This document shows, piece by piece, positions 1 to 64,000 of a DNA stretch of 64,000 nucleotides. Numbering within the stretch: the first letter of the stretch is position 1; every line of letters begins with the position of its first letter. The stretch covers positions 1,636 to 65,635 of the forward strand of contig JAJZXF010000003.1 of assembly GCA_021802485.1 (NCBI GenBank), written 5' to 3'. The stretch comes from Actinomycetes bacterium (GTDB lineage: Bacteria; Actinomycetota; Acidimicrobiia; Acidimicrobiales; JAJZXF01). A model generated the notes under the pieces. It was not told the origin of the DNA, made no database searches, and was given only the letters and a program-made list of their open reading frames with translations. A program made the translations under genes and the position numbers.

Positions 1-5
1 TCGGT

Positions 6-932
6 TCAGGGAACGTCGACCACTACCGTATTGGCAGCATGATCGTGCCATGCCTGACGCTTAGCATCCCACAACGGTGAAAGGCAATTAATGATACCGG
101 GTATATAGATCACCATCCACAGCACGGAGTAGACCACGCGTCGCAGTATTGCCCGACCGGCACCAACAGCACCACCCGTCTGAGCATCACGCACAGCTAT
201 ATGGAGCAGCTTCTTCCCGAGGGTCTGGCCAGACTCGCTGCCTTCCATCAGGCCCGTATAGAGGATGAAGACTACAAGCATCAAGAAGGGAAGGAGGAAG
301 AGTGCGGCGAAAATACCGCCGCCCGAACTCGTGGTACCGCAGTACGTACCGAAATTCGTGGTGTTACAAACCTGGTGAGTCGATGCGACGCCGATTCCAA
401 AGAGGAGCCCAATAATAATCCAGCTCGGAATGCCCACAATGAGGCCGTCGATAATGATCGCAACGAGCCTCTTCCACCACTCCGACAGCGGACGGCCTAA
501 GGCGTCCGTCGGACCTGCGGCCAAAGGCCACTGCTGAGATCCAGCGCCGTATGGCTGCTGATACTGGGGTGGGAACCCCGGCGGCTGGCCCTGAGGAGGG
601 CCATATGGGGGCTGCACGGGGGGTGGTGGCGGGAAGGCACCAGAACCGGGAGGTGGACCTGGTGGCGCGGGAGGTGGCGGCGGGAAGGCCCCGGGCGGCT
701 GGCCCTGAGGAGGGCCATATGGGGGCTGCGCGGGAGGTGGTGGTGGGAAGGCACCAGAACCGGGAGGTGGACCTGGTGGCGCGGGAGGTGGCGGCGGGAA
801 GGCCCCGGGCGGCGCGGGAGGTGGCGGAGCACCCCATGCTGGAGCACCTCCTCCAGGCTGGTTGTCACCGTTATTAGACTCGCCTGCAGTCCCCTCAGGG
901 GACACGCCCCCACCTGGCGTTACATCGGTCAT
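6..932 (-). CDS. RDD-family integral membrane protein with proline-rich N-terminal region
   Basis: Within ORF 6..1025. Preferred start is the ATG at 932, in frame and with GAGAGG about 6 nt upstream. The C-terminal half has an RDD-like pattern (WWKRLVAIIIDGLIVGIP ... RRVVY ... WHD) and about 3 hydrophobic segments. The N-terminal half is a PPGAFPPPPPAPPG-type low-complexity region. Confidence 0.8.
   Translation of the reverse strand: MTDVTPGGGVSPEGTAGESNNGDNQPGGGAPAWGAPPPPAPPGAFPPPPPAPPGPPPGSGAFPPPPPAQPPYGPPQGQPPGAFPPPPPAPPGPPPGSGAFPPPPPVQPPYGPPQGQPPGFPPQYQQPYGAGSQQWPLAAGPTDALGRPLSEWWKRLVAIIIDGLIVGIPSWIIIGLLFGIGVASTHQVCNTTNFGTYCGTTSSGGGIFAALFLLPFLMLVVFILYTGLMEGSESGQTLGKKLLHIAVRDAQTGGAVGAGRAILRRVVYSVLWMVIYIPGIINCLSPLWDAKRQAWHDHAANTVVVDVP
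581..808. repeat. 2 x 114-nt tandem coding repeat (38-aa Pro-rich unit)
   Basis: Units 581-694 and 695-808 differ at only a few bases. They encode PPGAFPPPPPAPPGPPPGSGAFPPPPP(A/V)QPPYGPPQGQ twice within the RDD gene. Confidence 0.85.
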
Positions 933-1079
933 TAAACACCTCTCAGTCGCTGCTATTGCACATCTCAGCCATCGCCTGACTTTGGCTCCTCTACACTGGT
1001 TAGTACATCTATCGACTGCGGTCAAGCATTAACGGTATGTGCAGGTCTCGTTAGTTAACTGTAATGGCTCGCCTGACGC

Positions 1080-1745
1080 TCAGGAACTACCGCGCAGGTC
1101 CCCGAGGAGGCTTGCTCTCGTCTCCTCCCCGAGAAGGACGGACGCCTCGTAGTCTCGGTGAGCTACACGAATCGTCACAGGGCCGCTAGCGAATGCCTCG
1201 ACCTGAACTGGATCAAGCTCGAACTTGATGTAATGAACGGAGGCTGTCGTCCCCTCCCTGGTCAGTGCAGCTTCATGGGTTGCCTCTGGCTTGCAACGAA
1301 CGAGCAACGGTTCTTTCTGATCGTCGCTCTGACCAATCAGGATCTCGATTGCACGTTCTATCCCGACCAGCCGTGGCAGCCATTGTTTCAAGTCATCCGC
1401 TGAGGTCATCTCAAGGAAGAGAGTCCCAGACAGCTCACCTTGACCCGGGATCAGCGGATTGTAGGCGTCCAGCTCGCCTTGGATCTGAGCATCGGAGTGC
1501 ATGCGTTCTGCCCTTGCCATCTCCTGTACTTGGAAGCGAACGGTCTCCCGGTTCTCAAATACAATTGAGATCAAGCGTCCGAGCTGCACTCTCCTGACAC
1601 GCTTCAATGCGATCACGTCTCTTCGCATCTCGTCTCGAATACGGTCGTAGGCCCGGAGGTCGGCTATATCTTCCAATGCAAGCTTCGGCCATGAAACTGG
1701 CCTTGGAGCGTTCACGGCACTCTTCGACAACTCGACAGCGCTCAC
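1080..1745 (-). CDS. DUF3501-family protein
   Basis: 221-aa ORF. The GTG start overlaps the stop of the upstream Fe-S gene (GTGA). The sequence pattern (AYDRIRDEMRRDVIALKRVRRVQLG ... VFENRETVRFQVQEM ... AYNPLIP) and the position next to an HdrD-like Fe-S protein and rubrerythrin fit the DUF3501 context as I recall it. Confidence 0.7.
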   Translation of the reverse strand: MSAVELSKSAVNAPRPVSWPKLALEDIADLRAYDRIRDEMRRDVIALKRVRRVQLGRLISIVFENRETVRFQVQEMARAERMHSDAQIQGELDAYNPLIPGQGELSGTLFLEMTSADDLKQWLPRLVGIERAIEILIGQSDDQKEPLLVRCKPEATHEAALTREGTTASVHYIKFELDPVQVEAFASGPVTIRVAHRDYEASVLLGEETRASLLGDLRGSS

Positions 1746-3079
1746 GTTGAGCGCTCTTCTGGGATCCCATAGGCCCTGGCCAGCAACTGCAGGGGATGCA
1801 GTGGCACGAGACCGGTCTCCTCTCGGATAGCTCCGTTCGCTAGATGGCAGTCACCGCACAGCTCGCCGCTTGACGCGTCCACAGACCGGCAGAGCTTTCC
1901 TGCCACCTTCTTTGCAAGAGCGTAATTCTCAGCTCTATATCCCCACGTGCCATCTATGCCGGAGCACCCTTGCAGCACGTTGACCTTCATCCCCGCAAGT
2001 GCCAGCAGGTCCCGCGACGGAGAACCCATGGTCTGGGCCCGCGTGTGACAAGACAGATGGTACGTCACCTTCTCGGGCACATGGCCATTGAACTCAGTAT
2101 CAAGTGGCCTTCCCGAGTTCCGGTGCGCTCTCAATAGGTACTCCGCTGCATCGAAAGTGTGCTCCGCGACCATTGCCGCGTCGGCCGCAATCTGAGCCCC
2201 GCGAGCTGACTCGCCCTCAATTCCACCGAGGTAGCGCGGATAGTCCTTTCGGATCACGTACGCGCATGTCGGTTGCGGCACAACAACATCACGACCAGCA
2301 CGAACCTCCGCAGCGAGAACGGTGACGTTACGTCTCGCGGAACGCCTGAACTCCGGGACGTTCCCGCCATGAAGCCACGGCGCACCACAGCATCGAGCTC
2401 CATCAGCAAGGACACACGAGACGTCGTTGCGTTCGTAAACCTTTACGAGGTCCATGCCTATCGCTGGCTCCATGTACTCCACGAAGCACGTCGGGAACAC
2501 AGCAACTTCGCCACGCGGGGATCCAATCATCGCTCCGTTCCTCCTCGCGAACCAGGTGCTGAAACGCTGGCGAGCGTACGGCGGGAGCAGGCGCTCAGAT
2601 GCAATGCCCACCGCCCGCTGCATTACACGCCGAGAGGCGGAGCCACGCTTCGACGTGAGCATGTTCACGAGTGGTGCGACAGAAGTCGATGCCTTCCCAA
2701 GAAGATCCGTGCGACCTAGAAACTGATCAGCTACGCGCTCTGTCACAGTTGCCTTGCCGCTAGAGCGACGTAGCGCATATGCCCTCGCTATCAAACGCGG
2801 AAAGTCGAGCTCCCACTCATGAGGCGGTATGTAGGGGCATTTCAGATAGCACAGCTTGCACTGGTAACACTCATCAATCACCCGGTCATGATCACTTGGC
2901 TGCATGCGAGAGACCGCGCCGTCCAACGAGTCGATGGTGTCGAACAGGGTCGGGAATGCGGGGCAAAGGTTGAAACACAGCCTACATCCGTGGCAGATCT
3001 CAAAGACGCGCTCCAGTTCCACGCGCAAATCTGCCTCGTCATAGTAGTGCTTGTGGCTCGGATCGTACGTCGTGGTCAT
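1742..3079 (-). CDS. (Fe-S)-binding oxidoreductase, HdrD/GlcF-like
   Basis: 445-aa ORF with two ferredoxin-type motifs, CHGCRLCFNLCP and CYQCKLCYLKCP. Downstream Cys-rich segments include CCG (GARCCGAPW). Confidence 0.85.
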   Translation of the reverse strand: MTTTYDPSHKHYYDEADLRVELERVFEICHGCRLCFNLCPAFPTLFDTIDSLDGAVSRMQPSDHDRVIDECYQCKLCYLKCPYIPPHEWELDFPRLIARAYALRRSSGKATVTERVADQFLGRTDLLGKASTSVAPLVNMLTSKRGSASRRVMQRAVGIASERLLPPYARQRFSTWFARRNGAMIGSPRGEVAVFPTCFVEYMEPAIGMDLVKVYERNDVSCVLADGARCCGAPWLHGGNVPEFRRSARRNVTVLAAEVRAGRDVVVPQPTCAYVIRKDYPRYLGGIEGESARGAQIAADAAMVAEHTFDAAEYLLRAHRNSGRPLDTEFNGHVPEKVTYHLSCHTRAQTMGSPSRDLLALAGMKVNVLQGCSGIDGTWGYRAENYALAKKVAGKLCRSVDASSGELCGDCHLANGAIREETGLVPLHPLQLLARAYGIPEERST

Positions 3080-3223
3080 GATATAGCTCCTCCTTAGGAG
3101 AACGTTACGCGATCATCATGAGGCCGTCGACCCCGCAGGCAAACGCCCTGCCCCGCAGCCAAGCGCCCCGGAGGCGGCGGGCCGCCGCTCCCGCCGCATC
3201 ATCCACACAGGCCAGTGCGGAAC

Positions 3224-3643
3224 TCAGGACACCGACGTAAGCCCCTGGGAGAAGCGCCCAGCATGGCTCTTCTCCGCCTTCGCAAGCGTCTCGAACCACT
3301 CGGCTATTTCATCAAATCCCTCGCCTCTCGCAGTCGCGGCAAAACCCGGGTACATCTCCGTGTACTCATACGTCTCGCCTTCAATTGCCGAGTGCAGATT
3401 CTCTTCGGTGCTCCCTACGCTGACCCCGGTCACCGGGTCGCCCACCTCCGCTAGAAAGTCAAAATGCCCGAAGGCGTGGCCAGTCTCGCCTTCTGCGACC
3501 GAGCGGAACAGAGCAGCAACGTCGGGGTATCCCTCCACGTCGGCCTTCTGCGCAAAGTACAGGTACCGCCGGTTCGCCTGGCTCTCACCCGCGAATGCTG
3601 CCTTAAGGTTGTCATGGGTCTTCGTGTCTTTTAGTGCAGGCAC
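3224..3643 (-). CDS. Rubrerythrin-family diiron protein (no rubredoxin domain)
   Basis: 139-aa ORF with a GTG start and GGAGGA about 7 nt upstream. Motifs: FAGESQANRRYLYFA, EGETGHAFGH, EGETYEYTEMY, AEKSHAGRF (ExxH diiron ligand motifs). Confidence 0.9.
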   Translation of the reverse strand: MPALKDTKTHDNLKAAFAGESQANRRYLYFAQKADVEGYPDVAALFRSVAEGETGHAFGHFDFLAEVGDPVTGVSVGSTEENLHSAIEGETYEYTEMYPGFAATARGEGFDEIAEWFETLAKAEKSHAGRFSQGLTSVS

Positions 3644-3656
3644 TGGTTCTTCCTCC

Positions 3657-3688
3657 TTGGTTAGTTAGTTAGTTGATTGGTTGGTTGG
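3657..3688 (-). repeat. 8 x tetranucleotide repeat directly 5-prime of the rubrerythrin Shine-Dalgarno
   Basis: The minus strand reads (CCAA)3 TCAA (CTAA)3 CCAA, then GGAGGA-AGAACCA-GTG. It fills half of the 64-nt gap between the fur-like stop and the rubrerythrin start. Confidence 0.8.
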
Positions 3689-3707
3689 TACTTGACTGCG
3701 TGGTCGG

Positions 3708-4181
3708 TCACTTGGCTGCTTGGTCCGTTGGCGTTGGCTCAGGCTGAGTACACGCAGCGAGCTCAATCCGGCAGACATCGCAATACCCCCTGAAGACGAC
3801 CTCAGCACTTCCCAGTAAGAAGCCGTGATCCGCGCCCGAAGGCACCTCCAGTTGGGAGTAGTCAGCATCGAGATCAGCCACCTTGCCACATCCACGACAG
3901 ACCAGGTGGTGATGGGGACTCTCGACGTTCGGATCAAAACGCATCGTGCCTGTACCGAGATCGAGGGGTAGCACCTCTCCCATTTCCGCAAGGTCATTCA
4001 ACGTCTGATACACGGTCTTGAGTGAGATCGTCTCCATCTCAGACCTCGCTGCAGTGTAGACCGCCTCCGCTGACGGGTGGCTGGTGTCTCCCTGGATGAT
4101 CCTGAAGATACACTGGCGCTGCGGCGTCACCTTCCTGCCGTTCGCTCTAAAGACCTCCGCCAGTTCCTGGGGACTACGCAC
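3708..4181 (-). CDS. Fur-family metalloregulator (PerR/FurA-like by context)
   Basis: 157-aa ORF with a GTG start. Has a winged-helix segment (KVTPQRQCIFRIIQ ... SAEAVY ... ISLKTVYQTLNDL), HHHLVCRGCG and a C-terminal CDVC (two CxxC pairs). Sits immediately upstream of rubrerythrin. Confidence 0.9.
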   Translation of the reverse strand: MRSPQELAEVFRANGRKVTPQRQCIFRIIQGDTSHPSAEAVYTAARSEMETISLKTVYQTLNDLAEMGEVLPLDLGTGTMRFDPNVESPHHHLVCRGCGKVADLDADYSQLEVPSGADHGFLLGSAEVVFRGYCDVCRIELAACTQPEPTPTDQAAK

Positions 4182-4333
4182 AATTGGACCTTATCACCAC
4201 TAACTGTTATCTGACAAGTCATTACATTTGGCTATGTACGGACCAGCGACGTCCACCAGAACCTGCTCCGCACGCTGCACGTGCGTGTGCGCCTTGCTTT
4301 GAGTACCCATCGGGAGGCTAACCTCTTGCCGTT

Positions 4334-5467
4334 ATGCCAACCACTAGTGAAAACGACGCGTCAGAACACCTTCCAAGGCGGGCGAGGCGCCAAGCCGGCG
4401 GCACCTCGAACCGCCTGTGGATAGCTGTACTTGCTACCTTCATACTGTTGATTGCTGCGTTGATCGTTATCGCTGTACGAGCGGCATCTACTCATCCGCA
4501 CGTCCATGGGAAGGTAGCCCCAGTGCCCACGCTACCCACAACCACAGCGTCGAACAGCACGAACACCAGCGGCATTTGCCCCTTGACCGGATTGCCAGCG
4601 CCCAGAGGATCCATCCCTGCAAGACCTGCGCTCGCGATCAAGGTGGACAACTACTCCGCAGCTAGGCCGCAGACCGGGATCAACCATGCGGACATCGTCT
4701 TCGAGGAGCCGGTGGAGGGTGGCATCACGAGGTTTGTCGCCGTCTTCCAGTGCCATGGCGCGAAGCTGGTGGGTCCGATCCGCTCTGCCCGCTTGGTCGA
4801 CGTCGACATCCTATCCCAGCTAAGCGATCCGATCCTTGCGAACATGGGCGGTATTCCCCCGGTTATTTCTGCTATCCAGAACGCGCCCATCATCGAGGAG
4901 AACATGCTGGGGCTCGGCCAGGTGATTCATCGGAACTACAACAGAGTGCCACCGTACAACACGTATGCGAGCACCTCAGCGCTCTGGGGACTCCATTCGG
5001 CCGACACGACCGCGCCTGCCCAGCTGTTCACATACTCCAATACCGTCCCAGCTGGGACTCCCGCAGCAAGCGTCCACGTTCCGTTCTCCTACGCCTCCGA
5101 CGTCACCTGGAACTACGACCCCACAACCCACCAGTACCTGCGCTATTACAACGGCACGACACCGGCGATGCTGAGCGACGGCACTCAGATTTCAGCGGCC
5201 AACCTGGTCATACAGAGCGTCCGCGTCACCTACGGACCATGGGTCGAAAACTCCCTTGGCGGCCTCGAGGTCGTCTCGCACATGATCGGCTCCGGGCCGC
5301 TAATCGTCGTACGAAACGGAGTTGCAGTCTCTGGCACGTGGCAACGCCCTTCTCTTACCTCTCCAACCGTGCTCACCGCGGCCAACGGTTCGACCATCGC
5401 GCTCCAACCCGGCAACACCTGGGTCGAGATCGTCCCCAACACAGTGAGCGTTACGACCGCACCGTAA
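4334..5467 (+). CDS. DUF3048 (YerB-like) membrane-anchored protein
   Basis: 377-aa ORF with an N-terminal TM segment (LWIAVLATFILLIAALIVIAV). The core ALAIKVDNYSAARPQTGINHADIVFEEPVEGGITRFVAVF is typical of DUF3048. Confidence 0.8.
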   Translation: MPTTSENDASEHLPRRARRQAGGTSNRLWIAVLATFILLIAALIVIAVRAASTHPHVHGKVAPVPTLPTTTASNSTNTSGICPLTGLPAPRGSIPARPALAIKVDNYSAARPQTGINHADIVFEEPVEGGITRFVAVFQCHGAKLVGPIRSARLVDVDILSQLSDPILANMGGIPPVISAIQNAPIIEENMLGLGQVIHRNYNRVPPYNTYASTSALWGLHSADTTAPAQLFTYSNTVPAGTPAASVHVPFSYASDVTWNYDPTTHQYLRYYNGTTPAMLSDGTQISAANLVIQSVRVTYGPWVENSLGGLEVVSHMIGSGPLIVVRNGVAVSGTWQRPSLTSPTVLTAANGSTIALQPGNTWVEIVPNTVSVTTAP

Positions 5468-5777
5468 ACAGCATACGAAGGCTTCCAGCTAAGCGTAACT
5501 TACTCTCACACCAGGACAAGTTCTCAGAGGGGACTTGCTCGCTTACCCTGGCAACCAAGTCATAGCCTCAGCAGGTCCATCCACCATCTCGGGTAGCTTC
5601 GATGGGCGCCAATTGGTCAGTTGCCGGCAGAAGAAGCCCAACACCCGGCGTCAAACCCTCCTCACGTGCTGAAGAAGCATCTGCACGGCATCGTCACGCA
5701 CCACAAGCAAGCGCGTTGTACAGATCATTAGGATCGATGGGGTTCTCCCACCGGCACAACGAGTAGGAGGCTATTTC

Positions 5778-6044
5778 ATGGCAGAGGTGATCGGCGCACA
5801 AATCGAGCAGCTGCAACAGCTTGAGGTCACTTTCAAGAACCAGGCCGGAAATGTCGAGTCGATGACCAAGGGGATCACATCCCAGCTCGGTTCAACCCAG
5901 TGGGAAGGTCCCGCTGCAGATCGGTTCCGAAGCGCTTGGTCGGGCGAGTTCGCACCCATGCTGAACAAGCTCGTAACCGCCCTAACCGAAGCCAGCCAGG
6001 AAATCGACCGTCGTCGCAATGCCCTGATCCAGGCTGGGAGTTGA
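5778..6044 (+). CDS. WXG100-family (ESAT-6-like) type VII secretion protein
   Basis: 88-aa ORF with GTAGGAGG 6-8 nt upstream of the ATG. A central W-x-G (TQWEGPAADRF) lies between two predicted helices. Confidence 0.85.
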   Translation: MAEVIGAQIEQLQQLEVTFKNQAGNVESMTKGITSQLGSTQWEGPAADRFRSAWSGEFAPMLNKLVTALTEASQEIDRRRNALIQAGS

Positions 6045-6134
6045 ACAAGTTGCGGCCCTGAGCCCTATCTTACGGAAGGCGAATGTGGCCGCAATCCGAT
6101 CAACGCGAACCCAGTGGTAACACTCGTACGTGGG

Positions 6135-6173
6135 CTTCCAGGCGAAACAGCGCCTGGAAGCAGCGCCTGGAAA
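6135..6173 (+). repeat. 10-bp perfect hairpin with duplicated 3-prime arm
   Basis: CTTCCAGGCG (6135-6144) pairs with CGCCTGGAAG (6151-6160). A second copy, CGCCTGGAA, lies at 6164-6172. It is 90 nt downstream of the WXG100 stop and no U-tract follows. Confidence 0.4.
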
Positions 6174-6643
6174 TGGTGTTAATCTAGTGGCTAATCGGAT
6201 CGAGGCCATCCTGCTCCTAGAACCACATGTCGCGCGGCGGTGCTGCAAACGAGCGCCCAACTACTATCATGCATTGCGTGGAACTGGGCGACGTACGCAC
6301 CGCCAATATTTGTTGCGACCCTTCCCAGAGACGGCTGCCTGCTCCCCCGGGATCATTTCGCCTTGCTTTCGGTGTCTGCGGCATCGCTAAAGGGTCGGTG
6401 GCTTTATTGACTTTGGAAGCCACAGCGGAGCCCAGGAAAGGTCGGCGTTTCGTCCGTGATCAATATCATCTTCGACCCCGAATCGCCCGGCTCTCGCTCG
6501 CACAATCAAGATCAGCCTTATCTGCAAGCGCAAGAGCTTGCAGCAAGCTCTACATGCCAACCCGTGGAGGCGCCCATGCCTGGCGGGAATTAATGTGATC
6601 TCACGGATCTTGTTCCTCGCTCCCGCGATCGGCGGTTGATTCG

Positions 6644-6877
6644 ATGGCTATCGACCCCAGCGACTCCCAGGACCTTGTCGATGAGATCCGCAAGGCGATC
6701 GCAGCGGATGCCGTAGGTCTTGCAGAGGTCGTGGATCTCCTTACACTCCTGCGAATGGAGCGCTTATCGCGCACATCAGATGTCCCACGAGAAGCAATCT
6801 GGCATCAGATCTTCACCCGGATAGACGAGGCTCCCCGCACAACGCACCCTGACGACGGCAACGCGATGCCCCGCTAA
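6644..6877 (+). CDS. Hypothetical small protein
   Basis: 77-aa ORF with non-repetitive acidic/helical composition, a weak SD and no recognisable motif. Confidence 0.3.
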   Translation: MAIDPSDSQDLVDEIRKAIAADAVGLAEVVDLLTLLRMERLSRTSDVPREAIWHQIFTRIDEAPRTTHPDDGNAMPR

Positions 6878-7442
6878 ACCGACACGTGATTCTTATCTTT
6901 TGAAGCCTCCCGGCCCTAAAGGGCCGAGATTCCGTGTCGATGCCCTGTCTCCTTCCGATACTGCTGGTAGGCCATAGGGAGCGCCTGGTTCCCGGGGCAT
7001 GTTGTTCATGCCGCCACCGATGTAGCTGTGGTGGCCTGGTCCGGTACCGGAATGCCGCCAGACACCTCTGTCGCACCACGACTGCGCCGGGTGTGACGGG
7101 CCGTGATGCGCGCCGCTGATCGTCGCGAACGGCGAGGTCGGCCTCGGTGCTTGGTACTGTTCGGCCTCGACAACCCTCCGGCTTCTTGGAGGTGAGGTGC
7201 GAACGCTCGCCACATGGACGCGGCTCCCTCTAAGTCGCACGTGTCTGTGCTGGCACTATTGCAGCACGCGTCCCTACCACCTACCAGCCCAGTCCGATGT
7301 TCGCTATCGCTGCCCTGAGTGGCCGAGTTTGCGCTCACAAACAAACAGATCAACGACCACAGCCTCGGTCCGCTTCGATCACGCGTAAGCGCATGCTGGC
7401 ATCGGCGCCACCAGCATTCTCGCCTGTTCTGAGAAACAAAGA

Positions 7443-8336
7443 CTATACCCGAGCAGCTTCCTGCGAACTTGAAGGAAAGAAGGATGCGAGATCCGCCAGC
7501 AGCTGCGCCTTTGACGTCTGGAATACGTCTACCAACTCATCGCCTCCTCCGCCCACAAGAGATCCGGTGGCTGGCAGCCGCCAGAGACCCAGTTCGCCAG
7601 CATCAGCCCATGAAACCACGCCCCCCTCGACGGTCGATCCGGCGCCAAAGTGCATAACGGTTGTCACAACGAATGCTTTACAGGCCGCCAAAGCCTCTAC
7701 AAGCTGGCTCATGAGCGACTCGTCATCCCTGCCACGACACAGCTGTAACGCCTCGTCGCGAGCTCCAGAGTCCGCGAGGTCGCGTATCCGCATTAGAAGA
7801 GAACGTGGCAGCGAGAGGATGCCATCCCCTATCATCGGTCGGTCCGAGAGCTGAGTACGCAACTGCAGCCGACCGGGAATCTCCTCAGCTCGAAACGGAG
7901 TGAATCGAAAGACGCCATCGCAAACCACTGCTTGCTCGACCGCGGCCTCAGGCTGCGCCAGGATAAACCACGTATCATCTGCTTCCTCCGTGCGACACGA
8001 GATCTCAACGGACAGCGATGGCACACAGATCAAATACACGAGATCCCGCACAGCCTCGCGGGCTCTGGACTCTGGGGTCTGCGCCGTTGCGACAATCGGC
8101 TCACCATCTCCCGCGGGCGCGGAACTGACAATACGTCGTGCTACCAGGCTACGACGGGCAACTGCTGCAGCATCATCGCTTACGAGACTCAAGTCCCCCG
8201 CGGTCCTCGGAGGAGCGATTGCCAGATGCCTTGCAAGGACCACCAGCTCCTCGCTCGAGAAGTCAATCGAAAGCTCCACCATCCCTACCCTTTCATCCTC
8301 GTCCCAACAAGCTCTCTTTGCAGGTGCGTTCGTCAC
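7443..8336 (-). CDS. Hypothetical cytoplasmic protein, possibly EspG-like T7SS chaperone
   Basis: 297-aa ORF (alternative start MVELS at 8285) with no TM or signal peptide. Its layout loosely recalls EspG proteins (ELSIDFSSEELVVLARHLAIAPP near the N-terminus, VVSWADAGELGLWRL near the C-terminus). It lies between two WXG100-type genes. The family call is weak. Confidence 0.4.
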   Translation of the reverse strand: MTNAPAKRACWDEDERVGMVELSIDFSSEELVVLARHLAIAPPRTAGDLSLVSDDAAAVARRSLVARRIVSSAPAGDGEPIVATAQTPESRAREAVRDLVYLICVPSLSVEISCRTEEADDTWFILAQPEAAVEQAVVCDGVFRFTPFRAEEIPGRLQLRTQLSDRPMIGDGILSLPRSLLMRIRDLADSGARDEALQLCRGRDDESLMSQLVEALAACKAFVVTTVMHFGAGSTVEGGVVSWADAGELGLWRLPATGSLVGGGGDELVDVFQTSKAQLLADLASFFPSSSQEAARV

Positions 8337-8403
8337 AATCTAGCACTGGGCGCGTTGAAATGATCAAGGGAGTAGTTAACTCCGCAGACGCCGGATAATC
8401 GGG

Positions 8404-8850
8404 TTGAACAATCGGAAGGACGCTACATTGCAGACACCGGTCGGGGATGCAACTGCCTTGGATCAAGCGGCAAGTACCTGTCGTCAACGGGGTAGCGAAA
8501 TCTACTCCCTCGCAAGTTCTCTAGCCAACGAGACGACGTCGCCATCATGGGTCGGCCCCAGAGCTGACCGCTTCCGCAATGACATGGGAGCCATGAAACA
8601 CAACCTTGATTCGATCGCAGCTGAACTCGAGACCCTCGCTTCGCAGTTCTTGGCATTGGCCCGTGAAGTAGAGGGGGAGATGAACCTGCTTCAAAAGATT
8701 GAACAAGACGTTCTTCAATTCATGGACTCCTTCGAACCACTTCTCGACATGCCACCGCCGCCATGGCAAGGCACCCCCTGGGGTCCGGGACATCTCCCTG
8801 GCCCGTTCGATCCCGCATGGAAAGCTGTAGCAAAGGCCTTCGGCCTGTGA
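8404..8850 (+). CDS. WXG100-like protein with C-terminal Pro/Trp-rich extension
   Basis: 148-aa ORF with a TTG start. The W-x-G (SPSWVGPRADRFRNDM) is flanked by helical segments (LDSIAAELETLASQFLALAREVEGEMNLLQKIEQ). The extra tail reads PPPPWQGTPWGPGHLPGPFDPAW. Confidence 0.7.
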   Translation: MNNRKDATLQTPVGDATALDQAASTCRQRGSEIYSLASSLANETTSPSWVGPRADRFRNDMGAMKHNLDSIAAELETLASQFLALAREVEGEMNLLQKIEQDVLQFMDSFEPLLDMPPPPWQGTPWGPGHLPGPFDPAWKAVAKAFGL

Positions 8851-8896
8851 CGTCCACCGCTTTGCGCACACTCGCCTTCTTGCGAGGCTCTGAATA

Positions 8897-10714
8897 ATGG
8901 CCTACTGGACCCCAACCAGCTGGGCTACCGCAGTGCTCAAGTACTTGGGCGCTCCGATCACCCAGAACAACATCGACAACATCACTCGCTGGATGCGTGC
9001 GGAAAAAGGAGCCGACTGGTTCAACCGGAACAATCCCTTGAACTCATCGGTCGGCACGGACTCCATCGACGGCACGGGTTCGTATCCGAACCTCGGTGTA
9101 GCTGCAAGGAACGTCGCGGGAATGATCAACCAGGGGAATATGAGTGGGATCAAGCAGGCACTCATGTCGAACGCACCGCTTCCCACCTTCTCTGCAGCGG
9201 TGGTCGAGTCTCCGTGGGCGAGTTCACATTACGGCGGAAACCCCTCCTACTTCACCGACGTTCCGCCCTTGCCTAACACCGAAGCGCCAGTGTCAGCAGG
9301 AACTACTGACCTCACCCCCCCCACCACGGTGGACAGCAACCCCACGACCTCAACCGGCACAGGATCGACCGGCACAGGATCGACCGGCACGGGAACCTCA
9401 GCGGGCACTTACACCGTTCAGGCAGGCAACACTCTCTGGGGTATTGCGAAGCAATACGGCATCCCAGTTGCCGCACTCATTGCGGCCAACCCGCAGATCA
9501 CCAATCCAAACCTGATCTTTCCCGGAAACGTAATCAATATTCCCCAGCAGTCCTCATCTCCCAGAACCCCGCCACCAAGACCGAAACCGGTAACCAAACC
9601 CATTACAAGACCCGGATCACGAGGTTCCGGCGGGCGGATATTCGTCGACATAAATGCAAACCTTTCAATGGCTGGGCGGATGCAGGCGCACGCCAACCAA
9701 CTCGGCGATATCCGCCTCAGCTTGCTCAGCGTCGCTTCACGGACTTCACCGCCACCACCACAGGTAAGTGGACTGCTCAATTCGCTCAACAGACTTCTAG
9801 ACCAGCTGAATACGGTCACGACCAACCTGCACGCTCAGGCAAAAGGAGTCATTGACAACGCTCGCGGTCTCGCAGCCGAAGAGCGCCACGCAACAAGCAA
9901 CTATACCAATTTGGGACACCAGATCACATGGCCTGATATGATATGGGACGTCCAGTACGCAGGCAGTGTGCCTGGCTTTCTTCGGCCCCTCTTCGAGTTT
10001 GTCGACGCGGAGCTGGCATCCCTGGTGTCACTGCCAAAGACCTCGTTCCCAAGCGTTCTGCCATTGCACACTGCACCCGTAGAGGTGCCAACGGCGCCAG
10101 TCGTTTCGTCAACGCCAGTGTCGGTCGGACCAGTCGGATCCGGTATCCTTGCCACCTCGATCGCGACCGCAGGTGTGACGGTGGCACAAGAGGAGGCGAA
10201 CTTCGCCAAGTCACAGATCTATTGGAACGGTCCTTACGGACGGGTGCTGCTCAATTCATCACAATGGCTGGGGGGCCATGGGATTGATGTGCACTCCGAC
10301 GCCGGAACGAACTATAAGGGGCATTATCAGTGCGTCACACTCGTGACGGACCTCTTCCGTGAGAGGGGTTGGATTCATGGCTCGTGGTTGGGCAACGGCA
10401 ACACCCTCCTCAATTCTCTGCCGCCTGGAGTAACGAAACAGCTCAACGGCCACATCACCCATCTCGTCCCCGGAGATGCAGTAAGCATGCAGGTCGCACA
10501 TGACGGTGTAACGGACCAATACGGGCACGCCGTTGTGGTTAACCAGATCATCAAGTGCTCCAACGGCTACATGGTGCAGTTCGTCAATCAGAATTCACCA
10601 ACCGTCTACACCTACGGCACGCTGAGTCCTTCCGGAGTTCTGACCATGAACCCCTCAGGCTCCTGGTCCTACGACATTATTGGTGTGGCACACGCCACCG
10701 CCAACACGGGCTAA
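8897..10714 (+). CDS. LysM + CHAP domain peptidoglycan hydrolase without recognisable signal peptide
   Basis: 605-aa ORF, 46 nt after the WXG-like gene. LysM: YTVQAGNTLWGIAKQYGIPVAALIAANPQITNPNLIFPGNVINIP. C-terminal CHAP-like domain has a Cys in HYQCVTLVTDLF and a His in YGHAVVVNQI. The N-terminal 130 aa is unassigned (NNPLNSS motif). A helical middle segment is present. The N-terminus MAYWTPTSWATAV is not Sec/Tat-like. Confidence 0.8.
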   Translation: MAYWTPTSWATAVLKYLGAPITQNNIDNITRWMRAEKGADWFNRNNPLNSSVGTDSIDGTGSYPNLGVAARNVAGMINQGNMSGIKQALMSNAPLPTFSAAVVESPWASSHYGGNPSYFTDVPPLPNTEAPVSAGTTDLTPPTTVDSNPTTSTGTGSTGTGSTGTGTSAGTYTVQAGNTLWGIAKQYGIPVAALIAANPQITNPNLIFPGNVINIPQQSSSPRTPPPRPKPVTKPITRPGSRGSGGRIFVDINANLSMAGRMQAHANQLGDIRLSLLSVASRTSPPPPQVSGLLNSLNRLLDQLNTVTTNLHAQAKGVIDNARGLAAEERHATSNYTNLGHQITWPDMIWDVQYAGSVPGFLRPLFEFVDAELASLVSLPKTSFPSVLPLHTAPVEVPTAPVVSSTPVSVGPVGSGILATSIATAGVTVAQEEANFAKSQIYWNGPYGRVLLNSSQWLGGHGIDVHSDAGTNYKGHYQCVTLVTDLFRERGWIHGSWLGNGNTLLNSLPPGVTKQLNGHITHLVPGDAVSMQVAHDGVTDQYGHAVVVNQIIKCSNGYMVQFVNQNSPTVYTYGTLSPSGVLTMNPSGSWSYDIIGVAHATANTG

Positions 10715-11126
10715 GTGCTGCGAGCCGCTTTTCAACGGCCATTCACAACCTCTACGGGATCACTCTTAGAGCCCCGGTAGAAGTGAACTGGGTGAGCCTG
10801 CAGATCGCCTTGCAATCCATGTTCCGCCGTAGCTGGTAGAAGTTGCACAGCACAGCAACGAGACGGGCCGCTCAACCGACCCCCGTGAGCCCTTGTTGGT
10901 TGTCTCTGCGTCATGCTTCGCTCGGGTTCAGCAGGGCGAATCATGGGTGCCCTGTCCCTTTCGCGCGTCCTTCTTCCCATCATCCCGGTCAGTGAATTTC
11001 CGACACGTCACACCCACTCTATCTTGAGAATGCCCCTGGAGGTGTGTCGTTGGCCGTGTAGCTGACCAGAACTCTTATCGAGCACCCAGCCCCGAAGGTG
11101 CTTCATGCCACAGCGACTCTTTGGGT

Positions 11127-11873
11127 CTACGTGGAGGCTATCCCCACCATCGGTGCGTTCAGATGCCTTCCACCCATTGATCCGTAAAACCTAGCGTCTC
11201 CGTAGTTGAACACGCCCCCGTCCGATGCAACTGTCCAGTACCCTTGGTCATCCGGGGTGGATGCGATGCTCACCATGGGTGCGTTCAAAGGCTTTCCACC
11301 CTGTGAGCCATAGAAGTGCGCGTCGCCAAACGCAAAGACCCCACCGTCTGCTGCGACGAGAAGGTATCCCTTTCCATCAGGGGTCGGCACCATGCCTATG
11401 ACGGGCGAGTTCAGGTGCCTTCCACCCATCGAGCCGTAGAACTGAGCGGTACCAAAGGCGAACAGCCCACCGTCGGAGGCGACCAGCCAATAGCCGTTGC
11501 CACCTGGGGTTGGCGCCATGCCAACCACAGGCGCGTTCAGGTGCTTTCCGCCCATAGAGCCGTGGAACTTGGAGTCTCCGTAGCTGAAGATGCCCCCGTC
11601 TGCAGCCACGGTCCAGTACCCGCACCCGCGAGGACCAGACGCGATGCCGACCATCGGCGCGTTCAGGTGCTTGCCACCCATGGACCCGTGGAACGCTGCA
11701 TTGCCGAAGCTGAAGATGCCCCCGTCCGATGCGACGGTCCAATAGCCTTTGCCGGAGGGAGTGGCCGCCATCGCCACCATCGGTGCGTTCAGGTGCTTGC
11801 CACCCATGGACCCGTGGAACGCTGCATTGCCGTAGCTGAAGATGCCGCCGTCTGATGCCACGGTCCAGTACCC
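11127..11873 (-). repeat. 6 x 126-nt (42-aa) coding tandem repeat, diverged copies
   Basis: Period read from the protein: GYW[TL]VA[SA]DGG[ILV]F.[FY]G.A.F[YH]GS.GG..LN[AS]P[MV]VG[MI]A..P... Confidence 0.8.
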
Positions 11874-13238
11874 CATAGACGGCACAGATGAGACCTGCAG
11901 AGCGCCTGTGGCCTCGATCAGGTTGCCCTTTGTCGTGGTTGATGTGCCCGAATAACAGGGTGGGGTTGAGTAATAGTAAGAACCCAGTGCAGCGCACGCT
12001 GATGCACTTTCACATGACACGGACTGAAGGGCGTTATAAGGGGATGGAACTTGTCCAGTACCCAGGGTCGTGTCCACGTTCGGGCTGGAGACGACTGACC
12101 AGGTGGAGCCGTTGTAGGTCTCAACGAGGGTGAGAGTCGGAGAAACGGATCCAACCAGGGTGTCGACGGAACCCACCGCTGCGCAGAATGTTGCGCTCGT
12201 GCAAGATACGCTGTCCAGGAAGTTCCCCCAGCCAGGATTGGGATTGGGATTGGGACTAGGCGTGATGGACCACGAGGAGCCATCATAGGTCTCAACGAGT
12301 GTACCCACACTATTGTAGCTGTTGACAGAGTAGGCACCAACGGCTTCACAAAACATCGCGCTGACGCACGACACTCCGGAATACAAATAATTACGTGATG
12401 TGGAGCCACTAGGGTTGGGATTGGGCATAACGCTCCACGTGAAGCCGTTGTAGGTTTCGATGAGACCTTTAGTTGAGTTAGGCAGGTCGTAACCGCCAGC
12501 AGCCATACAGAACATGCTGCTGGCACACGACACGCTTAGCAAGCGGACAATACCATTTCCTTCGTTGGGACTCGGTGTAATCGACCAGGAAGAGCCATTG
12601 TATGTCTCGACGAGGGTAGCACCAGCTTGGTTGCTGGCAGTCGTGTAATAGCCAACGGCTTCACAAAACTTTGCGCTGGAACACGACACGCCAGTCAGAA
12701 TGTCTTGATCGGTTGCAGATGTGTTAGGGCTGGGCGTAATCGACCAAGACGAGCCGTTGTATGTCTCGACGAGGGTATGATATGGGGAAACAGCTCCAGT
12801 GCTCCAAATGCCGACAGCGACACAGAACGACGCGCTCGGACATGACACAGCGTTGAGCGAGCCATAGCCGTGCCCATTCGCTATTTTGGGACTGGGCATA
12901 ACGCTCCACACGTGACCGTTGTAGGTCTCGATGAGCGCGCTATACGTATTCGAACTAGCTGTCACACTAGTTGGCCTCGGCCCAACTGTGACACAGAATG
13001 ATGAGTTCACACAGGAGATGCCACGAAAATAAAATCCGCCAAAAGCCAAGCCAAACCGTTGTGCCTGCGGGCTTGCGACAATCGCCCACGTTCCCGCTGT
13101 ACCTGAAGCAGCTGCGCTCGCCATTGGCATCCCCGCGAGTCCGGCCGACGCCAGAACAACGCAGAGGCAGGTGCCGACCATTGCCGCTGCGCGATAGATC
13201 GATCTTGGCGCGGAAGACTCCTTCGAATGAGGGTCCAT
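11127..13238 (-). CDS. Secreted two-module repeat protein (Cys-pair repeats + six GYW/ASDGG 42-aa repeats)
   Basis: ORF 11127..13250, preferred ATG at 13238 just after the upstream stop. Signal-like N-terminus ([29 protein letters not shown]). Carries about 8 repeats of the ..SC.S..FC.AVG ... [17 protein letters not shown] type, then 6 repeats of [36 protein letters not shown]. Confidence 0.85.
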   Translation of the reverse strand: [703 protein letters not shown]

Positions 13239-13240
13239 CG

Positions 13241-15657
13241 CTAGCCCCACTGCTCAGCAAGGGTCTGGCTGATGCCCGAGGCGCTCATCTCGAATCCTGT
13301 TGCGAGGCAGCTGGCAGAAGAAGCACACGTCACGCCGTTGAGGGCGTTCATCGTAGAACTCGGGTTCGGGGTCGTCGGGATTGACCAAGAAGTTCCGTTC
13401 CGGGACTCCGCGAGGGTCTCTGTCGCGCCCGATGAGTCGACGTAGCCACCGACTGTCATACACGAACTCGACGACGAACACGAGACGCCATAGAGGAAGT
13501 TGTTCAGTGACGTAGAGGTGTTTGGACTTGTCTGGGTGACCCACGATGTGCCGTTCCAGTACTCGATGAGGGTCTGGTAGACACCTGAGGAGTCGATGTA
13601 GTCACCGACTGCTTCGCAGGAAGTCGATGACGCACATGAGACGCCGTAGAGGAAGTTGTCCTGTGACGTGGAGGTGTTTGGACTTGTCTGGATAACCCAC
13701 GATGTGCCGTTCCAGTACTCGACGAGGGTCTGTGGGGCACCTGAGGAGTTGATGTAGAAGCCCGTTGCTACACACGAGCTCGACGAGACACACGAGATGC
13801 CGTTGAGGTAGTTAGCAGAAGTGCTTGGATTCTGGCTTGTCATGGTGGACCATGATGTGCCGTTCCAGATCTCCGCGAGGGTCTCAACCGGCTGCTGGGT
13901 CCCGCTCGTGGTGGGTGCTGCCTGGGAGTCACCGACCGCTATGCAAGAAGTGCTCGACACACAGTCGACCCCCATCAACTGATTGAGCGAGGATGGAGAC
14001 GTGTCGGGATTCGGGCTGTTGACGATGGACCAGTTGCTACCGTTGTACTGCTCTATCAGGGTGTAGTCGGCGAAGCCGGTTGTGCTGAACTGGTTCGAAG
14101 GTACGTTGAAGTACGCACCTGCTGCAACACAGAAGCTAGAAGACACACACGATACTCCGTTGAGCGAGTTGTCGACTGGGGGGGTGCCATTACTCAGGCT
14201 TGTGTTATTCGGACTTGTGACTATTGACCACGTGAAGGTGCTCGAGTTCCAGGACTCAACGAGGGTCTGGAGGTAGCTGAAGTGGCCAACCACGTCGCAG
14301 CTCGTAGAGGTGGTACACGATATCGCTCTCAACTGGTCACTAAAGGATCCCTGAGACTCCGTCGTCCCATTTGCGCTTGTGGAAATAGCGAACCCGCTGT
14401 TGTTGCCGGACTCGACGATGGTCTGGTAGTCGTACCCTGGCTGAAACGATCCGTCCGCGTAGCACGAAGTCGAAGATGAACACGAGATGCCGTAGAGGTA
14501 GTTGTTCGCAGGCGCTGTGCTAGACGGCCCACCGCCCCCGTTCACGCCACCGCTCTCGTTCCCGCTGGAGATGACACTAGCGTTGTTGGCGCATGTACCG
14601 GATAGACACCAATAGTCCACCAGGGTCTGGTCAACGCCCAGACTCGTGTCGTAGTAGTAACCAGCTGCATAGCAGCCGTCACTTGAAGGACACGAGATGC
14701 CATACAGGTAGTTGTTTCCAGAGCCCACGTTCCCAGCTAGTGACCCACCGACAGCCCACTTGGTGGGAGATCCGGCCTCATATAGAAAAAGCACCTGGTC
14801 CACACCGGAGGAGTCCACGTAGTAACCGGCCGCGAAGCACTCGTTCGATGACACACAAGACACTCCATAGAGGTAGTTGTTGCCGTTGTTGGCATTACTC
14901 GAAGTCGCCACGGTCCAGCTGGTGCCATTCCAGTAGTCGATGAGTGTTTGGGCGAGGCCTGAGGAGTTGACGTAGTAACCCGCTGCGTAGCACTCGGTTG
15001 ATGACACACAGGTTGCGCTGTTCAGGTAGTTGCTCTCCGACGTGGAGGTGTTCGGACTCGACTGGATCGACACCGTTGGGGGTGAGGTTGAGCCGTTGTA
15101 CTGCTCGATGAGGGTCTGGTAGACCCCGGAAGAGTCCACGTAGTCACCTACTGCTGTACACGAAGTCGATGACGTACACGAGACGCCGTTCAGGTAGTTG
15201 CTCTCCGATGTGGAGGTGTTCGGACTCGACTGGATGATGGACCACGAAGTCCCGTTGTACTGCTCGATGAGGGTCTGGTAGACACCTGAAGAGTCCACGT
15301 AGTCACCTACTGCTATGCAGGAAGTCGATGACGTGCAAGAGACGCCGTTCAGGTAGTTGTTCTGGTTCGTACCGTTGTTCTGACTTGAGTCTTGGGCCCA
15401 GGTGGGTGGCCCTCCGGAGGTGCCGGGGGACTCGGTGGCTGCAAGGGTGGCTTTCACAGCGAAGTTGCCTGCTGAAAAACATGTAGAGCCTGAACAACTC
15501 GTGCTATAAAGAGCATTGTCTTGCGTTGCGCTAGAGTTCGCGCTCGTTACGCTGGACCAGCTCGGAGATGTTGCTGATGCACCCCCCCCAGAGTGAGAAG
15601 TGCGCTAGCTGCTATCGCAGCTGTCGCTATCGAACGTGGGAATGCCCTTTTTCGCAT
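13241..15657 (-). pseudogene. Secreted Cys-pair repeat protein split by a frameshift at a G8 tract (pseudogene, phase-OFF allele or assembly error)
   Basis: ORF 13241..15457 (738 aa) has about 14 WNGTSW...SPN...N.L.GVSC.S.T.C.AVG.Y repeats but no signal peptide. The same frame stays open upstream to 15604 and encodes another repeat. A 35-codon ORF from the ATG at 15657 (AAGAGG 8 nt upstream) encodes MRKRAFPRSIATAAIAASALLTLGG, a typical signal peptide. It leaves frame at G8 (C8 on plus, 15582-15589). One extra G would fuse both parts into an 805-aa precursor. Confidence 0.75.
15582..15589 (-). repeat. Homopolymeric G8 tract (C8 on plus strand) at the signal-peptide/mature-domain junction
   Basis: Read directly: a-cccccccc-a at 15581-15590. 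Frame analysis is given in the previous feature. Confidence 0.95.
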
Positions 15658-15993
15658 TGGTGAGCCTCTTTTCCACTTGTTTCATCATTCGCTTGCGAGC
15701 GAAATGCCCGGAGTCGTTCCAAGTTGTGCTTCCGGTGCCCAGGAACACAACCTGTGTAAACCCTCACCCGGATCACACTTACCACACCAATCTGGAGTCC
15801 GTCAATGATGTTTGCGCTATGAAGCGCATTGGTGTCGCAAACCATGCCTGGCTCAGCATGCGAGTTTGCCAACGCATCCCGAGGTCCACGATGGCCACGA
15901 GACCGCGAGTGGAAGTATCTCCTGGATGAGTCGTGTGATCACTTCAAGCGCCAGCGCGCGGTCTGTCCGAGCCAGCGCTTTCGCCGCAGGCGC

Positions 15994-18900
15994 TCAGCGA
16001 GCCACCTGAACGAGGCTTACCCCGGAACGTTGCGCAAGGTATCCGCGCCCTGGGGGAAACCGCACAGTAGAACGCCGGGGGAACCGCACGCCGAACAGGT
16101 CGCCATCGACATCCACATCCGGCATGATCACCAAGCCGTGCTTGGCCTTTCGCATCTCAGACAGCCACCCTGCGTACGCGCGGTGCGCTCTATGGGTCTG
16201 GCAGGCGGCACAGATAATCGTCGTCTGCTCCCGGGTCTTTCGGACCAGCTTCTCGAGATGGTCAGCGACGGGTCCTTCCAACAGCTCCTCTGCATCGTCG
16301 ATGATCACCACTGTGGGAGCTACGCTTGAACCCTGCGACGAAGCCACCATGTCCAGCACCGCCGCGTAAACCTCGTCCTGGCCGCTTGCTATCGATGTCC
16401 AGGTATCCAGGGCAGTCAGCGGCGTCCTGCGCGGCGCAAGCAGCACCATCGGTCCTTCCCGGAAGGCTGCCCTCAGACCCCGGGCCAGCGTCGCAAGAGC
16501 GACTGATCGCCCGGATCCATCCGGGCCGCAGATGAGAAAGGTAGGGTTCTCATCTAGACGCACCGCCATGGGGCGGAGATCCGCGCCGTCGATAGCAAAG
16601 GGGATCCTGCGCATGGCAGAAACAGGCGCGGGGAGGACGTCCGCTGGTATATCATCGCCCAATACCTCCACCGAAGGTGCCCGCTGCCCGTCGGAAGCAC
16701 TCAAGGCAGCGCCAAGCTTCTTGATGCATTCAACCTGGGCTCTGCCTGAGGCGTCGTCTCCGAGCACTGCCACATGGATCTCCGCCCCGCTGGAGAGGAA
16801 GCCTCTCCCTGGCGGGAGATCGGCATCGCCCACGTTCCGCAGGCCAAGCCACTGGTACTCATCAGCGTCCCCCATGCGCAAGATCACCCGGCCTGGTATC
16901 GAAGCAAGAAGCCGGTTCGGCACGCCGCCCCTGCGGTCCACGCTGATCACGAGGTGGACCCCGACAGACGATCCGTCTGCTGCGATCTGGGCCAGCCGAT
17001 CGATCTGCGCTCCAGCATCAAGATCGCCGAACACATCCACAAAACCGCTGTAGCCGTCGAGCAGGAGGACCACCCACGGGCTACGCTGTCCCTCCGGTTG
17101 CCCGGAGCGGAGCTCCATGAACGAGCCCGCTGCTGCGCTCCCAAGTGCAACCTGGCGCTCGGCCACGATACGCTCCAACAGAGCGAGGATACGTTCAGCT
17201 CGCTCGATGTCGCTCGCCGTCGCGACTCCGCCGCACTGGGGCAGGGCCTCGATCGCCTGAAGCCCGCGAGTAGCGAAGTCCAGGCCGTACAGATTGAGAT
17301 CCGAGGCGCTCCATCGCTCGGAGAGCCCGGCCGCAATTGTCCGCAAGAGCGTGGTCTTGCCCGAACCTCCCGTGCCAAACACCAACAAGTGGCCCAACTC
17401 GTCAAAGTCGAGCACCAACGGATCCTGGCTCTGACTCTCAGGCCTGTCCACAACCCCAGCTACCGTCGAGAGCCGCTCCCTTGGAATGGACTCGCTCGCA
17501 AGTGTCGCTAGCGAGTAGCTCGTAGCGAGCGGATCCAGCCACGGACGTCGTGGCAAGCTCGACCCGGATGCGCTCCAGGCCTCGCACACCGCAGCCACCA
17601 ACCGTTGCAAATCGCTTTCACCGGAACGATCCGCCTCCGATTTCGGCCAGCTGATTGGCGAGGGTCCGAACGCAATGGGTCGCACGTTGACAACCGGCTC
17701 GCTCCCCGCCTCGCTACGGCGCCCTCCGACATAGGCGACCTGCACCGGGTGAATGTCGCTGCCCGAACGTATGAACGCACGGCCTACGAGGTCGTCTGGA
17801 ATGCGAGCCGCATCTGGGACAGTCAGGATGTCTACCGACTCCTGGTCGTCGTGAAAGCGCAAGGAGATCCGCACCGGGACGTTCGTGCGTATCTTATCGT
17901 CGATAATGCCCGCTGGGCGCTGGGTAGCGAGCACCAGATGTACCCCGAGTGAGCGCCCACGAGCTGCGATGTCGACCACACCGTCAACAAATTCCGGGAC
18001 GCTTGTCTTCAAGAACGCAAACTCATCAAAGACAAGCAACAACGAGGGTGGTGCATGTTCTGGATCACCCTGCTCGAAGTCGATGAGGTTCTTGTACCCC
18101 GCGGCAGCGAGGAGATGCTCCCGACGGCGAACCTCTGCCTCCAAGGACTCGAGCGCGCGCCTCGCAAGATGGCCGTCGAGGTCGGTAAAGTACCCCGTGA
18201 CATGAGGCAGCTCGGTGCACTCCTTGAAAGCCGCTCCGCCCTTGTAGTCGATGAGTACGAACGTGAGGCGCTCCGGCGGATGGGAAGCTGCAAGCGCGGC
18301 AACGAACGTCTGCAAGAGCTCGCTCTTGCCAGCCCCAGTTGTTCCACCCACCAGCATGTGTGGTCCTTCTCGCTGGAGATCGAGCACTTGTGGGCCATCA
18401 GCGTTAACACCAATGATCCCGGGAAGACCAATGCGCGATCGGGCCCACCGGCTCGCGATACCCTCTGGGGTTGGGTCCTCTAGCGCGAGAAGTTCAAGCA
18501 GGTTGACCTGGCGCGGGAGCTCGCTGCCACGACCGCCCGCAGTCACATCACGGAGCGGCGCCAGTGCCAAGGCTACCTTCTCAACCAGGCGCACTGGCAC
18601 CAAATCGGCGAGGATCCCGTTTATGGTCACCCCTTCACGCACCTGGACCAGTGACAGCTCCCCCGCATTTTCGGGCGTCGATGACAGGGTCACGAAATGC
18701 GTGCACTCCCCCGGCAGTGACCTGACCGCTTCAGACACGACCAGTGCGGTCACTCCAACCGCTGGGCCTGACTCGAGAACCCGGGAGAGCATCGGCCGGG
18801 AAAGCTCCATGTCTCCGGCTATTACGAGAAGGACGTGAGGCATATGCCTGGACTTTCCAGCGCCGAAGCCCCCTCCAGCCGGTTCCTGACGCGTCCGCAC

Positions 18901-20376
18901 TACTTCGTCGACAAGACCCAATAGGTAGTGATGATCTTCAGCGCTCGTAGAGACAGTTGACGCCGATGGCAGGAGCACCGACGTGTGGGGCATCCATGCG
19001 AGGAACTGCCACGCTGCCTCTCGCTGTGCTGGCACCAGTGCGACTATTGCGAGATCACGCGGGCTGTGAAGGCATGCCGCTCCAAGAATCAGGCTCCGGG
19101 CAAGCGCGCTGCTGTCGTCATCTGGTCCCGAAATCCCGAGAACACCTTCGCCCAATGGCACGGTTACCGGCACCGACGGGTCGATCTTGTGATCGTCCTG
19201 GATCGCATCCAACGGGCCAGGTGGGCGGTCTGGGTCAGGTGGCTGCGCTCCATCGAATCTGAGCCTGGCAGGACGGTCCGCGAGACCGACCCGTAAGCGA
19301 AGAAAGTCATCATCCGTACCTCGACGCTCCCAGAGTGGCTGCTCGAGGCGTATCGCCCGCTGTGCGAGATCCGCTGGCCCGGGGGCCGCTGAGCGTTGAA
19401 CCTGCAGGTCCCAAAGGTGAGCCTCATCTGCACTGGTACGAACTCGTTCAACCTGGCGGGCGAACCGGGTCATCGCCTTCTTGTGAGCTGACTTGCCACT
19501 CCGGCGGTCGCTCACCACCGAGATAACCGCCATGACGGGAGATAGGACAGCGAACATAAGGAACATAGCGTTGTGGGCCACCTCTGCTATCACCACGCCG
19601 AGCGCAAGAGGGATCAAAGCGGTAAGGATTGGCAGCCGCGCCTTGGTGGGTGGCTTCGGGGGGACTGGAAGCGATATGACCGGGGGATCCGATGGAGGCA
19701 CTGCGCGCGGCGGACGATTGACCAGCAGCCTCCCGTCCTGGTAAGAGGGCGCGAGTAGTGCAGGGACCGGCGAAGGCCGCACCGTGAGCAACGACCCACC
19801 GAGGTTCGCCACAGCGCCAGGAGACAAGGCAGTTGGCTCTGTGCCGATCGGACGTCCTTCAACTGCTGTCCCATTCGTTGAGCCCATATCAGAGATCCAT
19901 ATCTGATCCCCCCTCAACTGGAGCGAGGCGTGAACTGACGAGATCGACGGGTCGGGCACTAGGATCGTCGCTTGATCTCCTCGACCGATCGTGACTGGAC
20001 GGTCACTGAGATCGAGATCGTAGACAATGCCAGCGCAGGGTCCGCTCTCTACGAGTAGCTGCCACGATCCTCGCGTTGCGAGCGGGTGGCCCGCAACCTC
20101 TGGCGCAAGTGAGGCACGGGAGGCCGTAAGGATGTCACCATCTCGAAGTTCGAGATCCGCGAGCGGCGTATCAGCTTGAAGCTGCGCCCCGCTACGGCGT
20201 ACGCAAAGCGGCCCGTTCACCTCAGAGCGGCCGATGACCCGGGTTAGCGAGTCCATCAACTGCCCAGCAGTCGCCCTGCGATCGTAGGCGACTGCCACAG
20301 GCACAGCCGTACTCGGACCATCGGTCTCAACCAAGATCGACACTTCGACATGGTCCGAGATGTTGGAAGTAGTCAC
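15994..20376 (-). CDS. FtsK/SpoIIIE-family type VII secretion ATPase (EssC/EccC-like) with N-terminal ubiquitin-like and FHA domains
   Basis: 1460-aa ORF with a GTG start. aa 9-86 look YukD/ubiquitin-like (VEVSILVETDG ... LADLELRDGDILT). aa 104-200 are FHA (VTIGRGDQATILVPDPSISSVHASLQLRGDQIWISDMGSTNGT). Two TM segments lie at aa 247-290. Three P-loops: GGTTGAGKS (677-685), GTGGSGKT (1001-1008), GPDGSGRS (1283-1290). Walker B-like motifs: LLLVFDEF, VVLLLDGY, VVIIDDAEE. Confidence 0.9.
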   Translation of the reverse strand: MTTSNISDHVEVSILVETDGPSTAVPVAVAYDRRATAGQLMDSLTRVIGRSEVNGPLCVRRSGAQLQADTPLADLELRDGDILTASRASLAPEVAGHPLATRGSWQLLVESGPCAGIVYDLDLSDRPVTIGRGDQATILVPDPSISSVHASLQLRGDQIWISDMGSTNGTAVEGRPIGTEPTALSPGAVANLGGSLLTVRPSPVPALLAPSYQDGRLLVNRPPRAVPPSDPPVISLPVPPKPPTKARLPILTALIPLALGVVIAEVAHNAMFLMFAVLSPVMAVISVVSDRRSGKSAHKKAMTRFARQVERVRTSADEAHLWDLQVQRSAAPGPADLAQRAIRLEQPLWERRGTDDDFLRLRVGLADRPARLRFDGAQPPDPDRPPGPLDAIQDDHKIDPSVPVTVPLGEGVLGISGPDDDSSALARSLILGAACLHSPRDLAIVALVPAQREAAWQFLAWMPHTSVLLPSASTVSTSAEDHHYLLGLVDEVVRTRQEPAGGGFGAGKSRHMPHVLLVIAGDMELSRPMLSRVLESGPAVGVTALVVSEAVRSLPGECTHFVTLSSTPENAGELSLVQVREGVTINGILADLVPVRLVEKVALALAPLRDVTAGGRGSELPRQVNLLELLALEDPTPEGIASRWARSRIGLPGIIGVNADGPQVLDLQREGPHMLVGGTTGAGKSELLQTFVAALAASHPPERLTFVLIDYKGGAAFKECTELPHVTGYFTDLDGHLARRALESLEAEVRRREHLLAAAGYKNLIDFEQGDPEHAPPSLLLVFDEFAFLKTSVPEFVDGVVDIAARGRSLGVHLVLATQRPAGIIDDKIRTNVPVRISLRFHDDQESVDILTVPDAARIPDDLVGRAFIRSGSDIHPVQVAYVGGRRSEAGSEPVVNVRPIAFGPSPISWPKSEADRSGESDLQRLVAAVCEAWSASGSSLPRRPWLDPLATSYSLATLASESIPRERLSTVAGVVDRPESQSQDPLVLDFDELGHLLVFGTGGSGKTTLLRTIAAGLSERWSASDLNLYGLDFATRGLQAIEALPQCGGVATASDIERAERILALLERIVAERQVALGSAAAGSFMELRSGQPEGQRSPWVVLLLDGYSGFVDVFGDLDAGAQIDRLAQIAADGSSVGVHLVISVDRRGGVPNRLLASIPGRVILRMGDADEYQWLGLRNVGDADLPPGRGFLSSGAEIHVAVLGDDASGRAQVECIKKLGAALSASDGQRAPSVEVLGDDIPADVLPAPVSAMRRIPFAIDGADLRPMAVRLDENPTFLICGPDGSGRSVALATLARGLRAAFREGPMVLLAPRRTPLTALDTWTSIASGQDEVYAAVLDMVASSQGSSVAPTVVIIDDAEELLEGPVADHLEKLVRKTREQTTIICAACQTHRAHRAYAGWLSEMRKAKHGLVIMPDVDVDGDLFGVRFPRRSTVRFPPGRGYLAQRSGVSLVQVAR

Positions 20377-20927
20377 GATACCACTCCGTCCCTGTGCGCC
20401 TGACGCTCGCTGTAGGCGGCCCTCAGCGCCCTCAGCGCCCTGTACGTTAGCGCCCGGACGGCGTCTTCATTCGAGTCGAGCACCACAGCGGTCTCCGCCA
20501 CGGTCAGCTCCTGGAGAAAACGCAGTTCAATCACACTCCTCTGTCGTGTTGGCAGGGACGCCAAGACGCTGAGCGCCTCCGCAATCCGACCCCGGCTATA
20601 CTGCGCCTCACCGTCTTGGCCGCTCTCGATCAAAGAGTCGGCCACCAGCAATCGCTCATCAAGAGGAATCAACTCGGGTCGCCTGCGGCGGCTTTCACCT
20701 ACAACCAAGTTGTATGCGATCCTAAAGAGCCATGCTCGCTCAGGAAGGCCTCGATCCTCGTAGCGGCTGTAGGCCGCAAACGCACGACAGAACGTCTCCG
20801 CGGTGAGATCCTGGGCCGCCTGGGCTCCGACCCTACGACACAGGAACCCAAAGACGCCGTCAACGTTCTCGCGGTAGATCGCATCGAATGCGACATTGCC
20901 CACACGCTCAGCGCCCACGAGCCTCAT
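20373..20927 (-). CDS. ECF-type sigma-70 family RNA polymerase sigma factor
   Basis: 184-aa ORF. Region 2 (ERAWLFRIAYNLVV) and region 4 HTH (LPTRQRSVIELRFLQELTVAETAVVLDSNEDAVRALTYRALRALR). Its stop overlaps the ATPase GTG start (GTGA at 20373-20376). Confidence 0.9.
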   Translation of the reverse strand: MRLVGAERVGNVAFDAIYRENVDGVFGFLCRRVGAQAAQDLTAETFCRAFAAYSRYEDRGLPERAWLFRIAYNLVVGESRRRRPELIPLDERLLVADSLIESGQDGEAQYSRGRIAEALSVLASLPTRQRSVIELRFLQELTVAETAVVLDSNEDAVRALTYRALRALRAAYSERQAHRDGVVS

Positions 20928-21132
20928 CGCCAGTGCCTGAGTATGCCAGAGACCAACATCCAGGTATTACCGCCCGCTCCCATCCGACCTTTGCCAGATA
21001 GCGTAATACATCGCAATAGAGCGCTGGCAAGCGCTGCGGATCCTCGCAAGCAGTCGCAGACTCCGCACACGAAACAGAACAATCTGCTCGCTCCCGGGAC
21101 CTGCATTGGTGTCTCACAAGAGCGAATTCAGT

Positions 21133-21147
21133 GCACACAGTGTGTGC
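21133..21147. promoter_or_regulatory. Perfect 7-1-7 palindrome GCACACA-G-TGTGTGC just upstream of the kinase RBS
   Basis: Read directly. It is followed by GGAAG (21152-21156) and the ATG at 21159. Function unknown (operator or RNA hairpin). Confidence 0.25.
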
Positions 21148-21158
21148 TATCTGGAAGT

Positions 21159-22919
21159 ATGTACTCCATGACAGACAACTCAGCTGGCCAGGGCGATCTC
21201 GTGATCCCAGGATACCGGGACTTCAGTCTGCTCGGTCGCGGAGCATCGAGCACCGTTTACCGCTGCCACGACGAGGAGCTGAACAGATGGGTCGCTGTGA
21301 AGGTGTTCCTTGCGGACGATCCAGAGGATCCTGCGCGAAAGCGCTTCCGCAGAGAGCGTGAGATAACAGCGAACCTCGGCAAGCATCCACACATCGTCCA
21401 GGTGCTCGGTACCGGCTTTTCTGCTGGTGGCCTTCCCTATGTGGTGATGGAGTTATTCGAGCAGGGCTCGATCGCGGACCGCATCCAAGCTGCTGGAGCG
21501 TTCTCGGTCACAGACACGATAGACATCGGTGCAAAGATCGCAGATGCTCTGTGCGCGGCACATAAAGCAGGAGTGCTTCATCGTGACATCAAGCCACAGA
21601 ACATCCTGCTCTCAGAGTACGGACCAGCTCTCGCAGACTTCGGCATCGCTCGCTCGGCTACGAACCTCGAGTGGTCCCAGAGCCTCGAGCAGCTGACGCC
21701 GTGGCATGCAGCACCCGAGATTCTCTCAGGTGGTCCGCCAACACAAGAAGCTGACGTGTACGCTCTCGGCTCTACCCTTTATGCCATGCTCGCTGGGCGA
21801 CCTGCGTTTGCCGGTGCACCTGGAGAGTCGCTGCTTCGCTACCAGGTGAGAGCAACCGAGGAGCCGCTGCCACCACTCGCCCGTAGCGATGTCTCGCCTG
21901 AGCTGTTCGCAGTACTCGCTACAGCTATGGCAAAGGACCCGAGAGATCGCTACCGGTCCTCTGCTGACCTGCGAGATGCACTTCGGAGCCTGACCAGCGT
22001 TGCTGCAACAGCGCAAGGCTCCCCACAGAGCCCATGGGCGCCGAAAGCATCTACGCCTACACGACAGACCAGTGACTTGTCGCCAACATGGTCCAAGGAT
22101 GCGCCATTGTTTTCGGATACCCAACAACCTGCAGACCCACAAGCCCCTACCTTGCGAGATGCGCAAACTATCTTACGCAGCTCAGCAATGCGGGAACGAA
22201 CCACACCATCGGCGAAAGAGCCTTCGAACAGCACAATCGAGCGCGCTGTCGCAGGCGCCTCGCTCGAAGACAATCGCTCAGGCCCGCAGCCAGAGCTCAC
22301 ACACCAGCTGCAACCGAACCCCGAAGCCCGCTCCCCTCATTCACCCATCACAGCATCTATCCCTCTCGATCTCCAAGCTGATGGCTCAAAGACGATCACA
22401 AGGACCCATAGTTACACCTCAGCAGAGGAAGAACTACAGCCACAAACACAGAAGAAGCACCTGCGCATCGGAATCCTTGTCGCTACAGCAGCGGTGCTCG
22501 TCGCAGCTATAGCAGTGGTAGTGGTAGCTGGTTCGAGCCAGCGTGCCCCGAAGGTGATCAAGGTGTCAACCCAGCAGACCATCCCTGTCGAGACCTCAGC
22601 AGCTCCTGTCTCGCTGCATGCGACGACCTCTCCTAACGGCAGTTCAGTTGAGCTGCAATGGACGACTGGGAGCGTTCCTCCAGACGGCTACGTAGTCTTG
22701 AAGGTGCCAGGCGGTAATGCGACACCATCGCTCGTGCATCCGGGACCGAGCGCATCCGCGACCCTGTTCAACGTCGGTGGGCTGGACCCAACCACCTCCT
22801 ACTGCTTCATCGTGATCGCGCTTGTCGGCAGTCACGATGCCGAGGCGCCGTCGTGTGCCTGCATCCGCGGCGCCACCCTTTCGCCCCAGCACGTATTCCC
22901 GCATCTAAGCTGCTCTTGA
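21159..22919 (+). CDS. Transmembrane Ser/Thr protein kinase (Hanks type) with extracellular FN3-like domain
   Basis: Inside ORF 20616..22919, whose 5-prime 300 nt are antisense to the sigma gene and were rejected. Start ATG at 21159 (or 21168). Kinase motifs: GRGASSTVY, VAVKV, HRDIKPQNILL, DFGIA, HAAPE. TM segment: LRIGILVATAAVLVAAIAVVVVAG. Confidence 0.85.
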   Translation: MYSMTDNSAGQGDLVIPGYRDFSLLGRGASSTVYRCHDEELNRWVAVKVFLADDPEDPARKRFRREREITANLGKHPHIVQVLGTGFSAGGLPYVVMELFEQGSIADRIQAAGAFSVTDTIDIGAKIADALCAAHKAGVLHRDIKPQNILLSEYGPALADFGIARSATNLEWSQSLEQLTPWHAAPEILSGGPPTQEADVYALGSTLYAMLAGRPAFAGAPGESLLRYQVRATEEPLPPLARSDVSPELFAVLATAMAKDPRDRYRSSADLRDALRSLTSVAATAQGSPQSPWAPKASTPTRQTSDLSPTWSKDAPLFSDTQQPADPQAPTLRDAQTILRSSAMRERTTPSAKEPSNSTIERAVAGASLEDNRSGPQPELTHQLQPNPEARSPHSPITASIPLDLQADGSKTITRTHSYTSAEEELQPQTQKKHLRIGILVATAAVLVAAIAVVVVAGSSQRAPKVIKVSTQQTIPVETSAAPVSLHATTSPNGSSVELQWTTGSVPPDGYVVLKVPGGNATPSLVHPGPSASATLFNVGGLDPTTSYCFIVIALVGSHDAEAPSCACIRGATLSPQHVFPHLSCS

Positions 22920-23026
22920 CGCTGGTCCAACGCCGCTCTACAACCCATCAGAGGCAGCAACAGGGACAGCGATTGACAACGAGTTATGATTACACACCCG
23001 CCATCGCGGCGTAGGCCGCAAAGTGC

Positions 23027-25288
23027 CTAGCGTTGAAGCACGGTTCGAATATCGATCGCACGAATGAAGCGACCCCGCCGCCCGAGCGCTGATGCCGCTA
23101 CTAGCCCAACGCTGTCAGCATGCCGCCATGCCTCGAGCGCCGCGTCATCGTCAGGCTCCCACTGAGAGAATGTCGCTGCATTGACCATCCGGGCAATAGG
23201 CTCGAGATCCGCAACAGACTCTCTTCCAAGACACATTTCACCAACCGCCACCAACTCTGTGGCAGTTCGAGACTGGTCACGCGCAACTCCAAGCGACCTG
23301 ATCTGATCGATCGACTCAAGCCATGCGCCAATCACGCGTCCTTTCGCTGAAGTTGCCCCACGTCGCAACCGGCGTCGCCGGCGGCGTAGGAGAGCCACCA
23401 CTCCAGCTAGCAGGCCGAGCACGACCGCGACGAGAACGAGCACAGCACCAATCACGATCGCGACGAGAACCAGGCGGTTCAACTGTTTCGGGGCAACCAC
23501 ATGAGGGACCGGCCCCTGGACTATGTGCTGCGAACTCCCCCCGGGGACTGGGCTCGTTATAGCGCTCGAATGACCCTTCACCCTCTCGTCCGGTGGAGGC
23601 TTCACGTTCCCAGGGCGGCGCGTCGGATCAAACGCGACCCAACCCAAACCCGCGAAGTCAATCTCCGCCCCAGCGTAAGCATCCCGAGTAGTCACTTGCC
23701 ACCGGTTCCCACCCAATCGCGTACCTGAATGGAATCCCACGTACACCCGTGCAGGGAGACCAAGCGACTCAGCCAAGAGCGCGAACGCAGATGCGAACTG
23801 CTCTGAGGTACCGCGTTTGGAGCCCGTATGGGTCCCGTACAAGAAGTGCTCCATCACCCGGATGTTGGTACCCGAAGGCGCCTTTGGGTCAAATGTGTAC
23901 AGGCTCGTATTGTGCAACGCATTCTCTAGGTCCTGCGCCTGCTCGCATGGCGTCACAGCCCCTTGAGTGAGTCGTTGCGCCAACTTCTCGATCTGCGACG
24001 GCAATGTGATGGTCCGCCCAGGGAGCACGTTCTTGGTCGCACAGTTCGGCGTGTTTGCCGTGGTCGCTGACCGCAGGGTATACCTGGAGCCGGATGCGTG
24101 ACCGGAGGCCGCGACCAGGACTCCTGTTCGAAGATCAGCTAGAGCTGAAAGACCCTGGATCTTGCTCGCACGCCCGTCGGTGGGTAGCCATGGGCCAGGT
24201 AGGGACTTGATCGAGAACTTCTGGACAAGATCCACCATTGGCACCTTGCTGGATCGATGAGCACTGCCGGGCGGGCCTGCTGGTACGACATCGCCAATGC
24301 GCTCGAAACGCGACGTGCTCGTCCAACCGAGGAGATCGCTATAGCTGGACAGATATGCCAGCCGGAACGACGGCGGATTCACGCTCGATGACGTGACGGT
24401 GAAGAGAACCTTTGGCTTGGCCTGCGCCCACTTGCTCAGCTCGTCCAACGGGTTGATCGCCTGTACCGGCTTGGTTGGCGGGATCCAGCCCGCCCGTGGA
24501 TCATACGCATGGCCAGATGCGAGCACCGGCATGGACGGGCCAGCTAGCAGTGCGATCACGACCGCAACAATCGTGCAAAGGCATGCCTCCAGCAATCGAC
24601 GAAGGGTGACCTTTCTATGATCTGAATGTGCTGCCTCAACAACCGGCGATGCGGTAGCGCCCGCGAGCACCAGAACGACAACAACGAAAATCATCACAGG
24701 TACCGACCGCTCTACGCCAGCGCCGATACCAAACGGCAGCGCTACCAGCAACGCGGCCACCGCCGGGATCGTTGCGACCATAGGGTAGCGGGTTCGCTGC
24801 ACGATCTCCGTTCCGAGAGCCGCTGCGATCCACACCACTATGCACGGGAGCACGAGCATGTCCACCGGACCGGTAGCAGGCAGAGGCACAGAAAGTATCT
24901 GTGCCCAGGCGTCCACGATCCCGCGATATACGCCCGAAAACGTCGCGGGACTCGGAATGATCGAGAGCACCGTAGTGTGGAGCACCGCGACCGCCACGAA
25001 CCAGTAGAACGCCACCACTGACACCGCTGCAGGCAGAGCAACGCCGCGACCTCGACGCTGGCCAATTGCGTATGCGATCCCGGCGGGGATAAGCGTCGAC
25101 AGGATAACCGGGACACCAATTGCCGCCCAACCAAAGACTCGGATCCACTCTGATGCAGCGATACCGACGAGGATCGTGATTCCTGTGACGCTAAGTCCCG
25201 TGCCCAGTCGCCCCCTATTGCCTCGAGCTGATCGAGCGCCCGAGCTTTCAGTTGCTTGGTCGTTCACAGCGCAGCCGCCGCGTTCCAC
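23027..25288 (-). CDS. Polytopic transglutaminase-like (TgpA-type) membrane protein with substituted catalytic residues
   Basis: 753-aa ORF. An alternative GTG at 25267 gives a GTGA overlap with the DUF58 stop. Has multiple N-terminal TM segments. The core GTSEQFASAFALLAESLGLPARVYVGF ... RDAYAGAEIDFAGLGWVAFDPT resembles the TGase core, but has Ser495 where Cys is expected and Tyr538 where His is expected. Confidence 0.75.
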   Translation of the reverse strand: MERGGCAVNDQATESSGARSARGNRGRLGTGLSVTGITILVGIAASEWIRVFGWAAIGVPVILSTLIPAGIAYAIGQRRGRGVALPAAVSVVAFYWFVAVAVLHTTVLSIIPSPATFSGVYRGIVDAWAQILSVPLPATGPVDMLVLPCIVVWIAAALGTEIVQRTRYPMVATIPAVAALLVALPFGIGAGVERSVPVMIFVVVVLVLAGATASPVVEAAHSDHRKVTLRRLLEACLCTIVAVVIALLAGPSMPVLASGHAYDPRAGWIPPTKPVQAINPLDELSKWAQAKPKVLFTVTSSSVNPPSFRLAYLSSYSDLLGWTSTSRFERIGDVVPAGPPGSAHRSSKVPMVDLVQKFSIKSLPGPWLPTDGRASKIQGLSALADLRTGVLVAASGHASGSRYTLRSATTANTPNCATKNVLPGRTITLPSQIEKLAQRLTQGAVTPCEQAQDLENALHNTSLYTFDPKAPSGTNIRVMEHFLYGTHTGSKRGTSEQFASAFALLAESLGLPARVYVGFHSGTRLGGNRWQVTTRDAYAGAEIDFAGLGWVAFDPTRRPGNVKPPPDERVKGHSSAITSPVPGGSSQHIVQGPVPHVVAPKQLNRLVLVAIVIGAVLVLVAVVLGLLAGVVALLRRRRRRLRRGATSAKGRVIGAWLESIDQIRSLGVARDQSRTATELVAVGEMCLGRESVADLEPIARMVNAATFSQWEPDDDAALEAWRHADSVGLVAASALGRRGRFIRAIDIRTVLQR

Positions 25289-26418
25289 ATCTCGGCAAAT
25301 CCCGAACCAGTAGCGCTTCGAAGCACTGTGACGTTCGCTGGTGCATCGCAGCGGACCTGATCCGCGTTCGAGGAGATGATCCCGATGATCTCGGTGTCGA
25401 AACGCTTGCCAAGAGCTGCTATCGAATCGAGCTGGCTGCTCGCTGGCACTCCGGTGATCACCACCAGCACATCGCCGCGACGCTCACTCGCAAGTCCATG
25501 CACCAGCTCTTGAATCGACGCTTCAGGGCCAAGTTGCACTGCCGCCAGGCAGTCGAGTAGCTCTACCGCGTCTGGCGCCATTCCCCTTCCCGTCGCGCCT
25601 TGACCCCCTGGGGTCAGCAGCCGCACGGGGAAACGCCCATCCGTAGCGGCAACAGCGACGGATGCTGCAGCCTCGACAGCCTCTTCGAAAAGCTCAGGCG
25701 AGCCTTGGTAACTTTCTGCGGACGTGTCTAACACCAAGGTGACCAGCGGCAAGCTCGTGTCGACGTGTTCTCGGACCATAAGCGTGCCGAGCCTTGCGGA
25801 CGACTTCCAGTGAACGTGACGGAGATCATCCCCGACTACGTACTCTCTAAGGGTGTGGAACGTCACGCTGCCCTGGGGTATCTTGTCTGCATCGGGACCG
25901 TCAAGGCTGCGGGTCCTGCCAACGGGAAGTCCACGAACGACGTGGGTCACCGGATGAACCCAGAAACGCTCGATCGAACCGACTCGCTGGGTCGTGCGCC
26001 ATAGCCCGAACGGGTCCTGGCGAGTGACGACAAGCGGGCCCACGTCTATCACCGCTCGATGATCCGTTGGCAGCCGGTATGTCGTACGCGTAGCGGCACC
26101 TGGAGCAAGCCGGGGTATCTCCACCGAGATCGCGCCTGGACCAAACTGCTCAACGGCGATCGTCGGCGACACGGCAAGCTTTGAGGGATTACCGATGGAG
26201 AGCAGACCGAGTGCCAGCTTTCCCCTGGTCACCTTGTTCGGCTCGATGCTCCGCTCGATCCGCAGGCGAGGCCGGCGCAGCACCCAACCAAAGCCCGCGA
26301 CGAACACAACCACTCCTGCTGTCACCACGATGTCTACTTCTCGGTAGTGAACAAACGATCCGAAGATGAACAGCACCACCAGGCCCGCAGCGACACCCAG
26401 ACCGCGGAGCGTCAGCAC
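25264..26418 (-). CDS. DUF58 domain protein
   Basis: 384-aa ORF with two N-terminal TM segments. Hallmark sequence: LREYVVGDDLRHVHWKSSARLGTLMVRE. Confidence 0.9.
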   Translation of the reverse strand: MLTLRGLGVAAGLVVLFIFGSFVHYREVDIVVTAGVVVFVAGFGWVLRRPRLRIERSIEPNKVTRGKLALGLLSIGNPSKLAVSPTIAVEQFGPGAISVEIPRLAPGAATRTTYRLPTDHRAVIDVGPLVVTRQDPFGLWRTTQRVGSIERFWVHPVTHVVRGLPVGRTRSLDGPDADKIPQGSVTFHTLREYVVGDDLRHVHWKSSARLGTLMVREHVDTSLPLVTLVLDTSAESYQGSPELFEEAVEAAASVAVAATDGRFPVRLLTPGGQGATGRGMAPDAVELLDCLAAVQLGPEASIQELVHGLASERRGDVLVVITGVPASSQLDSIAALGKRFDTEIIGIISSNADQVRCDAPANVTVLRSATGSGFAEMWNAAAAL

Positions 26419-26425
26419 GGCTTGC

Positions 26426-27430
26426 TCAGACCGTCTGTGGAATAGGACTTGGCACAGCGTCCAAGACCCGCCCGATCAGCGACTGAGGGGTCACACCACG
26501 CAGCTCGGCCTCAGGCTGGAGGATGAGACGATGGGAAAGCACGCTCTCGGCAAGTCCCTTCACATCCTCTGGCACCGCGTAGCTGCGACCGGACAGCGCA
26601 GCAAGCGCCCTCGCTGCTCGTAGCAACGCTATCGAACCGCGCGGACTTACCCCAAGGCGGATCTCTGGAAGCACCCTCGTCGCAGCCCCGATCGCGATGA
26701 TGTAGTCGTGCAGTGCATCCGCGACGTGAACCCGCGACGTCTCTGTGATCATCTGCGAAACCCGATCAGTCGAGAGCACGGGAGGAAGGTCAGTGAGGAC
26801 CTTGCCGTCCAAATGATTGACGAGAATGGCCCGTTCCGCGTCCGCGTCTGGATAACCGACACTCACCCGCATGAGGAAGCGATCCAGCTGGGCCTCGGGT
26901 AACCGGTAGGTTCCGTCCATCTCAATTGGATTCTGCGTAGCTACAACGATGAACGGTCGCGGAACCGGATGGGGCACGGAGTCGACCGTGACCTGGCGTT
27001 CCTCCATCACCTCGAGCAGTGCAGACTGGGTCTTCGGCGACGCGCGGTTGATCTCGTCCGCGACCACAATGTTCGCGAACACCCCCCCTGGGTGGAACTC
27101 AAAGGTACGCGATCCCTGGTTGAAGATGGTCACACCTGTCACATCAGATGGGAGCAGGTCCGGGGTGAACTGGATGCGCCGCCAGGAGCCATGGATCGAT
27201 GCGGACAGAGCGCGGGCAAGCGACGTCTTTCCGAGACCCGGAACGTCCTCGATCAGCAGATGCCCTTCAGCAAAGAAACAAGTGAGCGCCAGCTTGATAA
27301 CCTCAGGCTTGCCCTTGATAACCGTGGCAATATTCGCGGCCAAGCGGTTCGCATCGCCCGCAAGCGACCCCGGATCGCGAGCCTCTTTGCCTATCGCTGA
27401 CGAGACAGGCTGCTGTTGCGATCTACTCAT
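26426..27430 (-). CDS. MoxR-family AAA+ ATPase
   Basis: 334-aa ORF. Walker A: VPGLGKTSLARAL. Walker B and sensor: ADEINRASPKTQSALLEVMEERQVTV. Confidence 0.95.
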   Translation of the reverse strand: MSRSQQQPVSSAIGKEARDPGSLAGDANRLAANIATVIKGKPEVIKLALTCFFAEGHLLIEDVPGLGKTSLARALSASIHGSWRRIQFTPDLLPSDVTGVTIFNQGSRTFEFHPGGVFANIVVADEINRASPKTQSALLEVMEERQVTVDSVPHPVPRPFIVVATQNPIEMDGTYRLPEAQLDRFLMRVSVGYPDADAERAILVNHLDGKVLTDLPPVLSTDRVSQMITETSRVHVADALHDYIIAIGAATRVLPEIRLGVSPRGSIALLRAARALAALSGRSYAVPEDVKGLAESVLSHRLILQPEAELRGVTPQSLIGRVLDAVPSPIPQTV

Positions 27431-27484
27431 TTTTCCACTCCTCGTGGCCTTTTCATCAACGTTTGTGGATTCAAACTCGTGGAT

Positions 27485-30409
27485 TCAAAATTGAACGGTA
27501 TTGCTCGTTGCGCTCTTCCCGCCAGCAGACACGACAAGATATACCTTCACGCCAATCGCAGCGCAGCCGTCCTCGGGATGCCCAGTGGGCGGTGCCCAAC
27601 TGGCAGATCCGCTGGCGTTCGTAGAGTACCAAGCTGAAAAGCCCCCAGACCCTGGATTGACCCAAAACTGACTGGGATCGTAACAGGTGAATGTGATGGA
27701 CGAATTGGCTGGGAAGTGTGACACGACCACGTTGACCCAGTGGCATCCAGAACACCCCGGCATTGTTGAGCCATTGGAGTCGGTAGTGCTGTTGCCAACG
27801 CTGATAGTCACAGAGGGAGCAGGGGGGCATGCAGCCGTCGTCGCGCTAGCGCTCCCCGGAGCACTGGAATTGCCACCAGCATTCACAGCCACGACGGAGA
27901 GTGAGTGGCTCTGAGAACAGCTGAAGGTCTGTGTATATGAGTTGCCAACAACCGAACTCGCACCGCCTCCATCAACTGAGACGTTGTAGCTCGTGATCGA
28001 GCTTCCAGGATCGCTCGGAGTGGTCCATGTCCACGTGATCGAGTTGCCGTTTGCTGACGCAGCCACGACCGGAGTGCCCGGCGCTCCAAATGGTGTCGCT
28101 GGAGCAGCTGACGGCACCTGTGACGCGGGTGTGCACCCGAGCACATTGCAGGCTGCGACGCTCACTGTGTAGGCAGTGCCGTTCGTCAATCCTGACAGAC
28201 TCGCGGAGTAGCTCGATTGTCCTGTTGCCGCGGCGATCGTTGTGGTTGCGATAGTCGCCGGGCTGATCGAGACCTTGAAGCTAGTGACGTCGCTCCCCCC
28301 TGAACATGTTGGATCGCTTGGATTGCACGTCCATCCTACGCTGAGCTGCCCTGATCCGTTTGGCGTAGCGGTCAATCCTGTGACCGCGCCCGGTGGCTCC
28401 TGAGCGGTAACCGGATTCGACGCGTTTGACGGAAGGCTCGTCTTGTTGAGGTTGTTATCGGAGACAACGCTGAACGTATAGGTCTGGCCGAGCTGTATGC
28501 TTCCATTTTGAGAACTCACCTTGACCTGAGTCGAGGAGCCGGAGACCTTCACGTTCGCTGCCCCAGTAGCTCCAGTTCCCGACGTCGCGGCACCAGTATC
28601 GGTTATCAGCACTTCATAGGCCGTGATCCGATGCCCCTGACCATTAGCCGGATTCCAGCTGACGCTGATCGTGCCGTCATTATTAGACGACGCCGTCACC
28701 TGCGTGGGTGCGCTCGGCACTGCACTTGACGGTGTCGCATTGACCGCAGTAGACGCAGCGCTCGTGCCGACCGAGTTGGATGCAGCGACTGTAAATGCAT
28801 ACTTCGTGCCGTTGGTAAGCCCCTTCACGGTAAACGGGCTCGACCGCACCACCTTGGTCCCACTCGACCCATTGCCCGAAACGACTTTCCATACGACTGG
28901 ATAGCCGGTGATGGGGCTGCCACCGTTCGCAGAACCAGACCACGACAACGTGACGGCACGGTTACCAGCGAACGCAGTAACACTGGTCGGGGCAGTCGGG
29001 GCCTTTGGCGGCACGATCACGGTTGATGTCGGCGCTGGGGCAACACGCGTTGGAGCTGGGTTCGTGGGGTTCGCTGGAGTCGGAGCTGGCGGCGGGGGGG
29101 GTGGAGGTGGCAGTGTGATCCGCGGCGGGACGACGTTGGATATTGCAGCCGGATTGCCCTTATTGATCTCGTGGACGGCGCCTGTCGGGTTAACGACGAT
29201 TGCGTTGTTCCCGTCTGGCTGGTTCACCCATAGGTAGCCACCCTGCAGCGAGATGTGGATCGGGCCGTGTTTCCAGGGGAGGCCGATGGGAGCTGACGCC
29301 ACGTTCCCCTGGTCATCGAGGACTACGAGCTTGTGTCTGGTGAGATCGGGGACATAAACCCTCCCGTTGTAGACCTGCGGAGTGCCAAGGAGATCCTGGG
29401 GCCCGATTCCTGGAGGCTGGATCGGCGAGCTGACAGACGATACGGTCGCATTCCCCGACAGGTGAACGAGCACGACCTGGCCACTTCCCGACTCCGCTAC
29501 CGGAACAGTGCTGCCGGTCACAATCTTCGGGATTAGAACAGACTGAGCGGACTGCCTGGAAAGAGATGGGATGTGCGCAAGCGAACCGCGCGCGCCACCA
29601 GGTGCTGTGATGAACGTCCCGTTGTGGAGATCCAAAACAGCTGGCGAGTTGTCCACAAGCGAGATCGCAAGCTGCGCAGCGGCGGTCTTACGCGGCACTA
29701 CCCGGCCGCCCTTGCCAGTTCGAAGATGGCCCGAAGATACGGTTGCTGAGACCAATGACCCAGTCGCGGCGTCCACCACCCATAGTCGGCCCGTGGAACT
29801 CACGACGCCAGCAGTGAGAGTGCCATGGATATCGGTCCTCCCCAATACCCTCGTAGAGACAGGGTCAAGAGCCTCGATGGTACCCTCCTTGCGGTGGATG
29901 ATGAACACCGCGTTGGAGGCGTCTTCGACGTCGACGTTCCTTGATCGAGCGTTGCCCGCAACCCGGCGGTTGTCTTCAATCTTGAAAGCGCTCAGATTCA
30001 AGCTGCCAACGGTCCCTGCCGTCCGATCCCACAATACAGCGTTTTCCCCGGCCTGGAGGACCTCGAGGCGATGTCCCTTGGCCCCTTTGACAAGGAGCTC
30101 GAGATCAACCTTGCTAGTGGAGCCATTCGCCAGGAGAATTGCGCCGTTGCTGCTATTGCTCAACCAGCCATGTCCATCGAGGAGATTCAAAAGACTAGCG
30201 TGCTGGGCGGTCCCGAGAGCAGCAGCGAGCGTCGCTGCAAGCATGGCAACCACTACACCGAGCGCTATGAACGCATGTGAACCGCGCCTATCGGTCCGCC
30301 TTGCCAGGACTTCGGCAAGCGTGTTCCGCAACTGCACAAGTCTCCTCATCGAGTCGCGCTCACCATCGACACTCCCCATCGAGCCCCATCTCACGGACAC
30401 CACCGCCAC
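27485..30409 (-). CDS. Membrane-anchored surface protein with poly-Pro linker and multiple fibronectin type III-like domains
   Basis: 974-aa ORF with a single TM (FIALGVVVAMLAATLAAAL). An N-terminal region of about 400 aa is followed by PPPPPPPPAPTPANPTNP. At least 5 FN3-like units (e.g. PTSVTAFAGNRAVTLSWSGSANGGSPITGYPVVW) and a Cys-rich C-terminal domain follow. First gene of the MoxR/DUF58/TGase string. Confidence 0.8.
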   Translation of the reverse strand: MAVVSVRWGSMGSVDGERDSMRRLVQLRNTLAEVLARRTDRRGSHAFIALGVVVAMLAATLAAALGTAQHASLLNLLDGHGWLSNSSNGAILLANGSTSKVDLELLVKGAKGHRLEVLQAGENAVLWDRTAGTVGSLNLSAFKIEDNRRVAGNARSRNVDVEDASNAVFIIHRKEGTIEALDPVSTRVLGRTDIHGTLTAGVVSSTGRLWVVDAATGSLVSATVSSGHLRTGKGGRVVPRKTAAAQLAISLVDNSPAVLDLHNGTFITAPGGARGSLAHIPSLSRQSAQSVLIPKIVTGSTVPVAESGSGQVVLVHLSGNATVSSVSSPIQPPGIGPQDLLGTPQVYNGRVYVPDLTRHKLVVLDDQGNVASAPIGLPWKHGPIHISLQGGYLWVNQPDGNNAIVVNPTGAVHEINKGNPAAISNVVPPRITLPPPPPPPPAPTPANPTNPAPTRVAPAPTSTVIVPPKAPTAPTSVTAFAGNRAVTLSWSGSANGGSPITGYPVVWKVVSGNGSSGTKVVRSSPFTVKGLTNGTKYAFTVAASNSVGTSAASTAVNATPSSAVPSAPTQVTASSNNDGTISVSWNPANGQGHRITAYEVLITDTGAATSGTGATGAANVKVSGSSTQVKVSSQNGSIQLGQTYTFSVVSDNNLNKTSLPSNASNPVTAQEPPGAVTGLTATPNGSGQLSVGWTCNPSDPTCSGGSDVTSFKVSISPATIATTTIAAATGQSSYSASLSGLTNGTAYTVSVAACNVLGCTPASQVPSAAPATPFGAPGTPVVAASANGNSITWTWTTPSDPGSSITSYNVSVDGGGASSVVGNSYTQTFSCSQSHSLSVVAVNAGGNSSAPGSASATTAACPPAPSVTISVGNSTTDSNGSTMPGCSGCHWVNVVVSHFPANSSITFTCYDPSQFWVNPGSGGFSAWYSTNASGSASWAPPTGHPEDGCAAIGVKVYLVVSAGGKSATSNTVQF

Positions 30410-30577
30410 CCCTGAAGTACATGAATATGGCCCTATTTGCCGAAGTACTTTGCGGTGACGCGGGTAATGTTAGATGGCCTCGCATGTGTTAGTCAATTCC
30501 GGGTCTTGAACCCAGGCCGAGCATACGCAGCCCACTTCAGTCCACGAGTCCGCCTCTCCCCCCTCCGACCGAGGATG

Positions 30578-31048
30578 TCATCCCCGCTCGAGCGCCTGCA
30601 TGCGCTTGGTGGCAGCAAGGAGATCTGAGTTCGCTGTACTCAGCAGACCAAGTGCATGGGTAAAGGCCATCTTCCGAGCAGGCACGCCTGCATCGTGGTA
30701 ACAGTCGACAGCGACCGAGTAGTAATCGCTGTAAGCCTTGCTCAGATCAAGCGTTGCCGCATGATCCGGCGTCGGAAGCTCGGTGTTCGCTGCTTCAGCG
30801 TCGTTGCTCAGCACCAGGCAGGCCGTCTTCACCGCAGTTGGATCATTCCCGCCCGCGAGCTTCATGATACGTGCTGCATCCTGGAGGAGGACATTGCTCG
30901 AACGTGCCACGCCGGTCGCTCGAGTCCAAGCCCGCATCCTGTGGGATGGACTGCCGGTCATATCCGCCCCAGCAGCGCACCCGCTCAGAGCCAGTGCGAC
31001 CAAGCCTACGACGAGGAGCTTCGCGATCGATGCGCGAGCCGGGCTCAA
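30578..31048 (-). CDS. Putative lipoprotein
   Basis: 156-aa ORF. The TTG start overlaps the tyrS stop (TTGA). Lipobox: LVALALSGCAAG. Confidence 0.65.
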   Translation of the reverse strand: MSPARASIAKLLVVGLVALALSGCAAGADMTGSPSHRMRAWTRATGVARSSNVLLQDAARIMKLAGGNDPTAVKTACLVLSNDAEAANTELPTPDHAATLDLSKAYSDYYSVAVDCYHDAGVPARKMAFTHALGLLSTANSDLLAATKRMQALERG

Positions 31049-32334
31049 TCCACCCTCACCAGGCAGTACTCGCGCCTTCCTTTTCTCAGGACCAGATAGC
31101 GATCCTGGAGCAAATCCGAGAGCGTGACGATCCGATCGGGGTCCTTTTCACGCTGGTTGTTGAGGTATGCGCCACCCTGGAGAACTGTCCTGCGACCCTC
31201 GGAACGAGACCGAGCGAGTCCGGCAAGTACAAGCGCATCCACGAGGCCAAGCTCGCCCGCGAGAACCCGGTCACGATCGATCCTTGCCGATGGCGCGTCC
31301 GCAAAGACCTCCAGCAGAGTTGCCTCGTCCAGTTCCGCAAGTCCGCCCGAGAACAGTGCTGAGGATGCCCGCTCGGCCCCCTCGGCCTCAGCGCTCCCGT
31401 GCACCATCGCGCACACGCTGCGAGCAAGGACCCCCTGGGCCTCCCTTCGTTCCGGCCTCTGCTTAGTCGCAGCCTCCAACTCTTCGATCTCCTGATGAGA
31501 CAGCCATGTGAAGTAACGCAAGTACGCCCCGACAACGGAGTCCTCACTACGAAGAAAGAACTGGTACAGCTGGTAGGGGCTCGTGCGGCTCTTGTCCAGC
31601 CAAACCGTACCTTGCTCTGTCTTTCCAAACTTGGTGCCGTCCGACTTGAGCACTAACGGGGTGGTCATTCCCCAGACCTGCTCGCCACGCTGCCTGCGGA
31701 TCAGCTCGATACCCATCGTGATATTGCCCCACTGGTCGCTCGCTCCAATCTGAAGCCGGCAACCAAAGGCATCGAACAGGTGCAGGAAATCGTAGGCCTG
31801 GAGAAGCATGTAGCTGAATTCGGTAAATGAGATGCCGCGCTCTGGCCGTTCCAGCCGCTGGCGCACGGACTCCTTCGCTACCATCTGGTTCACGCTGAAA
31901 TGTTTGCCAACCTCTCGCAGGAGATCAATAGCGCCAAGCGAGCCGAGCCAGGAGGCGTTGTCCACAAGGAGCCCCCGGCTGCCTCTGTCGCTCTCAGAAT
32001 CGATGTCCAGCAAAGCTGCAAGCTGGCGGCTGACCGCAGCGACATTCGATGCAGCTTCTTCTCTCGTGACCAGAGCCCGTTCCTCTGCCTTCCCACCTGG
32101 ATCGCCTATCAGCCCGGTAGCTCCGCCGACGAGGACGACCGGGCGGTGGCCTGCCTCCCGCAAGCGGCGGATCATACATACCTGCAGCAGATGCCCAACA
32201 TGTAGGCTCGCAGCGGTTGGATCGAAGCCGACATATACGCAGATCTCTTCCTCATCAAGCGCACGGGCCAGGCTCGGGTCACTGATCTGATGAACCAGCC
32301 CGCGGAATTCCAAGTCCTCAAAGAGCGAAGTCAC
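31045..32334 (-). CDS. tyrS: Tyrosine--tRNA ligase
   Basis: 429-aa ORF with a HIGH-type motif (HVGHLL), a KMSKS-type motif (KFGKT) and a C-terminal S4-like domain. Confidence 0.95.
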   Translation of the reverse strand: MTSLFEDLEFRGLVHQISDPSLARALDEEEICVYVGFDPTAASLHVGHLLQVCMIRRLREAGHRPVVLVGGATGLIGDPGGKAEERALVTREEAASNVAAVSRQLAALLDIDSESDRGSRGLLVDNASWLGSLGAIDLLREVGKHFSVNQMVAKESVRQRLERPERGISFTEFSYMLLQAYDFLHLFDAFGCRLQIGASDQWGNITMGIELIRRQRGEQVWGMTTPLVLKSDGTKFGKTEQGTVWLDKSRTSPYQLYQFFLRSEDSVVGAYLRYFTWLSHQEIEELEAATKQRPERREAQGVLARSVCAMVHGSAEAEGAERASSALFSGGLAELDEATLLEVFADAPSARIDRDRVLAGELGLVDALVLAGLARSRSEGRRTVLQGGAYLNNQREKDPDRIVTLSDLLQDRYLVLRKGRREYCLVRVD

Positions 32335-32394
32335 CTGCTAAGACTGCCACGGTTCCATTCACAGAGCACGGCGACTCGCGAACATCGCGCCGAA

Positions 32395-34215
32395 CTAGAG
32401 CAGTTCGCCAACGCGCTTCGCGATCTCATCGTGGACTTCCACCTCCTGCTCGCGAGAAACTCGCACAATCACAACCGCTAGGCCGCGCCGCTCGTGAGCT
32501 GCAACTAGCTCATGGACAAGCTCGGCTGCACTCGACACCTCAATCACTGCTGCGCAAAAGGCTCTCGCGACATCGCCGACGTCGACGGCCGCCGGGGTAG
32601 CGAAGAACCTCTCGAAATCGTCATGTTCCAGCACCTTCGCCTGGGGTAGGAAAGAGAAAATCCCACCACCCGCATTGTCCACGATCACGAGCGTGGCCGC
32701 TATTCTCTCTGTGTCGACGCTCGCAAGCGCTGAGCAGTCATGAAGAAAAGCCAGGTCCCCGAGGAGCGCAACCACCGGGCGGTTCCCGCTGGATGACGCG
32801 CTCACACCAAGAGCGGTAGAGACCACGCCGTCTATGCCGTTGACTCCCCTGTTCGACAAGATTCTCGGTGGATCAGCGACCGGAGGCCCGAACCACTCGA
32901 CGTTGCGGATCGCCATGGACGATGACACAACGAGGTCGCACCCACCATCCATGGCTCGCACAAGGCGGCGAGCCACCGCGGGACCGCAAAGCTCGCCGCG
33001 TTCCACCAGGACCTGGTCCATCACGTCCTGAGCCACATCGTCCGCGTCCTTCCAGCCCGCCAGCCAGCTGTTTCCACCTGCTGTGCTCAGGCTGGAGTCA
33101 CTCCCGCAGGCACCCGCACCCATGCCCCTGCGAGTAGCTTCCCCGGCGACCGCTCTGCAAAAAGATCCAGGGTCGGCCCTTACGGCCCGGGTCGCAACCC
33201 TAGCTGGGTCAGCCCATCGCCACCACGGATCCACCAGGTACTGCTCCACCTGCCTGGATGCGAGATCGGCTATCCAGTCGTTCACGACCCTCGACGCCCA
33301 AGGTGCTCCAATACACACGATCACCTCCGGCTCATGCGAGTCGGCAAAGACCCTCACACGCAACAGAGCATCTGCAGCCGCGATCACGTTACGCGACGCA
33401 GTACGTGCACCTGACCGGGGATCCGCGAGCAGTGGCCATCCAAGAGCGTCGGCCATTGCAACGAGGTCGCCTGGGTCGCCAGCCCCAGAGCCAGCGATGA
33501 TCACCCCCCGCCTACCTGCAATTTCAGGGCGCAGTCCTGAGGGGGCTCGCTGCGAAGCAGGATTCGGAGCCAGCAGTTGTTCGATCACGTCAGCGCTAGG
33601 CGGCGTCGGGGAAGATGATGCAGCATGCCACGGCGCTCCCCCGCTGCGCCCCGAAGGTATGCTTGAGGGTTCGGACACGAGTGGGTCGCGAAACGCTAGG
33701 TTCAGATGGACCGGACCGGGTCCAAACGGGCCCACTGTCGCTTCCATGGCTGAGCGTGCTGCAAGCGACCTCCAGGCGCGGCTCACGCCCACGTCTGCGA
33801 CACCCGGCTCAGCGCTCCAGCGCACGGCCGCGCCGAAGAGCCCGGTCTGCTCGATCGTCTGGGGGGCGCCGACACCATGCAGTTCGGGCGGCCGGTCCGC
33901 GGTGCACACGATCAGGGGAACCCCTGAGTGGTGGGCTTCGAGCACGCTCGGGTGGAGCTCCGCAGCTGCGGTCCCGCTGGTGGTCAAGACGACTACTGGT
34001 CGAGCGCTCTCGAGGCCAATGCCAAGTGCAAAGAAGCCAGCTGAGCGCTCGTCAAGGCGCACGTGGGTAGTGATCGCGTCGTGATGTGCTAGTGCAAGCA
34101 CGAGAGGCGTCGATCGAGAACCGGGCGAGATCACTGCATCGCGGACACCAGCCCTTGCCCATTCATCCACAACGGCTGCTGCAAACGCTGCCTGTACACT
34201 CGTCTGTCGTGTCAT
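32395..34215 (-). CDS. menD: 2-succinyl-5-enolpyruvyl-6-hydroxy-3-cyclohexene-1-carboxylate synthase
   Basis: 606-aa ORF. N-terminus AAVVDEWARAGVRDAVISPGSRSTPL, ThDP motif LLGDLAFLHD, and men gene context. Confidence 0.9.
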   Translation of the reverse strand: MTRQTSVQAAFAAAVVDEWARAGVRDAVISPGSRSTPLVLALAHHDAITTHVRLDERSAGFFALGIGLESARPVVVLTTSGTAAAELHPSVLEAHHSGVPLIVCTADRPPELHGVGAPQTIEQTGLFGAAVRWSAEPGVADVGVSRAWRSLAARSAMEATVGPFGPGPVHLNLAFRDPLVSEPSSIPSGRSGGAPWHAASSSPTPPSADVIEQLLAPNPASQRAPSGLRPEIAGRRGVIIAGSGAGDPGDLVAMADALGWPLLADPRSGARTASRNVIAAADALLRVRVFADSHEPEVIVCIGAPWASRVVNDWIADLASRQVEQYLVDPWWRWADPARVATRAVRADPGSFCRAVAGEATRRGMGAGACGSDSSLSTAGGNSWLAGWKDADDVAQDVMDQVLVERGELCGPAVARRLVRAMDGGCDLVVSSSMAIRNVEWFGPPVADPPRILSNRGVNGIDGVVSTALGVSASSSGNRPVVALLGDLAFLHDCSALASVDTERIAATLVIVDNAGGGIFSFLPQAKVLEHDDFERFFATPAAVDVGDVARAFCAAVIEVSSAAELVHELVAAHERRGLAVVIVRVSREQEVEVHDEIAKRVGELL

Positions 34216-34268
34216 CTCTCGTCGTATCTCAACACGGAATCGGCTGCCAAGCTGACCCCGGTGGAAGG

Positions 34269-35078
34269 TTGCATGCCACGACCCTAGGGCACGGATCCCG
34301 GCTGGTGCTCGTCCATGGCTTCACCCAGACCGGCCGATCCTGGGACCAGGTTGCGAGTAAGCTCAGCTCACAGCATGAGATCGTCCTCGTCGACCTGCCA
34401 GGCCACGGCGGCTCCTCCGCGGTACGAGCCGATCTCGTCACCGGCGCGGCTCTGATAGCACAAGCGGGCGGGAAGGCCGCGTATGCAGGGTACTCGCTCG
34501 GAGGGCGCCACTGCCTGCACCTTGCACTTTTGTACCCGGACCTCGTCGAACGCCTCGTCTTGATATCCGCGTCGCCGGGAATCGCCGAAAACGCCGAACG
34601 AGCGGCACGCAGGGCAACCGATGACGCTCTGGCCGCCAGCCTCGATGTCGGCGATTTGCAGGAAGGCGCTCGATGCCAGCGAGAAACCAGCAACGTGGAG
34701 CACGGTAGATGCCCGAAGCTCGAAGCTTTCCTTCGCACCTGGCTCGATCAGCCATTGTTCTCCAAGCTCGACCACACAACCTCCGGCTTCGAAACCCGCC
34801 TCGCGGAGAATTCATGTGCCGGCCTAGCGTCAAGCCTCAGGCTCGCGGGAGCCGGCGTCCAGGAGTCACTCTGGAAGCGCCTCGGGGAGCTGGACATGCC
34901 GGTACTGGCCATTGCTGGCAGCGAGGATCGCAAGTACGCCAGCATAGCGAGGCGCATGGTTCGCGAGATCGGTACCAACGCTCAGGTCGCGATCGTCGAA
35001 CGAGCAGGCCACGCAGCCCATCTCGAGAGGCCCGATGCCCTCGCCTCGATCTTGGATTCGTTCATGAACAACCGGTGA
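34269..35078 (+). CDS. menH: Alpha/beta hydrolase, probable SHCHC synthase
   Basis: Inside ORF 34086..35078, whose 5-prime part is antisense to menD. The TTG at 34269 is preceded by GGTGGAAGG. Motifs: LVLVHGFTQTGRSW and the nucleophile elbow GYSLGG. The function call rests on the divergent menD context. Confidence 0.65.
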   Translation: MHATTLGHGSRLVLVHGFTQTGRSWDQVASKLSSQHEIVLVDLPGHGGSSAVRADLVTGAALIAQAGGKAAYAGYSLGGRHCLHLALLYPDLVERLVLISASPGIAENAERAARRATDDALAASLDVGDLQEGARCQRETSNVEHGRCPKLEAFLRTWLDQPLFSKLDHTTSGFETRLAENSCAGLASSLRLAGAGVQESLWKRLGELDMPVLAIAGSEDRKYASIARRMVREIGTNAQVAIVERAGHAAHLERPDALASILDSFMNNR

Positions 35079-36148
35079 GCGCTTGTCCGCCTGGCCTCTT
35101 AACTTGGGATTACGGCTCCGACCAGTCTTCAGGCCGCCCTCTTGAACGCAGGATAGCGGGTTCGCAGTGGCCTTCTGGTCCCTTTCGGTCGTCCGGGATC
35201 GGGTGTGATGGTTGCTTGGTGGGAGGGCCGGCGTGCCAAGTGCTGCACGCAGTTGCCGAAACCCCCGCCCGGCCCGGTGACCAGCGGCGGCTCCGAACTC
35301 TCCGATCTGCGCTCAGCCGCGGCGGTCGAGTGCCACTCACCCTGCCGCACGACAATCGGAAATCTGCCCAGCGCCGACTGACGCCAATGTGTCCAGGACA
35401 CCGGACATGGTGATCAAGTTCATGTGATGCCAGAGGCGTCCTTGGCCGAATAGTGCAGCACGGGATTCGTCCCGGATAGGTGATCTCCGCATCAGTGAGC
35501 TTCTCACAAAGAGCTGTCACGATTATCCATCTGATCGGACTAATCACAGCATGTCGGGGTTGATGACCTGGCAGTGTCGCAACATCTCGCGGCCGAGGTG
35601 CCCATTGTCCGGTCGGATGGATAACCGAAAGAGCTGCAATCGCCTGAGTGCGCCGAGGTGCGGAGAGTGGGTCGATGCAGATGTGGAGCGCACTACCGGT
35701 CATCTCAACCACGCGTGTTCCCCAAAGAAGCGCGCACGCTTCGCACCGCAGTTGTCACGGGCGCGGCTCGGTCGCCAATCAGTCCATTGTGCTGCTGGTG
35801 CTGGGTCAGTTGAGTTGATTCCCATACATTTCGTTGATCGCATCTGAAATCGAAAGCCCTGGGCCTTCTGGAGATTTAACCCTGTTCAGGGCCGAATGTC
35901 AGCGGCGAGCCAGGCTGCTATGTCAGGTGTCCTGGAGTCACAGAACGTGCGACCTATCGGCGAGGCAGAATCAAGTTCAGAAGGCCGAATCCCGGCTACG
36001 TTGTGGTGCCCCATGACGCCTTCACAGGAAGCGGAGCAGAGGTGCGGATCACCGAATCGGTGCGCCGAGCCTTTTCCGCACGGCCGCGGACCCGACCGCC
36101 TACAGATTGTCTAGTCCTGCGTGGTCGAAGCGGCAGATGAACCATTGT

Positions 36149-36427
36149 TCAGCGAGGCCGGTAGACGGCAGACCGATGCTGGATGTCGAGGACGATCACA
36201 ACGCGCTTGTCCTCGTTGATCTCGTACAGGATGCGCCACTCACGTCCAAGCCGGGCGCTGTAGATGCCGGTCAGCGTGTCATGAAGTGCTTTGCCCACCC
36301 TGCGCGGGTTGTCGAGGAGTGGCCCGGTGACGAACTCAGACGCCGCTACCGCAACGTCAGGGGGCAACCGATTGGCCAACGCACGACGAGCCGGTGGCGC
36401 GGTTCCCAGCTCGTAGCGTTGGCTCAC
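36149..36427 (-). CDS. Type II toxin, RelE/ParE family
   Basis: 92-aa ORF. The GTG start overlaps the antitoxin stop (GTGA). C-terminus WRILYEINEDKRVVIVLDIQHRSAVYR is typical of RelE/ParE. Confidence 0.85.
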   Translation of the reverse strand: MSQRYELGTAPPARRALANRLPPDVAVAASEFVTGPLLDNPRRVGKALHDTLTGIYSARLGREWRILYEINEDKRVVIVLDIQHRSAVYRPR

Positions 36428-36681
36428 GAAGCCTGGCGTCCTCGCACCAGGCTTCGTACAGCGTCCGCCCCGTAGACGATGTCGCCGTCGGCGGCCGCCT
36501 GACGGGCTTCGGCCAAGGATCGCAGCGCCTCGGGGTCGGCCACCACATCGGCGGTCTCGCGCAGCGCCAGGAACGTCTCGATGGCCAGTACCACGGTCTG
36601 ATGGACGCTGCGGCGGTCCTCCTCAGCAGCGGCACGCAGCTCGGCGTCGAGGTCCGGGTCGAGACGCAGGGTCATAGCCAT
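36424..36681 (-). CDS. Type II antitoxin with ribbon-helix-helix N-terminus
   Basis: Start ATG at 36681 (MAMTLRLDPDLDAELRAAAEEDRRSVHQTVVLAIETFL is an RHH pattern). The C-terminal part DPEALRSLAEARQAAADGDIVYGADAVRSL resembles RelB-type toxin-binding tails. Confidence 0.8.
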   Translation of the reverse strand: MAMTLRLDPDLDAELRAAAEEDRRSVHQTVVLAIETFLALRETADVVADPEALRSLAEARQAAADGDIVYGADAVRSLVRGRQAS

Positions 36682-36691
36682 ACCGTTATGA

Positions 36692-36714
36692 TACCATTTG
36701 ATACTTATATGGTA
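36692..36714 (-). promoter_or_regulatory. Candidate operator/promoter of the RelE-type TA pair
   Basis: Inverted repeat TACCAT-N11-ATGGTA in an AT-rich patch immediately upstream of the antitoxin ATG. TATCAT lies 6 nt before the ATG on the minus strand, compatible with a leaderless transcript. Confidence 0.35.
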
Positions 36715-37050
36715 CAGGCGCAGCGTTGCCGCCAACCGTTCCCGCTACTTTGGGGCTGGGGTCACGTTCCGTGGCACTGGGCTGACACCGCATCATTAGT
36801 TTGCAAGCTTGGTAGCCGCCAAAGCGTATCAATCTCGTCGCGAGGACTCGTGTCATACGTACGGCCACCACCAACGGGAGCACCAAACCGGGGGTTCCCT
36901 TCGAAAGGGCGCCACGGAGACATACAGCGTCAAGGCGGTCCGAGCCGCCGCTATCGCTCCGGTTCTCCCGAGCGGACTACCCGCTTTCCCGTGACCCCGT
37001 GCTTTCCTCCGTGGGGATTGGCGCTCAGGAACCGAGAAGGAAGACCCCTG

Positions 37051-37632
37051 TCATTGCGGCTGTGCATTCGCCGCATGAAAGGCATGGCGCTGCGACTTGA
37101 TCCAACCTTCTAACTCTGGTCCGCCAGTGACGAGGCGAACTTCAAGAACACACGTGATTCGTTGAAACATCGTGTTCACGTCGAAACCGACATCCACCTG
37201 TGGCTTTATCGCGAGATGGCGTAGTTCCCAGGATCGGGCAGACACACTCTCGGCTTGAATCAACAACCACCCCGGATTCATGGCGGGGAACACGAGTACG
37301 GCCAGGACGCCGGTCTGCCCCGGATTCAAAATGCCATCCAAGTCGCGTTGCGTGAGAACAATCCTTGATTTATCCGTCGTTTTGACTTCCACGGAAATGG
37401 TATGGCTCTCACCGTCTATCCTCGGAGACGTAGCAGTGAAGTCCGGGACGCCGATTGCATTCTCGATGACGTGGAAGCCCGCTGCTTCAAAACTGCATGC
37501 GAGCACTTGCTGCATCACTCGCCCAAATTCTTGTGGACTCAACATCTTGTAGAGCGAATCCAACTGGTAGATCGTTCGGTTGATCCGACTCCGATCCTCC
37601 TGTGGCTCATCCATCTTCGGCAACGACCGCAC
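37051..37632 (-). CDS. Mrr-like PD-(D/E)xK nuclease-fold protein
   Basis: 193-aa ORF. An alternative ATG at 37614 gives an ATGGATGA overlap with the ATPase stop. Pattern: SPQEFGRVMQQVLACSFEAAGFHV ... GVPDF ... ISVEVKT ... TGVLAVLVF. That is D ... E-x-K in the order and spacing of restriction-endonuclease-fold enzymes. Confidence 0.65.
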   Translation of the reverse strand: MRSLPKMDEPQEDRSRINRTIYQLDSLYKMLSPQEFGRVMQQVLACSFEAAGFHVIENAIGVPDFTATSPRIDGESHTISVEVKTTDKSRIVLTQRDLDGILNPGQTGVLAVLVFPAMNPGWLLIQAESVSARSWELRHLAIKPQVDVGFDVNTMFQRITCVLEVRLVTGGPELEGWIKSQRHAFHAANAQPQ

Positions 37633-39805
37633 ACCCAGCCGACGGGGACCACGACAGACATTTGCGGTCGAGTGACTCCTCCGCCGTTGCGCTGCCGATT
37701 AGTTCATCGAGCTCCGAATCCTGCGTGCCGACAAGGACTTGGAGCTGTGGCGCTAGCCGAGAAAGGATTCCTACGAGTGCCTGCTTGTGCTCGGTATCAA
37801 GATTCTGACTGGGATCATCGAGTATCACAAAGCCAATGTTGTGCTGGAGTTGCGTTGCAAGAGCCAGGTATACGCTCAGCGCAACGCAGTTCATTTGGGC
37901 CGTGGACAAGCGTGAACTCGCAAGCGTCTGACGATTGTCGGTGGATGCGTGCGTGCGGATGAAGTAGTTATTTCGCTCGATTCCTGAAAGGCGCTGGCTT
38001 TCTACAGAGATTTCGATGTCATCGAAATAAGGGTGGTTGCATAGCTCCTTGTACAGCCTTGCGATATCCACCTGCGCGTTCTCTACGGCATCCCCTGCTC
38101 TCGTGCTTGCTTCTGCGGTGACGATATCAGCAATCGTTCTGATGCCATTTTCCAATCTGCTCAGTGACTCGATCTGTTGCTCTGCAACCGAGGAGTCCTC
38201 GTCGCCCTTTCCGAGACGTGATGAAGCCTCCTGATAGTTGGCGTCAAGTTCAAGAAATCGCGCAATCTCCCGGAGCCGTCCCATCAGCGATTGGATTGCT
38301 TCGATCTCCTCTTCTCGCTTGCTCCGCTCCGTATCCACAGTGGAAGCCTGCTGAAAGAGCTTTTCCTTTTGCCTGTCAAGCGCATCGATCAGGTGGTCGT
38401 CGGCTACGTTAGTCGTCAACAACGCACGGGCTTCCGTGCGAGCGTTCGTCATTTCCTCGCCGTATTGCTGGCGTTCCTTGAGCAAACGGCCTCGCTTCGT
38501 GATCGCAGCATCCAGGTCACCGATCCGTCGCTGTTGCTCCATCTCTGACTTATGAGCGGCTGCTATCTCCGTACGAAGGTCGCCACTGAGATGCCCTTCT
38601 AGCCGAGCGATCAACGCATCCCTTTCGATCTCCTGTCCACAGGCCGGGCAGTTGCTCTCACCAACTGATGCTTGAAGGTACGTCAAGGTGTCTTGAACGA
38701 TCCGCTCAGAGATGCCGAGCTTTTCCTGAGCTTCCCGGAACTGCTGGACCGCCGCTTCGGCAGTCGCCTTCTGCTCGTCAAGCGTGTCGAGGTTACCGAA
38801 CCCTTGCTGTAGCTCCGCCACGCTCTTGTCAACGCCATCGAGAAGCGCAGCGACTCTGCGGAGCGTCGTGCGTGCTCCGTCCACGGCGGCAGTCTGCTTT
38901 GACGTGTTGGCTGCGATGGCAGCATTCGTCGCCGTCTGTCGGATGACTTTGATTGCCTCAGTGACTCGACGGTTGAAGCTATCGACCCCATCGGCATCGT
39001 CGGGTTCGGACTGATCTTTGATCGGGGCGACGATCGACGCCGCAAGCGTTTCGAGACAGTCGATCACCTGACGTGCGAGTTGTGCAACGGCGGAAAACGT
39101 GAGGTCTGCTTCTGACAGCCCCTTCTTCTTGGCGTCATCCAAGGCACGTTGCCGATGTGCTTCGACCTGTTCGACGGCACCAGTCAATCGATCGACAGCG
39201 GTTCTCTTGCTCTTCTCCAGCTTGTCGAGAGCGTCACGAACGGGCTTCGCGGAACCGGACAGCGCCTTGAGCATGTCTCGCAGCTTCTCGACCCCGAAAA
39301 GTCGGTCCAGCGCCTCGTTGCAAACCCGCGGATCTTCAGTCAGGAGTCCACGGATGCTTTCTTGATGCAGATACACCGCACGGGCACGGTAAAAGTCGTC
39401 AAAGGTCAACCCGAGCAAACGAAACAGGGCAGCGTTGGCTTCGGTCCCGACGTACTCTTCGCCGTTCGGGAGCTGTACGGTGGCCCCCGCAGCTCGCTTT
39501 CCCGCCTTCTTGGATCGCGTGATTGATGCAATGCCGTCGTCGCTCTCGAGGTCAATCCTGACAGTGGCCGACTGCGCTCTGTGGCGGATGTTGACAAGCT
39601 CGTCATTGGTTGTGTTCTCTTTGGGTTGGTATTGCAACTCACCAAAGAGTGCCCATTCAATCGCACCCAGGATGGAAGTCTTGCCCGATCCATTTGGTGC
39701 GGAGAGCACGGTTGTTTGCCGGTAGAAGTCGATCTCAATCGGGTCACAGATACCCCGGAATCCTTCTGCTTTCAGCCTGACGTGTCGGAGCTTCTGTGCG
39801 CTCAT
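37607..39805 (-). CDS. Rad50/SMC-like ABC ATPase with central CxxC (zinc-hook-like)
   Basis: 732-aa ORF. Walker A: SAPNGSGKTS (aa 35-44, nt 39674-39703). Q-loop-like: YLHQES. A charged helical region spans about aa 170-590. CPAC lies at aa 386-389 (nt 38639-38650), the midpoint of the protein. Signature-like LSTAQMNCVAL, Walker B FVILDDP, D-loop SQNLD. Confidence 0.85.
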   Translation of the reverse strand: MSAQKLRHVRLKAEGFRGICDPIEIDFYRQTTVLSAPNGSGKTSILGAIEWALFGELQYQPKENTTNDELVNIRHRAQSATVRIDLESDDGIASITRSKKAGKRAAGATVQLPNGEEYVGTEANAALFRLLGLTFDDFYRARAVYLHQESIRGLLTEDPRVCNEALDRLFGVEKLRDMLKALSGSAKPVRDALDKLEKSKRTAVDRLTGAVEQVEAHRQRALDDAKKKGLSEADLTFSAVAQLARQVIDCLETLAASIVAPIKDQSEPDDADGVDSFNRRVTEAIKVIRQTATNAAIAANTSKQTAAVDGARTTLRRVAALLDGVDKSVAELQQGFGNLDTLDEQKATAEAAVQQFREAQEKLGISERIVQDTLTYLQASVGESNCPACGQEIERDALIARLEGHLSGDLRTEIAAAHKSEMEQQRRIGDLDAAITKRGRLLKERQQYGEEMTNARTEARALLTTNVADDHLIDALDRQKEKLFQQASTVDTERSKREEEIEAIQSLMGRLREIARFLELDANYQEASSRLGKGDEDSSVAEQQIESLSRLENGIRTIADIVTAEASTRAGDAVENAQVDIARLYKELCNHPYFDDIEISVESQRLSGIERNNYFIRTHASTDNRQTLASSRLSTAQMNCVALSVYLALATQLQHNIGFVILDDPSQNLDTEHKQALVGILSRLAPQLQVLVGTQDSELDELIGSATAEESLDRKCLSWSPSAGCAVVAEDG

Positions 39806-39888
39806 CGTGTCGTCGTTCTCTTGCGAGCAGCGGCCTTCTTTGCAGGTACCTTTTTCTTCGGGGCAGCGCTTTTCGTAACCGACCGGAC

Positions 39889-40086
39889 CTATCTCAGGTC
39901 TTTCTCCACAGCGAGCCTCGATTGCCGCACTCGTTCCACAATTACGCCCTTGACAGCACTCGGGCCGCCATCGTCGAACGCCGCCCGGATGTCGGCCCAG
40001 AGGATGCGAGTGTCCCCGTCCGGCAATGCCTTGCTGATCTTGGCGTCAACGTCATCGAAGATCGAGCCAGCGGACAGCTCAGACAT
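39889..40086 (-). CDS. Small hypothetical protein, first gene of the ATPase-nuclease operon (ends at an in-frame TAG)
   Basis: 65 codons from the ATG at 40086 (MSELSAGSIFDDVDAKISKALPDGDTRILWADIRAAFDD...). The TAG at 39889-39891 is followed in frame by 28 sense codons (VRSVTKSAAPKKKVPAKKAAARKRTTTR). These end in a TGA that overlaps the ATPase ATG (ATGA, 39802-39805). Confidence 0.45.
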   Translation of the reverse strand: MSELSAGSIFDDVDAKISKALPDGDTRILWADIRAAFDDGGPSAVKGVIVERVRQSRLAVEKDLR

Positions 40087-40150
40087 CGGAAGAGCACCCA
40101 GCTCGGTGATCCCGAAGCGCAGCGAACGTCCAGGTTGACATAGGGTAATA

Positions 40151-40179
40151 ATATTACACGGGTGTTCCGACACCGGCAA
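40151..40179 (-). promoter_or_regulatory. Sigma-70-like promoter TTGCCG-17-TAATAT with overlapping palindrome
   Basis: Minus strand: TTGCCG (40179-40174), a 17-nt spacer, then TAATAT (40156-40151). The -10 lies inside the perfect palindrome GTAATA-A-TATTAC (40145-40157). This AT-rich patch is about 60 nt upstream of the small ORF. Confidence 0.5.
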
Positions 40180-40196
40180 CGGTGCTACGCTCCGGC

Positions 40197-40707
40197 TCAC
40201 GGCCGGGGAAGCGCTGTCAAGCCGTACGAGCCACTGCCGACCACCACCACCACCACGTGATCGACCACAACGAGCCCGTATCGGCTGCACGCAGCAGCGA
40301 GGGGGCGGGAGGGTGCGATCCTCCGGTTCCGTAGCGTTCGGAGTGCCCCAGCGGCGGGAGCGGACAGAGACGAAGCCGGTGGCCCGGCGCGCCTGGGATC
40401 CATGGAGGATCGGGCGTGTCGAGGGGCGAGGTGCTTGGACCCAGCCGGCAGCGACGATGGCCGTGCCGACCAGGCGATGCCGATCGTCCAGGTAGGGCGT
40501 CGGCGTGATGTCCTCACAGCGATGGCGGCGCAGGTCTCCGGCGAGCTGCGCAGCCGCTGCAGGGCCGTCGATCCTACGAGGAAGGTCCAGCTTTGCGTCG
40601 GCCACAGCGTCCCGGTGGCAAACGACCCGTCGTCGGCGGGCAAGCGTCCGGATGAGGTGAAAGGTTGTCGGGACCATCGTGGTGCCCTCCAGTGAGAGTG
40701 GATTCAT
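40197..40707 (-). pseudogene. RadC/JAB-like protein gene, frameshifted
   Basis: N-terminal part is in the frame of ORF 39889..40755 (YLDDRHRLVGTAIVAAGWVQAPRPSTRPILHGSQARRATGFVSVRSRRWGTPNATEPEDRTL). The C-terminal part is in the frame of ORF 40197..40643 (PLAAACSRYGLVVVDHVVV...GSGSYGLTA). The switch falls near the C/G runs at 40295-40315. The JAMM HxH position reads RSRRWG. Confidence 0.5.
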
Positions 40708-40929
40708 GGAGGTGACCCACTGGCCACGGACAAAGCGGAGCGCCCGAAGGGGCACTCGGGCGCCTGAGCACGTCTTAAGGCCGCAGCCCTCACGGACGGG
40801 GTGCTACGTGTTCAGGAGTGAAGCCGCTTTGATCTGTTTGGGCGGCTACGAGGCCGGCGTGCCTCGCACCACGCAGGTGTTGACCGTTGCCGGGATAGGG
40901 CGCTACACTGTGTACACAAAGGAGACACA

Positions 40930-41187
40930 ATGGCCAAGGTGAAGAGTATCGGCGTCCGTGAGTTCCGCAACAACGCCAGCACGTACCTCTCCGGCTCGGA
41001 GACGATCGCCGTCAACCGGCACGGCAAGGTGATCGGGTTCTACATCCCGCTCGAACGGGACGAGGACGAGGTCCGGCGTGCTGTGGCCCAACTCGGCGCT
41101 GCTGTCGGCCAGGTTCTGGAAGAGACCGGTATGACCGAAGAGGAGCTGGCACGGGCGTTCGACCTACGACGGCCCATGCCTAAATGA
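40930..41187 (+). CDS. Type II antitoxin (Phd/YefM-like N-terminus)
   Basis: 85-aa ORF with AAGGAGA upstream. Sequence: IGVREFRNNASTYLSGSETIAVNRHGKVIGFYIP. Has an ATGA overlap with the downstream PIN gene. Confidence 0.85.
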   Translation: MAKVKSIGVREFRNNASTYLSGSETIAVNRHGKVIGFYIPLERDEDEVRRAVAQLGAAVGQVLEETGMTEEELARAFDLRRPMPK

Positions 41188-41618
41188 TCATCGTTGCAGA
41201 CGCCAGCGTCCTCGTTGGCGAGTTACTTCGTGACCGTGGGCGCAACCTCATCCTGCACCCGCAGGTGCAGCTCGTGGTCGCCGAGCACCAATGGAGCGAG
41301 GTCGAGCATGAACTGGAGCGGCGTCTGTCCATCATGGAGTCCAGGGGCCGTATCTCCGCTGAGCGACGTAGCGTCCTCGAAGGGGCAGTTCAACACCTCG
41401 TCGATGTCCAGGGCATCGAACTCATCCCTCGAACGGCCTATGAGCAGTTTGAGGAGGCAGCTCGGCGTCGGGTTCCACGAGACCCCAACGACTGGGCACC
41501 GGTGGCCCTCGCCATGGCCCTCGACGCTGGCATCCTGACCGGGGACAACGACTTCCTCGGCTGCGGCTGTCCGACCTGGACGGTCGAGACGCTTCGAGCG
41601 GAGCTGGGGAAGTCATGA
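41184..41618 (+). CDS. PIN-domain toxin (VapC-like)
   Basis: 144-aa ORF with N-terminal MIIVADASVL (first acidic residue) and C-terminal PNDWAPVALAMALDAGILTGDNDF. Confidence 0.85.
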   Translation: MIIVADASVLVGELLRDRGRNLILHPQVQLVVAEHQWSEVEHELERRLSIMESRGRISAERRSVLEGAVQHLVDVQGIELIPRTAYEQFEEAARRRVPRDPNDWAPVALAMALDAGILTGDNDFLGCGCPTWTVETLRAELGKS

Positions 41619-42209
41619 GCGATGGACGTATAGACCCGGACACCGCCGACTTGCTGTCTGCACGTTATCCCATGACCGCCCCGAAGGCAGATTCCGGGGC
41701 TCGAAAAAAATGCCCCGCAGATGAGCCCGAAGGTCGGGTCCATCCCATGAACGCTCTGGCGATCGGGCCGCGCGTCACTCTTGGCCAGAAGCCGTCGGGA
41801 GTACATTAGCCCAGTTCAAATGGCAAATCAGGGCCACACGGGACCACTGTGGATAACCCGCCAGATGAGCCCTCAATTTCCACCCCGCGGGGACGTGGGG
41901 CCAAGCGGGAGCCGAGCCTCTATCTCCTGGGCGAAGGCCATGGAAAGGGCCAAGAACTTGGATGCGCAGCACTCAAGAACCCGCTGGCGCACAGAGGGTG
42001 GAACGTGCCTACAGCTCGCTGCGGAACAGGAGAGATGCGTGTCGAGGACACCTAACATAGCAGCCGGGTCCACCGCTGACATTCGGCCCTGCAAAGGGTT
42101 GAATCCCCTGCAAGCGCTGGGCTTTCGACTTCAGACGTGATCAACGAAAATCCCATCCGTGCACGGCACGAGGACTTTCTGTCAGCTGAGGTGGAGGGGG
42201 AAATAACCT

Positions 42210-42450
42210 GTGGCGTTCCTTTTCTCCTACATCGCGTCCGTCCGGATGCTCCAGCTCTTTGGCCAGCTACGCAAGAAGAACACGGATCTCGTGATCGAGA
42301 TCCTCATGCTCCGCCACAAGCTTTGTGCGCTGCAGCGCCAAGTACCGCGCCCGTGACTTCGGGCATCGGACATGTGTAGTTGGGAAGCCCAACAAACTCC
42401 CTCGCAGGAAGCTTGTAATCGAAACTCCGGTCCGCCAATGACGGTAGTAG
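42210..42450 (+). mobile_element. Decayed N-terminal fragment of an integrase-core (IS481/IS3-like) transposase
   Basis: Reading from 42210: VAFLFSYIASVRMLQLFGQLRKKNTDLVIEILMLRHKLCALQRQVPRP, then a stop at 42354. This matches the characteristic D[VL]EIL.LRH[QK]L..L.RQ..RP N-terminus of actinobacterial rve transposases. A shifted frame continues with KLPRRKLVIETPVRQ. No catalytic domain follows. Confidence 0.5.
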
Positions 42451-42588
42451 CCCACCTCTTGGTGTTCAGCGAAGTCCGGCGTAACAGAGGCCCGATGCGG
42501 GGCCGCGCCTCAAGCCCTCACGGGCTGAAGGCCGCAAAGATCTTATCTTGGAAGAACCGACAGTTCGGCCTTCCGGGGCCGAGAGAAG

Positions 42589-43458
42589 TCACACGGCAAT
42601 CCCGACGGCAAGCAACACCGCAAAAACCAGCGCAAGTACTCCCCCCCCGCCTAGGACCCCCACGAGATCGAGCCCCGATACGCCCCGTAGGACCTTCAGG
42701 ACGAGCGACACCGCAAGAGGCAGAGCAATCAACGCCACTGCTGCCCACGGCCTCACCCATGCCACCGGGCCAACGAGCGCAAATGGTGCAAGCACCACGA
42801 AAGCGTAAGAAACCCTCGTCGCCCGCGGCCCCATCCTGACCGCAAGCGTCTTCTTGCCAGCAAGCGCGTCCCCTTCGATGTCGCGCAGGTTGTTCGCCAC
42901 CAGCAGCCCAACTGCCAACAGCCCAACAGGGACCGCGGCGGCTACTGCGAGAGCCGTCAGCTTAAGCGTCTGCACGTAAGCGGTGCCGATCACCGCCACC
43001 AGCCCGAAGAAAACGAACACGAACACCTCTCCCCAGCCTGCGTACCCGTACGGGCGCGGGCCGCCAGTGTAGAGCCACCCCGCGGCGATACACGCTGCCC
43101 CAAGCACAATGAGTTGAGGGCCCACCGCAGCCGCAAGAGCGAGGCCTGCAATCCCTGCGACCGCGAAGCTCACGCCAGCGGCTGCAAGCACTGCCTTGGG
43201 CCGGGCAGCACCGGAAGCCACAAGACGCTGGGGGCCAACGCGCTCAGCATCCGCTCCGCGGACCCCGTCAGAATAGTCATTTGCGTAGTTCGTCGCTACC
43301 TGCAGAGCCCCGGCAACCACGAGGCAAGCGCCCGCCCGCCACCAGATCACCCCGCCCGAGACGCTAGCGACCGCGGTCCCGACGAGCACAGGCGACACCG
43401 CTGCAGGCAGCGTACGCGGCCTAGCCCCCCGGACCCACGCTCCAAACCCTGCGCCCAC
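42589..43458 (-). CDS. menA: 1,4-dihydroxy-2-naphthoate polyprenyltransferase
   Basis: ORF 42589..43527. Preferred GTG at 43458, downstream of the menB stop. UbiA-family motif NYANDYSDGVRGAD, multiple TM segments, men context. Confidence 0.85.
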   Translation of the reverse strand: MGAGFGAWVRGARPRTLPAAVSPVLVGTAVASVSGGVIWWRAGACLVVAGALQVATNYANDYSDGVRGADAERVGPQRLVASGAARPKAVLAAAGVSFAVAGIAGLALAAAVGPQLIVLGAACIAAGWLYTGGPRPYGYAGWGEVFVFVFFGLVAVIGTAYVQTLKLTALAVAAAVPVGLLAVGLLVANNLRDIEGDALAGKKTLAVRMGPRATRVSYAFVVLAPFALVGPVAWVRPWAAVALIALPLAVSLVLKVLRGVSGLDLVGVLGGGGVLALVFAVLLAVGIAV

Positions 43459-43471
43459 CGGCGAACTCCGA

Positions 43472-44410
43472 CTACGGGCGCCGCGGAAAACGGCCAAACT
43501 CAGGCTGGCGGCGCTCAAGAAAGGCATTCCGGCCCTCCTGGCCCTCCTCTGTCATGTAGAACAGCATCGTTGCGTCGCCTGCGAGTTGTTGTATTCCTGC
43601 CAGCCCGTCATCTGCGGCATTAAATGCTCCCTTCAGCATCCGGAGCGCGATCGGCGACATCGCTAGCATCTCCCGGCACCACCCGACGGTCTCTTCCTCC
43701 AGGCGCTCCAGGGGAACAACGGTGTTCACAAGACCCATCTCCAGAGCCTGCACCGCGCCGTACTGGCGGCATAGGAACCAGATCTCCTTCGCCCGTTTCA
43801 ACCCGATCGTGCGCGCCAGCAGCCCAGCTCCGTACCCGCCGTCGAAGCTACCGACCTTGGGCCCGGTCTGGCCGAAAATCGCGTTCTCCGCGGCTATCGT
43901 GATGTCACACACGAGATGAAGTACGTGGCCGCCACCGATCGCGTACCCGGCCACCATCGCAACCACGGGCTTTGGGAGGCGGCGGATCTGTACCTGGAGA
44001 TCCAGCACGTTCAGCCGCCCCACCCCCCTGCGGGCCAAGTCATCATCGCCAAGGTAACCGTCGCTCCCCCTGATCCGCTGGTCTCCCCCCGAGCAGAACG
44101 CTTGGGGTCCTTCGCCGGTGAGCACGATTACGCCGACCTCCGGATCATCTCTAGCGATGTCGAACGCTTTCGAAAGCTCCGACAGCGTCTGTGGTCTGAA
44201 GGCGTTGCGCACCTCGGGACGGCATATCGTGATCTTCGCTATTCCACCAGGTTCCTCGGGCCCGCGAAGCACTTCGAAGCGGATGTCCTCATAGGTTGCC
44301 TGCGGGCAATAGTCTTTCCACACGATTTCGGGACTGCTCACGTACTGCAGGCTATCGTCGCGGGCAACATTGGCCAAGAAATGCTGCAAGAGGGCCTGCA
44401 TCGTCGACAT
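43472..44410 (-). CDS. menB: 1,4-dihydroxy-2-naphthoyl-CoA synthase
   Basis: ORF 43472..44542, start ATG at 44410 (MSTMQALL). Crotonase fold with [11 protein letters not shown] and FDGGYGAG, typical of MenB. Confidence 0.95.
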
Positions 44411-44487
44411 GGTCCAGTCCTGTGCCAAGAACCCAGAGCGACCTCGCGCAACATTGCGCGCCGTTGCGCGCCTATGCTGGCTCGGAT

Positions 44488-45621
44488 ATGGCTTCCCTGG
44501 TTGCCCTCCACATCCCCGGAGGGCCGCGCTTCGTTGAGGCACTGCGGGCTACATGGGAGGCCGGGGACGCAGTCCTTCCCCTTGACGTCCGCCTACCGGA
44601 CGACGCGATCAAGGAGATCGTTGCCCACGCGCGGCCTTGCGCAATCATCACTGCCTCGGGTGATCGCCACCTTCTTCCCGGAGCGCTTCCAGTTGAGGAC
44701 GGCGACGCCCTGGTCGTCTCGACCAGCGGAACTACTGGCACACCGAAGGCCGCAATACTGACGCATCAAGCCGTTCGTGCCTCTGCTGAAGCCTCGAACG
44801 CCAGGCTTCAAGTGGAGCCGGATCGCGGTGACCGCTGGCTCGCCTGCCTGCCACTTGCCCATATCGGGGGACTCTCGGTGGTGACACGTGCGCTCATAAC
44901 TGGTATACCGCTGGTGGTCCATGACGGCTTCAACGCTGAAGCTGTGACAAAAGAGGCGGCAAACGGACCCACGCTCGTCTCCCTCGTCGCCACTGCTCTG
45001 CACAAACTCGACCCCGGCGTGTTCCGGAAACTCCTCCTCGGAGGCTCTGCTCCGCCCGAGAAAGTTCCAGCAAACGCGGTGGTCACCTACGGCATGACCG
45101 AGACCGGCAGCGGCATCGTCTACGATGGCGTCCCGCTCGACGGAGTACAGGTGGCGCTGAACGACCAAGGCGAGATCCGTGTAAAGGGCCCGATGCTGCT
45201 CCGTGCCTACCGCGAAGGCAACGATCCTCACGGCAGCGACCCGAAAAGCCCGGACGGATGGTTCTATACCGGCGACGCAGGATGGCTTGACGAAACCGGA
45301 CACCTGCACGTGCGGGGCCGCGTCGCTGAAGTGATCGTAACCGGTGGGGAGAAGGTCTGGCCACTGACCGTAGAACGGGTCCTGTCAACGCACCCTGCTA
45401 TAGCAGACACCACCGTGGCTGGGGTCGCAGACCCCGTGTGGGGCGAGCGCGTAGTCGCTTACGTCGTACAGTCGGGTGACGAGGCACCAGACCACGACGA
45501 ACTCAGGTCGCTTGTGGCACAGAAGGTCGCGCCATGGGCTGCCCCGAAGGAGATTGTGGTCGTGGATGCACTGCCGAGAACCCCAATGGGCAAGATCGCA
45601 AAGGATCAGTTAGGCCGCTGA
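44488..45621 (+). CDS. menE: o-succinylbenzoate--CoA ligase
   Basis: ORF 44296..45621, start ATG at 44488 (MASLVALH), divergent from menB with a 77-nt gap. AMP-binding motif [12 protein letters not shown] and C-terminal PRTPMGKI. Confidence 0.85.
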
Positions 45622-45662
45622 TCTGGCGGGTTGACTCAACGCTTGCTGCGCGTGTGACCTAT

Positions 45663-46427
45663 TCAGCCGCTGAGCTGGTGGGAGCCAACCAGAGTGCCCC
45701 CATCTACAACCAGCGTATGGCCGGTGATCCACGAAGCCGCGTCCGATGCGAGGAAGACTACCGCTTTCGCAATGTCTTCTGGCTCGCCAAGCCGGCCAAG
45801 CGGTATGTGGGATGCGATGAACTCCTCGGCTCCCTCCCAGAGCGCTCTTGCGAAGTCCGTCTTCACGACTCCAGGGGCAATTGCGTTCACGCGAACCGTG
45901 GGGGCTAGTTCCGCTGCAAGGTGGCGCGTCATATGTATGACAGCTGCCTTCGTAATGTTGTAGTAGCCGAGACCAGGCTCCACCGACATCCCCCCTATGG
46001 AAGCCATGTTGATCACCGCGCCGCCGCTGTCGCTCATCCCCATCCGCCACACCTCCTGCACCCACAGCAGAACCCCGAGCTGGTTCACGCGAGCCGTTTT
46101 CTCCGCTCGCGCAACGTCGAGATCGACCAGTGGCCCCATGTACGGGTTGGTCGCAGCGTTGTTCACCAACACGTCGATCGACCCCAAGCGCTCCACGCAT
46201 GCCTCAACGCAGCGCTGTATCGCATCGGGATCACCCGCGTTCGCTGCGAAGTACTCAACCTTTCGGTCGATCTCAGCTGCAGCACGCTGGAGCGCATCGG
46301 CTTTGCGCGACGAAATCATCACCCGCGCACCCGCATCGGCGAGAGCCCGAGCAGCAGCAAACCCGATGCCACGTGAGCCTCCGGTCACCAGTGCAACCTT
46401 TCCATCCAAAGAGATCCTCATCACCAA
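45663..46427 (-). CDS. SDR-family oxidoreductase (FabG-like)
   Basis: 254-aa ORF with TGGSRGIG, NNAA and YNITKAA (YxxxK). Confidence 0.9.
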   Translation of the reverse strand: MVMRISLDGKVALVTGGSRGIGFAAARALADAGARVMISSRKADALQRAAAEIDRKVEYFAANAGDPDAIQRCVEACVERLGSIDVLVNNAATNPYMGPLVDLDVARAEKTARVNQLGVLLWVQEVWRMGMSDSGGAVINMASIGGMSVEPGLGYYNITKAAVIHMTRHLAAELAPTVRVNAIAPGVVKTDFARALWEGAEEFIASHIPLGRLGEPEDIAKAVVFLASDAASWITGHTLVVDGGTLVGSHQLSG

Positions 46428-46579
46428 AGCTTAGGTGCTCGAGTCGCACCAGAGCCCAGCCGATAACAGACCGTTTCAGCAACACTCAAAGCTCGCGAAC
46501 AACCCCGCACGGAGAGGGTTACCAACTGTTCCCCAAGGGATCAGCAACCAGCGGCGAACATACGTGCTACTATTGAAGA

Positions 46580-46865
46580 ATGAAGTTGTCCGAGTTGGCA
46601 GAGCAAGAGGGCATCCACTACCAGACTGCGTGGAAGTGGTTCAAGGACGGAAAGCTCCCAGTCCCTGCCGTCCGCACGCGATCGGGGACGATCTTGGTGG
46701 AGGTGCCACGGGCGACCAGCGATCCGACCTCGACCGTCAGGTTGCCCGCATTACCGAGTGGGCCACTGCACTGGCGATGGCCGTCTCCGAGGAGGTGATC
46801 GAGGTCGGATCAGGGATGAATGGACGCCGTCGCAAGCTCTCTCGATTGCTCACTGACGCAACGCC
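46580..46865 (+). pseudogene. IS607-type serine-recombinase transposase (tnpA) relic
   Basis: HTH part: MKLSELAEQEGIHYQTAWKWFKDGKLPVPAVRTRSGTILVEV (frame of ORF 46580..46798). It continues in another frame as DQRSDLDRQVARITEWATALAMAVSEEVIEVGSGMNGRRRKLSRLLTDATP. The YARVSS catalytic-Ser segment is missing, and the gene is cut at 46865 by the IS3-family element. Confidence 0.65.
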
Positions 46866-46904
46866 TGAGGTGTGTCTGACTTCGCGATAGAGATCCCGTT
46901 TCGA

Positions 46905-48002
46905 TCAAACCACATCATGGGGTCTCCGGTCGGGTTGTTTCTGTGTTGGATTTCTATGATAGGCGAGTCTGCGAAGGCGTGCTGATTCCAGTCCGGCCTC
47001 TCGTGCCTTGCGGATCGCTGGGCCACGTCCCTCGTGCTCGTCGTCGGGGGTTACATAGCCAATCCCGGCATGGAGGCGTACCCCGTTGTAGTGGGTGCGG
47101 ATGACAGCGAGCTCGGCCCGCAGAACCGCTGGATCCTCTATTTCGAGCAGGTGGGGGTTCTCCATCTTCAGGTGTCCGTTGAAGGACTCGATCCACGCTT
47201 GATCGGTCGGGGTCCCAGGCCGACCGAAGTGCTGGGCAATCGCACACATAGCCATGAACTCCCGGGTCGATCCCGAGGTCATCTGTGGTCCATTGTCTGA
47301 CACTGCGAGCAAGACGGGTCGGTTCTCGTCATCGACTCCTGGATCGACCAGAGCGTCAGCACGGGCTTCGACAAGTGCGAGTAGTCCCTCTGCACAAAGC
47401 GCGTCAGTGAAGACGATCTCGACCTGGGTGGAGGTCTCCTCGCAGGAGACGATGTCGGCCAGCCACTTGCGGCTCACCAGATCCTCGACGATCGTCACTG
47501 CCATTTTGCAGCGGGGAAAATGAGTCGTGTCGTAGATCCAGATCTGGTTCGGGCGGTACTGAACCCATTCGGGGAATGGCTTGCGCAAAGAGGTCCCCGG
47601 TCGTGGCGGTGCTTTGAGATGAAGCCCGTGAGCAGCAAGGACACGCCGTAGTGATGAGGGAGACACCCATACGCACTCCAGGTAGGAGCCCCGGTGGGCG
47701 AGCTTGCGGTGAGAGCGATCGACATCTCCCCACTCGTGGTAGAGCGCTACGATCTCTGTCACCTCGTCATCTAAGAGCCCGTGCATCGGGTTGCCTCCTG
47801 GTGCACGGTCTGAGAGCTCGCCAGCTACCCTGCGCTCGACCCACCGATAGACCCGGAGCTCGTTGAGTTCGAGTTCTCTGCACGCAGAGCGAAAGCTCCA
47901 GCCTTGATCGCAGGCGGCATCGATGAGCTCGAGCAGTGCTTCCTTGGTGGCCGCATCGACTCGGCTTGGGACTTGGCCACTCAGCCCCAGCGTCCTTTTC
48001 CC
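46905..48002 (-). CDS. IS3-family transposase OrfB (rve/DDE), expressed as OrfAB fusion
   Basis: Part of ORF 46905..48449 downstream of the slippery site. DDE candidates: IWIYDTTHF, LAVSDNGPQMTS, AWIESFNGHLK. Confidence 0.85.
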   Translation of the reverse strand, partial: GKRTLGLSGQVPSRVDAATKEALLELIDAACDQGWSFRSACRELELNELRVYRWVERRVAGELSDRAPGGNPMHGLLDDEVTEIVALYHEWGDVDRSHRKLAHRGSYLECVWVSPSSLRRVLAAHGLHLKAPPRPGTSLRKPFPEWVQYRPNQIWIYDTTHFPRCKMAVTIVEDLVSRKWLADIVSCEETSTQVEIVFTDALCAEGLLALVEARADALVDPGVDDENRPVLLAVSDNGPQMTSGSTREFMAMCAIAQHFGRPGTPTDQAWIESFNGHLKMENPHLLEIEDPAVLRAELAVIRTHYNGVRLHAGIGYVTPDDEHEGRGPAIRKAREAGLESARLRRLAYHRNPTQKQPDRRPHDVV

Positions 48003-48343
48003 TCGACAAGCATCAGCTTTACCGCCATCTCTTTCAACGCCTCTCCCAAGCGGACAGCATCTGCCCGGGCGGCTTCGAGCTCGTAGTCGCGTTGCTTGGT
48101 CTTGGCACCGGATTTGGAGTTCGCCAGCGCGGCCAGAGCACCCTCTTTGGCAACGGTTCGTATGCGCATGACGACGCCACGATCTACTCCGTTCTGCTCG
48201 GATGCCTCTGCCATTGTCACCTCCTGGCGAACGAGCTGGAGGAAGATCTCGTACTTTTGCAACGGGGTCAAGAATCGCTTGGATCGCCTTCCGGCGCGGT
48301 CGGTTCCACGGGTGGGATCGGTCATAGGAAGATACTCCTCCAC
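47981..48343 (-). CDS. IS3-family transposase OrfA (HTH + leucine-zipper-like)
   Basis: 120-aa ORF (alternative start MTDP at 48325). Sequence: FLTPLQKYEIFLQLVRQEVTMAEASEQNGVDRGVVMRIR. The helical tail ends VEGKGRWG, overlapping orfB in the -1 frame. Confidence 0.85.
   Translation of the reverse strand: MEEYLPMTDPTRGTDRAGRRSKRFLTPLQKYEIFLQLVRQEVTMAEASEQNGVDRGVVMRIRTVAKEGALAALANSKSGAKTKQRDYELEAARADAVRLGEALKEMAVKLMLVEGKGRWG
47996..48002 (-). promoter_or_regulatory. -1 programmed ribosomal frameshift heptamer G GGA AAA
   Basis: In the orfA frame: GAG GGA AAA GGA CGC TGG GGC TGA. Slipping to GGG AAA AGG ACG CTG gives ...GKRTLGLSGQVPSRVD, which is the orfB frame. Confidence 0.7.
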
Positions 48344-48415
48344 TGGTCGTGGAAACCCGCGGATGTAGTTTGATTGACGGACCGATCTCTATCACGAAGT
48401 CAGGTGCAAACCACA

Positions 48416-48570
48416 ACCATGTCAGCATACGTGTTGGCATGGGGTGCAATTAGATTGTTAGTCCCTTGAAGCGTAAACCACGCCATAGTGCCAAACAGCG
48501 CGAGGATCACGCCAACAACGACAATCGAGACCTTGGAGTTCCCCAAGACTCCTCTCATGACCTTGCGCAT
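48416..48570 (-). pseudogene. 5-prime fragment of a third copy of the ~200-aa membrane-anchored paralog, cut by the IS
   Basis: MRKVMRGVLGNSKVSIVVVGVILALFGTMAWFTLQGTNNLIAPHANTYAD aligns with the N-termini of the 50765..51367 and 53704..54336 products. Homology stops at the IS end (48415). Confidence 0.75.
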
Positions 48571-48801
48571 CTCAGGCACTCTTCACGATCTTTGAGGCTC
48601 GGCCTCATCGAGCAGCATCAACGGTTTCATCACCTAAACGCCCACAAGCTTACGACGGTTCATGAAGTCATCTCTGTAGATAGCAAGCACCAACTGGTCC
48701 CAGCGCCTGCCTGCATGATAGATATGGCCGCGCAGACATCATTCTTGGTGTAATGATGAAGGCCACTTTGGATGAAAGGCCATCGGTGCTGGTAGCAGAG
48801 C

Positions 48802-49422
48802 TCAGCTTGTGGCCATACCAACTATTGGCTTGTTCAAGTGCTTTGCACCCATTGAGCCGTAGAACTTCGCGTCACCGAAGCTGAAGATTCCGCCGTCTGA
48901 TGCTACGAACCAGTAACCCTTGCCATCTGGGGTTGCAGCCATACCAACTATTGGCTTGTTCAAGTGCTTTGCACCCATTGAGCCGTAGAACTTCGCATTG
49001 CCGAAGCTGAAGATTCCGCCGTCTGAGGCTACGAACCAGTAGCCCTTGCCGTCTGGCGTAGCTGCCATGCCAACTATTGGCTTGTTCAAGTGCTTCGCAC
49101 CCATAGAGCCGTAGAACTTCGCGTCACCGAATGAGAAGATTCCGCCATCTGACGCTACGAACCAGTATCCCTTGCCATCTGGCGTAGCAGCCATGCCAAC
49201 TATTGGCTTGTTTAGGTGCTTTGCACCCATCGAGCCGCAGAACTTCGCATCACCGAATGAGAAGATTCCGCCATCTGAGGCGACGAACCAGTAACCTTTG
49301 CCATCTGGGGTAGCAGCCATACCGACAATTGGAGCGTTCAAGTGCTTTGCACCCATAGAGCCGTAGAAGTTCGCGTCACCGAAGCTGAAGATTCCGCCGT
49401 CTGACGCTACGAACCAGTAGCC
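48802..49422 (-). repeat. 5 x 126-nt near-identical coding tandem repeat
   Basis: Period measured from CCATACCAACTATTGGC at 48813 and 48939. The unit encodes GYWFVASDGGIFSFGDAKFYGSMGAKHLNKPIVGMAATPDGK. Confidence 0.9.
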
Positions 49423-50673
49423 AATCCCAGAAGGCGACATTGGCGAGGTGCTATAAGCAAGGATCAGGTTCTGGTATACGGATGCGCTCTTGTATGAACC
49501 TGTAGCCACGCAGAAACTCGAGCCTACGCATGAGACTGAACTGAGATAGTTTGTCTTGGTCGAAGAGGTAGACAACGATGCTGCAGAGTCTAGAGACCAG
49601 GCGCTCCCGTTCCAGGTGAGGACCAGGTTCTGAGCGTAACCAGCGGCATCGATATATTTCCCACCTGCTACACAAAAACTCTGGCTCGTACACGAAACCG
49701 ATCTGAGAGCATCAGCACTACTCCCGGGAGCTGGAAGCGATGCTTGGGTATCCACGGACCATTTGCTCCCGTTCCAGGTGAGGACCAGGTTCTTATCAGT
49801 AGTTCCGTTGTAGAAGACCCCCGCCGCTACGCAAAAACTCGCACTCGCACACGAAACAGACTTCAGTTCATTGAACTGCGACGCCGATGTCGAAAGAGAC
49901 GAAGCGGCATCGAGTGTCCAGGTGTTCCCATTCCAGGTGAGGAGGAGGTTCTGGGACTCTTTGCCTGGACTATAATAACCTGCTGCAACACAGAAACTCG
50001 CACTCGTGCATGATATTGACGTGAACCCGCCTGGCTGGCCCGTGGGGGTAGACAGCGACGCTGCGGTGTCGAGTTTCCATGTACTTCCATTCCAGATGAG
50101 GAGAGTAGTCTGCGGATTACCACTCCCGTTGATGTAGACACCCACCGCAACACAGAAGCTCACACTCACGCACGAGATGGAGGCCAGCACGTTGTCCTGG
50201 GTTGCGGAGGTGGACAACGACGCGGCGGTGTCGAGTGTCCAAGTGCTCCCATTCCAGGCGAGGAGGAGGTTCTGAGCGTTTCCGCTCCCGTTGATGTAAT
50301 ACCCGGTCGCTACGCAGAAGCTCACACTTGAACACGATACCGACATGAGGAAACTCGCAGCTGTAGACAATGATGGCGAAGGGTCGAGAAGCCATCTAGT
50401 CCCGTTCCAAACAAGGACCATGTCCTGTGGATGACTGCTCGCATTCGAATAGAATCCTGCCGCGACGCAGAACTTCTCGCTCACACACGATACGGATTCC
50501 AGTGCATTCAACTGCGTTGCAGATACGGACAATGACGACGAGGCGTCGAGAGACCACGTAGGCGCCAGCGATGCAGCAGATGCTTGAGGCGTCGAAAGCA
50601 TCGTAAGTGATCCAACAAGCAGCGCTGTCATCACGGCACCAACAGCTCCTGCTCTACAGATACGCGAAGACAC
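48802..50673 (-). CDS. Secreted two-module repeat protein, paralog B (7 Cys-pair repeats + 5 GYWFVASDGG repeats)
   Basis: ORF 48802..50970. Preferred GTG at 50673, 7 nt after GGGAGGAG (rc of 50681-50688), giving the signal peptide MSSRICRAGAVGAVMTALLVGSLTMLSTPQASA. Repeats follow as listed. Confidence 0.85.
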   Translation of the reverse strand: MSSRICRAGAVGAVMTALLVGSLTMLSTPQASAASLAPTWSLDASSSLSVSATQLNALESVSCVSEKFCVAAGFYSNASSHPQDMVLVWNGTRWLLDPSPSLSTAASFLMSVSCSSVSFCVATGYYINGSGNAQNLLLAWNGSTWTLDTAASLSTSATQDNVLASISCVSVSFCVAVGVYINGSGNPQTTLLIWNGSTWKLDTAASLSTPTGQPGGFTSISCTSASFCVAAGYYSPGKESQNLLLTWNGNTWTLDAASSLSTSASQFNELKSVSCASASFCVAAGVFYNGTTDKNLVLTWNGSKWSVDTQASLPAPGSSADALRSVSCTSQSFCVAGGKYIDAAGYAQNLVLTWNGSAWSLDSAASLSTSSTKTNYLSSVSCVGSSFCVATGSYKSASVYQNLILAYSTSPMSPSGIGYWFVASDGGIFSFGDANFYGSMGAKHLNAPIVGMAATPDGKGYWFVASDGGIFSFGDAKFCGSMGAKHLNKPIVGMAATPDGKGYWFVASDGGIFSFGDAKFYGSMGAKHLNKPIVGMAATPDGKGYWFVASDGGIFSFGNAKFYGSMGAKHLNKPIVGMAATPDGKGYWFVASDGGIFSFGDAKFYGSMGAKHLNKPIVGMATS

Positions 50674-50764
50674 GTTCAAGCTCCTCCCATTTCTCCATTT
50701 CTCAATCCCGGTATACGACGCAGAAGTGCAGCGCACACCCCATATCCAAATACCATCTCCATCC

Positions 50765-51367
50765 TCAACTATTTGGCCACCCCGGCGTCCAACCTGACCG
50801 CGGGGCATTGCTCGCTTTGCACACCGACGCGCTGGAGGCCTGATACTCATATCCAATGCGCAGGTGCTCCTTGCGAGCAATAGACCTGTCCCCCACCGTC
50901 TGGCGTTCATACCAGCAGTTCTTACCCACACCCTTAGAGGCCACGATGATCTCCTGGCAGGCATTTCCATCAGCGCAGAGGTCGACTGAGACTATTGCAA
51001 TCATCCCGGGTGTGCGCACTCCCTTTCGCTTGACGGACCCGAAATACGAGGATCTGACAACGGCACCTGTTGTCACACTAACCTTCGCGTATCCGCCAAG
51101 GTACGGATTGGTAACGTACGCGACGATCGCATGTAGGGTGACCCCTCTGTAGGACGTGGCGGTGTGGCCTCCGGCGAGTGAGTAAGCAGCATCTGCAACC
51201 GTTTTGTTGCTACCCTGGGCATAGTTGTCAGCAGTGAGCTTCGGGGTCAGATTGCTAGTCCCGAAGAACGTAATCCATGCCAGGGTGCCAAGCAGCGCGA
51301 GGATCACGGCGGCAAGGCCAAGCGAGACCTTGGAGTTCCCCAATACTCGTCTCATGGCACTTAGCAC
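50765..51367 (-). CDS. Membrane-anchored Cys-containing protein, paralog 2
   Basis: 200-aa ORF (GTG at 51367 or ATG at 51355). N-terminal TM: VSLGLAAVILALLGTLAWITFF. Conserved C-terminus: VDLCADGNACQEIIVASKGVGKNCWYERQ ... VCKASNAPRSGW. No family recognised. Confidence 0.7.
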   Translation of the reverse strand: MLSAMRRVLGNSKVSLGLAAVILALLGTLAWITFFGTSNLTPKLTADNYAQGSNKTVADAAYSLAGGHTATSYRGVTLHAIVAYVTNPYLGGYAKVSVTTGAVVRSSYFGSVKRKGVRTPGMIAIVSVDLCADGNACQEIIVASKGVGKNCWYERQTVGDRSIARKEHLRIGYEYQASSASVCKASNAPRSGWTPGWPNS

Positions 51368-51602
51368 CTCAGGAACTCTTCACGATCTTTGAGGCTCGGC
51401 CTCATCGAGCAACATCAACGGTCTCATTATGTCAGCACCCACAAGCCTACGACGGCTCATGAAGTCATCTCTGTAGATAGCAAGCACCAACTAGTCCCAG
51501 CGCCTGCCTGCATGGTAGATGTGGCCGCGCAGGCATCCTTCTTGTTTGATGTAGTGATCAAGGCCACTTTGGACGAAAGGCCATCGGTACTGGTCGCAGA
51601 GC

Positions 51603-52349
51603 TCAGCTTGTGGCCATACCGACGATCGGTTTGTTCAAGTGCTTTGCGCCCATCGAGCCATAGAACTTCGCATCACCAAAGCTGAAGATGCCGCCATCTG
51701 ATGCTACGAACCAGTAACCCTTGCTATCTGGGGTAGCAGCCATGCCGACGATTGGTTTGTTCAAGTGCTTTGCACCCATCGAGCCATAGAACTTCGCATC
51801 ACCAAAGCTGAAGATGCCGCCATCTGAGGCTACGAACCAGTAACCCTTGCCATCTGACGTAGCTGCCATACCGACGATCGGAGCGTTCAAGTGCTTTGCA
51901 CCCATCGAGCCATAGAACTTTGCATCACCGAAGCTGAAGATGCCCCCGTCTGATGCTACGAACCAGTACCCCTTGCCATCTGGGGTAGCAGCCATTCCAA
52001 CGATCGGCTTGTTCAAGTGCTTTGCACCCATGGAACCGTAGAAGTTCGCATCACCGAAGCTGAAGATTCCCCCATCTGATGCCACGAACCAGTAACCCTT
52101 GCCATCTGGCGTAGCTGCCATGCCGACGATCGGTTTGTTCAAGTGCTTTGCGCCCATCGAGCCGTAGAACTTCGCATCACCAAAGCTGAAGATGCCGCCA
52201 TCTGAGGCTACGAACCAGTAACCCTTGCCGTCTGGGGTAGCTGCCATACCGACGATCGGCTTGTTCAAGTGCTTTGCACCCATCGAGCCGTAGAACTTCG
52301 CATCACCGAAGCTGAAGATGCCTCCATCTGATGCTACGAACCAGTAACC
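51603..52349 (-). repeat. 6 x 126-nt near-identical coding tandem repeat
   Basis: Same unit as at 48802-49422, with one more copy. Confidence 0.9.
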
Positions 52350-53612
52350 AATCCCGGGAGGCGACATTGGTGGCGGCATCGGTGAGGTGCCATAGGAAAG
52401 GATCAGGTTCTGGTATATCGATGCGCTCTTGTATGCTCCTGTAGCCACGCAGAAACTCGAGCCTACGCATGAGACGGAACTGAGATAGTTGATCTTGGTC
52501 GAAGAGGTAGACAACGATGCTGCAGAATCGAGCAACCAGGTGCTCCCGTTCCAAGTGAGGACCATGTTCTGGGTCTGACCAGCTGTATCGGTATATTTCC
52601 CACCTGCTACACAAAAACTCTGGCTCGTACACGAAACCGATCTGAGAATATCAGCGCTAGTCCCAGAAGTTGAAAGCGATGCTTGGGCATCCAGGGACCA
52701 CTTGCTTCCGTTCCAGGTGAGGACCAGGTTCTTGTCAGTAGTTCCGTTGTAGAACAGCCCCGCCGCTACGCAAAAACTCGCACTCGCACATGAAACGGAC
52801 TTCAGTTCATTGAACTGTGACGTCGATGTCGAAAGAGACGAAGCGGTATCGAGCGACCAGGTGTTCCCATTCCAGACAAGGAGGAGGTTCTGGGCCATCT
52901 TGTCTGGACTATAGAAACCTGCTGCAACACAAAAACTCGCACTCGTGCAAGATATTGACATGAAGCCGCCTGGCTGGCCCGTGGGGGTAGACAGCGACGC
53001 TGCGGTATCGAGTTTCCATGTACTTCCATTCCAGATGAGGAGAGTAGTCTGCGGATTACCACTCCCGTTGATGTAGACACCCACCGCAACGCAGAAGCTC
53101 ACACTCGCACACGAGATGGAATACAGCATGTTGAACTGGGTTGCGGAGGTGGACAACGACGCAGCGGTGTCAAGTGTCCAAGTGCTCCCATTCCAGGTGA
53201 GGAGGAGGTTCTGAGGGTTTCCGCTCGTGTTCATGTTATACCCAGTCGCTACGCAGAAGTTTACACTTGCACACGATACCGACGTGAGGCCACTCGCAGC
53301 CGTGGACAATGACGGCGAAGAGTCGATAAGCCATCTAGTCCCGTTCCAAACAAGGACCATGTCCTGCGGCCGGCTACTCGGATTCGCATAGTATCCAACC
53401 GCGACGCAGAACTTCTCACTCACACACGATACGGAGCCCAAGCCATTGTCCTGCGTTGCGGATGTGGACAACGACGGCGAGGCGTCGAGAGACCACGTAG
53501 GCGCCAATGAAGAAGCAGATGCTTGAGGTGTCGAAAACATCGTAAGTGATCCAACAAGCAGCGCCGTCATCACGGCACCAACAGCTCCTGCTCTACAGAT
53601 AAGCGAAGACAC
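51603..53612 (-). CDS. Secreted two-module repeat protein, paralog A (7 Cys-pair repeats + 6 GYWFVASDGG repeats)
   Basis: ORF 51603..53921. Preferred GTG at 53612 after GGGAGGAG, as in paralog B. The signal peptide is nearly identical to B. Confidence 0.85.
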   Translation of the reverse strand: MSSLICRAGAVGAVMTALLVGSLTMFSTPQASASSLAPTWSLDASPSLSTSATQDNGLGSVSCVSEKFCVAVGYYANPSSRPQDMVLVWNGTRWLIDSSPSLSTAASGLTSVSCASVNFCVATGYNMNTSGNPQNLLLTWNGSTWTLDTAASLSTSATQFNMLYSISCASVSFCVAVGVYINGSGNPQTTLLIWNGSTWKLDTAASLSTPTGQPGGFMSISCTSASFCVAAGFYSPDKMAQNLLLVWNGNTWSLDTASSLSTSTSQFNELKSVSCASASFCVAAGLFYNGTTDKNLVLTWNGSKWSLDAQASLSTSGTSADILRSVSCTSQSFCVAGGKYTDTAGQTQNMVLTWNGSTWLLDSAASLSTSSTKINYLSSVSCVGSSFCVATGAYKSASIYQNLILSYGTSPMPPPMSPPGIGYWFVASDGGIFSFGDAKFYGSMGAKHLNKPIVGMAATPDGKGYWFVASDGGIFSFGDAKFYGSMGAKHLNKPIVGMAATPDGKGYWFVASDGGIFSFGDANFYGSMGAKHLNKPIVGMAATPDGKGYWFVASDGGIFSFGDAKFYGSMGAKHLNAPIVGMAATSDGKGYWFVASDGGIFSFGDAKFYGSMGAKHLNKPIVGMAATPDSKGYWFVASDGGIFSFGDAKFYGSMGAKHLNKPIVGMATS

Positions 53613-53703
53613 GTTCAAACTCCTCCCATTTCTCCATTTCTCAATCCCGGTATACAACGCAGAAGTGCAGCGCACACCCCATATCCAAATACCATCTCCA
53701 TCC

Positions 53704-54336
53704 TCAACTATTTGGCAACCCCGGTATCCAACCTGACCGCGGGGCATTGCTCGCTTTGCACACCGACACACTGGATGCCTGATACTCATATCCAATGCGC
53801 AAGTGCTCCTTGCGAGCAATAGACCTGTTCCCCACCGCCTGGCGTTCGTACCAGCACTTGTTGCCAACACCCCAGGATGCCACGACAATTTCCTGACATG
53901 CCTTGCCGTCAGCACAAACATCTACTGACACCTCAGACAATAACTTACCCCTCGGGAGCGATAACTGTCCCGGACGTGTAGCGGTAGTTCTTGGTGGTAG
54001 CGCTCGTGGAGCGCTCGTTACTGCCCCGCTGATCATTCTTGGTTTCACTCTATAAGCGAAATACTCGAGTCCGTAAGCATCATCTGTCGCGATGGCATGC
54101 AGTGTGACCCCGTTATAGGATGTCGCATTACGACCTCCAGCAAGTGAATACGCTGCGTTGAGAACCGCAAAGTCGCTCACTTGGGCATAATTGTCAGCAG
54201 TAACATTTAGCGGCAGGTTATGCGTTCCTAGAAACGTGGGCCACACGAGTGCGCCAAGGAGCATCAAGAATGGCACGGCAGCAAGGCCAAGCGAGACCTT
54301 GGAGTTCCTCCGGATTCGTCTCATGACACTTAGCAC
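53704..54336 (-). CDS. Membrane-anchored Cys-containing protein, paralog 1
   Basis: 210-aa ORF. The N-terminal 90 aa and C-terminal 75 aa are close to the 50765..51367 product. The central 50 aa could not be aligned by eye. Confidence 0.7.
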   Translation of the reverse strand: MLSVMRRIRRNSKVSLGLAAVPFLMLLGALVWPTFLGTHNLPLNVTADNYAQVSDFAVLNAAYSLAGGRNATSYNGVTLHAIATDDAYGLEYFAYRVKPRMISGAVTSAPRALPPRTTATRPGQLSLPRGKLLSEVSVDVCADGKACQEIVVASWGVGNKCWYERQAVGNRSIARKEHLRIGYEYQASSVSVCKASNAPRSGWIPGLPNS

Positions 54337-54399
54337 CTCAGGAACTCTTCACGATCTTTGAGGCTCGGCCTCATCGAGCAACATCAACGGTTTCATCAC

Positions 54400-55242
54400 C
54401 TAAACGCCCACAAGCTTACGACGGTTCATGAAGTCATCTCTGTAGATAGCAAGCACCAGCTGGTCCCAGCGCCTGCCTGCATGATAGATGTGGCTTCGTA
54501 GGCATCCTTCTTGCTTGATGTAGTGATCAAGGCCGCTTTGGAACTGAGCGAGGTTGAACTCTGGAAGCTCGAGGTAGAGCTTCTCGAAGTCCCAGGTGCC
54601 GAAGACATAGCCGAGGAACAGCACCACAGCTTCAGCACCAGCGCCAGAGCCGATGAGGCGTGGCTCTACGACAGCTGCGAGGTATGCATGCCTGTTCAGC
54701 GGGTTTGCGTTGTAGCCGACCACGAGGCCCACCGGCTCGTTGCTTCGACGACGTGTGACAACGAGTTGCGTGAGCACTCCTGTCTCGAAGGTGCGGATGA
54801 ACTCATCATAAGATGGGACAGCACCTCCGTAGCGCCAGCGCCACGCCACCTCTGTTGAGATCGCTATCTCATAGAGCCTCCCGTAGTGCTCACCTCCCGG
54901 TGGCTTCAGCTCTACAAGGGATCCCCTGAGCCTCAACCCCTCGGGTATGCCTGGATCATCCACGCGATCTCGCTGAACATCAGAGGACCTGGTCAGGTAG
55001 TAGGAGTATAGGCTACGCAGCGTGTCGAGCGCTTCGATGATCTCGAGCTCATCTTCTGGCGCTGATGGCTCACCAACAAGCTCTGAGACCAGCTCAACCG
55101 CAAGCATCATCTGAAGTGAGTCGAAGTCCAGATCCTCCGCGAGGCGGCTGTCAAGGCTCAAAGTCGCTCTGTCGCACAAGTCCATCTCCCTCGCGAAGAG
55201 ATCGATGAACGCCTCTTCATCAAGAAAAGGTGCCATTGGCAT
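54400..55242 (-). CDS. Carrier-protein (ACP/PCP-like) domain fused to GNAT-family acyltransferase
   Basis: 280-aa ORF. The N-terminal 75 aa contain LAEDLDFDSLQMMLAVELVSEL (DSL phosphopantetheine-site pattern). The C-terminal 180 aa look RimJ/RimL-type GNAT (LRLRGSLVELKP ... GSGAGAEAVVLFLGYVFGTWDFEKLYLELPEFN ... EGCLRSHIYHAGRRWDQLVLAIYRDDF). Confidence 0.7.
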   Translation of the reverse strand: MPMAPFLDEEAFIDLFAREMDLCDRATLSLDSRLAEDLDFDSLQMMLAVELVSELVGEPSAPEDELEIIEALDTLRSLYSYYLTRSSDVQRDRVDDPGIPEGLRLRGSLVELKPPGGEHYGRLYEIAISTEVAWRWRYGGAVPSYDEFIRTFETGVLTQLVVTRRRSNEPVGLVVGYNANPLNRHAYLAAVVEPRLIGSGAGAEAVVLFLGYVFGTWDFEKLYLELPEFNLAQFQSGLDHYIKQEGCLRSHIYHAGRRWDQLVLAIYRDDFMNRRKLVGV

Positions 55243-56695
55243 CTACCACGTACGCTGGCACACCCTGATTGTGAGCAGAGATTCCTTGCAGGACAGAGTC
55301 GATCGTTGTATAGCAGCTTCCGTGACCATAACTTGGCTGCGCCAACACCGCACCCACCTTATCCGTCGTATTGTCAATGACTCCCGCCGCCTTCCCCGCA
55401 TTTCCAGGTTTAGGAACATAAACTGCGCCCCCGCTATCTCCCGGGTTTATTGTGAAGCTTGCACAGGCGAGATTTCCAACGAGAGTTCCAAAATATTGCA
55501 TGCCAACCCATACATCTGTTCCAGGCGGCCAGCCGATGGTGCCGCAGGTGATCTCATTAGTTATATAGCCACTAGCGCAAACTGACCGCCCTGCCCATTG
55601 GTCGTTGTTCGACGCCCGCCCAACTACATTATCGATAAAGCCGAAGGTGCCAGCGTCCTTTGTCTCAGCAAGGATTGTGCCCTTTGCCTTGTACGAGGAT
55701 TGGTACGGCTTGGTCAAGACAAACGCGTAGTAATCGCCGCCCGTGCCATAGCTGTATACGCGGGTGCCGATCCCGATCATAGTGCCATTAGTATAATTAA
55801 TCTGGTCCATTGGGTGCGCGCAGTGGCCAGCAGTAACGCCGTAGTATTTGTACGTGTTATAGAAAGGCCCTCGCAATGTGAAACCAGTGGTGCACTGGGC
55901 TGGTCCGTCGTTGAAGGGCTGCATAGGCCCGAGCCCCGCCTTGTAAAAAGGCACTGAGTTCCTGTTGACGCCGGGCAGCAGCCCTGGCCCCCCAGCCGGC
56001 TGGGAAGCAGTGTTGGGGCTTAGAGTTGGCTTCGGTGCGGGACGGATCCACTGCACACGCAGCGCATCCGAGGGGATGAGCTTTTGCAACTCAGCAAGGA
56101 ACCTCACGTCCTGGTGCGTAAGTCCGATACCAACGGAGTTGTCCTTTGTGTCGATATAGAAGATCATCTCGCCGGATGGCCTGTACGCTGGTGTCTTGAA
56201 GTGGCTCGCTACGTAGTCCACGATGGTCTTCTTGTATGCGTCGAGCTGCGCCATTGTGTACTTCACGTAGCTGACCTTGGTCTTCGTGGCAACGCTCAGC
56301 GCCAGGCGACCCTGAAACAGCCTCTCGGTGCTTGCATTTGGAGAACCTGCAACCATGATCCTTGTAACAGGCGACTTGCCCGAGTTGTCTATCCATGCTC
56401 CTGCAAACCGGCTAGCAAAGGTGCGCTTCGCATCGCTCACCACACTTGAGACATGAAGCGCTTCCTGAGCTGCAATGTTCGCAGCCGATCCCGGATTACC
56501 GTGGGGAGATGCGATCGGCGAGGCGAGTTGCGGCAATCGGCTCAGTGTCGAGGTTGTCGTTGCGTTTTCGCCAAGGGTTCCCTGGTTCGTCACACCAACG
56601 ACGCCGATCGCGGCTGCGCCTGCTACACCCGCTGCGCCGTAGACCTGAAGTGTGCGGTACTTCTTCCGGAGTGCCCGCTTCCATGCACGATTCAT
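55220..56695 (-). CDS. Secreted S1-family (alpha-lytic/streptogrisin-like) serine protease with prodomain
   Basis: 491-aa ORF with an N-terminal anchor/signal (VYGAAGVAGAAAIGVVGV) and a prodomain of about 250 aa. Motifs: CTTGF, TAGHC (His) and GDSGGAVY (Ser). Its 3-prime end overlaps the next gene by 23 nt. Confidence 0.85.
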   Translation of the reverse strand: MNRAWKRALRKKYRTLQVYGAAGVAGAAAIGVVGVTNQGTLGENATTTSTLSRLPQLASPIASPHGNPGSAANIAAQEALHVSSVVSDAKRTFASRFAGAWIDNSGKSPVTRIMVAGSPNASTERLFQGRLALSVATKTKVSYVKYTMAQLDAYKKTIVDYVASHFKTPAYRPSGEMIFYIDTKDNSVGIGLTHQDVRFLAELQKLIPSDALRVQWIRPAPKPTLSPNTASQPAGGPGLLPGVNRNSVPFYKAGLGPMQPFNDGPAQCTTGFTLRGPFYNTYKYYGVTAGHCAHPMDQINYTNGTMIGIGTRVYSYGTGGDYYAFVLTKPYQSSYKAKGTILAETKDAGTFGFIDNVVGRASNNDQWAGRSVCASGYITNEITCGTIGWPPGTDVWVGMQYFGTLVGNLACASFTINPGDSGGAVYVPKPGNAGKAAGVIDNTTDKVGAVLAQPSYGHGSCYTTIDSVLQGISAHNQGVPAYVVDANGTFS

Positions 56696-56742
56696 CTTGT
56701 TGTCCGACCCCTTTCATCTTCGCTCTGGCTTCGGCTGCAAGC

Positions 56743-56770
56743 AGGGTACCCCCCCCCAGAAGATTGTCAA
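56743..56770 (-). promoter_or_regulatory. Promoter-like TTGACA-16-TACCCT whose spacer contains a G9 tract
   Basis: Minus strand: TTGACA (56770-56765), ATCTTCT + GGGGGGGGG (C9 on plus, 56749-56757), then TACCCT (56748-56743). It is 48 nt upstream of the protease ATG at 56695. Confidence 0.5.
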
Positions 56771-56931
56771 ATGTGTTCCCGTGGCTCCATCAAGGGATAG
56801 AGAGCGCAAGGCCCAGACCTACTGCTGCACTTTCGAGCGAAACCCCGGCAGAACAGGGATTTTCCCTCGCAGTATCCCAGCTCCACCAGAGCGCGACCTG
56901 GGCGCACTATCCCGACTCGAAAAGTGGACCG

Positions 56932-58536
56932 TTAGGCGGTTTGCACAATGTGGGCTACGTTCACTGGCGCTTGTGCTGATGCGAAGCCAGGAAGGCCTCC
57001 AACAGCGCCAGAGGGCGACCCCGCGGCGCCGGGCCTGTCAGGTTCAAGCGCCGCGATTCGGACCTCTGTGCCAACCAGATCTTCGGACTCCGCATAGGCC
57101 AGGTCGTCAGGATCTTCGAGACGCGCGTAGATACGGCCCTCACTGTTGTCCGGGCCCCCAGACGGCACGTCACACACAAGAACTCCCCAAGCAGGTTCGC
57201 CACTCGACGAGTGCGCAACTGAATAAGCCACTACCCGCGCTCGTTCAGCGCAGGAATCAAGGATTGGCATCTTGCCTACCATGTCCACACGTCTTTGAAC
57301 CGGTGCCAGGTCAGGGCTCTCAAGCGATCCCGGTCCAGGCTCGCTCGACCAGACGCTGAAAGCATGCTTGCTCATGTGCATGCCAACGCCGCTTACGAGG
57401 CCATGCGACCCGGGGTTCTCCCTCAGCACCTCGGCCAATGTTCCAATAGCGTGGCTCACGTAGTTGTGCCCCGGACCGCCATGATAGGCAAGCCCGCCAG
57501 TCAAGGTGATGCTCCTGTCTACCTGCGCACCGAGACCGAGAGATTCCTTGGAAAACTCCACCGCGCTCGCAAAACAGGAGTAGATGTCCATGTACGCGAT
57601 GTCGTCGAGAGCAAGGCCCGACATCCGCAGCGCTTCGGCAGAAGCTTCTCGCATGGCAACTGACTTGGACATGTCGGTCCGCTCCGCTAAGTACCAGGGG
57701 TCCTCAGCATAACTCCATCCCCGCAGGTAGATTCGCCTGTCCAACGGAACCCCGAGCGCATCGGCCTTCTCCGTCGTGGCCATTAGGAAACCCGCCGCCA
57801 TGTCGACATCCATAATCGCGGTTGCGTACTTCGTGTACGGGAAAGCAACCATGCGATTCTGCGGCGACGGCACCGCTATCTCCTCTGGTAAGCGCTCCAG
57901 GCGAAACCAGGCGTCCGGATTGCTAGCAGCGACCTTTGCGAGCGGCGACAGCAGCGCACCAACTGCTTGTCCGCGTTCACTCATCGGCGTCCCGCGACGG
58001 GACCGAAGAGAGCTGTCAAAGACCGCGAAGGTGAGCCACGCGTCGAAGATTCCGTGCGCCACCTCCGAAGGATGCAGTGGCGCTGGAAGGGGGAACGCAG
58101 CCCTGACAGATGGCGGGAAGCTCCAGTTGGGCCTTTCGCCGCGCATTTTGATACGCCGACGCGTTGCAAGCGCCTCGCCGCCCACCACAAGGGCCAGCTC
58201 CATCTCTCCCGCAAGCATCCGCTGAGCAGTCTCGCCCAGGAGGACCTGCGGGGTTGTCCCACCGATGGCTGAGTACACGCGATGGCGCGGATCAGCGCCT
58301 AGACGCTCGGCAAGCCTGCGCGGTGGATCGTCATACTGCCAACCTTGGCAGTAGACGACCTGGATGCTGTCGAGATCCTTCACGCATCCAGGCGCCCCCG
58401 CGTCACAAGCAGCACCTCGTGAAACCTCGTGCCACATCTCGAGCGGCTCCGGCGCACCTTCAGAACCAACGTCGCTCGGATGCCAAGTCTTCCTGGACTG
58501 GCCTATGAGGCATGGGGTTCGAGGATCCACCGTCAT
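56932..58536 (-). CDS. Thiolase-like (acetyl-CoA acetyltransferase / lipid-transfer-protein type) protein
   Basis: 534-aa ORF. The N-terminus MTVDPRTPCLIGQS and overall pattern (IYSCFASAVEF, GGLAYHGGPGHNYVSH) resemble the long actinobacterial thiolase-fold proteins. Active-site residues were not verified. Confidence 0.6.
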   Translation of the reverse strand: MTVDPRTPCLIGQSRKTWHPSDVGSEGAPEPLEMWHEVSRGAACDAGAPGCVKDLDSIQVVYCQGWQYDDPPRRLAERLGADPRHRVYSAIGGTTPQVLLGETAQRMLAGEMELALVVGGEALATRRRIKMRGERPNWSFPPSVRAAFPLPAPLHPSEVAHGIFDAWLTFAVFDSSLRSRRGTPMSERGQAVGALLSPLAKVAASNPDAWFRLERLPEEIAVPSPQNRMVAFPYTKYATAIMDVDMAAGFLMATTEKADALGVPLDRRIYLRGWSYAEDPWYLAERTDMSKSVAMREASAEALRMSGLALDDIAYMDIYSCFASAVEFSKESLGLGAQVDRSITLTGGLAYHGGPGHNYVSHAIGTLAEVLRENPGSHGLVSGVGMHMSKHAFSVWSSEPGPGSLESPDLAPVQRRVDMVGKMPILDSCAERARVVAYSVAHSSSGEPAWGVLVCDVPSGGPDNSEGRIYARLEDPDDLAYAESEDLVGTEVRIAALEPDRPGAAGSPSGAVGGLPGFASAQAPVNVAHIVQTA

Positions 58537-58574
58537 ATCTCGCGCCTAGTGTGTGTCTCGCTCGACTTGACGGC

Positions 58575-59780
58575 TCAAGATGCCTTGCCGGGCAGTTGGA
58601 TCGCCCGATCCGCAATGATGTTCTTTTGGACCTCGGTGGATCCACCCGCGATCGTGGAATAACGCTGGAACGAGTAGAGCCGTACCCACCTGCCACGGTC
58701 CACAGCGTCAGGCCCTCCCCTCGCAAGAGCCCCGTACACTCCAAGCATGTCCACGGCAAGCTCTGCAAGAGTCTGCGAGAGGTACGACCACTGCAACTTC
58801 GCGAACGGGACCTCCGGCCAGTTCTTCTCCCCCTTGAGCACCTTGCTGAAGGCTCTATAGCTGAGGAGCTTCGTCAGCTCTATCTCGGTCCAGGCCTTAG
58901 CGATACGCTCCTGGATCTCCGGATCCGCGAGCGCATCTGGATTCACCGACTTCGCCATCGATATCATCGCTCGAAGATCCTCAGCGAGGATGATCGCCTG
59001 CCCAGCTATACCCACCCGCTCGTGCCCGAGGGTTCCCATGGCCACGATCCAGCCGCCACCCTCTTCGCCTAACCGGTTCTCGACAGGCACACGCACGTCG
59101 GTAAAGAACACCTCGTTGAACATTGACTCATCTGCGATGTCACGGATCGGACGGCGCTCGATTCCGTCGCTTTCGAGATCCACGATGAAAGCAGTTATCC
59201 CCTCGTGCTTTGCACCACGCTCGATTGCCGACGGATCCGTGCGCAGCAAGAACAGCCCCCACTTGGCAAGGTGCGCGGTCGAGATCCATATCTTCTGGCC
59301 GTTCACCACATAGCAGTCTCCATCGCGTATCGCGGTAGTCCGCAGGTTCGCAAGATCGTTGCCGGCGTCGGGCTCCGAAAATCCCTGGCACCAATGATCG
59401 TCCGCGTTGATGATCCCTGGAAGCCATCGCTTCTTCTGCTCGTCAGTCCCCCAGCGAATGATCATGGGGCCGATCTGCCAGATGCCGTTTGCGTTGAACA
59501 TACCCGGAGTCCGCCTGCGGGCCATCTCCTCGGAGTAGATCAGCCGCTGGGTAGGAGTAGCATCTCGCCCGCCCCAGGCTGTTGGCCAGTGGATCGCGGC
59601 CCAGCCTCCTGAGTTAAGCATGCGCTGCCAGGCCCTGCGGCGTTCCTGCGATTTCTTGGCAGCCATCCGCAAGTCTTCATCCTCACCAGCCTCTGCAAGG
59701 AACCTTGGAAGGAATTCGTCGAGCCACGCACTCAGTTCGCTTCGAAACATCTCGTCTTCGGGAGCCAGTGAGAAGTCCAC
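58575..59780 (-). CDS. Acyl-CoA dehydrogenase
   Basis: 401-aa ORF. N-terminus MDFSLAPEDEMFRSELSAWLDEF, internal WCQGFSEPDAGNDLA, C-terminus YSTIAGGSTEVQKNIIA. Confidence 0.9.
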   Translation of the reverse strand: MDFSLAPEDEMFRSELSAWLDEFLPRFLAEAGEDEDLRMAAKKSQERRRAWQRMLNSGGWAAIHWPTAWGGRDATPTQRLIYSEEMARRRTPGMFNANGIWQIGPMIIRWGTDEQKKRWLPGIINADDHWCQGFSEPDAGNDLANLRTTAIRDGDCYVVNGQKIWISTAHLAKWGLFLLRTDPSAIERGAKHEGITAFIVDLESDGIERRPIRDIADESMFNEVFFTDVRVPVENRLGEEGGGWIVAMGTLGHERVGIAGQAIILAEDLRAMISMAKSVNPDALADPEIQERIAKAWTEIELTKLLSYRAFSKVLKGEKNWPEVPFAKLQWSYLSQTLAELAVDMLGVYGALARGGPDAVDRGRWVRLYSFQRYSTIAGGSTEVQKNIIADRAIQLPGKAS

Positions 59781-59999
59781 GCCCGGAATCTAGTACCCAT
59801 AGACATGCCGTTGCTAGCACGACCACGAGGCGAGGTTACAAGCTCGCGAACCAACCGGACCGGTGGTCCGCGATGCTCACTAGGGCCGAGACCCACCACC
59901 AGCACAAGTCCCGCGCTTCGCGGCCAGGGTGTGCGCTTGGACAACGCCCAGGACGTTGACATTGGCGTCAGAGCGCTGCGCGGGTGAGAATAGAAGTCG

Positions 60000-61094
60000 A
60001 TGGACTTCACTTTCAGTGCCGAACAAGATGCCCTACGTGAAGCGGTGCGGAGTTTCCTCTCCGCTCGCGTGAACAGTGAATACGTGCGCTCGATGGCAGA
60101 TGACGAGGTCGGCTACACCCCCGAGCTTTGGAACGAGATGGCGAGCTTGGGCTGGACCAGCATGCTCATCCCAGAAGACCTTGGAGGGCTTGGCCTTGGC
60201 ATCCTCGAGTCGTGCGTGATCCTTGAGGAGATGGGGCGCGTGCCCTTGCCGGGTCCGTACATGTCATCAGCGATTATGGCCACCATTGCCGCAAAGCACT
60301 TGGAAGCAACAGACCTGCTGCGCTCGCTGGCCGAAGGCACGACAAAGGGGGCCATAGCGCTTGAAGAAGTGGGTTACGGCGACCCAGTGGAAACCTTCAG
60401 GACAAGAGCCCGGCGCAGGGGCGCGGGGTGGGTGGCGAACGGTCTGAAGCCACTGGTCCTTGGTGGCGAAGCTGCCGACTGGGTGATCGTAGTCGCAAGG
60501 ACCGAAGAGGGCACCAGGTCCTTCCTGCTCGAAAAGCCAAAGGGCACCCCGGTGCCCACGATGGACCCGACCCGAAAGGCCACCCGAATCGACCTTGTGG
60601 ATGAGCCCGTGATCCCGATCGGCCCCAACGGTGACCAGACGGCGATTTGGAGGCTCATCTGCGACGATATAGCGGTAGCGATAGCCGCTGAGCTGGTCGG
60701 TGTCAGTGAGCAGGCTTTTCACCTTGCAGTCGAGTACGCGAAGGTCCGGGTCCAGTTCGGGCGTCCGATTGCAACCTTCCAGGCGGTCAAGCACAAGACC
60801 GTGGACATGCTGCACGCGGTCGAGATGGCAAGGGTCGCGATGCACTACGGTGCGTGGGCAGCAGATACGGACCATCCGGACCGCGCTCGAGCCGCTGCGA
60901 TGTGCAAGAGCTACGCAGGATCTGCTGGCGTCAAGGTCACCGGTGACGCAATTCAGATCCATGGAGGCGTTGGCTTCACCTGGAATTGTGACGCTCACTT
61001 TCTTTACAAACGCGCCAAACAGGATGACTTACTACTCGGCGGCCAGAGCCCCCAGCGCAAGAGGCTGGCCCGAATGATCATACAACCTGAATGA
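60000..61094 (+). CDS. Acyl-CoA dehydrogenase
   Basis: 364-aa ORF. N-terminus MDFTFSAEQDALREAVRSFL, C-terminus FGRPIATFQAVKHK ... IQIHGGVGFTWNCDAHFLYKRAK. Confidence 0.9.
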   Translation: MDFTFSAEQDALREAVRSFLSARVNSEYVRSMADDEVGYTPELWNEMASLGWTSMLIPEDLGGLGLGILESCVILEEMGRVPLPGPYMSSAIMATIAAKHLEATDLLRSLAEGTTKGAIALEEVGYGDPVETFRTRARRRGAGWVANGLKPLVLGGEAADWVIVVARTEEGTRSFLLEKPKGTPVPTMDPTRKATRIDLVDEPVIPIGPNGDQTAIWRLICDDIAVAIAAELVGVSEQAFHLAVEYAKVRVQFGRPIATFQAVKHKTVDMLHAVEMARVAMHYGAWAADTDHPDRARAAAMCKSYAGSAGVKVTGDAIQIHGGVGFTWNCDAHFLYKRAKQDDLLLGGQSPQRKRLARMIIQPE

Positions 61095-61170
61095 TCCCCA
61101 TTTACCCAAGATCGCAGGGGTTGGCAATGCTGGATGCCGCTTGCCGCGCAGCACTCGCGAAACAGCGCTG

Positions 61171-62916
61171 ATGCGACAGCACGCGTCACGCAAGAATGGA
61201 AATGCAGGTAATGGCTACCGGGATTCGTGGGGACTTCGGCCGCTGCCGGAGGAGCTGCGTAAGAAGTACGTCTCGCTTGGCTGGTGGAACGACCAATCAC
61301 TTGGCGAGCTCCTGGACAGCCAACTTCGCTCCCACGAGCAAAACGACTTCCGCATCTGGTCATCCTCGCGGCCTTTCCAGGGAACTATAGGCGACGTTCG
61401 CTCCTTGGCACGGCGGCTCGCGAGGGGTCTCGAGAAGATGGATGTCCACCCCGGTGACGTAGTCGCCTTCCAGCTTCCCAACTGGGTCGAGGCTGCGATC
61501 ACCTTCTACGGCTTCAGCATGCTTGGCGTGGTTCTCGTTCCAATAGTGCACTTCTACGGGCCGAAAGAAGTCGGGTTCATACTGCGCGAGAGCGGGGCAC
61601 GGGTCTTCATCACCGCCGAACGTTTCGGTCACCATGAGATGCTCAACGACCTGCTGCCGCTCCTTGGCTCGCTGGAGGAGCTGAGGACGGTGATCGTCGT
61701 AGCAGAGCAGCCCGGCTCGTACTCGTTTCCTGCGGGATCACCCACCCCGACCACCAGCGCCCCACCCGTTTACCCAGGCGACCTCCCAACAGAGATAGTC
61801 GATTTCCCATCTCTGTTGGACAATGAGCAACTCAGCGCGCCAGCGCGGGTGGACCCCTCCTTCCCAGCTCTTATCGCATACACATCGGGCACGACCAGTG
61901 ACCCCAAGGGGGTCATCCACACGCATCGAAGCCTCGGGTTCGAGGTCCGCCAGCTCTCAGCTCTGCAAGCCGCCCGGGATCGACCACACATCACAGGAGC
62001 CCCCGTCGGACATGGGATTGGAATGCTCTCGGGGTTGCTCATACCCGTCTACCGCGGACATCCAATCCACCTGATCGACGTCTGGAATCCATCTGCAGTG
62101 CTCGCCGCGATGCTCGAGGCCGGGATCGCAGCGGGTGCTGGTTCGACTTACTTCCTCACCAGCCTTCTCGACTCTAGCGACCTAAAGCCCGAACATCTGA
62201 AACTGATGTCAAAGATCGGCCTGGGTGGATCAAGCGTCCCCGCCGCAGTCACCGAGCGAGCCGAGCGGCTCGGCATCTCGATAGTCCGGTCTTACGGATC
62301 CACCGAGCATCCTTCCACGACGGGATGTACCCACGATGAGCCTGCCCCGAAACGCCTCTACACAGACGGCAAGCCTCTGGAGGGAATAGAGATGCGAATC
62401 GTCGACGCAAGCGGCCGGGACGTAGCCCCTGGCGACGAGGGAGAGATACTCAGCCGCGGCCCTGACCGCTTCCTCGGGTACACCGATCCGCTTCTCAGCG
62501 ATGAGGCCATCGACGCCGACGGTTGGTACTCGACCGGCGACATCGGCATGCTGGACCCTGATGGATACCTCGTCATCACCGACCGTAAGAAGGACATCAT
62601 CATACGTGGCGGCGAGAACGTGAGCGCGGCCGAGGTCGAAGGCCTGCTGGCGCAGATAGACGGTGTCGCTGAGGTAGCGCTCGTCGCAGCTCCGGATCCG
62701 CGCCTTGGAGAGCACGGCTGCGCGTTCGTACGCATGAGCGACGGGGCCGATCTGCTGAACCTTGACATCGTCCGCAGTCACCTCGAAAAAACTGGCCTTG
62801 CGCGCCAGAAATGGCCGGAGGAGATACGTTTGGTCAAGGACTTCCCCCGCACTCCATCAGGGAAGGTGAAGAAGTTCGTCCTTCGCGAAGAGCTCCGGAA
62901 GGGGTATGAGAGATGA
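61171..62916 (+). CDS. AMP-dependent acyl-CoA synthetase/ligase
   Basis: ORF 61141..62916 (TTG); the ATG at 61171 is preferred. Motifs: YTSGTTSDPKGV, YGSTE, TGDIGMLDPDGYLVITDRKKDIIIRGGENV, PRTPSGKVKK. Confidence 0.85.
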   Translation: MRQHASRKNGNAGNGYRDSWGLRPLPEELRKKYVSLGWWNDQSLGELLDSQLRSHEQNDFRIWSSSRPFQGTIGDVRSLARRLARGLEKMDVHPGDVVAFQLPNWVEAAITFYGFSMLGVVLVPIVHFYGPKEVGFILRESGARVFITAERFGHHEMLNDLLPLLGSLEELRTVIVVAEQPGSYSFPAGSPTPTTSAPPVYPGDLPTEIVDFPSLLDNEQLSAPARVDPSFPALIAYTSGTTSDPKGVIHTHRSLGFEVRQLSALQAARDRPHITGAPVGHGIGMLSGLLIPVYRGHPIHLIDVWNPSAVLAAMLEAGIAAGAGSTYFLTSLLDSSDLKPEHLKLMSKIGLGGSSVPAAVTERAERLGISIVRSYGSTEHPSTTGCTHDEPAPKRLYTDGKPLEGIEMRIVDASGRDVAPGDEGEILSRGPDRFLGYTDPLLSDEAIDADGWYSTGDIGMLDPDGYLVITDRKKDIIIRGGENVSAAEVEGLLAQIDGVAEVALVAAPDPRLGEHGCAFVRMSDGADLLNLDIVRSHLEKTGLARQKWPEEIRLVKDFPRTPSGKVKKFVLREELRKGYER

Positions 62917-64000
62917 AAACTAAAGAAGATGCAGAACCCGGATCATCGTCGCCCGAGGATCATGAACGCACCCGAGACCCGGGGAATACCGCGTCCAGGC
63001 TCGAGCGGATAAGGCACAGCTGTGCCCACGTACTGGCTCAAGCCACGAAAGAGCGGTTCAGCGAGACCGGCACGGTCCATATAGCAACCGGACCTCCCAC
63101 CGAGACCGGGTTTTACTACGACTTCGAACTCCCGAGACCTGTCGTCCCAGAAGACCTCGAATGGATCGACCAGAGGGTAAAGGAGATCCTCTCCGAAGGT
63201 CACGCCTTCGTACGCTCCGAAGTCGACGAGTCCTCAGCGAGGGAGATCTTCGCGAATGAGCCGTTCAAGCAAGAGATCCTCGATGGCATCCTCGCTGGAA
63301 ATCTCGATGACAACGGGGTCCACTCCGATGGGGGCCCGCCAGTGCTCAGCACCTACACCCATAGCAGCTTCGTCGACTTGTGTGCTGGCCCACATGTCGA
63401 CAACACAGATGAGATCTCTCCAGATGCAGTAAAAGTGCTCAACGCAGCCGGAGCGTACTGGCGCGGGGACGAGAAAAGGCCGATGCTCCAGCGCATCTAC
63501 GGCACCGCATGGGAGACGCGAGAAGCGCTAGACCACTTCCTTTGGCAACGCTCCGAGGCCGAGCGCCGCGACCACCGCAAGCTCGGTCGGGAACTCGACA
63601 TGTTCATGTTCGATCAAAGTGCGCCTGGGATGCCGTACTGGCTCCCCAACGGGTTGTGCGTTCTCAACCGCCTGCTCGACTTCTCCCGCACCGAACACGA
63701 GAAGAGGGGTTACCAGGAGGTATCCACTCCGCTCGTAAATGAGAAGTCGTTATGGGAGACGTCGGGTCACTGGGAACACTACGTCGACAACATGTTCGTG
63801 ATCCCGATCGACGAGCACCGCACCTACGGAGTCAAACCGATGAATTGCCCAAGTGCGATGATCATCTTCAACCGACGCACCTGGAGTTACCGAGATCTGC
63901 CATTGCGCCTCTCGGACCTTGACGTGCTGCATCGCCATGAGCGATCGGGGACCCTCCAGGGTCTCCTGCGCGTTCAGAGCTTCCGCCAAGATGATGCCCA
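62913..64000 (+). CDS. thrS: Threonine--tRNA ligase, 5-prime partial in window, apparently lacking the N-terminal TGS domain
   Basis: Not in the ORF track because it runs off the window. The ATG at 62913 overlaps the ligase stop (ATGA). Motifs: RHSCAHVLAQA only 34 aa from the start, GFYYDFEL, AYWRGDEKRPMLQRIYGTAW, RRDHRKLGRELDMF, KPMNCPSAMIIF, FRQDDA. Confidence 0.9.
   Translation, partial: MKTKEDAEPGSSSPEDHERTRDPGNTASRLERIRHSCAHVLAQATKERFSETGTVHIATGPPTETGFYYDFELPRPVVPEDLEWIDQRVKEILSEGHAFVRSEVDESSAREIFANEPFKQEILDGILAGNLDDNGVHSDGGPPVLSTYTHSSFVDLCAGPHVDNTDEISPDAVKVLNAAGAYWRGDEKRPMLQRIYGTAWETREALDHFLWQRSEAERRDHRKLGRELDMFMFDQSAPGMPYWLPNGLCVLNRLLDFSRTEHEKRGYQEVSTPLVNEKSLWETSGHWEHYVDNMFVIPIDEHRTYGVKPMNCPSAMIIFNRRTWSYRDLPLRLSDLDVLHRHERSGTLQGLLRVQSFRQDDA

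Follow-up and report, generated by a model that had tools for sequence, protein, structure and literature searches.

Probable horizontal acquisition of a decaying mosaic islet with a Lamassu-like ATPase-nuclease module at the menH-menA junction of an actinobacterial genome

What separates menH from menA, two convergent core genes of one biosynthetic cluster, by several kilobases in this Actinomycetes genome? In the window analysed (the whole 64,000-nt stretch, GCA_021802485.1 JAJZXF010000003.1:1636-65635), menH stops at 35078 and the menA stop codon lies at 42589-42591, leaving an interval of 7,510 nt (35079-42588) that the preliminary description took for an accessory island. On the left, the best model for menH was TIGR03695 (5.6e-53, 180 bits, slightly below the 208-bit cut-off), with its true start probably near 34260, and menD matched TIGR00173 at 405 bits, exceeding the cut-off; menA bounds the interval on the right (Table 1). 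The source genome is a 152-contig metagenome-assembled genome (MAG), and lesions and contig continuity were read from the assembly sequence. Our reading, held with good confidence, is that the block is a horizontally acquired mosaic accessory islet which arose by several insertions and is now decaying.

The junction was compared among 14 order-level relatives, with a single same-genus genome (G001) among them. The menA and menH stop codons lie tail-to-tail at 9-38 nt from each other in eight of these relatives, as against 7,510 nt here; menA-menH adjacency was found across eight different families within the order and also in 12 metagenome contigs. In the same-genus genome, menA is followed downstream by a STAND-TPR-BTAD protein and a beta-helix protein, both unrelated to the islet genes, and on a separate contig menH is adjoined by an RHH/PIN relic and a repeat protein; no islet gene is common to the two genomes. 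Thus synteny, the check originally proposed for the island, favours insertion: the islet is absent from the homologous site in these relatives, contigs and the same-genus genome. MenA identity between families is ~50-65% (amino acids), and no empty menH-menA site was found in a near-identical genome, the best MenA relatives being 64-76% identical and the best metagenome MenA 65%. In some other lineages the menH-menA junction holds ordinary genes (S13 peptidase, MMPL transporter).

In base composition the islet as a whole is inconspicuous: among 7.5-kb windows its GC of 0.602 (genome mean 0.608) ranks at the 30th percentile, and the toxin-antitoxin (TA) and RadC-like genes have native-like GC3, so composition alone would not flag it. 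The AT-richness noted earlier holds for the three-gene module (37051-40086), the sole low-GC part (GC 0.566, 1st percentile of 3-kb windows), and not for the whole islet. At the edges, where direct repeats had been suspected, the longest shared repeat was 8 nt, which is the chance level (shuffle mean 8.2), and neither att-like nor target-site repeats were found there. The interval 35079-42588 contains neither an integrase nor an intact transposase; of mobile elements, relics of a MITE, an IS and an intron are all that remains. Since the window contains no tRNAs, a tRNA-linked integration site is excluded; an Rfam search of 30-50 kb (E<=1) returned nothing in the window.

Table 1. Features of the menH-menA interval and its flanks (positions counted from the first letter of the window)
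Feature	Coordinates	Strand	Evidence or remark
menH, SHCHC synthase-like alpha/beta hydrolase (left core flank)	34086..35078	+	Abhydrolase_6/1
Unique non-coding spacer, menH stop to MITE	35079..35391		no second genomic copy; no Rfam match
MITE, 545 bp	35392..35936		17-nt terminal inverted repeats TCCAGGACACCGGACAT; alignment of genomic copies
111-bp hairpin-like mini-insertion within MITE	35517..35627		alignment of MITE copies; inverted repeat
ParE/RelE-superfamily toxin, 92 aa	36149..36427	-	PF05016, 1e-6
Putative RHH-type antitoxin	36424..36735	-	ORF geometry; 4-nt overlap with toxin start
4.8-kb horizontally shared block (nuclease, ATPase, small gene, RadC-like, Phd-like, PIN)	36924..41747		blastn to L045
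Hjc-like PD-(D/E)xK nuclease, 193 aa (187 aa from database-called start)	37051..37632	-	motif, AF2, Foldseek
Rad50/SbcC-superfamily ATPase, LmuB-like, 732 aa	37607..39805	-	PADLOC LmuB PDLC03859, 1e-39; AAA_23, SMC_N
Small gene, first in operon	39802..40086	-	TAG at 39889-39891 cuts it to 65 codons
RadC-like (JAB-domain family) pseudogene	40196..40680	-	homologue PF04002 matches; indel map
Putative Phd/YefM-like antitoxin, 85 aa	40930..41187	+	ORF geometry; 4-nt overlap with PIN start
PIN-domain toxin, 144 aa	41184..41618	+	PF10130 PIN_2, 9.1e-27, full-length domain
Group II intron fragment, internal part of domains I-IV	41873..42040		77-79% identical to C152 and C39 segments
IS-end fragment, IS family of the MITE, inverted orientation	42042..42149		inverted repeat 108 nt, 83%; genome blast; TIR match
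Possible transposase N-terminus relic	42195..42371	+	tblastx 1.6e-6 and 2e-5 to ORF fragments on C109 and C135
125-nt dispersed repeat	42464..42592		4 genomic copies; end coincides with menA stop codon
menA, DHNA polyprenyltransferase (right core flank)	42589..43527	-	UbiA; NF004751, 7e-104, 347 bits, exceeds cut-off

Both ends of the islet carry mobile-element debris. On the left, the 1.07 kb reported to lack a credible ORF is mostly a MITE that arose by deletion from an IS of the Transposase_29 family. The element is non-coding, belongs to a family of ~425-545 bp with 17-nt terminal inverted repeats and at least ten full copies (~425 bp) in the genome, and retains a transposase relic, its minus-strand remnant matching the C-terminal end of a fragmentary PF21804 transposase on contig C30; neither a full-length parent IS in this assembly nor a clear target-site duplication of the MITE was found. 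The mini-insertion nested within the MITE is bracketed by a 9-bp direct repeat AAAGAGCTG (35508-35516, 35628-35636) and is missing from every other MITE copy.

On the right, the 0.6 kb once left unassigned could be resolved into a piece of a group II intron, the remnant of an IS end and a dispersed repeat. The intron fragment in the window has no Rfam match itself; the similar intron segments on C152 and C39 adjoin matches to RF02003 (C152 also to RF00029). The terminal repeat of the IS end, at 42042, abuts the intron fragment. As for the integrase-core transposase proposed at 42210-42450, only the weak tblastx similarity listed in Table 1 was recovered: neither the relic ORF nor the similar fragments on C109 and C135 matched Pfam, and Transposase_29 and rve scans likewise supported no family assignment. 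The consensus fold of the 125-nt repeat showed little covariation, and the idea that this repeat regularly follows stop codons was discarded, since it holds for the window copy only.

Two TA pairs, both recognized in the preliminary description, lie between these ends. As in type II pairs (ParE/RelE-RHH, Phd/VapB-PIN), each is a two-gene operon in which the antitoxin gene precedes the toxin gene and overlaps it by 4 nt, the toxin having a Pfam domain (PF05016 or PF10130). Unlike in typed pairs, the antitoxins here were assigned solely from position and sequence pattern: the RHH-type ORF, called from its pattern, had no Pfam or NCBIfam match, and the Phd/YefM-like ORF matched no family in either collection. 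The first toxin matched TIGR02385 (RelE_StbE) at 1.1e-3, under the model cut-off, and its matches are too weak to separate ParE-like (gyrase) from RelE-like (mRNA) action.

The central part of the islet also occurs at other loci. A single colinear blastn alignment (84.3% over 4,858 nt) links the shared block to positions 1821-6648 of ENA contig L045, where a tyrosine integrase and an M78 peptidase come after the block and no men gene is nearby; the Phd/YefM-like gene is 92.6% nt-identical to its L045 copy. The three-gene module is 88.5% nt-identical over 3.03 kb in a genome from another family (G064). Identity of this cargo at other loci is thus far above that of core genes such as MenA. The nuclease was detected in only 1 of 300 other genomes of the order. 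The three genes stay together in all nine named genomes, including an Acidobacteriota MAG and a Chloroflexi MAG, and in none of these nine or of the metagenome contigs read do men genes lie beside the module. Genes found around it at its other loci code for methylases, AbiE, a WYL/SLFN helicase, ResIII, an integrase and transposases.

The RadC/JAB-like gene is frameshifted as first described: relative to the intact 159-aa copy on L045 (84% identical), one additional base at ~40313 breaks the frame. The window copy had no PF04002 match in Pfam scans and was detectable only via intact homologues, those in G008 and G109 matching PF04002 at 1e-9 and 2e-8. Because it is unmatched and frameshifted while intact homologues match, we regard it as a PF04002-family pseudogene. 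Decay of the islet is real: the RadC-like gene is frameshifted, the small gene is interrupted by an amber codon, and the IS and intron pieces are truncated. Together with synteny, these lesions support the earlier view of a decaying mobile or defence island.

The nuclease/ATPase/small-gene operon (37051-40086) was confirmed by Pfam and PADLOC scans. In the nuclease, the motif GVPDF...E-V-K-T is invariant in 28 homologues, as are D64 (P63-D-F motif), E82 and K84 (193-aa ORF numbering). Its AF2 model (pLDDT 92.3) retrieved archaeal Hjc resolvases as top Foldseek hits (probability 1.0, TM ~0.65). The protein thus combines the restriction-endonuclease-like fold with the D...(D/E)xK motif of the PD-(D/E)xK superfamily, while no Pfam or PADLOC family was matched. 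In the ATPase, residues 23-703 align to positions 17-592 of the 611-position LmuB profile PDLC03859; CPAC is found at residue 386, the signature LSTAQ at 633 and the Walker B FVILDD at 659, and Rad50 was the best solved relative (1.8e-10). Beyond its TAG, the small gene continues for 28 in-frame codons (a Lys/Arg-rich tail) that run into the start of the ATPase gene with an ATGA overlap; the codon at the TAG is Gln in six relatives, whose proteins reach at least 94 aa. The small protein was modelled by AF2 as a three-helix bundle with a disordered tail (pLDDT 68), and a fold search was uninformative, with no solved fold matched. Given the premature amber stop in its first gene, the module is probably crippled in this genome.

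Which known system does the module resemble? Long LmuB has a single CxxC zinc hook and an hhhhDD Walker B (Haudiquet et al. 2025, PMC12663957). Several features recall long-type Lamassu (LmuA-LmuC-LmuB; PMC12663957): i) the ATPase matches PADLOC LmuB nearly end to end (1e-39); ii) it carries both of these motifs, which, with the profile match, makes it LmuB-like; iii) in all relatives the small gene lies directly upstream of the ATPase gene and overlaps it, a position like that of LmuC before LmuB; iv) the ATPase is paired with a PD-(D/E)xK nuclease, and Lamassu effectors of the Mrr type are known; and v) the genomic surroundings of the module are rich in defence genes. On the other hand, in Lamassu the effector is fused to the LmuA C-terminal domain, whereas the nuclease here, at 193 aa, is encoded downstream of the ATPase, and neither it nor any of its 28 homologues had a PADLOC match (E<=0.01) that would mark it as LmuA. 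For the small protein, which in its intact 94-aa form combines a three-helix bundle with a basic tail, no LmuC model and no solved structure gave a match, and the ATPase, at 732 aa, falls between the 'short' (~600) and 'long' (~800) size classes. Nor is the ATPase similarity specific to Lamassu, since Rad50-like families in general score equally well (arcadin-4, 3.7e-42); a sequence search with the ATPase did not detect solved LmuB.

In Rad50-Mre11/SbcCD, too, an ABC ATPase with a zinc hook and a coiled coil shares its operon with a nuclease. The present module differs in that its nuclease is PD-(D/E)xK (Hjc-like) and not of the Mre11/SbcD phosphoesterase fold, its coiled coil is far shorter and, unlike the housekeeping locus, it is mobile, rare and found in defence and mobile-element contexts. 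No description of this cassette was found in a literature search. We tentatively suggest, with a little less than even confidence, that the three genes represent an undescribed, minimal and re-ordered Lamassu relative, a 3-kb cassette moving among Acidimicrobiales and other phyla for which the menH-menA junction would be one landing site. By analogy with Lamassu, an ATPase dimer might sense an invader's DNA ends or replication intermediates and license the nuclease.

In its organization the whole block resembles defence and TA islets at core-gene hotspots: cargo varies at one core-gene pair, with other cargo in the same-genus genome; a defence-like module sits close to TA pairs and mobile-element debris; and occurrence is patchy, with copies in distant hosts being highly identical. 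It departs from them in that no integrase, tRNA or att site is left and in that it lies where two genes of a biosynthetic cluster meet tail to tail. Such an islet would have formed by several insertions between the ends of two core genes, where there would be no promoter to disrupt. Its core is the portable 4.8-kb block, which elsewhere appears to travel beside a tyrosine integrase. Arrival was most likely via integration or recombination of a larger integrative element; as no integrase, att site or target-site duplication is present in the window, this entry route is inferred and not shown. Mobility genes may then have been lost, while MITE, IS and group II intron inserted and became truncated, and the two TA pairs (ParE/RelE-RHH and Phd-like/PIN) could stabilise the islet or abort infection.

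Other histories can be weighed against this one. If the MITE and the inverted IS end (42042-42149) were the remains of two IS copies that mobilised the 6.1 kb between them, the islet would be a composite transposon; the 108-nt, 83% inverted repeat bracketing 35937-42041 has this layout, and its family was active enough to leave at least ten copies. We consider this improbable, since the right copy retains its cargo-facing end only, with no outer end and no target duplication, and the repeat is absent from the flanks of the L045 block and of the module in G064 and eight other genomes. Moreover, the left element shares its internal deletion with other MITE copies and therefore inserted as a MITE, while the right IS end cuts the group II intron fragment, suggesting an independent nested insertion.

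Vertical inheritance, in which the junction ancestrally held the islet genes and other lineages lost them, would be in keeping with GC and GC3 values inside the genome range and with the separation of menA and menH in several relatives (G001, G011, G012, G023 and G028). It is made very unlikely by menA-menH adjacency in eight families of the order, by the lack of any islet gene in the same-genus genome, by the rarity of the nuclease within the order and by the 84-88% nt identity of the block to DNA at other loci in other families, far above core genes. We give equally little credence to a chimeric join that placed a foreign segment between menH and menA, even though the MAG is fragmented and MITE and IS-end repeats lie near both cargo ends: the islet shares no exact stretch longer than 51-60 nt with other parts of the genome and reaches that length at the MITE 5' end only, the two bracketing repeats are only 83% alike, both junctions would have to be wrong simultaneously, and the exact nuclease sequence is present on 8 contigs in the protein collection.

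As an acquired island, the islet is ordinary; what it shows is that, in Acidimicrobiales, foreign DNA is tolerated where menH and menA converge, and that TA pairs move as one block with a RadC-like gene and a Lamassu-like cassette. It also delimits a compact, rare ATPase-nuclease cassette. Intact versions of this cassette exist in G064, L045 and six other MAGs; the one described here is documented as probably non-functional. The MITE family, group II intron fragments and small dispersed repeat catalogued here help explain the fragmentation of the MAG.

The source genome is a MAG of 2.86 Mb in 152 contigs (GC 0.608; completeness 97%), the window corresponding to positions 1636-65635 of its contig C56, and the named relatives of the window genes are Acidimicrobiales MAGs. 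Profile matches bore out the men flanks read earlier from the sequence: menD and a menH-type hydrolase on one side, and menA followed by menB and then menE on the other. Since menH and menA are convergent, 35079-42588 (7,510 nt) is the tail-to-tail intergenic region between them. This interval is a real, ordinary accessory islet and as such an already known kind of thing; the one partly new element is a compact Lamassu-like cassette of three genes, which is damaged in the window copy.

Coordinates of the men flanks, the islet features and their further copies (window positions unless a contig or locus is named; C, contigs of the source genome; L, fetched loci)
Feature	Position	Strand	Match or remark
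menD	32395-34215	-	TIGR00173, above cut-off
menH-type hydrolase	ends 35078	+	best model TIGR03695, 180 bits, slightly below cut-off
Unique spacer	35079-35391
MITE	35392-35936		17-nt terminal inverted repeats, TCCAGGACACCGGACAT
Private insertion in the MITE	35508-35636		111 bp plus the flanking 9-bp duplication
Further MITE copies	C80:9515-9938, C140:16427-16849, C29:3101-3523, C64:36929-37354, C78:5763-6184, C99:41921-42368, C69:385-806, C42:11038-11455, C90:26505-26923
ParE/RelE-superfamily toxin and overlapping upstream RHH-looking ORF	36149-36735	-	PF05016, 1e-6
Small gene, ATPase and nuclease	37051-40086	-
RadC-like gene	40196-40680	-	frameshifted; PF04002 matched by its intact homologues
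Other members of RadC-like clade	L040 291-1163, L042 1393-1911		PF04002
Group II intron piece	41873-42040
IS end	42042-42149		108 nt, inverted relative to the MITE
ORF similar to two fragments elsewhere	42195-42371
Dispersed repeat	42464-42592		125 nt
Other copies of the dispersed repeat	L053 2096-2221, L054 2086-2211
Other copy of the dispersed repeat	L055 2380-2505	-
menA	42589-43527	-	NF004751, above cut-off

For synteny, menA was taken from 30 relatives, and 14 neighbourhoods were fetched and the men genes located in each. menB/menA, menH and menD were contiguous in eight of the 14 genomes, which belong to eight different families of the order and in which the stop codons of menA and menH are 9-38 nt apart; menD came directly after menA in one genome, and the men genes were non-adjacent within the fetched sequence in the other five. 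Of 80 metagenome contigs encoding MenA relatives, 53 had enough flank: menA and menH were adjacent in 12, and in five menH lay downstream of menA beyond 1.1-3.2 kb of other genes (for example those for an S13 peptidase and an MMPL transporter). The sole same-genus genome, G001, shares the arrangement sdr-menE-menB-menA with the window, followed beyond menA by a 1,011-aa STAND-TPR-BTAD protein and then a beta-helix protein; its menH-menD pair is found at the start of a different contig, behind an RHH/PIN relic and a repeat protein, and none of the islet genes was found in this genome. Abutting menA and menH are thus the ancestral arrangement, and the junction is variable in the window's lineage. 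This was the comparison proposed in the preliminary description, and the same gene block was not found kept between menH and menA in related species.

Beyond menH on the second G001 contig (C99:1-1750) there are an ORF of RHH type, the relic of a PIN C-terminus and a large protein built of GYWFVASDGGIFSFG-type repeats, and a similar repeat protein is encoded on C113 of the source genome.

The nuclease, ATPase and small gene had been described as one operon, and the three genes indeed occurred in the same order in every context examined. The ATPase (732 aa) matches AAA_23, SMC_N and, over nearly its whole length, a PADLOC LmuB model (1e-39), with sub-threshold Rad50-like matches in NCBIfam; among solved proteins, Rad50 heads rank as its best relatives. 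Neither Pfam, NCBIfam nor PADLOC assigned a family to the nuclease (193 aa). Its confident model (pLDDT 92.3) most resembles archaeal Hjc resolvases (Foldseek probability 1.0) and the motif GVPDF...E-V-K-T is invariant across 28 aligned homologues; it is a PD-(D/E)xK nuclease.

A published survey (PMC12663957) ascribes to the "long" LmuB one CxxC and a Walker B of the form hhhhDD; the window ATPase has a single mid-protein CPAC and the Walker B FVILDD, and its signature reads LSTAQ. The ATPase qualifies as LmuB; the window nuclease does not qualify as LmuA. In Lamassu, LmuC precedes LmuB (PMC12663957). The small gene of the module likewise precedes the ATPase gene, and its product, which had no profile or structural match, may or may not correspond to LmuC; the intact form is modelled as a bundle of three helices followed by a Lys/Arg tail that is disordered (pLDDT 68). 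Elsewhere the module neighbours DNA methylases, AbiEi/AbiEii, a WYL regulator with an SLFN-like helicase, a ResIII helicase, an integrase and transposases. From the ATPase, its nuclease partner and these genomic contexts, we infer that the module may work like Lamassu.

A screen of 300 further genomes of the order detected the nuclease only once, in G064, which is of another family; there the stretch in common with the window is exactly the operon (window 37059-40086; 88.5% nucleotide identity); MenA is only ~50-65% identical at the amino acid level between families. Scanning 185,579 species genomes with one conserved peptide pattern gave nine carriers of the module, none with men genes within 7 kb of it: six are labelled Acidimicrobiales/Acidimicrobiaceae, one Actinomycetota only (apparently the G064 contig) and one "actinobacterium", and the carriers also include one Acidobacteriota and one Chloroflexi. 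Window 36924-41747 gave one unbroken colinear alignment to the ENA metagenome contig L045 (84.3% identity, 4,858 nt), on which genes for PIN, its upstream partner, a RadC-family protein (159 aa, intact), the small protein (94 aa), the ATPase (730 aa) and the nuclease (186 aa) have the window's order and orientation; an M78 peptidase and a tyrosine integrase lie beyond the block, and no men genes were found on L045. The smallest mobile unit is thus the 3-kb cassette, with the 4.8-kb block as a larger one.

L045 is one of three near-identical contigs (with L046 and L047; ENA ERZ272372xx) that all contain the 4.8-kb block and differ downstream of it: the integrase is intact in one case and cut by an IS (rve) in another, and the remaining case has IS3-type orfA/orfB. 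The PIN gene is broken in one of the three. The parent element is thus still decaying in its other hosts as well.

Several stretches of the islet had been noted as AT-richer than the flanks, and a low GC held for the three-gene module only: with a GC of 0.566 the module ranks at the 1st percentile among 3-kb windows, and the nuclease and ATPase genes alone are low in GC3 (9th and 15th percentiles), whereas the whole islet, with 0.602, ranks at the 30th percentile among the genome's 7.5-kb windows and GC3 of the TA and RadC-like genes equals or exceeds the genome median. The suggested search of the islet edges returned no direct repeats longer than chance, and the islet gave no tRNA and no Rfam match; the route of entry therefore has to be inferred. 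The integrase next to the block elsewhere suggests an integrative element, which would have lost its mobility genes after entry. A composite transposon could also have carried the cargo in, as the cargo is bracketed by a MITE on the left and an inverted end of its parent IS family on the right, but this is less likely: i) the right copy retains its inner end only; ii) there is no target duplication; iii) the cargo is nowhere else bounded by that IS; iv) the left copy is a ready-made MITE. A chimeric join in the MAG is an unlikely explanation of the islet: its longest exact match to other parts of the genome measures 51-60 nt, and the two bracketing repeats agree at only 83%.

In the MAG sequence, decay has reached two of the acquired genes. 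The RadC-like gene, as the preliminary description had it, is frameshifted: the MAG sequence has one extra base near 40313 relative to the intact L045 copy, and the two halves align in two frames to intact PF04002-positive homologues. The small gene has TAG at 39889-39891, where G064, L045 and the fetched loci L048/L049, L050 and L035 all have Gln; the 28 codons past it are still conserved and end in an ATGA overlap with the ATPase start, which suggests that the nonsense mutation is recent; it would remove the basic tail and probably abolish translational coupling to the ATPase. The ATPase, the nuclease and both toxins with their partners are intact. Proteins of the RadC-like clade read VRYRRY or similar at the aligned position expected for the JAB metal-binding motif and so may be catalytically inactive; in another genome (G109) the RadC-like gene adjoins an ISL3 transposase.

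At the left end, the 1.07 kb noted as lacking a credible ORF is explained by the MITE. At least ten full copies of this family (~425 bp each; identity 82-94%) are present in the source genome. Final transposase codons survive on the MITE minus strand, and a longer piece of the same transposase, on C30, matches Pfam Transposase_29 (PF21804); the family is derived from an IS of this type, with no intact copy in the assembly. An IS21-type element with istA/istB-like ORFs (423 and 305 aa) has split the longest surviving fragment of that IS (within C30:1-4825). Several MITE matches lie near contig ends, and therefore the family probably contributes to fragmentation of the MAG. Only the window MITE carries a private hairpin-like insertion with imperfect terminal inverted repeats, bounded by a 9-bp direct duplication (AAAGAGCTG) and without a second copy in the genome. 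Next to the MITE, the proposed RelE/RHH pair is supported by the toxin's profile match and by an RHH-looking, putative partner.

At the right end, part of the 0.6 kb left unassigned can now be named as a group II intron piece and the IS end, whose terminal repeat abuts it. The piece shares 77-79% identity with internal stretches of intron copies on C152 (30076-30815) and C39 (20100-20460), both of which match Rfam group-II-D1D4-4 (RF02003), with an additional domain V match (RF00029) on C152 only. Measured from the GUGCG at its 5' end up to domain V, the C152 intron is only ~740 nt long, leaving no room for a reverse-transcriptase ORF, and on C39 the segment common to the window sits before, not after, the D1-D4 motif. 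The adjoining ORF is similar to two other ORF fragments of the genome in their N-terminal part (tblastx 1.6e-6 and 2e-5); Pfam gave no family for any of the three, so the label of integrase-core transposase stays tentative. The conserved end of the dispersed repeat falls on the menA stop codon, a positional coincidence because the three further copies do not follow ORFs. The repeat had no Rfam match and shows little covariation among the four copies compared; it has a conserved GC hairpin (GGCCCCGGAAGGCC) and a longer imperfect stem.

Follow-up and report, generated by a model that had tools for sequence, protein, structure and literature searches.

A Rad50-like zinc-hook ATPase encoded with an Hjc-like nuclease and a small helical protein: a candidate Lamassu-like defense module

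What is the role of a Rad50-like ATPase that is encoded beside a small nuclease on a genomic island? The question is raised by a 64,000-nucleotide stretch of an Acidimicrobiales genome (hereafter the window), in which ORF analysis confirmed three tightly packed, co-oriented minus-strand genes at 37051-40086, in the order A, B, C. Gene B (37607-39805, minus strand) encodes a Rad50/LmuB-like ABC ATPase of 732 aa and gene C (37051-37614, minus strand) an Hjc-like PD-(D/E)xK nuclease. The original prediction gave the nuclease 193 aa and a start overlapping the ATPase stop. The overlap stands (8 nt from the ATG at 37614), but the length of 193 aa belongs to an alternative GTG start at 37632 (ORF 37051-37632, minus strand), whereas the ATG preferred by gene callers and homologues gives 187 aa. 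The ancestral frame of gene A (39802-40086, minus strand), as judged from its translation and an alignment, encodes a small helical protein of 94 aa with a Lys/Arg-rich tail, and the TGA that ends this frame shares bases with the start codon of the ATPase (ATGA). As had been predicted, the operon contains no gene for Mre11/SbcD, a kleisin, or a helicase.

The module is hosted by a horizontally acquired island that splits a menaquinone gene cluster. The GC content of the operon is 0.55-0.58 versus 0.63-0.66 in the flanks. The window copy lies between two toxin-antitoxin pairs and Pfam confirmed the toxins ParE and PIN_2, although the RadC and transposase relics also proposed for the flanks were not confirmed by Pfam.

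All of the ATPase motifs quoted in the original prediction are present in gene B and conserved in 23 relatives. These are the Walker A motif SAPNGSGKTS (aa 35-44 including Lys42; 39674-39703, minus strand), YLHQES (Q-loop), the CPAC zinc hook (aa 386-389; 38639-38650, minus strand), LSTAQMN (signature), and FVILDDP and SQNLD, which fall within the Walker B and D-loop segment FVILDDPSQNLD (aa 659-670; 37796-37831, minus strand). Residues G41, K42, Q148, C386, P387, C389, S634, D663, P665, Q667, L669, and D670 are invariant in these relatives, the identities of which fall to 22%, and thus the motifs are not chance occurrences. Each ATPase has a single invariant CPxC. The Walker B motif has the form hhhhDD, in which Asp replaces the usual catalytic Glu, and D664 is found in at least 90% of the relatives. 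In the AlphaFold model (mean pLDDT 85) the split ATPase heads (aa 1-170 and 596-728) are separated by an antiparallel coiled coil whose arms are each about 200 residues long, with ascending helices at 173-379 and descending helices at 395-589 joined by the CPAC loop (380-394). The CxxC is therefore modeled at the apex of the coiled coil, where it had been expected.

To which family does this ATPase belong? It matches Pfam AAA_23, SMC_N, and AAA_15, and it gave no match to Pfam Rad50_zn_hook or SbcC_Walker_B. The PADLOC LmuB model PDLC03859 matched with E=1e-39 and 135 bits (aa 23-703, aligned with positions 17-592 of the 611 in the model). LmuB was the top PADLOC model for all 23 diverse members, each of which was matched over the full length (best E=4e-56). 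The archaeal Rad50-like models Rkd4 and ASRP scored 144 and 91 bits, respectively. Rad50 was the best PDB match both by sequence profile and by fold (Foldseek) with the solved LmuB structures ranking lower, and the profile of the ATPase aligned with the human Rad50 hook fragment 5gox. In protein searches the nearest outgroups were the ATPases of ordinary Mre11-Rad50 (Metallophos-Rad50) operons. Membership in canonical Rad50/SbcC was considered and rejected: the NCBIfam Rad50 models gave 34-64 bits against cut-offs of 700-1087 and the sbcc model 39 bits against 478, and there is no adjacent Metallophos gene. The trio ATPase and Mre11-Rad50/SbcCD share a layout of head, coiled coil, and CPxC hook. 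However, the trio ATPase has a much shorter coiled coil, the Asp-Asp Walker B, no Mre11/SbcD phosphoesterase partner, and a sporadic, island-borne distribution.

Other defense ATPases, Gabija GajA, Septu PtuA, PARIS AriA, the Pbe/Dnd DndD-like protein, MADS mad3, and Wadjet JetC, share an N-terminal P-loop region with the trio ATPase, but their matches are limited to the head or to the first 60-100 residues. They lack a zinc hook or work with other partner nucleases (TOPRIM, HNH), and none of their partners is encoded in the operon. Wadjet and the canonical SMC proteins were also rejected as identities, given a CPxC hook in place of a hinge and no kleisin or KITE partners in the neighborhoods.

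Gene C was originally described as an Mrr-type nuclease with a D...E-x-K signature. The signature does not vary among relatives, even at 25% identity (P57-D58...E76-V-K78, GVPDF...VEVKT; 37381-37446, minus strand). The Mrr assignment did not survive, as there was no Mrr_cat match at E<=10 in seven members and the fold is Hjc-like. In the AlphaFold model (pLDDT 90.6) a core of about aa 45-135 has two helices on its N-terminal side and further helices on its C-terminal side, and the archaeal Hjc structures 2eo0, 1gef, and 2wcw headed the Foldseek matches (probability 1.0, TM 0.62-0.67). Sequence similarity to Hjc is marginal (E=0.017-0.7). The NCBIfam Hjc model gave 12.4 bits (cut-off 70), Pfam Hjc matched one of seven members (E=5e-4), and VRR_NUC and Hjc, both weak, were the only PD-(D/E)xK profiles to match among the seven. 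Gene C shares with Hjc the fold, the catalytic D...ExK, and a similar core size, but it has an additional N-terminal helical hairpin and additional C-terminal helices, invariably follows the gene of a Rad50-like ATPase, and occurs mostly in bacteria. Residues D58, E76, and K78 correspond in the alignment to D33, E46, and K48 of Hjc and, from sequence and model, the nuclease looks active. Catalytic competence is nevertheless not certain, because the position matching Hjc Glu9 is an apparently invariant Gln (manual register).

Gene A had been reported as a 65-codon ORF. That is the ORF of the present copy (39889-40086, minus strand), but it is a truncated version of a conserved protein that has 74-121 aa in relatives. 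A CAG to TAG change at 39889-39891 removes the Lys-rich tail. The codon at this position is CAG in the closest relative examined (L022), CAA in L019 and L017, and TAG in the present copy, in which the frame of the lost tail stays open up to the TGA overlapping the ATPase ATG. The alignment shows a conserved core, LW..I..F..GGP..V, and a basic tail in most members. Among 58 loci scanned in species representatives, 55 have a small ORF abutting the start of the ATPase. Owing to the nonsense codon, gene A lacks its basic tail, and the segment 37051-40179 as it stands may be a defective copy; judged by its sequence, the present copy may be impaired.

The promoter-like element of the original prediction fared less well, since consensus scanning found no sigma-70 promoter and no terminator. 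There is, however, a conserved upstream non-coding block (40087-40170, minus strand) with a -10-like hexamer (TAATAT/TATTAT) that sits in an inverted repeat, GTAATA-T-TATTAC, at 40145-40157. The block can be aligned with the Acidimicrobiales relatives L017-L021 and L005, in which the same site reads TACAAT (TAGAAT in L005). It is kept in most Acidimicrobiales relatives examined and was not seen in L022. The block is probably a promoter plus leader, a reading that is only suggestive because the consensus scan gave nothing.

The trio is a discrete family found in both bacteria and archaea. Conserved pairing of ATPase and nuclease, which had been proposed, was borne out: in 50 of the 59 species-representative loci that have downstream DNA, gene C immediately follows the ATPase gene. 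The trio was present in every annotated neighborhood, down to 27% ATPase identity, and the order small protein, ATPase, nuclease held in all loci examined. The family is rare and patchy (66 loci among 185,579 species representatives, over unrelated phyla). Most annotated neighborhoods are defense or mobile-element contexts. One locus has an OLD/GajA-like ATPase-TOPRIM protein, TerB, a BrxC/D-like ATPase, a DEAD helicase, and an integrase; another has a short pAgo neighbor; another has an AriA/OLD-like ATPase plus a methyltransferase; and another has SIR2 plus two TIR proteins. A further locus lies within an integrative conjugative element (integrase, HTH_17, TraG coupling protein, and methyltransferases), and RtcB/archease genes neighbor the trio in one locus. 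No annotated family neighborhood contains a Metallophos gene, whereas the outgroup Rad50 operons do carry one. In a divergent sister group from archaea, the partner of the ATPase is a radical-SAM protein similar to spore-photoproduct lyase, which hints at DNA repair.

These contexts bear on two of the alternatives. One is that the trio is a maintenance or competition module of mobile elements, for instance an anti-plasmid system like Wadjet or an addiction cassette of integrative elements, not an anti-phage system. The locus in the conjugative element, another beside an integrase, and the two toxin-antitoxin pairs around the window copy are consistent with this, as is the restriction of plasmids by SMC-like systems, Wadjet and DdmABC among them. 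However, searches of 72,556 plasmid records and 50,697 phage records yielded no copy, kleisin and KITE partners are lacking, and classical anti-phage genes make up most of the neighbors. We consider this explanation highly improbable.

The second would make the trio accessory machinery for DNA repair or recombination, an analogue of SbcCD/Mre11-Rad50 with an Hjc-type nuclease in place of Mre11 that processes host hairpins, stalled forks, or Holliday junctions. The closeness of the ATPase to Rad50 by sequence and fold, its outgroups in Metallophos-Rad50 operons, the junction resolvase activity of Hjc proteins, the sister group beside the radical-SAM protein, and the RtcB/archease locus all point in this direction. 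Yet a repair function fits poorly with so scattered a distribution and with low-GC islands carrying integrases, toxin-antitoxin pairs, pAgo, OLD-like, TIR, and SIR2 genes. Moreover, the Walker B Asp-Asp suggests weak turnover, and the nonsense allele of gene A is tolerated in the present copy. On this evidence a repair machine seems improbable.

The nearest known systems are those of Lamassu (LmuA-LmuC-LmuB; DdmABC; ABC-3C), which likewise combine three parts: a coiled-coil ABC ATPase derived from Rad50, a nuclease effector, and a small accessory protein whose gene directly precedes that of the ATPase. Defense-island context is also common to both. The LmuB model classes the trio ATPase as LmuB-type, although the score is moderate and on a par with that of the archaeal Rad50-like Rkd4. 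At about 725 aa the family's ATPase falls between short (~600 aa) and long (~800 aa) LmuB. The long LmuB proteins have a Walker B consensus hhhhDD and a single CxxC (PMC12663957), and both traits are found in the trio ATPase. Gene A occupies the place of LmuC relative to LmuB but shows no sequence similarity to LmuC. The earlier statement that no LmuC-sized gene is present overlooked this first gene in the LmuC position. The Lamassu order LmuA-LmuC-LmuB differs from the small protein, ATPase, nuclease order of the trio, and the trio effector is stand-alone, without a recognizable LmuA C-terminal docking domain, and gives Hjc in Foldseek. In the Mre11-Rad50 outgroup operon L086 the stop of the upstream Metallophos gene overlaps the ATPase start, like that of gene A in intact relatives.

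Could the trio simply be an already catalogued Lamassu subtype (ABC-3C), recognized by current DefenseFinder models or by the Krishnan 2020 classification and hence nothing new? The full-length LmuB matches and the hhhhDD plus single CxxC of long Lamassu (PMC12663957) argue for this. Lamassu is also known to be very diverse, with effectors that include Mrr and PDDEXK nucleases, and a 2025 re-survey added 12% more systems. Against it, neither gene A nor gene C gave any PADLOC model match at E<=10, LmuA and LmuC included (seven diverse members each), or a match to the Pfam ABC-3C CTD or MC families (seven members of gene A for MC). The effector, 165-200 aa long, has no separate LmuA-type C-terminal domain and is encoded downstream of the ATPase, Rad50 outranks the solved LmuB structures, and no mention of Hjc together with Lamassu was found in the literature searched. 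A catalogued subtype thus appears quite improbable. LmuB, at 135 bits, was the sole full-length match to a defense model and the Lamassu partners are absent. The view that the trio is uncharacterized, non-canonical, and nearest to Lamassu therefore held up, as pairing, structure, and profile checks all failed to refute it.

The reading that we favor, with somewhat better than even confidence, is that the trio is a self-contained Rad50-derived, Lamassu-like module of DNA sensing and nuclease control, most likely directed against phages or mobile elements. We infer its function from anatomy and context, and an immune role from genomic context alone. The biochemical steps and the A/B/C complex are likewise put forward as a proposal. 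ATPase B would dimerize through its zinc hook and its ATP-engaged heads, and would recognize DNA ends of the invader or abnormal replication or recombination structures. The Walker B Asp-Asp points to slow, ATP-gated switching and not to motor activity. Protein A, whose gene has the position of LmuC or of the SbcD end that binds Rad50, probably bridges the complex and probably contacts DNA through its basic tail. The complex would hold the Hjc-like protein C, possibly a monomer, in an inactive state. Upon sensing, protein C would be released or repositioned, dimerize, and cut DNA.

Several observations count against this reading: A and C have no detectable similarity to LmuC and LmuA, the order A-B-C is unlike that of Lamassu, and the ATPase scores as well with archaeal Rad50-like models as with LmuB and has its nearest outgroups in Mre11-Rad50 operons. 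The apparent Gln at the Hjc Glu9 position, the lack of copies among sequenced plasmids and phages, and the sister group with the radical-SAM partner weigh on the same side. In another reading, a compact Mre11-Rad50 machine was converted into an immune system independently of Lamassu. The Mre11 gene would have been replaced by an upstream minimal adaptor and a downstream junction-resolvase-type nuclease, and the system would directly attack branched or end-containing intermediates of phage replication and recombination, giving structure-specific immunity rather than abortive infection. We regard this as unlikely on balance. If true, repair would have given rise to defense by a second, parallel route, common to bacteria and archaea.

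Lamassu is the current model for a Rad50-type repair sensor turned immune switch, in which the Cap4-type LmuA nuclease is activated by oligomerization into tetramers. The Lamassu-like reading of the trio would present the same three roles in smaller form, with a bare Hjc-type effector, an accessory protein of 65-120 aa, and an ATPase closer to Rad50 than to any solved LmuB. If the trio defends its hosts, it would add a bacterial and archaeal family not recognized as a system by PADLOC v2 or Pfam, and it would offer a minimal system for learning how a hook ATPase licenses a nuclease. It would also test whether oligomerization-driven activation of effectors extends to a dimeric resolvase fold. 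In evolution, it could stand between SbcCD and Lamassu as an intermediate or as a parallel route.

The ORF calls confirmed three co-oriented minus-strand genes: gene A, which encodes a small helical protein and is locally a 65-codon ORF (39889-40086); gene B, a 732-aa Rad50/LmuB-like zinc-hook ABC ATPase (37607-39805); and gene C, an Hjc-like nuclease called as 193 aa from a GTG (37051-37632). Gene callers and all homologues instead start gene C at the ATG at 37614, which gives a protein of 187 aa and an 8-nt overlap with the ATPase stop. The trio lies within an island of about 7 kb bounded by an alpha/beta-hydrolase gene plus menD (32395-35078) and by menA/menB (42589-44542). GC content is 0.55-0.58 over 37-40 kb versus 0.63-0.66 on both sides. 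Two toxin genes lie in the same island, ParE (36149-36427) and PIN_2 (41184-41618), and the RadC-like and transposase relics that had been placed nearby were not confirmed by Pfam. Several metagenome assemblies and assembly GCA_027410605.1 contain a region identical to that of the trio, and Acidimicrobiales MAGs are the source of close relatives. Elsewhere in the window, GC content dips at 48001-56000 (0.54-0.56) and at 12001-16000 (0.54-0.58, with reversed GC skew) against about 0.60-0.62 around them; these segments may be further horizontally acquired islands.

The profile search suggested along with the original prediction matched gene B to AAA_23, SMC_N and AAA_15 in Pfam and to LmuB, the Lamassu ATPase, in PADLOC. 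Across 23 relatives, down to 22% identity, the head motifs are invariant at G41 and K42 (Walker A), Q148 (Q-loop), S634 (signature) and D663, P665, Q667, L669 and D670 (Walker B/D-loop), as are the hook residues C386, P387 and C389. The AlphaFold model (mean pLDDT 85) bears out the zinc-hook geometry proposed earlier: the head halves (aa 1-170 and 596-728) are joined by ascending (173-379) and descending (395-589) antiparallel helices, and CPAC lies in the loop at 380-394 that links them. Rad50 was the top match both when the family profile was compared with the PDB (3qf7, E=7e-29), where the human Rad50 hook fragment 5gox was also aligned, and when the model was searched with Foldseek (7zr1, E=2e-21), in which solved LmuB chains ranked 21 and 25. 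LmuB was the top defence model for 23/23 members (PDLC03859, best E=4e-56). The window ATPase scored 135 bits over its full length against LmuB, no better than its 144 bits, in three stretches, against the archaeal Rad50-like model Rkd4. The Walker B motif reads ILDD, with Asp where the catalytic Glu is usual; hhhhDD together with a single CxxC is the reported pattern of "long" Lamassu LmuB proteins (Haudiquet et al., PMC12663957). Gln occupies the usual H-loop position in at least 90% of members, a position that we assign from standard ABC motif order. Gene B was not assigned to Gabija, Septu, PARIS, Dnd/Pbe, MADS or Wadjet, since each matched it across no more than the P-loop or head. It scores far under every cut-off of the housekeeping models. 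The limits of its family are sharp, with profile-search scores dropping from 453 to 118 bits. The nearest proteins outside the family are ordinary Rad50 proteins beside Metallophos (Mre11/SbcD) genes, which speaks for one of the main rival readings, that the trio is an accessory repair machine.

Gene C was identified chiefly through structure. Its sequence matches were marginal (Hjc at E=0.1-0.7, with VRR_NUC or Hjc matched in a few members, and only marginal Hjc matches in a PDB sequence search), and Pfam, PADLOC and NCBIfam scans that included seven diverse members gave no match to LmuA (the nuclease-bearing Lamassu effector), to the ABC-3C family CTD or to Mrr. The AlphaFold model (pLDDT 90.6, pTM 0.87) retrieved archaeal Hjc at the top of a Foldseek search (2eo0, 1gef and 2wcw; probability 1.0, target TM 0.62-0.67), followed by EcoRV, the SPARDA nuclease domain and RecU. 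In a profile including distant members, D58, E76 and K78 align with D33, E46 and K48 of Hjc; down to 25% identity these three residues do not vary, and neither do P57, D19, Q35, D91, G94 and W116. By manual register, Gln35 would take the position of Hjc Glu9. As there was no Mrr_cat match, the earlier label "Mrr-type" is less accurate than "Hjc-like PD-(D/E)xK". In the model, the Hjc-like core takes up about aa 45-135; a helical hairpin (aa 5-44) precedes it at the N-terminus, and further helices (aa 146-184) follow it at the C-terminus. These added helices are missing from Hjc and are candidates for docking or regulated oligomerisation. When 1.84 billion representative proteins were searched exhaustively with HMMER, a small family of 115 clusters emerged, mostly of 160-190 aa. 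Some 15-20 representative proteins, 190-270 aa long (among them P0167, P0175, P0180, P0184, P0191 and P0196) match the profile in two stretches of swapped order, with profile positions 70-135 near the N-terminus and 18-76 near residues 150-210. This arrangement points to circular permutation or rearrangement in a relative of gene C.

Homologues of gene A are 74-121 aa long and share a conserved core, LW..I..F..GGP..V, with a Lys/Arg-rich tail in most members; in homologous operons the stop codon overlaps the ATPase start. The window frame reads ...EKDLR-TAG-VRSVTKSAAPKKKVPAKKAAARKRTTTR-TGA, its final TGA overlapping the ATPase ATG, and at the site of the TAG, relatives whose ATPases are 81-88% identical encode Gln (CAG or CAA). 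We therefore read the 65-codon ORF as what a recent truncation has left of a 94-aa protein, the basic tail and the translational coupling to gene B having been lost. This nonsense mutation makes an orthologue with a complete gene A, or an allele in which the stop has been repaired, the proper material for experiments. No relatives of gene A were found in Pfam, PADLOC or NCBIfam (the first two searched also with seven diverse members), including no match to LmuC (the middle component of Lamassu) or to the ABC-3C family MC, and a PDB sequence search returned designed coiled coils only. Descent from the C-terminus of Mre11 was considered and is unsupported (hhalign probability <1% against the Metallophos proteins of two outgroup Rad50 operons).

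Gene callers fuse gene A into an ORF of 262-288 aa reaching upstream (40087-40755, minus strand). Since Pfam matches nothing in the 223 aa upstream and relatives start gene A at the internal ATG, the merged ORF is probably a spurious or decayed gene. Within this region a block at 40087-40170 (minus strand) is kept in most of the Acidimicrobiales relatives examined (L017-L021 and L005) and is absent from the closest, L022. It runs AACACC.GTG.. / -10-like hexamer / ..ATGTCTACCTGGAC.., the hexamer being TACAAT in relatives and TAGAAT in L005; in the window it sits inside a perfect inverted repeat, GTAATA-T-TATTAC (40145-40157). As to the promoter-like element proposed earlier, a promoter and terminator scan found nothing; the conserved block with its hexamer is probably a promoter or operator. 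The consensus RNA fold of the leader is weak (-5.4 kcal/mol, negligible covariation), and we claim no RNA element there, no convincing structure having been found.

The order small gene, ATPase, nuclease was seen in every annotated homologue neighbourhood, down to 27% ATPase identity; at one locus the small gene was uncalled and was recovered by translation. A scan of one genome per species gave 66 loci. By HMMs built in this analysis, gene C lay directly 3' of the ATPase in 50/59 loci having downstream DNA, which agrees with the predicted ATPase-nuclease pairing. An ORF of 55-200 aa ended at the ATPase start in 55/58 loci; 22 of the 55 were recognised by the gene A HMM, and the others sampled had the same helical pattern. 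The nine loci having no adjacent nuclease include the most divergent or longest ATPases. In three of them the ATPase frame is in fragments or has its end at a contig edge, and in two, from Bathyarchaeia, the nuclease is replaced by two proteins, one of 138 aa and one of the radical-SAM type that resembles spore-photoproduct lyase. The Bathyarchaeia loci (L075:7790-11400 and L078:7759-11389) form a divergent sister group that keeps the small upstream gene, has a shorter ATPase (645-652 aa), and carries the 137-138 aa and radical-SAM proteins instead of an Hjc-like nuclease; it could be a case of effector swapping or a repair-type relative. Bacterial hosts include Acidimicrobiales, Chloroflexota, Acidobacteriota, Planctomycetota, Cyanobacteria, Peptococcaceae and Bacteriovoracaceae; Thermoplasmata, Nitrosopumilaceae, Micrarchaeota and more besides also carry the trio.

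Neighbouring genes are given here for five homologous loci. One has an OLD/GajA-like ATPase-TOPRIM protein, TerB, a BrxC/D-like ATPase, a DEAD helicase, a methyltransferase, an integrase, AbiEi and a TA pair; a second has a short pAgo with a Ymh-family protein; a third an AriA/OLD-like ATPase and a methyltransferase; a fourth SIR2, two TIR proteins and a methyltransferase; and a fifth an integrase, TraG and methyltransferases. The integrases and TraG at these loci speak for a second main rival, that the trio is a mobile-element maintenance module; tblastn searches, which found neither ATPase nor nuclease on plasmids (PLSDB) and no ATPase in phages (INPHARED), speak against it. In at least four independent, divergent loci the trio adjoins a recurrent gene pair, in which one gene encodes a HARE-HTH protein of 160-165 aa and the other a protein of 764-771 aa that has a GHKL (HATPase_c_3) ATPase motif; these larger proteins share about 29-30% identity (L085:4192-7010, L083:4719-7505, L012/L013:1082-3891 on the opposite strand and L027:3854-5486; also L084:6699-7226). 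The pair has no PADLOC match and does not occur in the window. It may be an optional partner of the trio, or else an uncharacterised defence system in its own right. In one lineage the gene for a 521-aa TPR protein (L010:8675-10240 / L011:3549-5114), which also has no PADLOC match, overlaps the 3' end of the gene C homologue by about 10 nt and may therefore be a lineage-specific fourth component.

The trio and Lamassu both combine a sensor ATPase derived from Rad50 with a nuclease and with a small protein whose gene immediately precedes that of the ATPase. Solved structures of Lamassu complexes show LmuC and two LmuB protomers sequestering the oligomerisation domain of LmuA close to the hook; once DNA ends are sensed, LmuA is set free and assembles into an active tetramer (bioRxiv 2025.03.14.643221; PMC12663957). 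In the corresponding B2-A-C model, all mechanistic steps of which we infer, B2 and the gene A protein would keep the gene C nuclease inactive, and the sensing of DNA ends or of aberrant structures would lift this block. Hjc-type enzymes dimerise, and the nuclease would then do likewise and cut DNA. The remaining main rival is that the trio is an already-catalogued Lamassu subtype. However, sequence profiles find no LmuA docking domain, the gene order is not that of Lamassu, and gene A gives a mixed picture for LmuC, which it matches in position and not in sequence; the trio is therefore not filed as a Lamassu member. We read it as a Lamassu-like variant or, possibly, as a parallel derivative of Mre11-Rad50. 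No description of a defence operon combining Rad50-like and Hjc-like proteins was found in the literature searched, the coverage of which stopped short of the ABC-ATPase classification of Krishnan 2020. The original interpretation is supported with corrections, in that the nuclease is Hjc-like, the relics are unconfirmed and gene A is truncated. The trio is a real, conserved three-gene family, apparently undescribed, and stands conceptually close to a well-known system.

Follow-up and report, generated by a model that had tools for sequence, protein, structure and literature searches.

Genes and units of the array

The analysed window, a stretch of 64,000 nucleotides, belongs to an uncultured Acidimicrobiales bacterium whose 2.86-Mb genome (G000) is a bin of 152 contigs. 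It contains an operon with the order secreted S1-type protease, carrier-GNAT, mem and rep. At the distal end of this operon, the mem-rep gene pair is repeated head to tail. We use mem for a small membrane-anchored protein and rep for a secreted double beta-propeller protein; copies A, B and C denote the array units. Self-BLAST (E = 0) and a repeat finder gave direct repeats at offsets of 2969 and 2797 bp, the lengths of the two units. One of these repeats (D4) is found at 48452-48747, 51249-51544 and 54218-54513. A third unit begins at 48570, and a dead fragment of the GNAT gene precedes each of the later units. Comparison of the 48.4-54.6 kb region with itself thus recovered the repeated cassette and started third copy of the original prediction, together with the shared junction described below. 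A fourth, decayed copy (D) lies on a separate contig, C140.

The two units differ by 172 bp, namely one 126-nt repeat, a 12-nt insert in repA, 30 nt in mem and a 4-nt deletion in relic C. Because this arithmetic closes exactly, the number of 126-nt repeats is the main cause of the length difference, as had been proposed. The 126-nt repeat is common to more than 45 loci.

All features are on the minus strand unless stated otherwise. mem A (53704..54336) is a 210-aa ORF, likely starting at ATG 54324 to give 206 aa. A membrane anchor at its N-terminus is followed by a hypervariable centre and then by a C-terminal domain that is conserved and contains four cysteines. mem B (50765..51367, 200-aa ORF) shares 62-66% amino acid identity with mem A according to the alignment used (omega 0.23). 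The centre is not alignable between copies or between strains, and very different mem alleles occupy the same position in strains 1-2% apart. Each mem copy has an ATG with GAGG upstream. The family counts only 23 representatives among 1.84 billion proteins. Since the AF2 model of mem reached a pLDDT of only 48, it was left out of the fold search.

repA (51603..53612) encodes 669 aa from GTG 53612, a length also given by gene callers in other assemblies. The protein contains a signal peptide, seven units of ~53 aa and six units of 42 aa (126 nt). repB (48802..50673, 623 aa) has five 42-aa units and is 89% identical to repA in amino acids (omega 0.19). Each rep copy starts with GTG preceded by GGAGG. 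The AF2 model of repB (pLDDT 80.6) is all-beta with a blade period and shows two beta-propellers, and the top Foldseek matches of the rep model are propellers and tandem propellers. A Pfam scan of rep returned spurious L24e-type matches only and no NHL family; the name "NHL repeat-containing" comes from a single NCBI record. PDB sequence searches with mem and with rep gave nothing useful, and scans of metagenome and genome collections with the junction patterns, as well as profile scans with mem, gave zero matches in data from which records close to this genome may be missing. We infer that mem-rep is a module exposed at the cell envelope, with pressure for variation acting on its membrane partner.

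The third unit is short. mem C (48417..48570) spans ~47 codons from ATG 48570 or 48558 and is stopped by an insertion sequence. Over 142 nt from ATG 48558, it is identical to the intact allele of strain L033 and then runs into the inverted repeat of the element at 48416, the coordinate at which the original prediction had the region start. The element (46867..48416) shows the traits of the IS3 family, with an HTH-containing orfA (47981-48343) and an rve-containing orfB between imperfect terminal inverted repeats. Further copies are found at the ends of contigs C31 and C94. In strains without the element (L026 and L033), the terminal mem gene is full-length and followed by an AbiEii module, and the rep gene is absent.

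Junctions, GNAT relics and spacers

The fragments at the head of the later units derive from the gene at 54400..55242, which encodes a 280-aa protein with weak carrier-domain and GNAT matches. The copied part corresponds to its last 143 nt (54542-54400). Relic B (51431..51573, 143 nt) is 90% identical to the parent, with an in-frame CAG-to-TAG change and the original stop lost. Relic C (48634..48772) keeps 139 nt after a 4-nt deletion and retains the A-type TAG. Both relics had been predicted at ~140 nt; the end of the second is at 48772 and not at 48775.

A spacer of 63 nt separates the GNAT gene from mem A (54337..54399). Its copies precede mem B (51368..51430) and mem C (48571..48633), and identity among the four copies is 92-97%. 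An intergenic copy before each downstream unit had been expected and is present, though of 63 rather than 64 nt, and its nature is different. According to alignments, the TAG stop of the GNAT gene is premature relative to copies B, D, J2 and JD; the TAG allele is also present in relics C, E2 and J1. In copies without TAG, the spacer is read as an in-frame GNAT tail (..GADIMKPLMLLDEAEPQRS, stop TGA). The bulk of the supposed intergenic stretch is the ancestral in-frame tail of GNAT. The small spacer ORF MKPLMLLDEAEPQRS was also considered as a leader peptide. This was ruled out because the ORF is part of the ancestral in-frame tail, and several non-synonymous changes are observed in its J1 and J2 copies.

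Between the repA stop and relic B lies a 29-nt junction (junction 1, 51574..51602). Junction 2 (48773..48801), also 29 nt long, is identical to it at 26 of the 29 positions. With up to 6 mismatches allowed, these are the only two sites in the 2.86-Mb genome, which confirms that the same novel junction is used at both relics. The 29 nt presumably represent the sequence that originally lay just 3' of the propeller gene.

The relics are 90-92% identical to the parent GNAT gene, as compared with 62-83% for the neighbouring mem 5' coding DNA; set against the lowest synonymous divergence in the unit, the relic is better conserved by a factor of only about two. The relics are dead as coding sequence, and their likeness to the parent most likely results from recurrent conversion events with the GNAT 3' end, which is itself under selection. 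A promoter and terminator scan of 46.4-57 kb gave one plus-strand promoter-like site, below chance expectation, and terminator-like sites at chance level; neither type of site was found inside the relics. An Rfam scan of 48.3-54.7 kb gave no credible family, and the folding of relic plus spacer RNA (z = -0.41) indicated no special structure. A regulatory role of the relic is therefore unsupported.

Two plus-strand ORFs lie over these regions. One (48466..48753, 95 aa) covers relic C, the spacer and the 5' end of mem C; the other (51389..51685, 98 aa) covers the spacer, relic B, junction 1 and the 3' end of repA. Both are antisense to the relics and neither has a Pfam match, in keeping with their earlier description as antisense shadows. 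For annotation, the lesson is that neither should be called. Copy D also has this antisense frame open across its GNAT remnant.

Divergence of the copies and distribution among strains

DNA divergence between copies A and B amounts to 11-35%, and self-BLAST identity between units is 81-89%. The comparison of A with B gave a dS of 0.15-0.28 for the N-terminal propeller and of 0.6-1.2 for the 126-nt repeats. In mem, it is 0.38 in the 3' part, 1.07 in the 5' part and saturated in the centre. For calibration, dS is 0.06 between strains of the species and 1.4-1.9 with the sister species. Part of the divergence between units could reflect imported foreign alleles, so that dS gives no precise date for the duplication. 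An omega of ~0.2 for both mem-rep pairs indicates purifying selection. In the propeller tree, repA groups with JBT rep1 (100/100) and repB with the L033 rep (96/96). A-type and B-type propellers thus each group across strains, showing an array older than the strain split. On these comparisons, we regard the array as old, common to strains and reshuffled by recombination, and not as a recent amplification.

The copies are mosaics. Among 32 informative sites in copies A-D, 16 support AD|BC, 12 AC|BD and 4 AB|CD, with a run of 8 AC|BD sites at 54425-54397 (permutation p ~0.001; runs test p 0.0004). Scans of other strains in 150-nt windows also show alternating A-like and B-like pieces. Gene conversion or recombination would account for this pattern. 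The original prediction made no mention of the mosaic copies, the terminal unit without rep, the fourth copy on C140 or the GNAT-tail nature of the spacer.

All assemblies compared are short-read metagenome bins. L028 and L030 are collinear with the window from 64000 to about 47900 at 99.94-99.97% identity, and L029 is collinear apart from four fewer 126-nt units, which would leave two instead of six in repA. The short JGI contig L031 spans junction 1 at 99.96-100%. Outside these assemblies, the 29-nt junction is present in JBT and L033; a strain diverged by ~1.3% (flanks 98.6-99.2% identical) has it at both its unit boundaries. Unit number is equal in G000, L028, L029 and L030; the contigs of JBT and L033 are truncated on the upstream side.

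Two contigs were examined as possible single-copy forms. L027 departs from the array within one of the 126-nt units and runs on at 99.97% into the tail of another paralog (contig C72 in G000); this exit rules it out as a single-copy strain. Within mem, the L025 contig changes cleanly from the sequence of copy A to that of copy D. It was discarded as an ancestral single locus, since such a switch denotes a chimera or a recombinant. Given the paths of L025, L027 and L029, the number of 126-nt units, and even copy linkage, could be variable or mis-assembled. In short-read bins of this group, 126-nt repeat counts and contig joins through these repeats are unreliable.

In the sister species (G001), the same locus is duplicated with its own relic of ~95-110 nt and a different breakpoint. 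The distal part of this relic is decaying roughly neutrally. A common origin of the G000 and G001 junctions was rejected, as the breakpoints lie ~110 nt apart and G001 is without the 29-nt flank.

Origin of the array and related systems

We think it quite probable that the array stems from a tandem duplication that took place long ago at the distal end of the four-gene envelope operon. The junction suggests that a non-homologous join came first, between a site 29 nt past the rep stop and another lying 143 nt upstream of the present GNAT stop. This would have produced a duplicated segment containing GNAT tail, spacer, mem and rep. Homologous unequal exchange between units then copied the junction and gave a third unit, as its presence at both boundaries shows. 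The original prediction of one founding event followed by re-amplification fits the same junction at both boundaries, found also in a second strain. The strain data show that these events precede the divergence of the known strains, with both full pairs since kept as working genes under purifying selection. Conversion and recombination among units, the functional GNAT end and the fourth copy would have generated the mosaics, and the centre of mem has diverged past alignment between copies and strains. Finally, the IS3-family element cut the third mem after ~47 codons, with the DNA beyond it lost in this lineage. The relics would in turn provide homology driving further unequal exchange.

That the amplification was recent, the copies having had little time to diverge, had been proposed from the sequence. 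An identical junction between head-to-tail copies, 42-aa units that are highly identical in protein and the insertion sequence at the array end would fit. However, unit DNA identity is merely 81-89%, dS between A and B runs from 0.15 to >1 against 0.06 between strains, and the 42-aa units show only 79-94% identity in DNA despite their near-identical protein. In addition, the junction and both unit types, as A-type and B-type lineages, are common to other strains. We therefore consider a recent origin highly improbable. An assembly artefact, in which repeats would be collapsed or expanded in a metagenome bin, could be suspected from the 152 contigs, from the >45 loci with the 126-nt repeat and from the different paths that L027, L025 and L029 follow, whether by assembler or genome. 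However, with differences of 11-19% between them, the units are much too distinct for an assembler to confuse. Four other assemblies (NCBI, ENA and JGI, from different samples and pipelines) give both junctions or junction 1 at 99.9-100%. Such an artefact is thus extremely improbable, and repeat geometry and independent assemblies together establish a genuine in-situ tandem amplification, as had been claimed.

The relics might also be kept as recombination handles in a store of cassettes. By recombining with the GNAT end, a relic would cause mem-rep pairs to be deleted, duplicated or swapped and would change which variant adjoins the operon, in the manner of orphan toxin-immunity modules behind cdiA or rhs. 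Orphan modules with upstream homology are known (PMC7662968). Relic and spacer are better conserved than neighbouring coding DNA, units are mosaic, very different mem alleles share a position in strains 1-2% apart, the L025 contig crosses from A to D inside mem, and insertion sequences lie at array edges. Conversely, the source of the relic is the neighbouring gene and not the variable one. With their own start codons, Shine-Dalgarno-like sequences and purifying selection, the mem and rep copies do not seem to be silent. Domain searches revealed no toxin, immunity or recombinase domain, the sister-species relic is shorter and decaying, and the hybrid contigs may be assembly chimeras. Overall, we judge such a store unlikely. 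It is also rather unlikely that the relics are portable homology handles with which the population shuffles, deletes and re-imports mem-rep pairs, including by exchange with the second locus, which adjoins hisD. If they were, the array would serve Acidimicrobiales as a store of surface variation, comparable to the orphan-module arrays, and the hypervariable centre of mem would be the selected target, for example in phage or neighbour recognition.

In classical bacterial gene amplification, unequal exchange of the RecA type acts after a single illegitimate join, and the products are young, near-identical and unstable. The old tandem duplication favoured here shares several features with it: the units run head to tail, a single novel join recurs at every unit boundary, all downstream units bring along part of the flanking gene, and homologous exchange may alter unit number and content further. 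In contrast, the present units are 11-35% diverged, under purifying selection and common to strains. The array is thus a fixed paralog array and not a transient amplification. Its mechanism, in which unequal exchange follows a single illegitimate join, is ordinary and found in textbooks; the envelope locus at which it acted evolves fast. The locus offers a clean natural case of long-persisting tandem duplicates, in which both copies are selected and conversion makes mosaics. The dead neighbour-gene fragment marks the common origin of the units and trades alleles, a premature stop codon included, with its living parent gene. It also points to a lineage-restricted envelope module whose membrane component varies sharply between strains 1-2% apart.

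Orphan cdiA-CT/cdiI and rhs-CT/immunity arrays (reviewed in PMC7662968) resemble the locus in their tandem downstream pairs, each placed after a non-functional fragment matching the 3' part of the upstream gene. Nearby insertion sequences, strong strain variation and homology that could allow module replacement are further likenesses. Here, however, the fragment comes from a separate neighbour, the GNAT gene, and not from a gene with a variable tip, and mem and rep start translation themselves with an omega of ~0.2. Pfam and NCBIfam gave no toxin or immunity family in the modules, and the host, an actinobacterium, shows no sign of CDI or Rhs machinery.

Beta-propellers of a highly repetitive kind, which arose by amplification of single blades, have been described, and near-identical blades were read as a sign of very recent amplification (PMC9218822). 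The C-terminal half of rep, with its five or six 42-aa blades of almost identical protein sequence, is similar. However, the rep blades are 79-94% identical in DNA. The 6-21% differences are almost all synonymous, which indicates that selection, and not youth, keeps the blades alike.

Organization of the array

All array genes of interest are encoded on the minus strand. A gene for a secreted protease-like protein of 491 residues (56695-55220) is followed by a carrier-domain and GNAT gene (55242-54400), a 63-nt spacer, the gene of a small membrane-anchored protein (mem A, 54336-53704) and that of a secreted double beta-propeller (repA, 53612-51603). A 29-nt junction then leads to relic B (143 nt, 51573-51431), which duplicates the GNAT 3' end, and on to a copy of the spacer, mem B (51367-50765) and repB (50673-48802). 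The junction occurs a second time 3' of repB, followed by relic C (139 nt, 48772-48634), the spacer and the first ~47 codons only of a third mem gene, which ends at the edge of an IS3-family element starting at 48416. With up to 6 mismatches allowed, the junction is found at 2 sites only in the 2.86-Mb genome. One unit is 2969 bp long and the other 2797 bp. A single 126-nt repeat accounts for most of this 172-bp length difference, and the remainder comes from rep (12 nt), mem (30 nt) and relic C (4 nt). The original prediction had described the array accurately almost to the base, and the two plus-strand ORFs that it considered as shadows are present, antisense to array pieces and with no family match. 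Its observation is confirmed and its interpretation partly supported, as detailed below.

Same-species assemblies were located via the membrane protein. L028 (GCA_027410555.1) and L030 (a MEGAHIT contig from ENA) match the window collinearly from 64000 to ~47900 at 99.94-99.97%, so that the two junctions are covered together with the mem stub and the edge of the IS. L029 (GCA_027410785.1) shows the same organization, but its repA has four fewer 126-nt units (L029 ~12208). A JGI contig (L031) spans junction 1 at 99.96-100%. Because the units diverge by 11-19%, their confusion by the assembler is impossible. Two other assemblies follow different paths at repeats. L027 (11976-12215) exits repA within a 126-nt unit, after which it follows, at 99.97%, the tail of another paralog, carried by contig C72 of the window's genome. 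L025 (GCA_027410595.1) switches cleanly at ~10125, inside mem, from copy A to a dispersed fourth copy, D. This switch brings hisD into direct linkage with the thiolase side of the window. Both paths are either chimeras or real recombinants (between the two loci in the case of L025) and were rejected as evidence of a single-copy state. The number of 126-nt repeats, and contig joins through such repeats, are unreliable in short-read bins.

Age of the array and selection

The amplification had been proposed to be recent. Nei-Gojobori estimates between copies A and B give a dS of 1.07 in the 5' part of mem, saturation in its centre and 0.38 in its 3' part. In rep, dS is 0.15-0.28 in the N-terminal propeller and 0.6-1.2 in the 42-aa repeats, where dN is ~0.03. 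For calibration, dS is 0.06 for hisD at the strain level (window's genome versus strain JBTSSR01) and 1.4-1.9 for IlvD and serA at the species level (versus the sister species G001). The flanks of the JBTSSR01 array are 98.6-99.2% identical to those of the window's genome. Along its contig L026 the order is rep, relic, mem, rep, relic, mem, and both boundaries carry the 29-nt junction and the GNAT relic, as in the window. In a maximum likelihood tree of N-terminal propeller DNA, repA groups with the first JBTSSR01 rep (support 100/100) and repB with the rep of another strain, L033 (96/96). The presence of the junction in JBTSSR01 and this cross-strain grouping show that an array with A and B types predates the strain split. 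A recent amplification is therefore unsupported.

Omega is ~0.2 in mem and in rep, which indicates that both mem-rep pairs are maintained as working genes. The similarity of the 42-aa blades is maintained by selection and does not stem from recent amplification, the cause usually assumed when propeller blades are nearly identical. Overall, the array is old and fixed, is under selection and has been reshuffled. The mechanism is ordinary: one illegitimate join, then homologous unequal exchange. By analogy with PMC7662968, the locus might instead be viewed as an orphan-module array. This is improbable, as two defining features of such arrays are absent here.

Probable sequence exchange among copies

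The stop codon of the functional GNAT gene, a TAG at 54400-54402, is missing in copies B and D and in the further copies J2 and JD. In all four the frame stays open for another 16 codons and ends at a TGA located 48 nt further on, so that what looks "intergenic" is for the most part an ancestral coding tail. Judged against these copies, the GNAT TAG is premature. The TAG allele is found in the non-coding relics C, E2 and J1. This distribution points to conversion, in which the functional GNAT end and its non-coding relics swap sequence. Copies of the relic and spacer share 90-97% identity versus 62-83% for the adjoining 5' coding DNA of mem, most likely because of conversion with a donor under selection. 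Searches for promoters, terminators, Rfam families and unusual folds in the relic and spacer region were negative.

Copy D (C140:83460-85131, equivalent to L017 7461-9132) lies on the minus strand, flanked by hisD and a diiron-protein gene. A protease 5' stub, joined to the C-terminal half of GNAT via a 1.4-kb deletion, is followed by a broken mem, 87% identical to A, and the first bases only of rep. The JBTSSR01 version of the protease-GNAT fusion is an intact ORF of 267 aa (L032 9173-9976), and the mem allele that follows it is just 48% identical to mem A. Informative sites among copies A, B, C and D split as AD|BC (16), AC|BD (12) and AB|CD (4), with a run of 8 consecutive AC|BD sites at 54425-54397 (permutation p ~0.001; runs test p 0.0004). 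In scans with 150-nt steps, the JBTSSR01 and L033 units alternate A-like and B-like pieces, and their mem centre has no match at all.

Array ends, sister species and encoded proteins

The third copy of the original prediction does start as mem. In L033, the third mem is intact (196 aa) and, counted from the ATG, shares its first 142 nt without any difference with the window's stub; it is followed in 3' by an AbiEii and HTH module with no rep gene. A complete mem of 222 aa, followed by AbiEii, also closes the JBTSSR01 array. These alleles identify a terminal mem-only unit, cut by an IS in the window's genome and its closest relatives, rather than a truncated full unit. Beyond the IS, the window carries a relic of another IS, then an SDR gene; the DNA that originally lay 3' of the third unit has been replaced. 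An IS607-type serine recombinase relic with an HTH lies just past the IS3 element (46435-46890, plus strand). In L033, positions 1-119 abut the spacer of the first mem and are 100% identical to contigs C14 and C100 of the window's genome; this multi-copy element adds a second IS-type insertion to the locus.

Among the 40 relatives searched, G001 is the sole other genome of the genus. Its locus reads protease, GNAT, mem1, rep1, GNAT relic (~95-110 nt), mem2 and a rep stub. The relic begins ~110 nt further into GNAT and directly follows the rep stop. Mem1 and mem2 are 77% identical (dS 0.35), and only 38-45% identical to the mem copies of the window's genome. The most plausible reading is that a similar duplication took place independently in G001. 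The G001 operon is flanked by ilvD and serA (L023, L024), which in the window's genome are adjacent and convergent, with 44 nt between them (C97:39077-42392), showing that the operon has changed place.

Rep is composed of a signal peptide, seven ~53-aa units and five or six 42-aa units. The AlphaFold2 model contains two beta-propellers (pLDDT 80.6), and Foldseek retrieved generic single and tandem propellers only. The family has >8000 homologs, mostly in Acidimicrobiales. The 42-aa module is found behind many different N-terminal domains, with >45 loci in the window's genome. Blades encoded by the 126-nt units of repB (48802-49431) and repA (51603-52358) are at least 95% identical in protein and 79-94% in DNA. 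Mem is anchored through its N-terminal part, hypervariable in its centre and conserved in its C-terminal part, which contains four cysteines. It has no family match and only 23 representatives in 1.84 billion proteins, and its structure prediction gave an unusable model. Mem and rep may form an envelope module, the membrane partner being under pressure to vary. Paralogous GNAT genes (37-46% identical) are located just upstream of rep-family genes at C53:44470-49745 and C68:12737-16554; the GNAT-propeller pairing recurs in the genome without the membrane gene.

Follow-up and report, generated by a model that had tools for sequence, protein, structure and literature searches.

A predicted slippage-prone G tract in the spacer of a probable sigma-70-type promoter upstream of a protease and repeat-protein cassette in an uncultured actinomycete

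RESULTS

A G9 tract separates two candidate promoter hexamers upstream of the protease gene

We analyzed a 64,000-nt stretch of genomic DNA from an uncultured actinomycete (hereafter the window; G+C content about 60%), in which the minus strand reads TTGACA-ATCTTCT-G9-TACCCT from 56770 to 56743, upstream of a protease gene. The best explanation for this element, to which we give a probability of about 0.55, is a SigA/sigma-70-type promoter that serves a four-gene cassette and in which a slippage-prone G9 tract determines the length of the spacer.

As read directly from the window sequence, the putative −35 hexamer TTGACA (56765..56770, minus strand; TTGAC(A/G) is kept in four diverged clades) is followed by the 7-nt, pyrimidine-rich non-repeat part of the spacer, ATCTTCT (56758..56764, minus strand), by the uninterrupted homopolymer tract GGGGGGGGG (56749..56757, minus strand; C9 on the plus strand), and by the putative −10 hexamer TACCCT of the TAnnnT type (56743..56748, minus strand). 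The spacer between TTGACA and TACCCT is 16 nt in length, of which 9 are G's, and the G at −14 of the candidate promoter comes from the tract. The original prediction had given these coordinates, both hexamers, the tract and the 16-nt spacer, and all of them were exact when re-read on the minus strand.

Between the −10 hexamer and the start codon lies a predicted leader of about 40 nt (56696..56742, minus strand); the distance from the end of TACCCT to the ATG (56695) of a 491-aa open reading frame (ORF) is 47 nt. The leader carries a conserved motif, TGAAAGGGGTCGGACA (56716-56701, minus strand), which recurs in the related loci L003, L008, and L014 and includes a ribosome-binding candidate, GAAAGGGG (56715-56708, minus strand), preceding the ATG. 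The gene upstream is on the same strand and has its stop at 56932, 236 nt from the protease gene. On the strand of the protease gene, TACCCT is the sole TAnnnT hexamer in the 270-nt intergenic region, and TTGACA/TACCCT is the sole combination of a −35-like hexamer with a TAnnnT hexamer there.

Promoters of the actinobacterial housekeeping sigma factor have a TAnnnT −10 hexamer, a −35 hexamer close to TTGACA, and a spacer of 16-18 nt, and they lie shortly upstream of the start codon. The site agrees with this description in its hexamers, its spacer, and its proximity to the start codon. G/C homopolymers are slippage-prone from roughly 7-8 nt upward, and the G9 tract is within this range. As in promoters of the porA type, the repeat is placed between the −35 and −10 hexamers of what would be a sigma-70-type promoter. 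TTGACA/TACCCT is a probable sigma-70-type promoter with a mutable repeat in the spacer, similar to porA.

Statistics and scans within the window

Under a first-order model of the whole window, about 2.3 G/C runs of at least 8 nt and about 0.6 runs of at least 9 nt are expected, and 5 and 1 were seen, respectively; the tract at 56749-56757 is the sole C/G run of at least 9 nt in the window. The pattern TTGACA-N15-19-TAnnnT occurs once in the whole window against 0.69 expected, and 50 of 100 shuffles contain it at least once. TTGACA itself is not enriched, with 22 occurrences in the whole window versus 24.7 expected. Within the window alone, the TTGACA-G9-TACCCT pattern stays within chance. A search of the whole window for the TTGAC...G6 motif found no second copy besides this site. 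A generic, TATAAT-based sigma-70 scan made no promoter call at 56743-56770, because TACCCT agrees with TATAAT at just 3 of 6 positions.

Such numbers would fit hexamers and a G run that were juxtaposed by chance in a GC-rich intergenic region and did not form a promoter, the operon being served by a start elsewhere or by read-through transcription. By chance, one window should hold 0.69 copies of the pattern and about 0.6 runs of at least 9 nt, the −10 hexamer agrees with the consensus at only half of its positions and escapes the scan, and the same-strand gene upstream is only 236 nt away. Terminator-like matches in the window were not above those in shuffles (9 versus 6.5) and are therefore uninformative on operon boundaries.

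Other types of control element were also considered. An ECF-type promoter, the consensus of which is GGAAC/CGTT, was dropped upon sequence inspection, as the hexamers are unlike it. A G-quadruplex at 56749-56757 was rejected because just one G run is present. Folding of the 246-nt intergenic and leader region gave nothing unusual (z = +0.64), ruling out a structured leader or attenuator before the protease gene, and an Rfam scan of 56000-57500 returned no match at E ≤ 1.

The protease gene is the first gene of a four-gene cassette

Gene 1, the 491-aa ORF (55220..56695, minus strand), begins with a charged and hydrophobic N-terminal segment, followed by a pro region and a protease domain. His291, Asp321, and Ser421, which lie in the motifs TAGHC, GGDY, and GDSGG, are invariant in an alignment across 11 homologues. 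An AlphaFold model of the protein was of moderate confidence (mean pLDDT 60). In Foldseek searches, the C-terminal half of this model matched alpha-lytic protease (2lpr, E = 5e-9, TMt 0.63), and its N-terminal domain matched the alpha-lytic pro region (2pro/3pro/4pro, TMt 0.65-0.75, with 2pro up to 0.75). Both the context of the catalytic triad and the double-barrel fold with its pro region are those of the S1E family, while no sequence profile matched significantly: Pfam gave no match at E < 0.01 (Trypsin, at E = 0.022, was below the gathering score), the NCBIfam model for the Rv1815 serine proteinase scored 20 bits against a cut-off of 175, and a phmmer search of the PDB found nothing relevant. 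Membership in S1E is thus based on motifs and fold, since the sequence profiles of the family match insignificantly. By these features, gene 1 is predicted to encode an alpha-lytic-protease-like (S1E) preproenzyme, and its secretion is suggested by the charged and hydrophobic N-terminus. The S1 protease named in the original prediction can in this way be placed in S1E by triad and fold. The family is rare, with 12 clusters among the 5.8 billion proteins searched.

Gene 2 (54400..55242, minus strand; 280 aa) overlaps gene 1 by 23 nt. Its C-terminus is GNAT-like (Pfam Acetyltransf_3, E = 9e-4), and residues 10-81 at its N-terminus have a weak carrier-protein-like match (NCBIfam AsbD-like, E = 1e-3) with a LAEDLDFDSLQ motif. 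In all related loci this gene comes after the protease gene, often overlapping it, and its product might acylate the protease or the repeat proteins. Gene 3 (53704..54336, minus strand; about 206-210 aa) encodes a protein with a hydrophobic N-terminus that has no family match in Pfam or NCBIfam, and its position in the operon is conserved. Gene 4 (51603..53612, minus strand) encodes, by its sequence motifs, a secreted repeat protein with a signal peptide, containing repeats of the form WNGxxW...SC.S.SFCVA.G and separate C-terminal repeats of roughly 40 aa. A second gene 3/gene 4 pair follows in tandem downstream of the first (50765-51367 and 48802-50970). In nearly all related loci, the genes come in the same order: the protease gene first, then one encoding a GNAT-like protein (about 280-300 aa), one whose product of about 200 aa is hydrophobic at its N-terminus, and one for a large repeat protein that is secreted. 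The stop of the protease gene and the start of the next gene usually overlap.

Several further features of the cassette were noticed. The C-terminal repeats of gene 4 (51603-53921 and 48802-50970) hit models of ribosomal protein L24e in Pfam (E = 8e-9) and NCBIfam (E = 6e-9); these matches are spurious profile artefacts that could mislead automatic annotation. The length and repeat number of gene 4 vary between otherwise near-identical contigs (669/505/523 aa and 476/341/423/394/275 aa; window 48802-53921, L001 9580-11476, L004-L007 from about 9330, and L014-L019 from about 3500). L001, 99.86% identical to the window, ceases to align within the gene 4 repeats, where it runs on into PIN/RHH toxin-antitoxin genes that the window lacks. 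Such differences are either real recombinational variation or repeat mis-assembly. Copies of the cassette often adjoin a phage-type integrase, IS21/Mu-type transposases, or toxin-antitoxin pairs (L009 687-1751; L038 1-2153 and 5450-5692; L001 9682-10963), which fits the different genomic contexts of the cassette.

The putative promoter architecture recurs before homologous operons

We compared the DNA upstream of the protease gene around every retrievable homologue outside P0006. In the window lineage (L001 and L002; protease 100% identical), the element is identical, with G9 and a 16-nt spacer. At 41% protease identity, the P0009 clade (L014-L019 and L022-L029; 11 distinct records) has TTGACA-ACCCCTT-G9-TATCCT, again with a spacer of 16 nt. 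The P0003 clade (L004-L007; 62%) has TTGACG-ACTTCCT-G10-C-TACTCT with a spacer of 18 nt, which becomes 19 nt in L006 through G11, and P0004 (L008; 69%) has TTGACG-AGCCCTT-G6-TACTCT with a spacer of 13 nt. In the P0007 clade (L031-L034; 44%), the slot is filled by a different repeat, TTGACA-CGAGAT-(AG)8-AATC-TACCCA, with (AG)9 in L033. P0002 (L003; 75%) shares G6-TACCCT and the same leader, with unrelated sequence upstream of the run and no good −35 hexamer.

The arrangement TTGAC(A/G)-N7-Gn-TA(C/T)(C/T)CT is therefore found before homologous operons at 41%, 62%, and 69% protease identity. The spacer of the G-run clades invariably contains 7 pyrimidine-rich nt outside the repeat (ACTTCCT, AGCCCTT, ACCCCTT), and the −10 hexamer of related loci is TACCCT, TACTCT, or TATCCT. 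In the window, L003, and L004, the −10 hexamer precedes the start codon by a conserved distance of about 47-55 nt. Over the 60 nt to the left of the −35 hexamer, identity between clades is 15-40%, which is chance level, and the neighbours of the cassette differ, being a thiolase-like gene in the window, an ILVD_EDD dehydratase gene in L004, and another ORF in L019. Because the left flanks are at chance level and the genomic neighbours differ, homology between the loci begins at the −35 hexamer.

It is mainly on account of this cross-clade footprint that we accept the hexamers as a promoter, and we infer from it that the operon actually uses TTGACA/TACCCT. An architecture kept in four diverged clades, in different genomic contexts and between flanks of chance-level identity, argues against an accidental juxtaposition, which we regard as improbable. 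The promoter reading of the original prediction is likewise borne out by hexamers and an intervening repeat that are retained where the flanking sequence is not.

The spacers observed (16, 16, 18, 19, and 13 nt) do not include the canonical 17 nt. In the P0007 clade, whose protease is 54% identical to that of P0009, TACCCA is 26-28 nt from TTGACA. By the sequence, either a different hexamer, GAGAAT at 19/21 nt, must serve as the working −10 there, or the promoter must be off. L008 is the only copy with an unworkable spacer, the 13 nt that go with G6, and its protease gene (467-1979) is split over three reading frames. Because the gene is broken in this way, we read L008 as a locus in decay, probably a degenerating copy of the cassette.

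No promoter repeat of this kind was seen upstream of the P0005, P0008, P0010, P0011, and L021 loci. A scan of genome contigs with a single protein as the query returned nothing, the same scan with an alignment returned just two MAG contigs, one of them without the motif, and a scan of JGI metagenomes returned two loci, which were uninformative. In a neighbour-joining tree, the repeat-bearing clades were not monophyletic and the deep nodes were unsupported, so we claim neither a single origin nor convergence of the repeat.

Some related loci differ in structure around the repeat. Between L003 (1-200) and the window (56696-56760), the leader and the first ~50 codons are nearly identical DNA, and the homology ends exactly at the G6 run; on this alignment, the P0002 protease gene is a mosaic whose breakpoint coincides with the G tract. 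In P0009 (L014/L019, e.g., L019 650-860), the sequence immediately 5' of the promoter is similar to the signal-peptide coding region at the 5' end of the window protease gene, and the conserved leader and its ATG lead into an ORF of just 19 codons, some 90 nt ahead of the true start of the protease. These features suggest that the promoter was once the site of a duplication or recombination, or that a short ORF lies upstream. In L013 (P0008), a G7 run (2992-2998) lies 2 nt before the ATG, in the ribosome-binding position, and an A6 run is present inside the first codons; the G7 run thus puts a homopolymer at a control point in another position.

Tract length differs between assemblies of relatives and is fixed in the window lineage

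All tract lengths reported here were taken from consensus assemblies, which cannot show minority alleles. Over 9,330 nt, G10 versus G11 is all that distinguishes L004 from L006, and further differences start only within the C-terminal repeats of gene 4. In this P0003 clade, three sequences (including L005 and L007, from other assemblies) have G10 and one (L006) has G11. A similar pattern was found in the P0007 clade at about 452-492 of L031-L034. L031 and L033 are identical over 2,516 nt save for one AG unit, (AG)8 versus (AG)9, and the clade contains (AG)8 three times (L031, L032, L034) and (AG)9 once, on contigs from different sequencing runs. If placed at random, a single indel would fall within the repeat with a probability of roughly 1e-3 for L004/L006 and 6e-3 for L031/L033. 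With no other polymorphism over 9.3 kb and 2.5 kb, the repeat would acquire indels faster than the background rate of substitution, and it appears to be a mutational hot spot in two sister clades.

By contrast with these relatives, G9 is present in all three sequences of the window lineage (window, L001, and L002). Aligned to the window, the L001 and L002 contigs show no gaps and have 13 and 41 substitutions, for identities of 99.86% and 98.86%, respectively. G9 is also present in 11 of 11 assemblies of the P0009 clade, the types of which are about 1.6% apart. Judged by consensus sequences, the tract is thus stable in the groups with the most sampling, and either G9, with its 16-nt spacer, is the preferred state where the samples were taken or the instability of the tract is modest. 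The original prediction had pointed out that gain or loss of one G would move the spacer to 17 or 15 nt, a known mechanism of phase or rheostat variation in other bacteria. Mutability of the repeat is supported in relatives, with G10/G11 and (AG)8/9 as sole polymorphisms in two sister clades; the tract is invariant in the window lineage itself and in P0009.

One may ask whether the lengths are real, as a homopolymer length can be an artefact of sequencing or assembly, in which case the true tract would be different or heterogeneous. Errors are common in long G runs, coverage is very low for one related contig (cov 1.43), and the G10/G11 difference rests on one assembly and could be a homopolymer error of sequencing or assembly. 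Against an artefact, G9 is reproduced in two other MAG assemblies of the lineage, which carry SNPs relative to the window and so are not the same contig, and again in the 11 assemblies of P0009. Moreover, the (AG)8/9 difference cannot be a homopolymer sequencing error. We consider an artefact highly improbable.

A more serious alternative is that the promoter is real and the G run, rather than being a switch, serves as an invariable feature of sequence or structure, the differences among clades being slow, ordinary indels. A fixed run might, for example, supply the G at −14, set the rigidity of the spacer, or bind a regulator. The constancy of G9 in 3/3 and 11/11 sequences despite 1-1.6% divergence speaks for this alternative, and so does the sharing of G9 and a 16-nt spacer by two clades whose proteases are just 41% identical. 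A site of specific sequence would not, on the other hand, be swapped for (AG)n or accept spacers from 16 to 19 nt; a sequence-specific role is hard to uphold because the slot occupied by a G run in several clades contains (AG)n in a sister clade. A static run also does not account for two clades in which nothing but the repeat is polymorphic over 9.3 kb and 2.5 kb. In addition, a pure, uninterrupted run without a purifying reason is a prediction of selection for mutability, and a slot in which the type of repeat changes is what selection for a mutable spacer would be expected to give. Overall, we hold a static G run to be rather unlikely, and we prefer a promoter with a slippage-prone spacer.

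A G8 tract places a secreted repeat protein out of frame

A second tract, G8 on the minus strand (15582-15589), lies directly after a signal peptide, MRKRAFPRSIATAAIAASALLTLGG, whose ATG is at 15657. As assembled, the ORF from 15657 to about 15547 stops after 36 aa, with G8 out of frame. G9 or G6 at 15582 would restore 805 or 804 aa, running into a 738-aa ORF (13241-15457), and the repeats of the 805-aa protein are of the type found in gene 4 of the protease operon. The G8 tract has the appearance of a coding homopolymer switch set to OFF, the alternative being a pseudogene or an assembly error. It had been noted earlier as a second G run at a control point, which agrees with an 805-aa secreted repeat protein being put out of frame. 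The sequence suggests that this genome may use G tracts as switches for the gene 4-type protein family. The other 8-nt runs listed in the original prediction (9315-9322, 29094-29101, and 42641-42648) exist, and all three are inside long intact ORFs.

DISCUSSION

A model for length-dependent expression of the cassette

According to the model that we favour, a housekeeping-sigma promoter would drive the whole cassette, comprising the preproenzyme, the GNAT-like protein, a small membrane-anchored protein, and the large secreted repeat proteins. Slipped-strand mispairing during replication would lead to the gain or loss of a G in the G9 tract. Indels are not repaired by the NucS pathway of Actinobacteria, which are without MutS/MutL (PMC8228993), so the products of slippage in G9 would persist. 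Each change of one G would shift the hexamers by 1 bp, or about 34 degrees of twist, relative to each other and thereby alter the contact of RNA polymerase with both. The outcome would be heritable and reversible high, low, or off transcription of the entire cassette. By analogy with known repeats in promoter spacers, changes in tract length would alter expression, and G9, with its 16-nt spacer, may be the expressing state that selection keeps in the window lineage. We presume here that switching is reversible and occurs at a rate high enough to matter.

Repeat-mediated promoter switching is textbook knowledge for host-adapted pathogens (Neisseria, Haemophilus, Mycoplasma). To our knowledge, there are few reports of it from Actinobacteria and next to none from uncultured environmental members. 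The mechanism itself is already known, and what is new here is its probable occurrence in uncultured environmental actinomycetes, in a rare, unannotated cassette, and in a conserved slot with turnover of the repeat type. If the model is true, a slot kept down to 41% protein identity, the turnover of repeat type, and the paralogue with a coding tract together argue for selection on mutability itself, in a free-living lineage without indel-correcting mismatch repair. The rare protease-plus-repeat-protein cassette would then be flagged as a variable secreted system. If the tract is static, the finding shrinks to an ordinary promoter annotation.

A wider picture can be drawn only tentatively. A mobile cassette of a secreted protease and repeat proteins, with a promoter slot for a hypermutable repeat and with paralogues switched by coding G tracts, would constitute a contingency-locus system, such as is familiar in host-adapted pathogens, in uncultured, free-living actinomycetes. 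The slot would hold G runs in some lineages and (AG)n in another, and the coding tracts would switch the repeat-protein paralogues independently. Such a system might have a role against phages, predators, or competitors.

Comparison with known systems

The protease shares with alpha-lytic protease and streptogrisin (MEROPS S1E) the TAGHC, GGDY, and GDSGG motifs, the fold, and the pro region. It differs from them in being very diverged and in always being followed by a GNAT-like gene.

Among promoter repeats, the (TA)n tract of Haemophilus influenzae hifA/hifB lies in the promoter spacer and changes the −35/−10 spacing in steps of 2. It is the closest analogue of the (AG)8/9 repeat of P0007; it differs in its repeat unit, in serving divergent, overlapping promoters, and in belonging to a host-adapted Gram-negative bacterium. 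The poly-C tracts of Neisseria meningitidis fetA and opc are porA-like.

In N. meningitidis porA itself, a poly-G tract lies between −10 and −35, and expression is high with 11G, 2-fold lower with 10G, and 13-fold lower with 9G (PMC3639595). As in the window, a G run of 9-11 nt is found between the −35 and −10 hexamers of a sigma-70-type arrangement, one-base changes alter the spacer, and the product leaves the cytoplasm, as predicted for the window protease. Unlike porA, which belongs to a host-adapted proteobacterium, the tract described here is from an uncultured, free-living actinomycete, of a class without MutS/MutL-type repair. It precedes a multi-gene cassette that it would control and is invariant in the sampled strains of its lineage.

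Homopolymer indels that alter secreted or surface systems have been reported in Actinobacteria, in Mycobacterium tuberculosis espA and in a G tract of the Bifidobacterium breve pilus (PMC10334774, PMC9187656). In M. tuberculosis, homopolymer indels near promoters recur under selection, e.g., in the poly-A upstream of espA (PMC10334774); that tract is outside the core promoter spacer, unlike G9 here. The B. breve tract is coding rather than in a spacer, and its ON/OFF switch resembles the G8 tract at 15582. The HPT_37 tract upstream of PPA1943 in Propionibacterium acnes is C5 or C7 in the promoter spacer, with a 2-fold difference in expression (PMC4746626). HPT_37 shares with the window an actinobacterial host and a C/G tract between −10 and −35. 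The P. acnes tracts are shorter and precede unrelated genes, and neither conservation of the slot across diverged operons nor replacement of the repeat type has been described for them.
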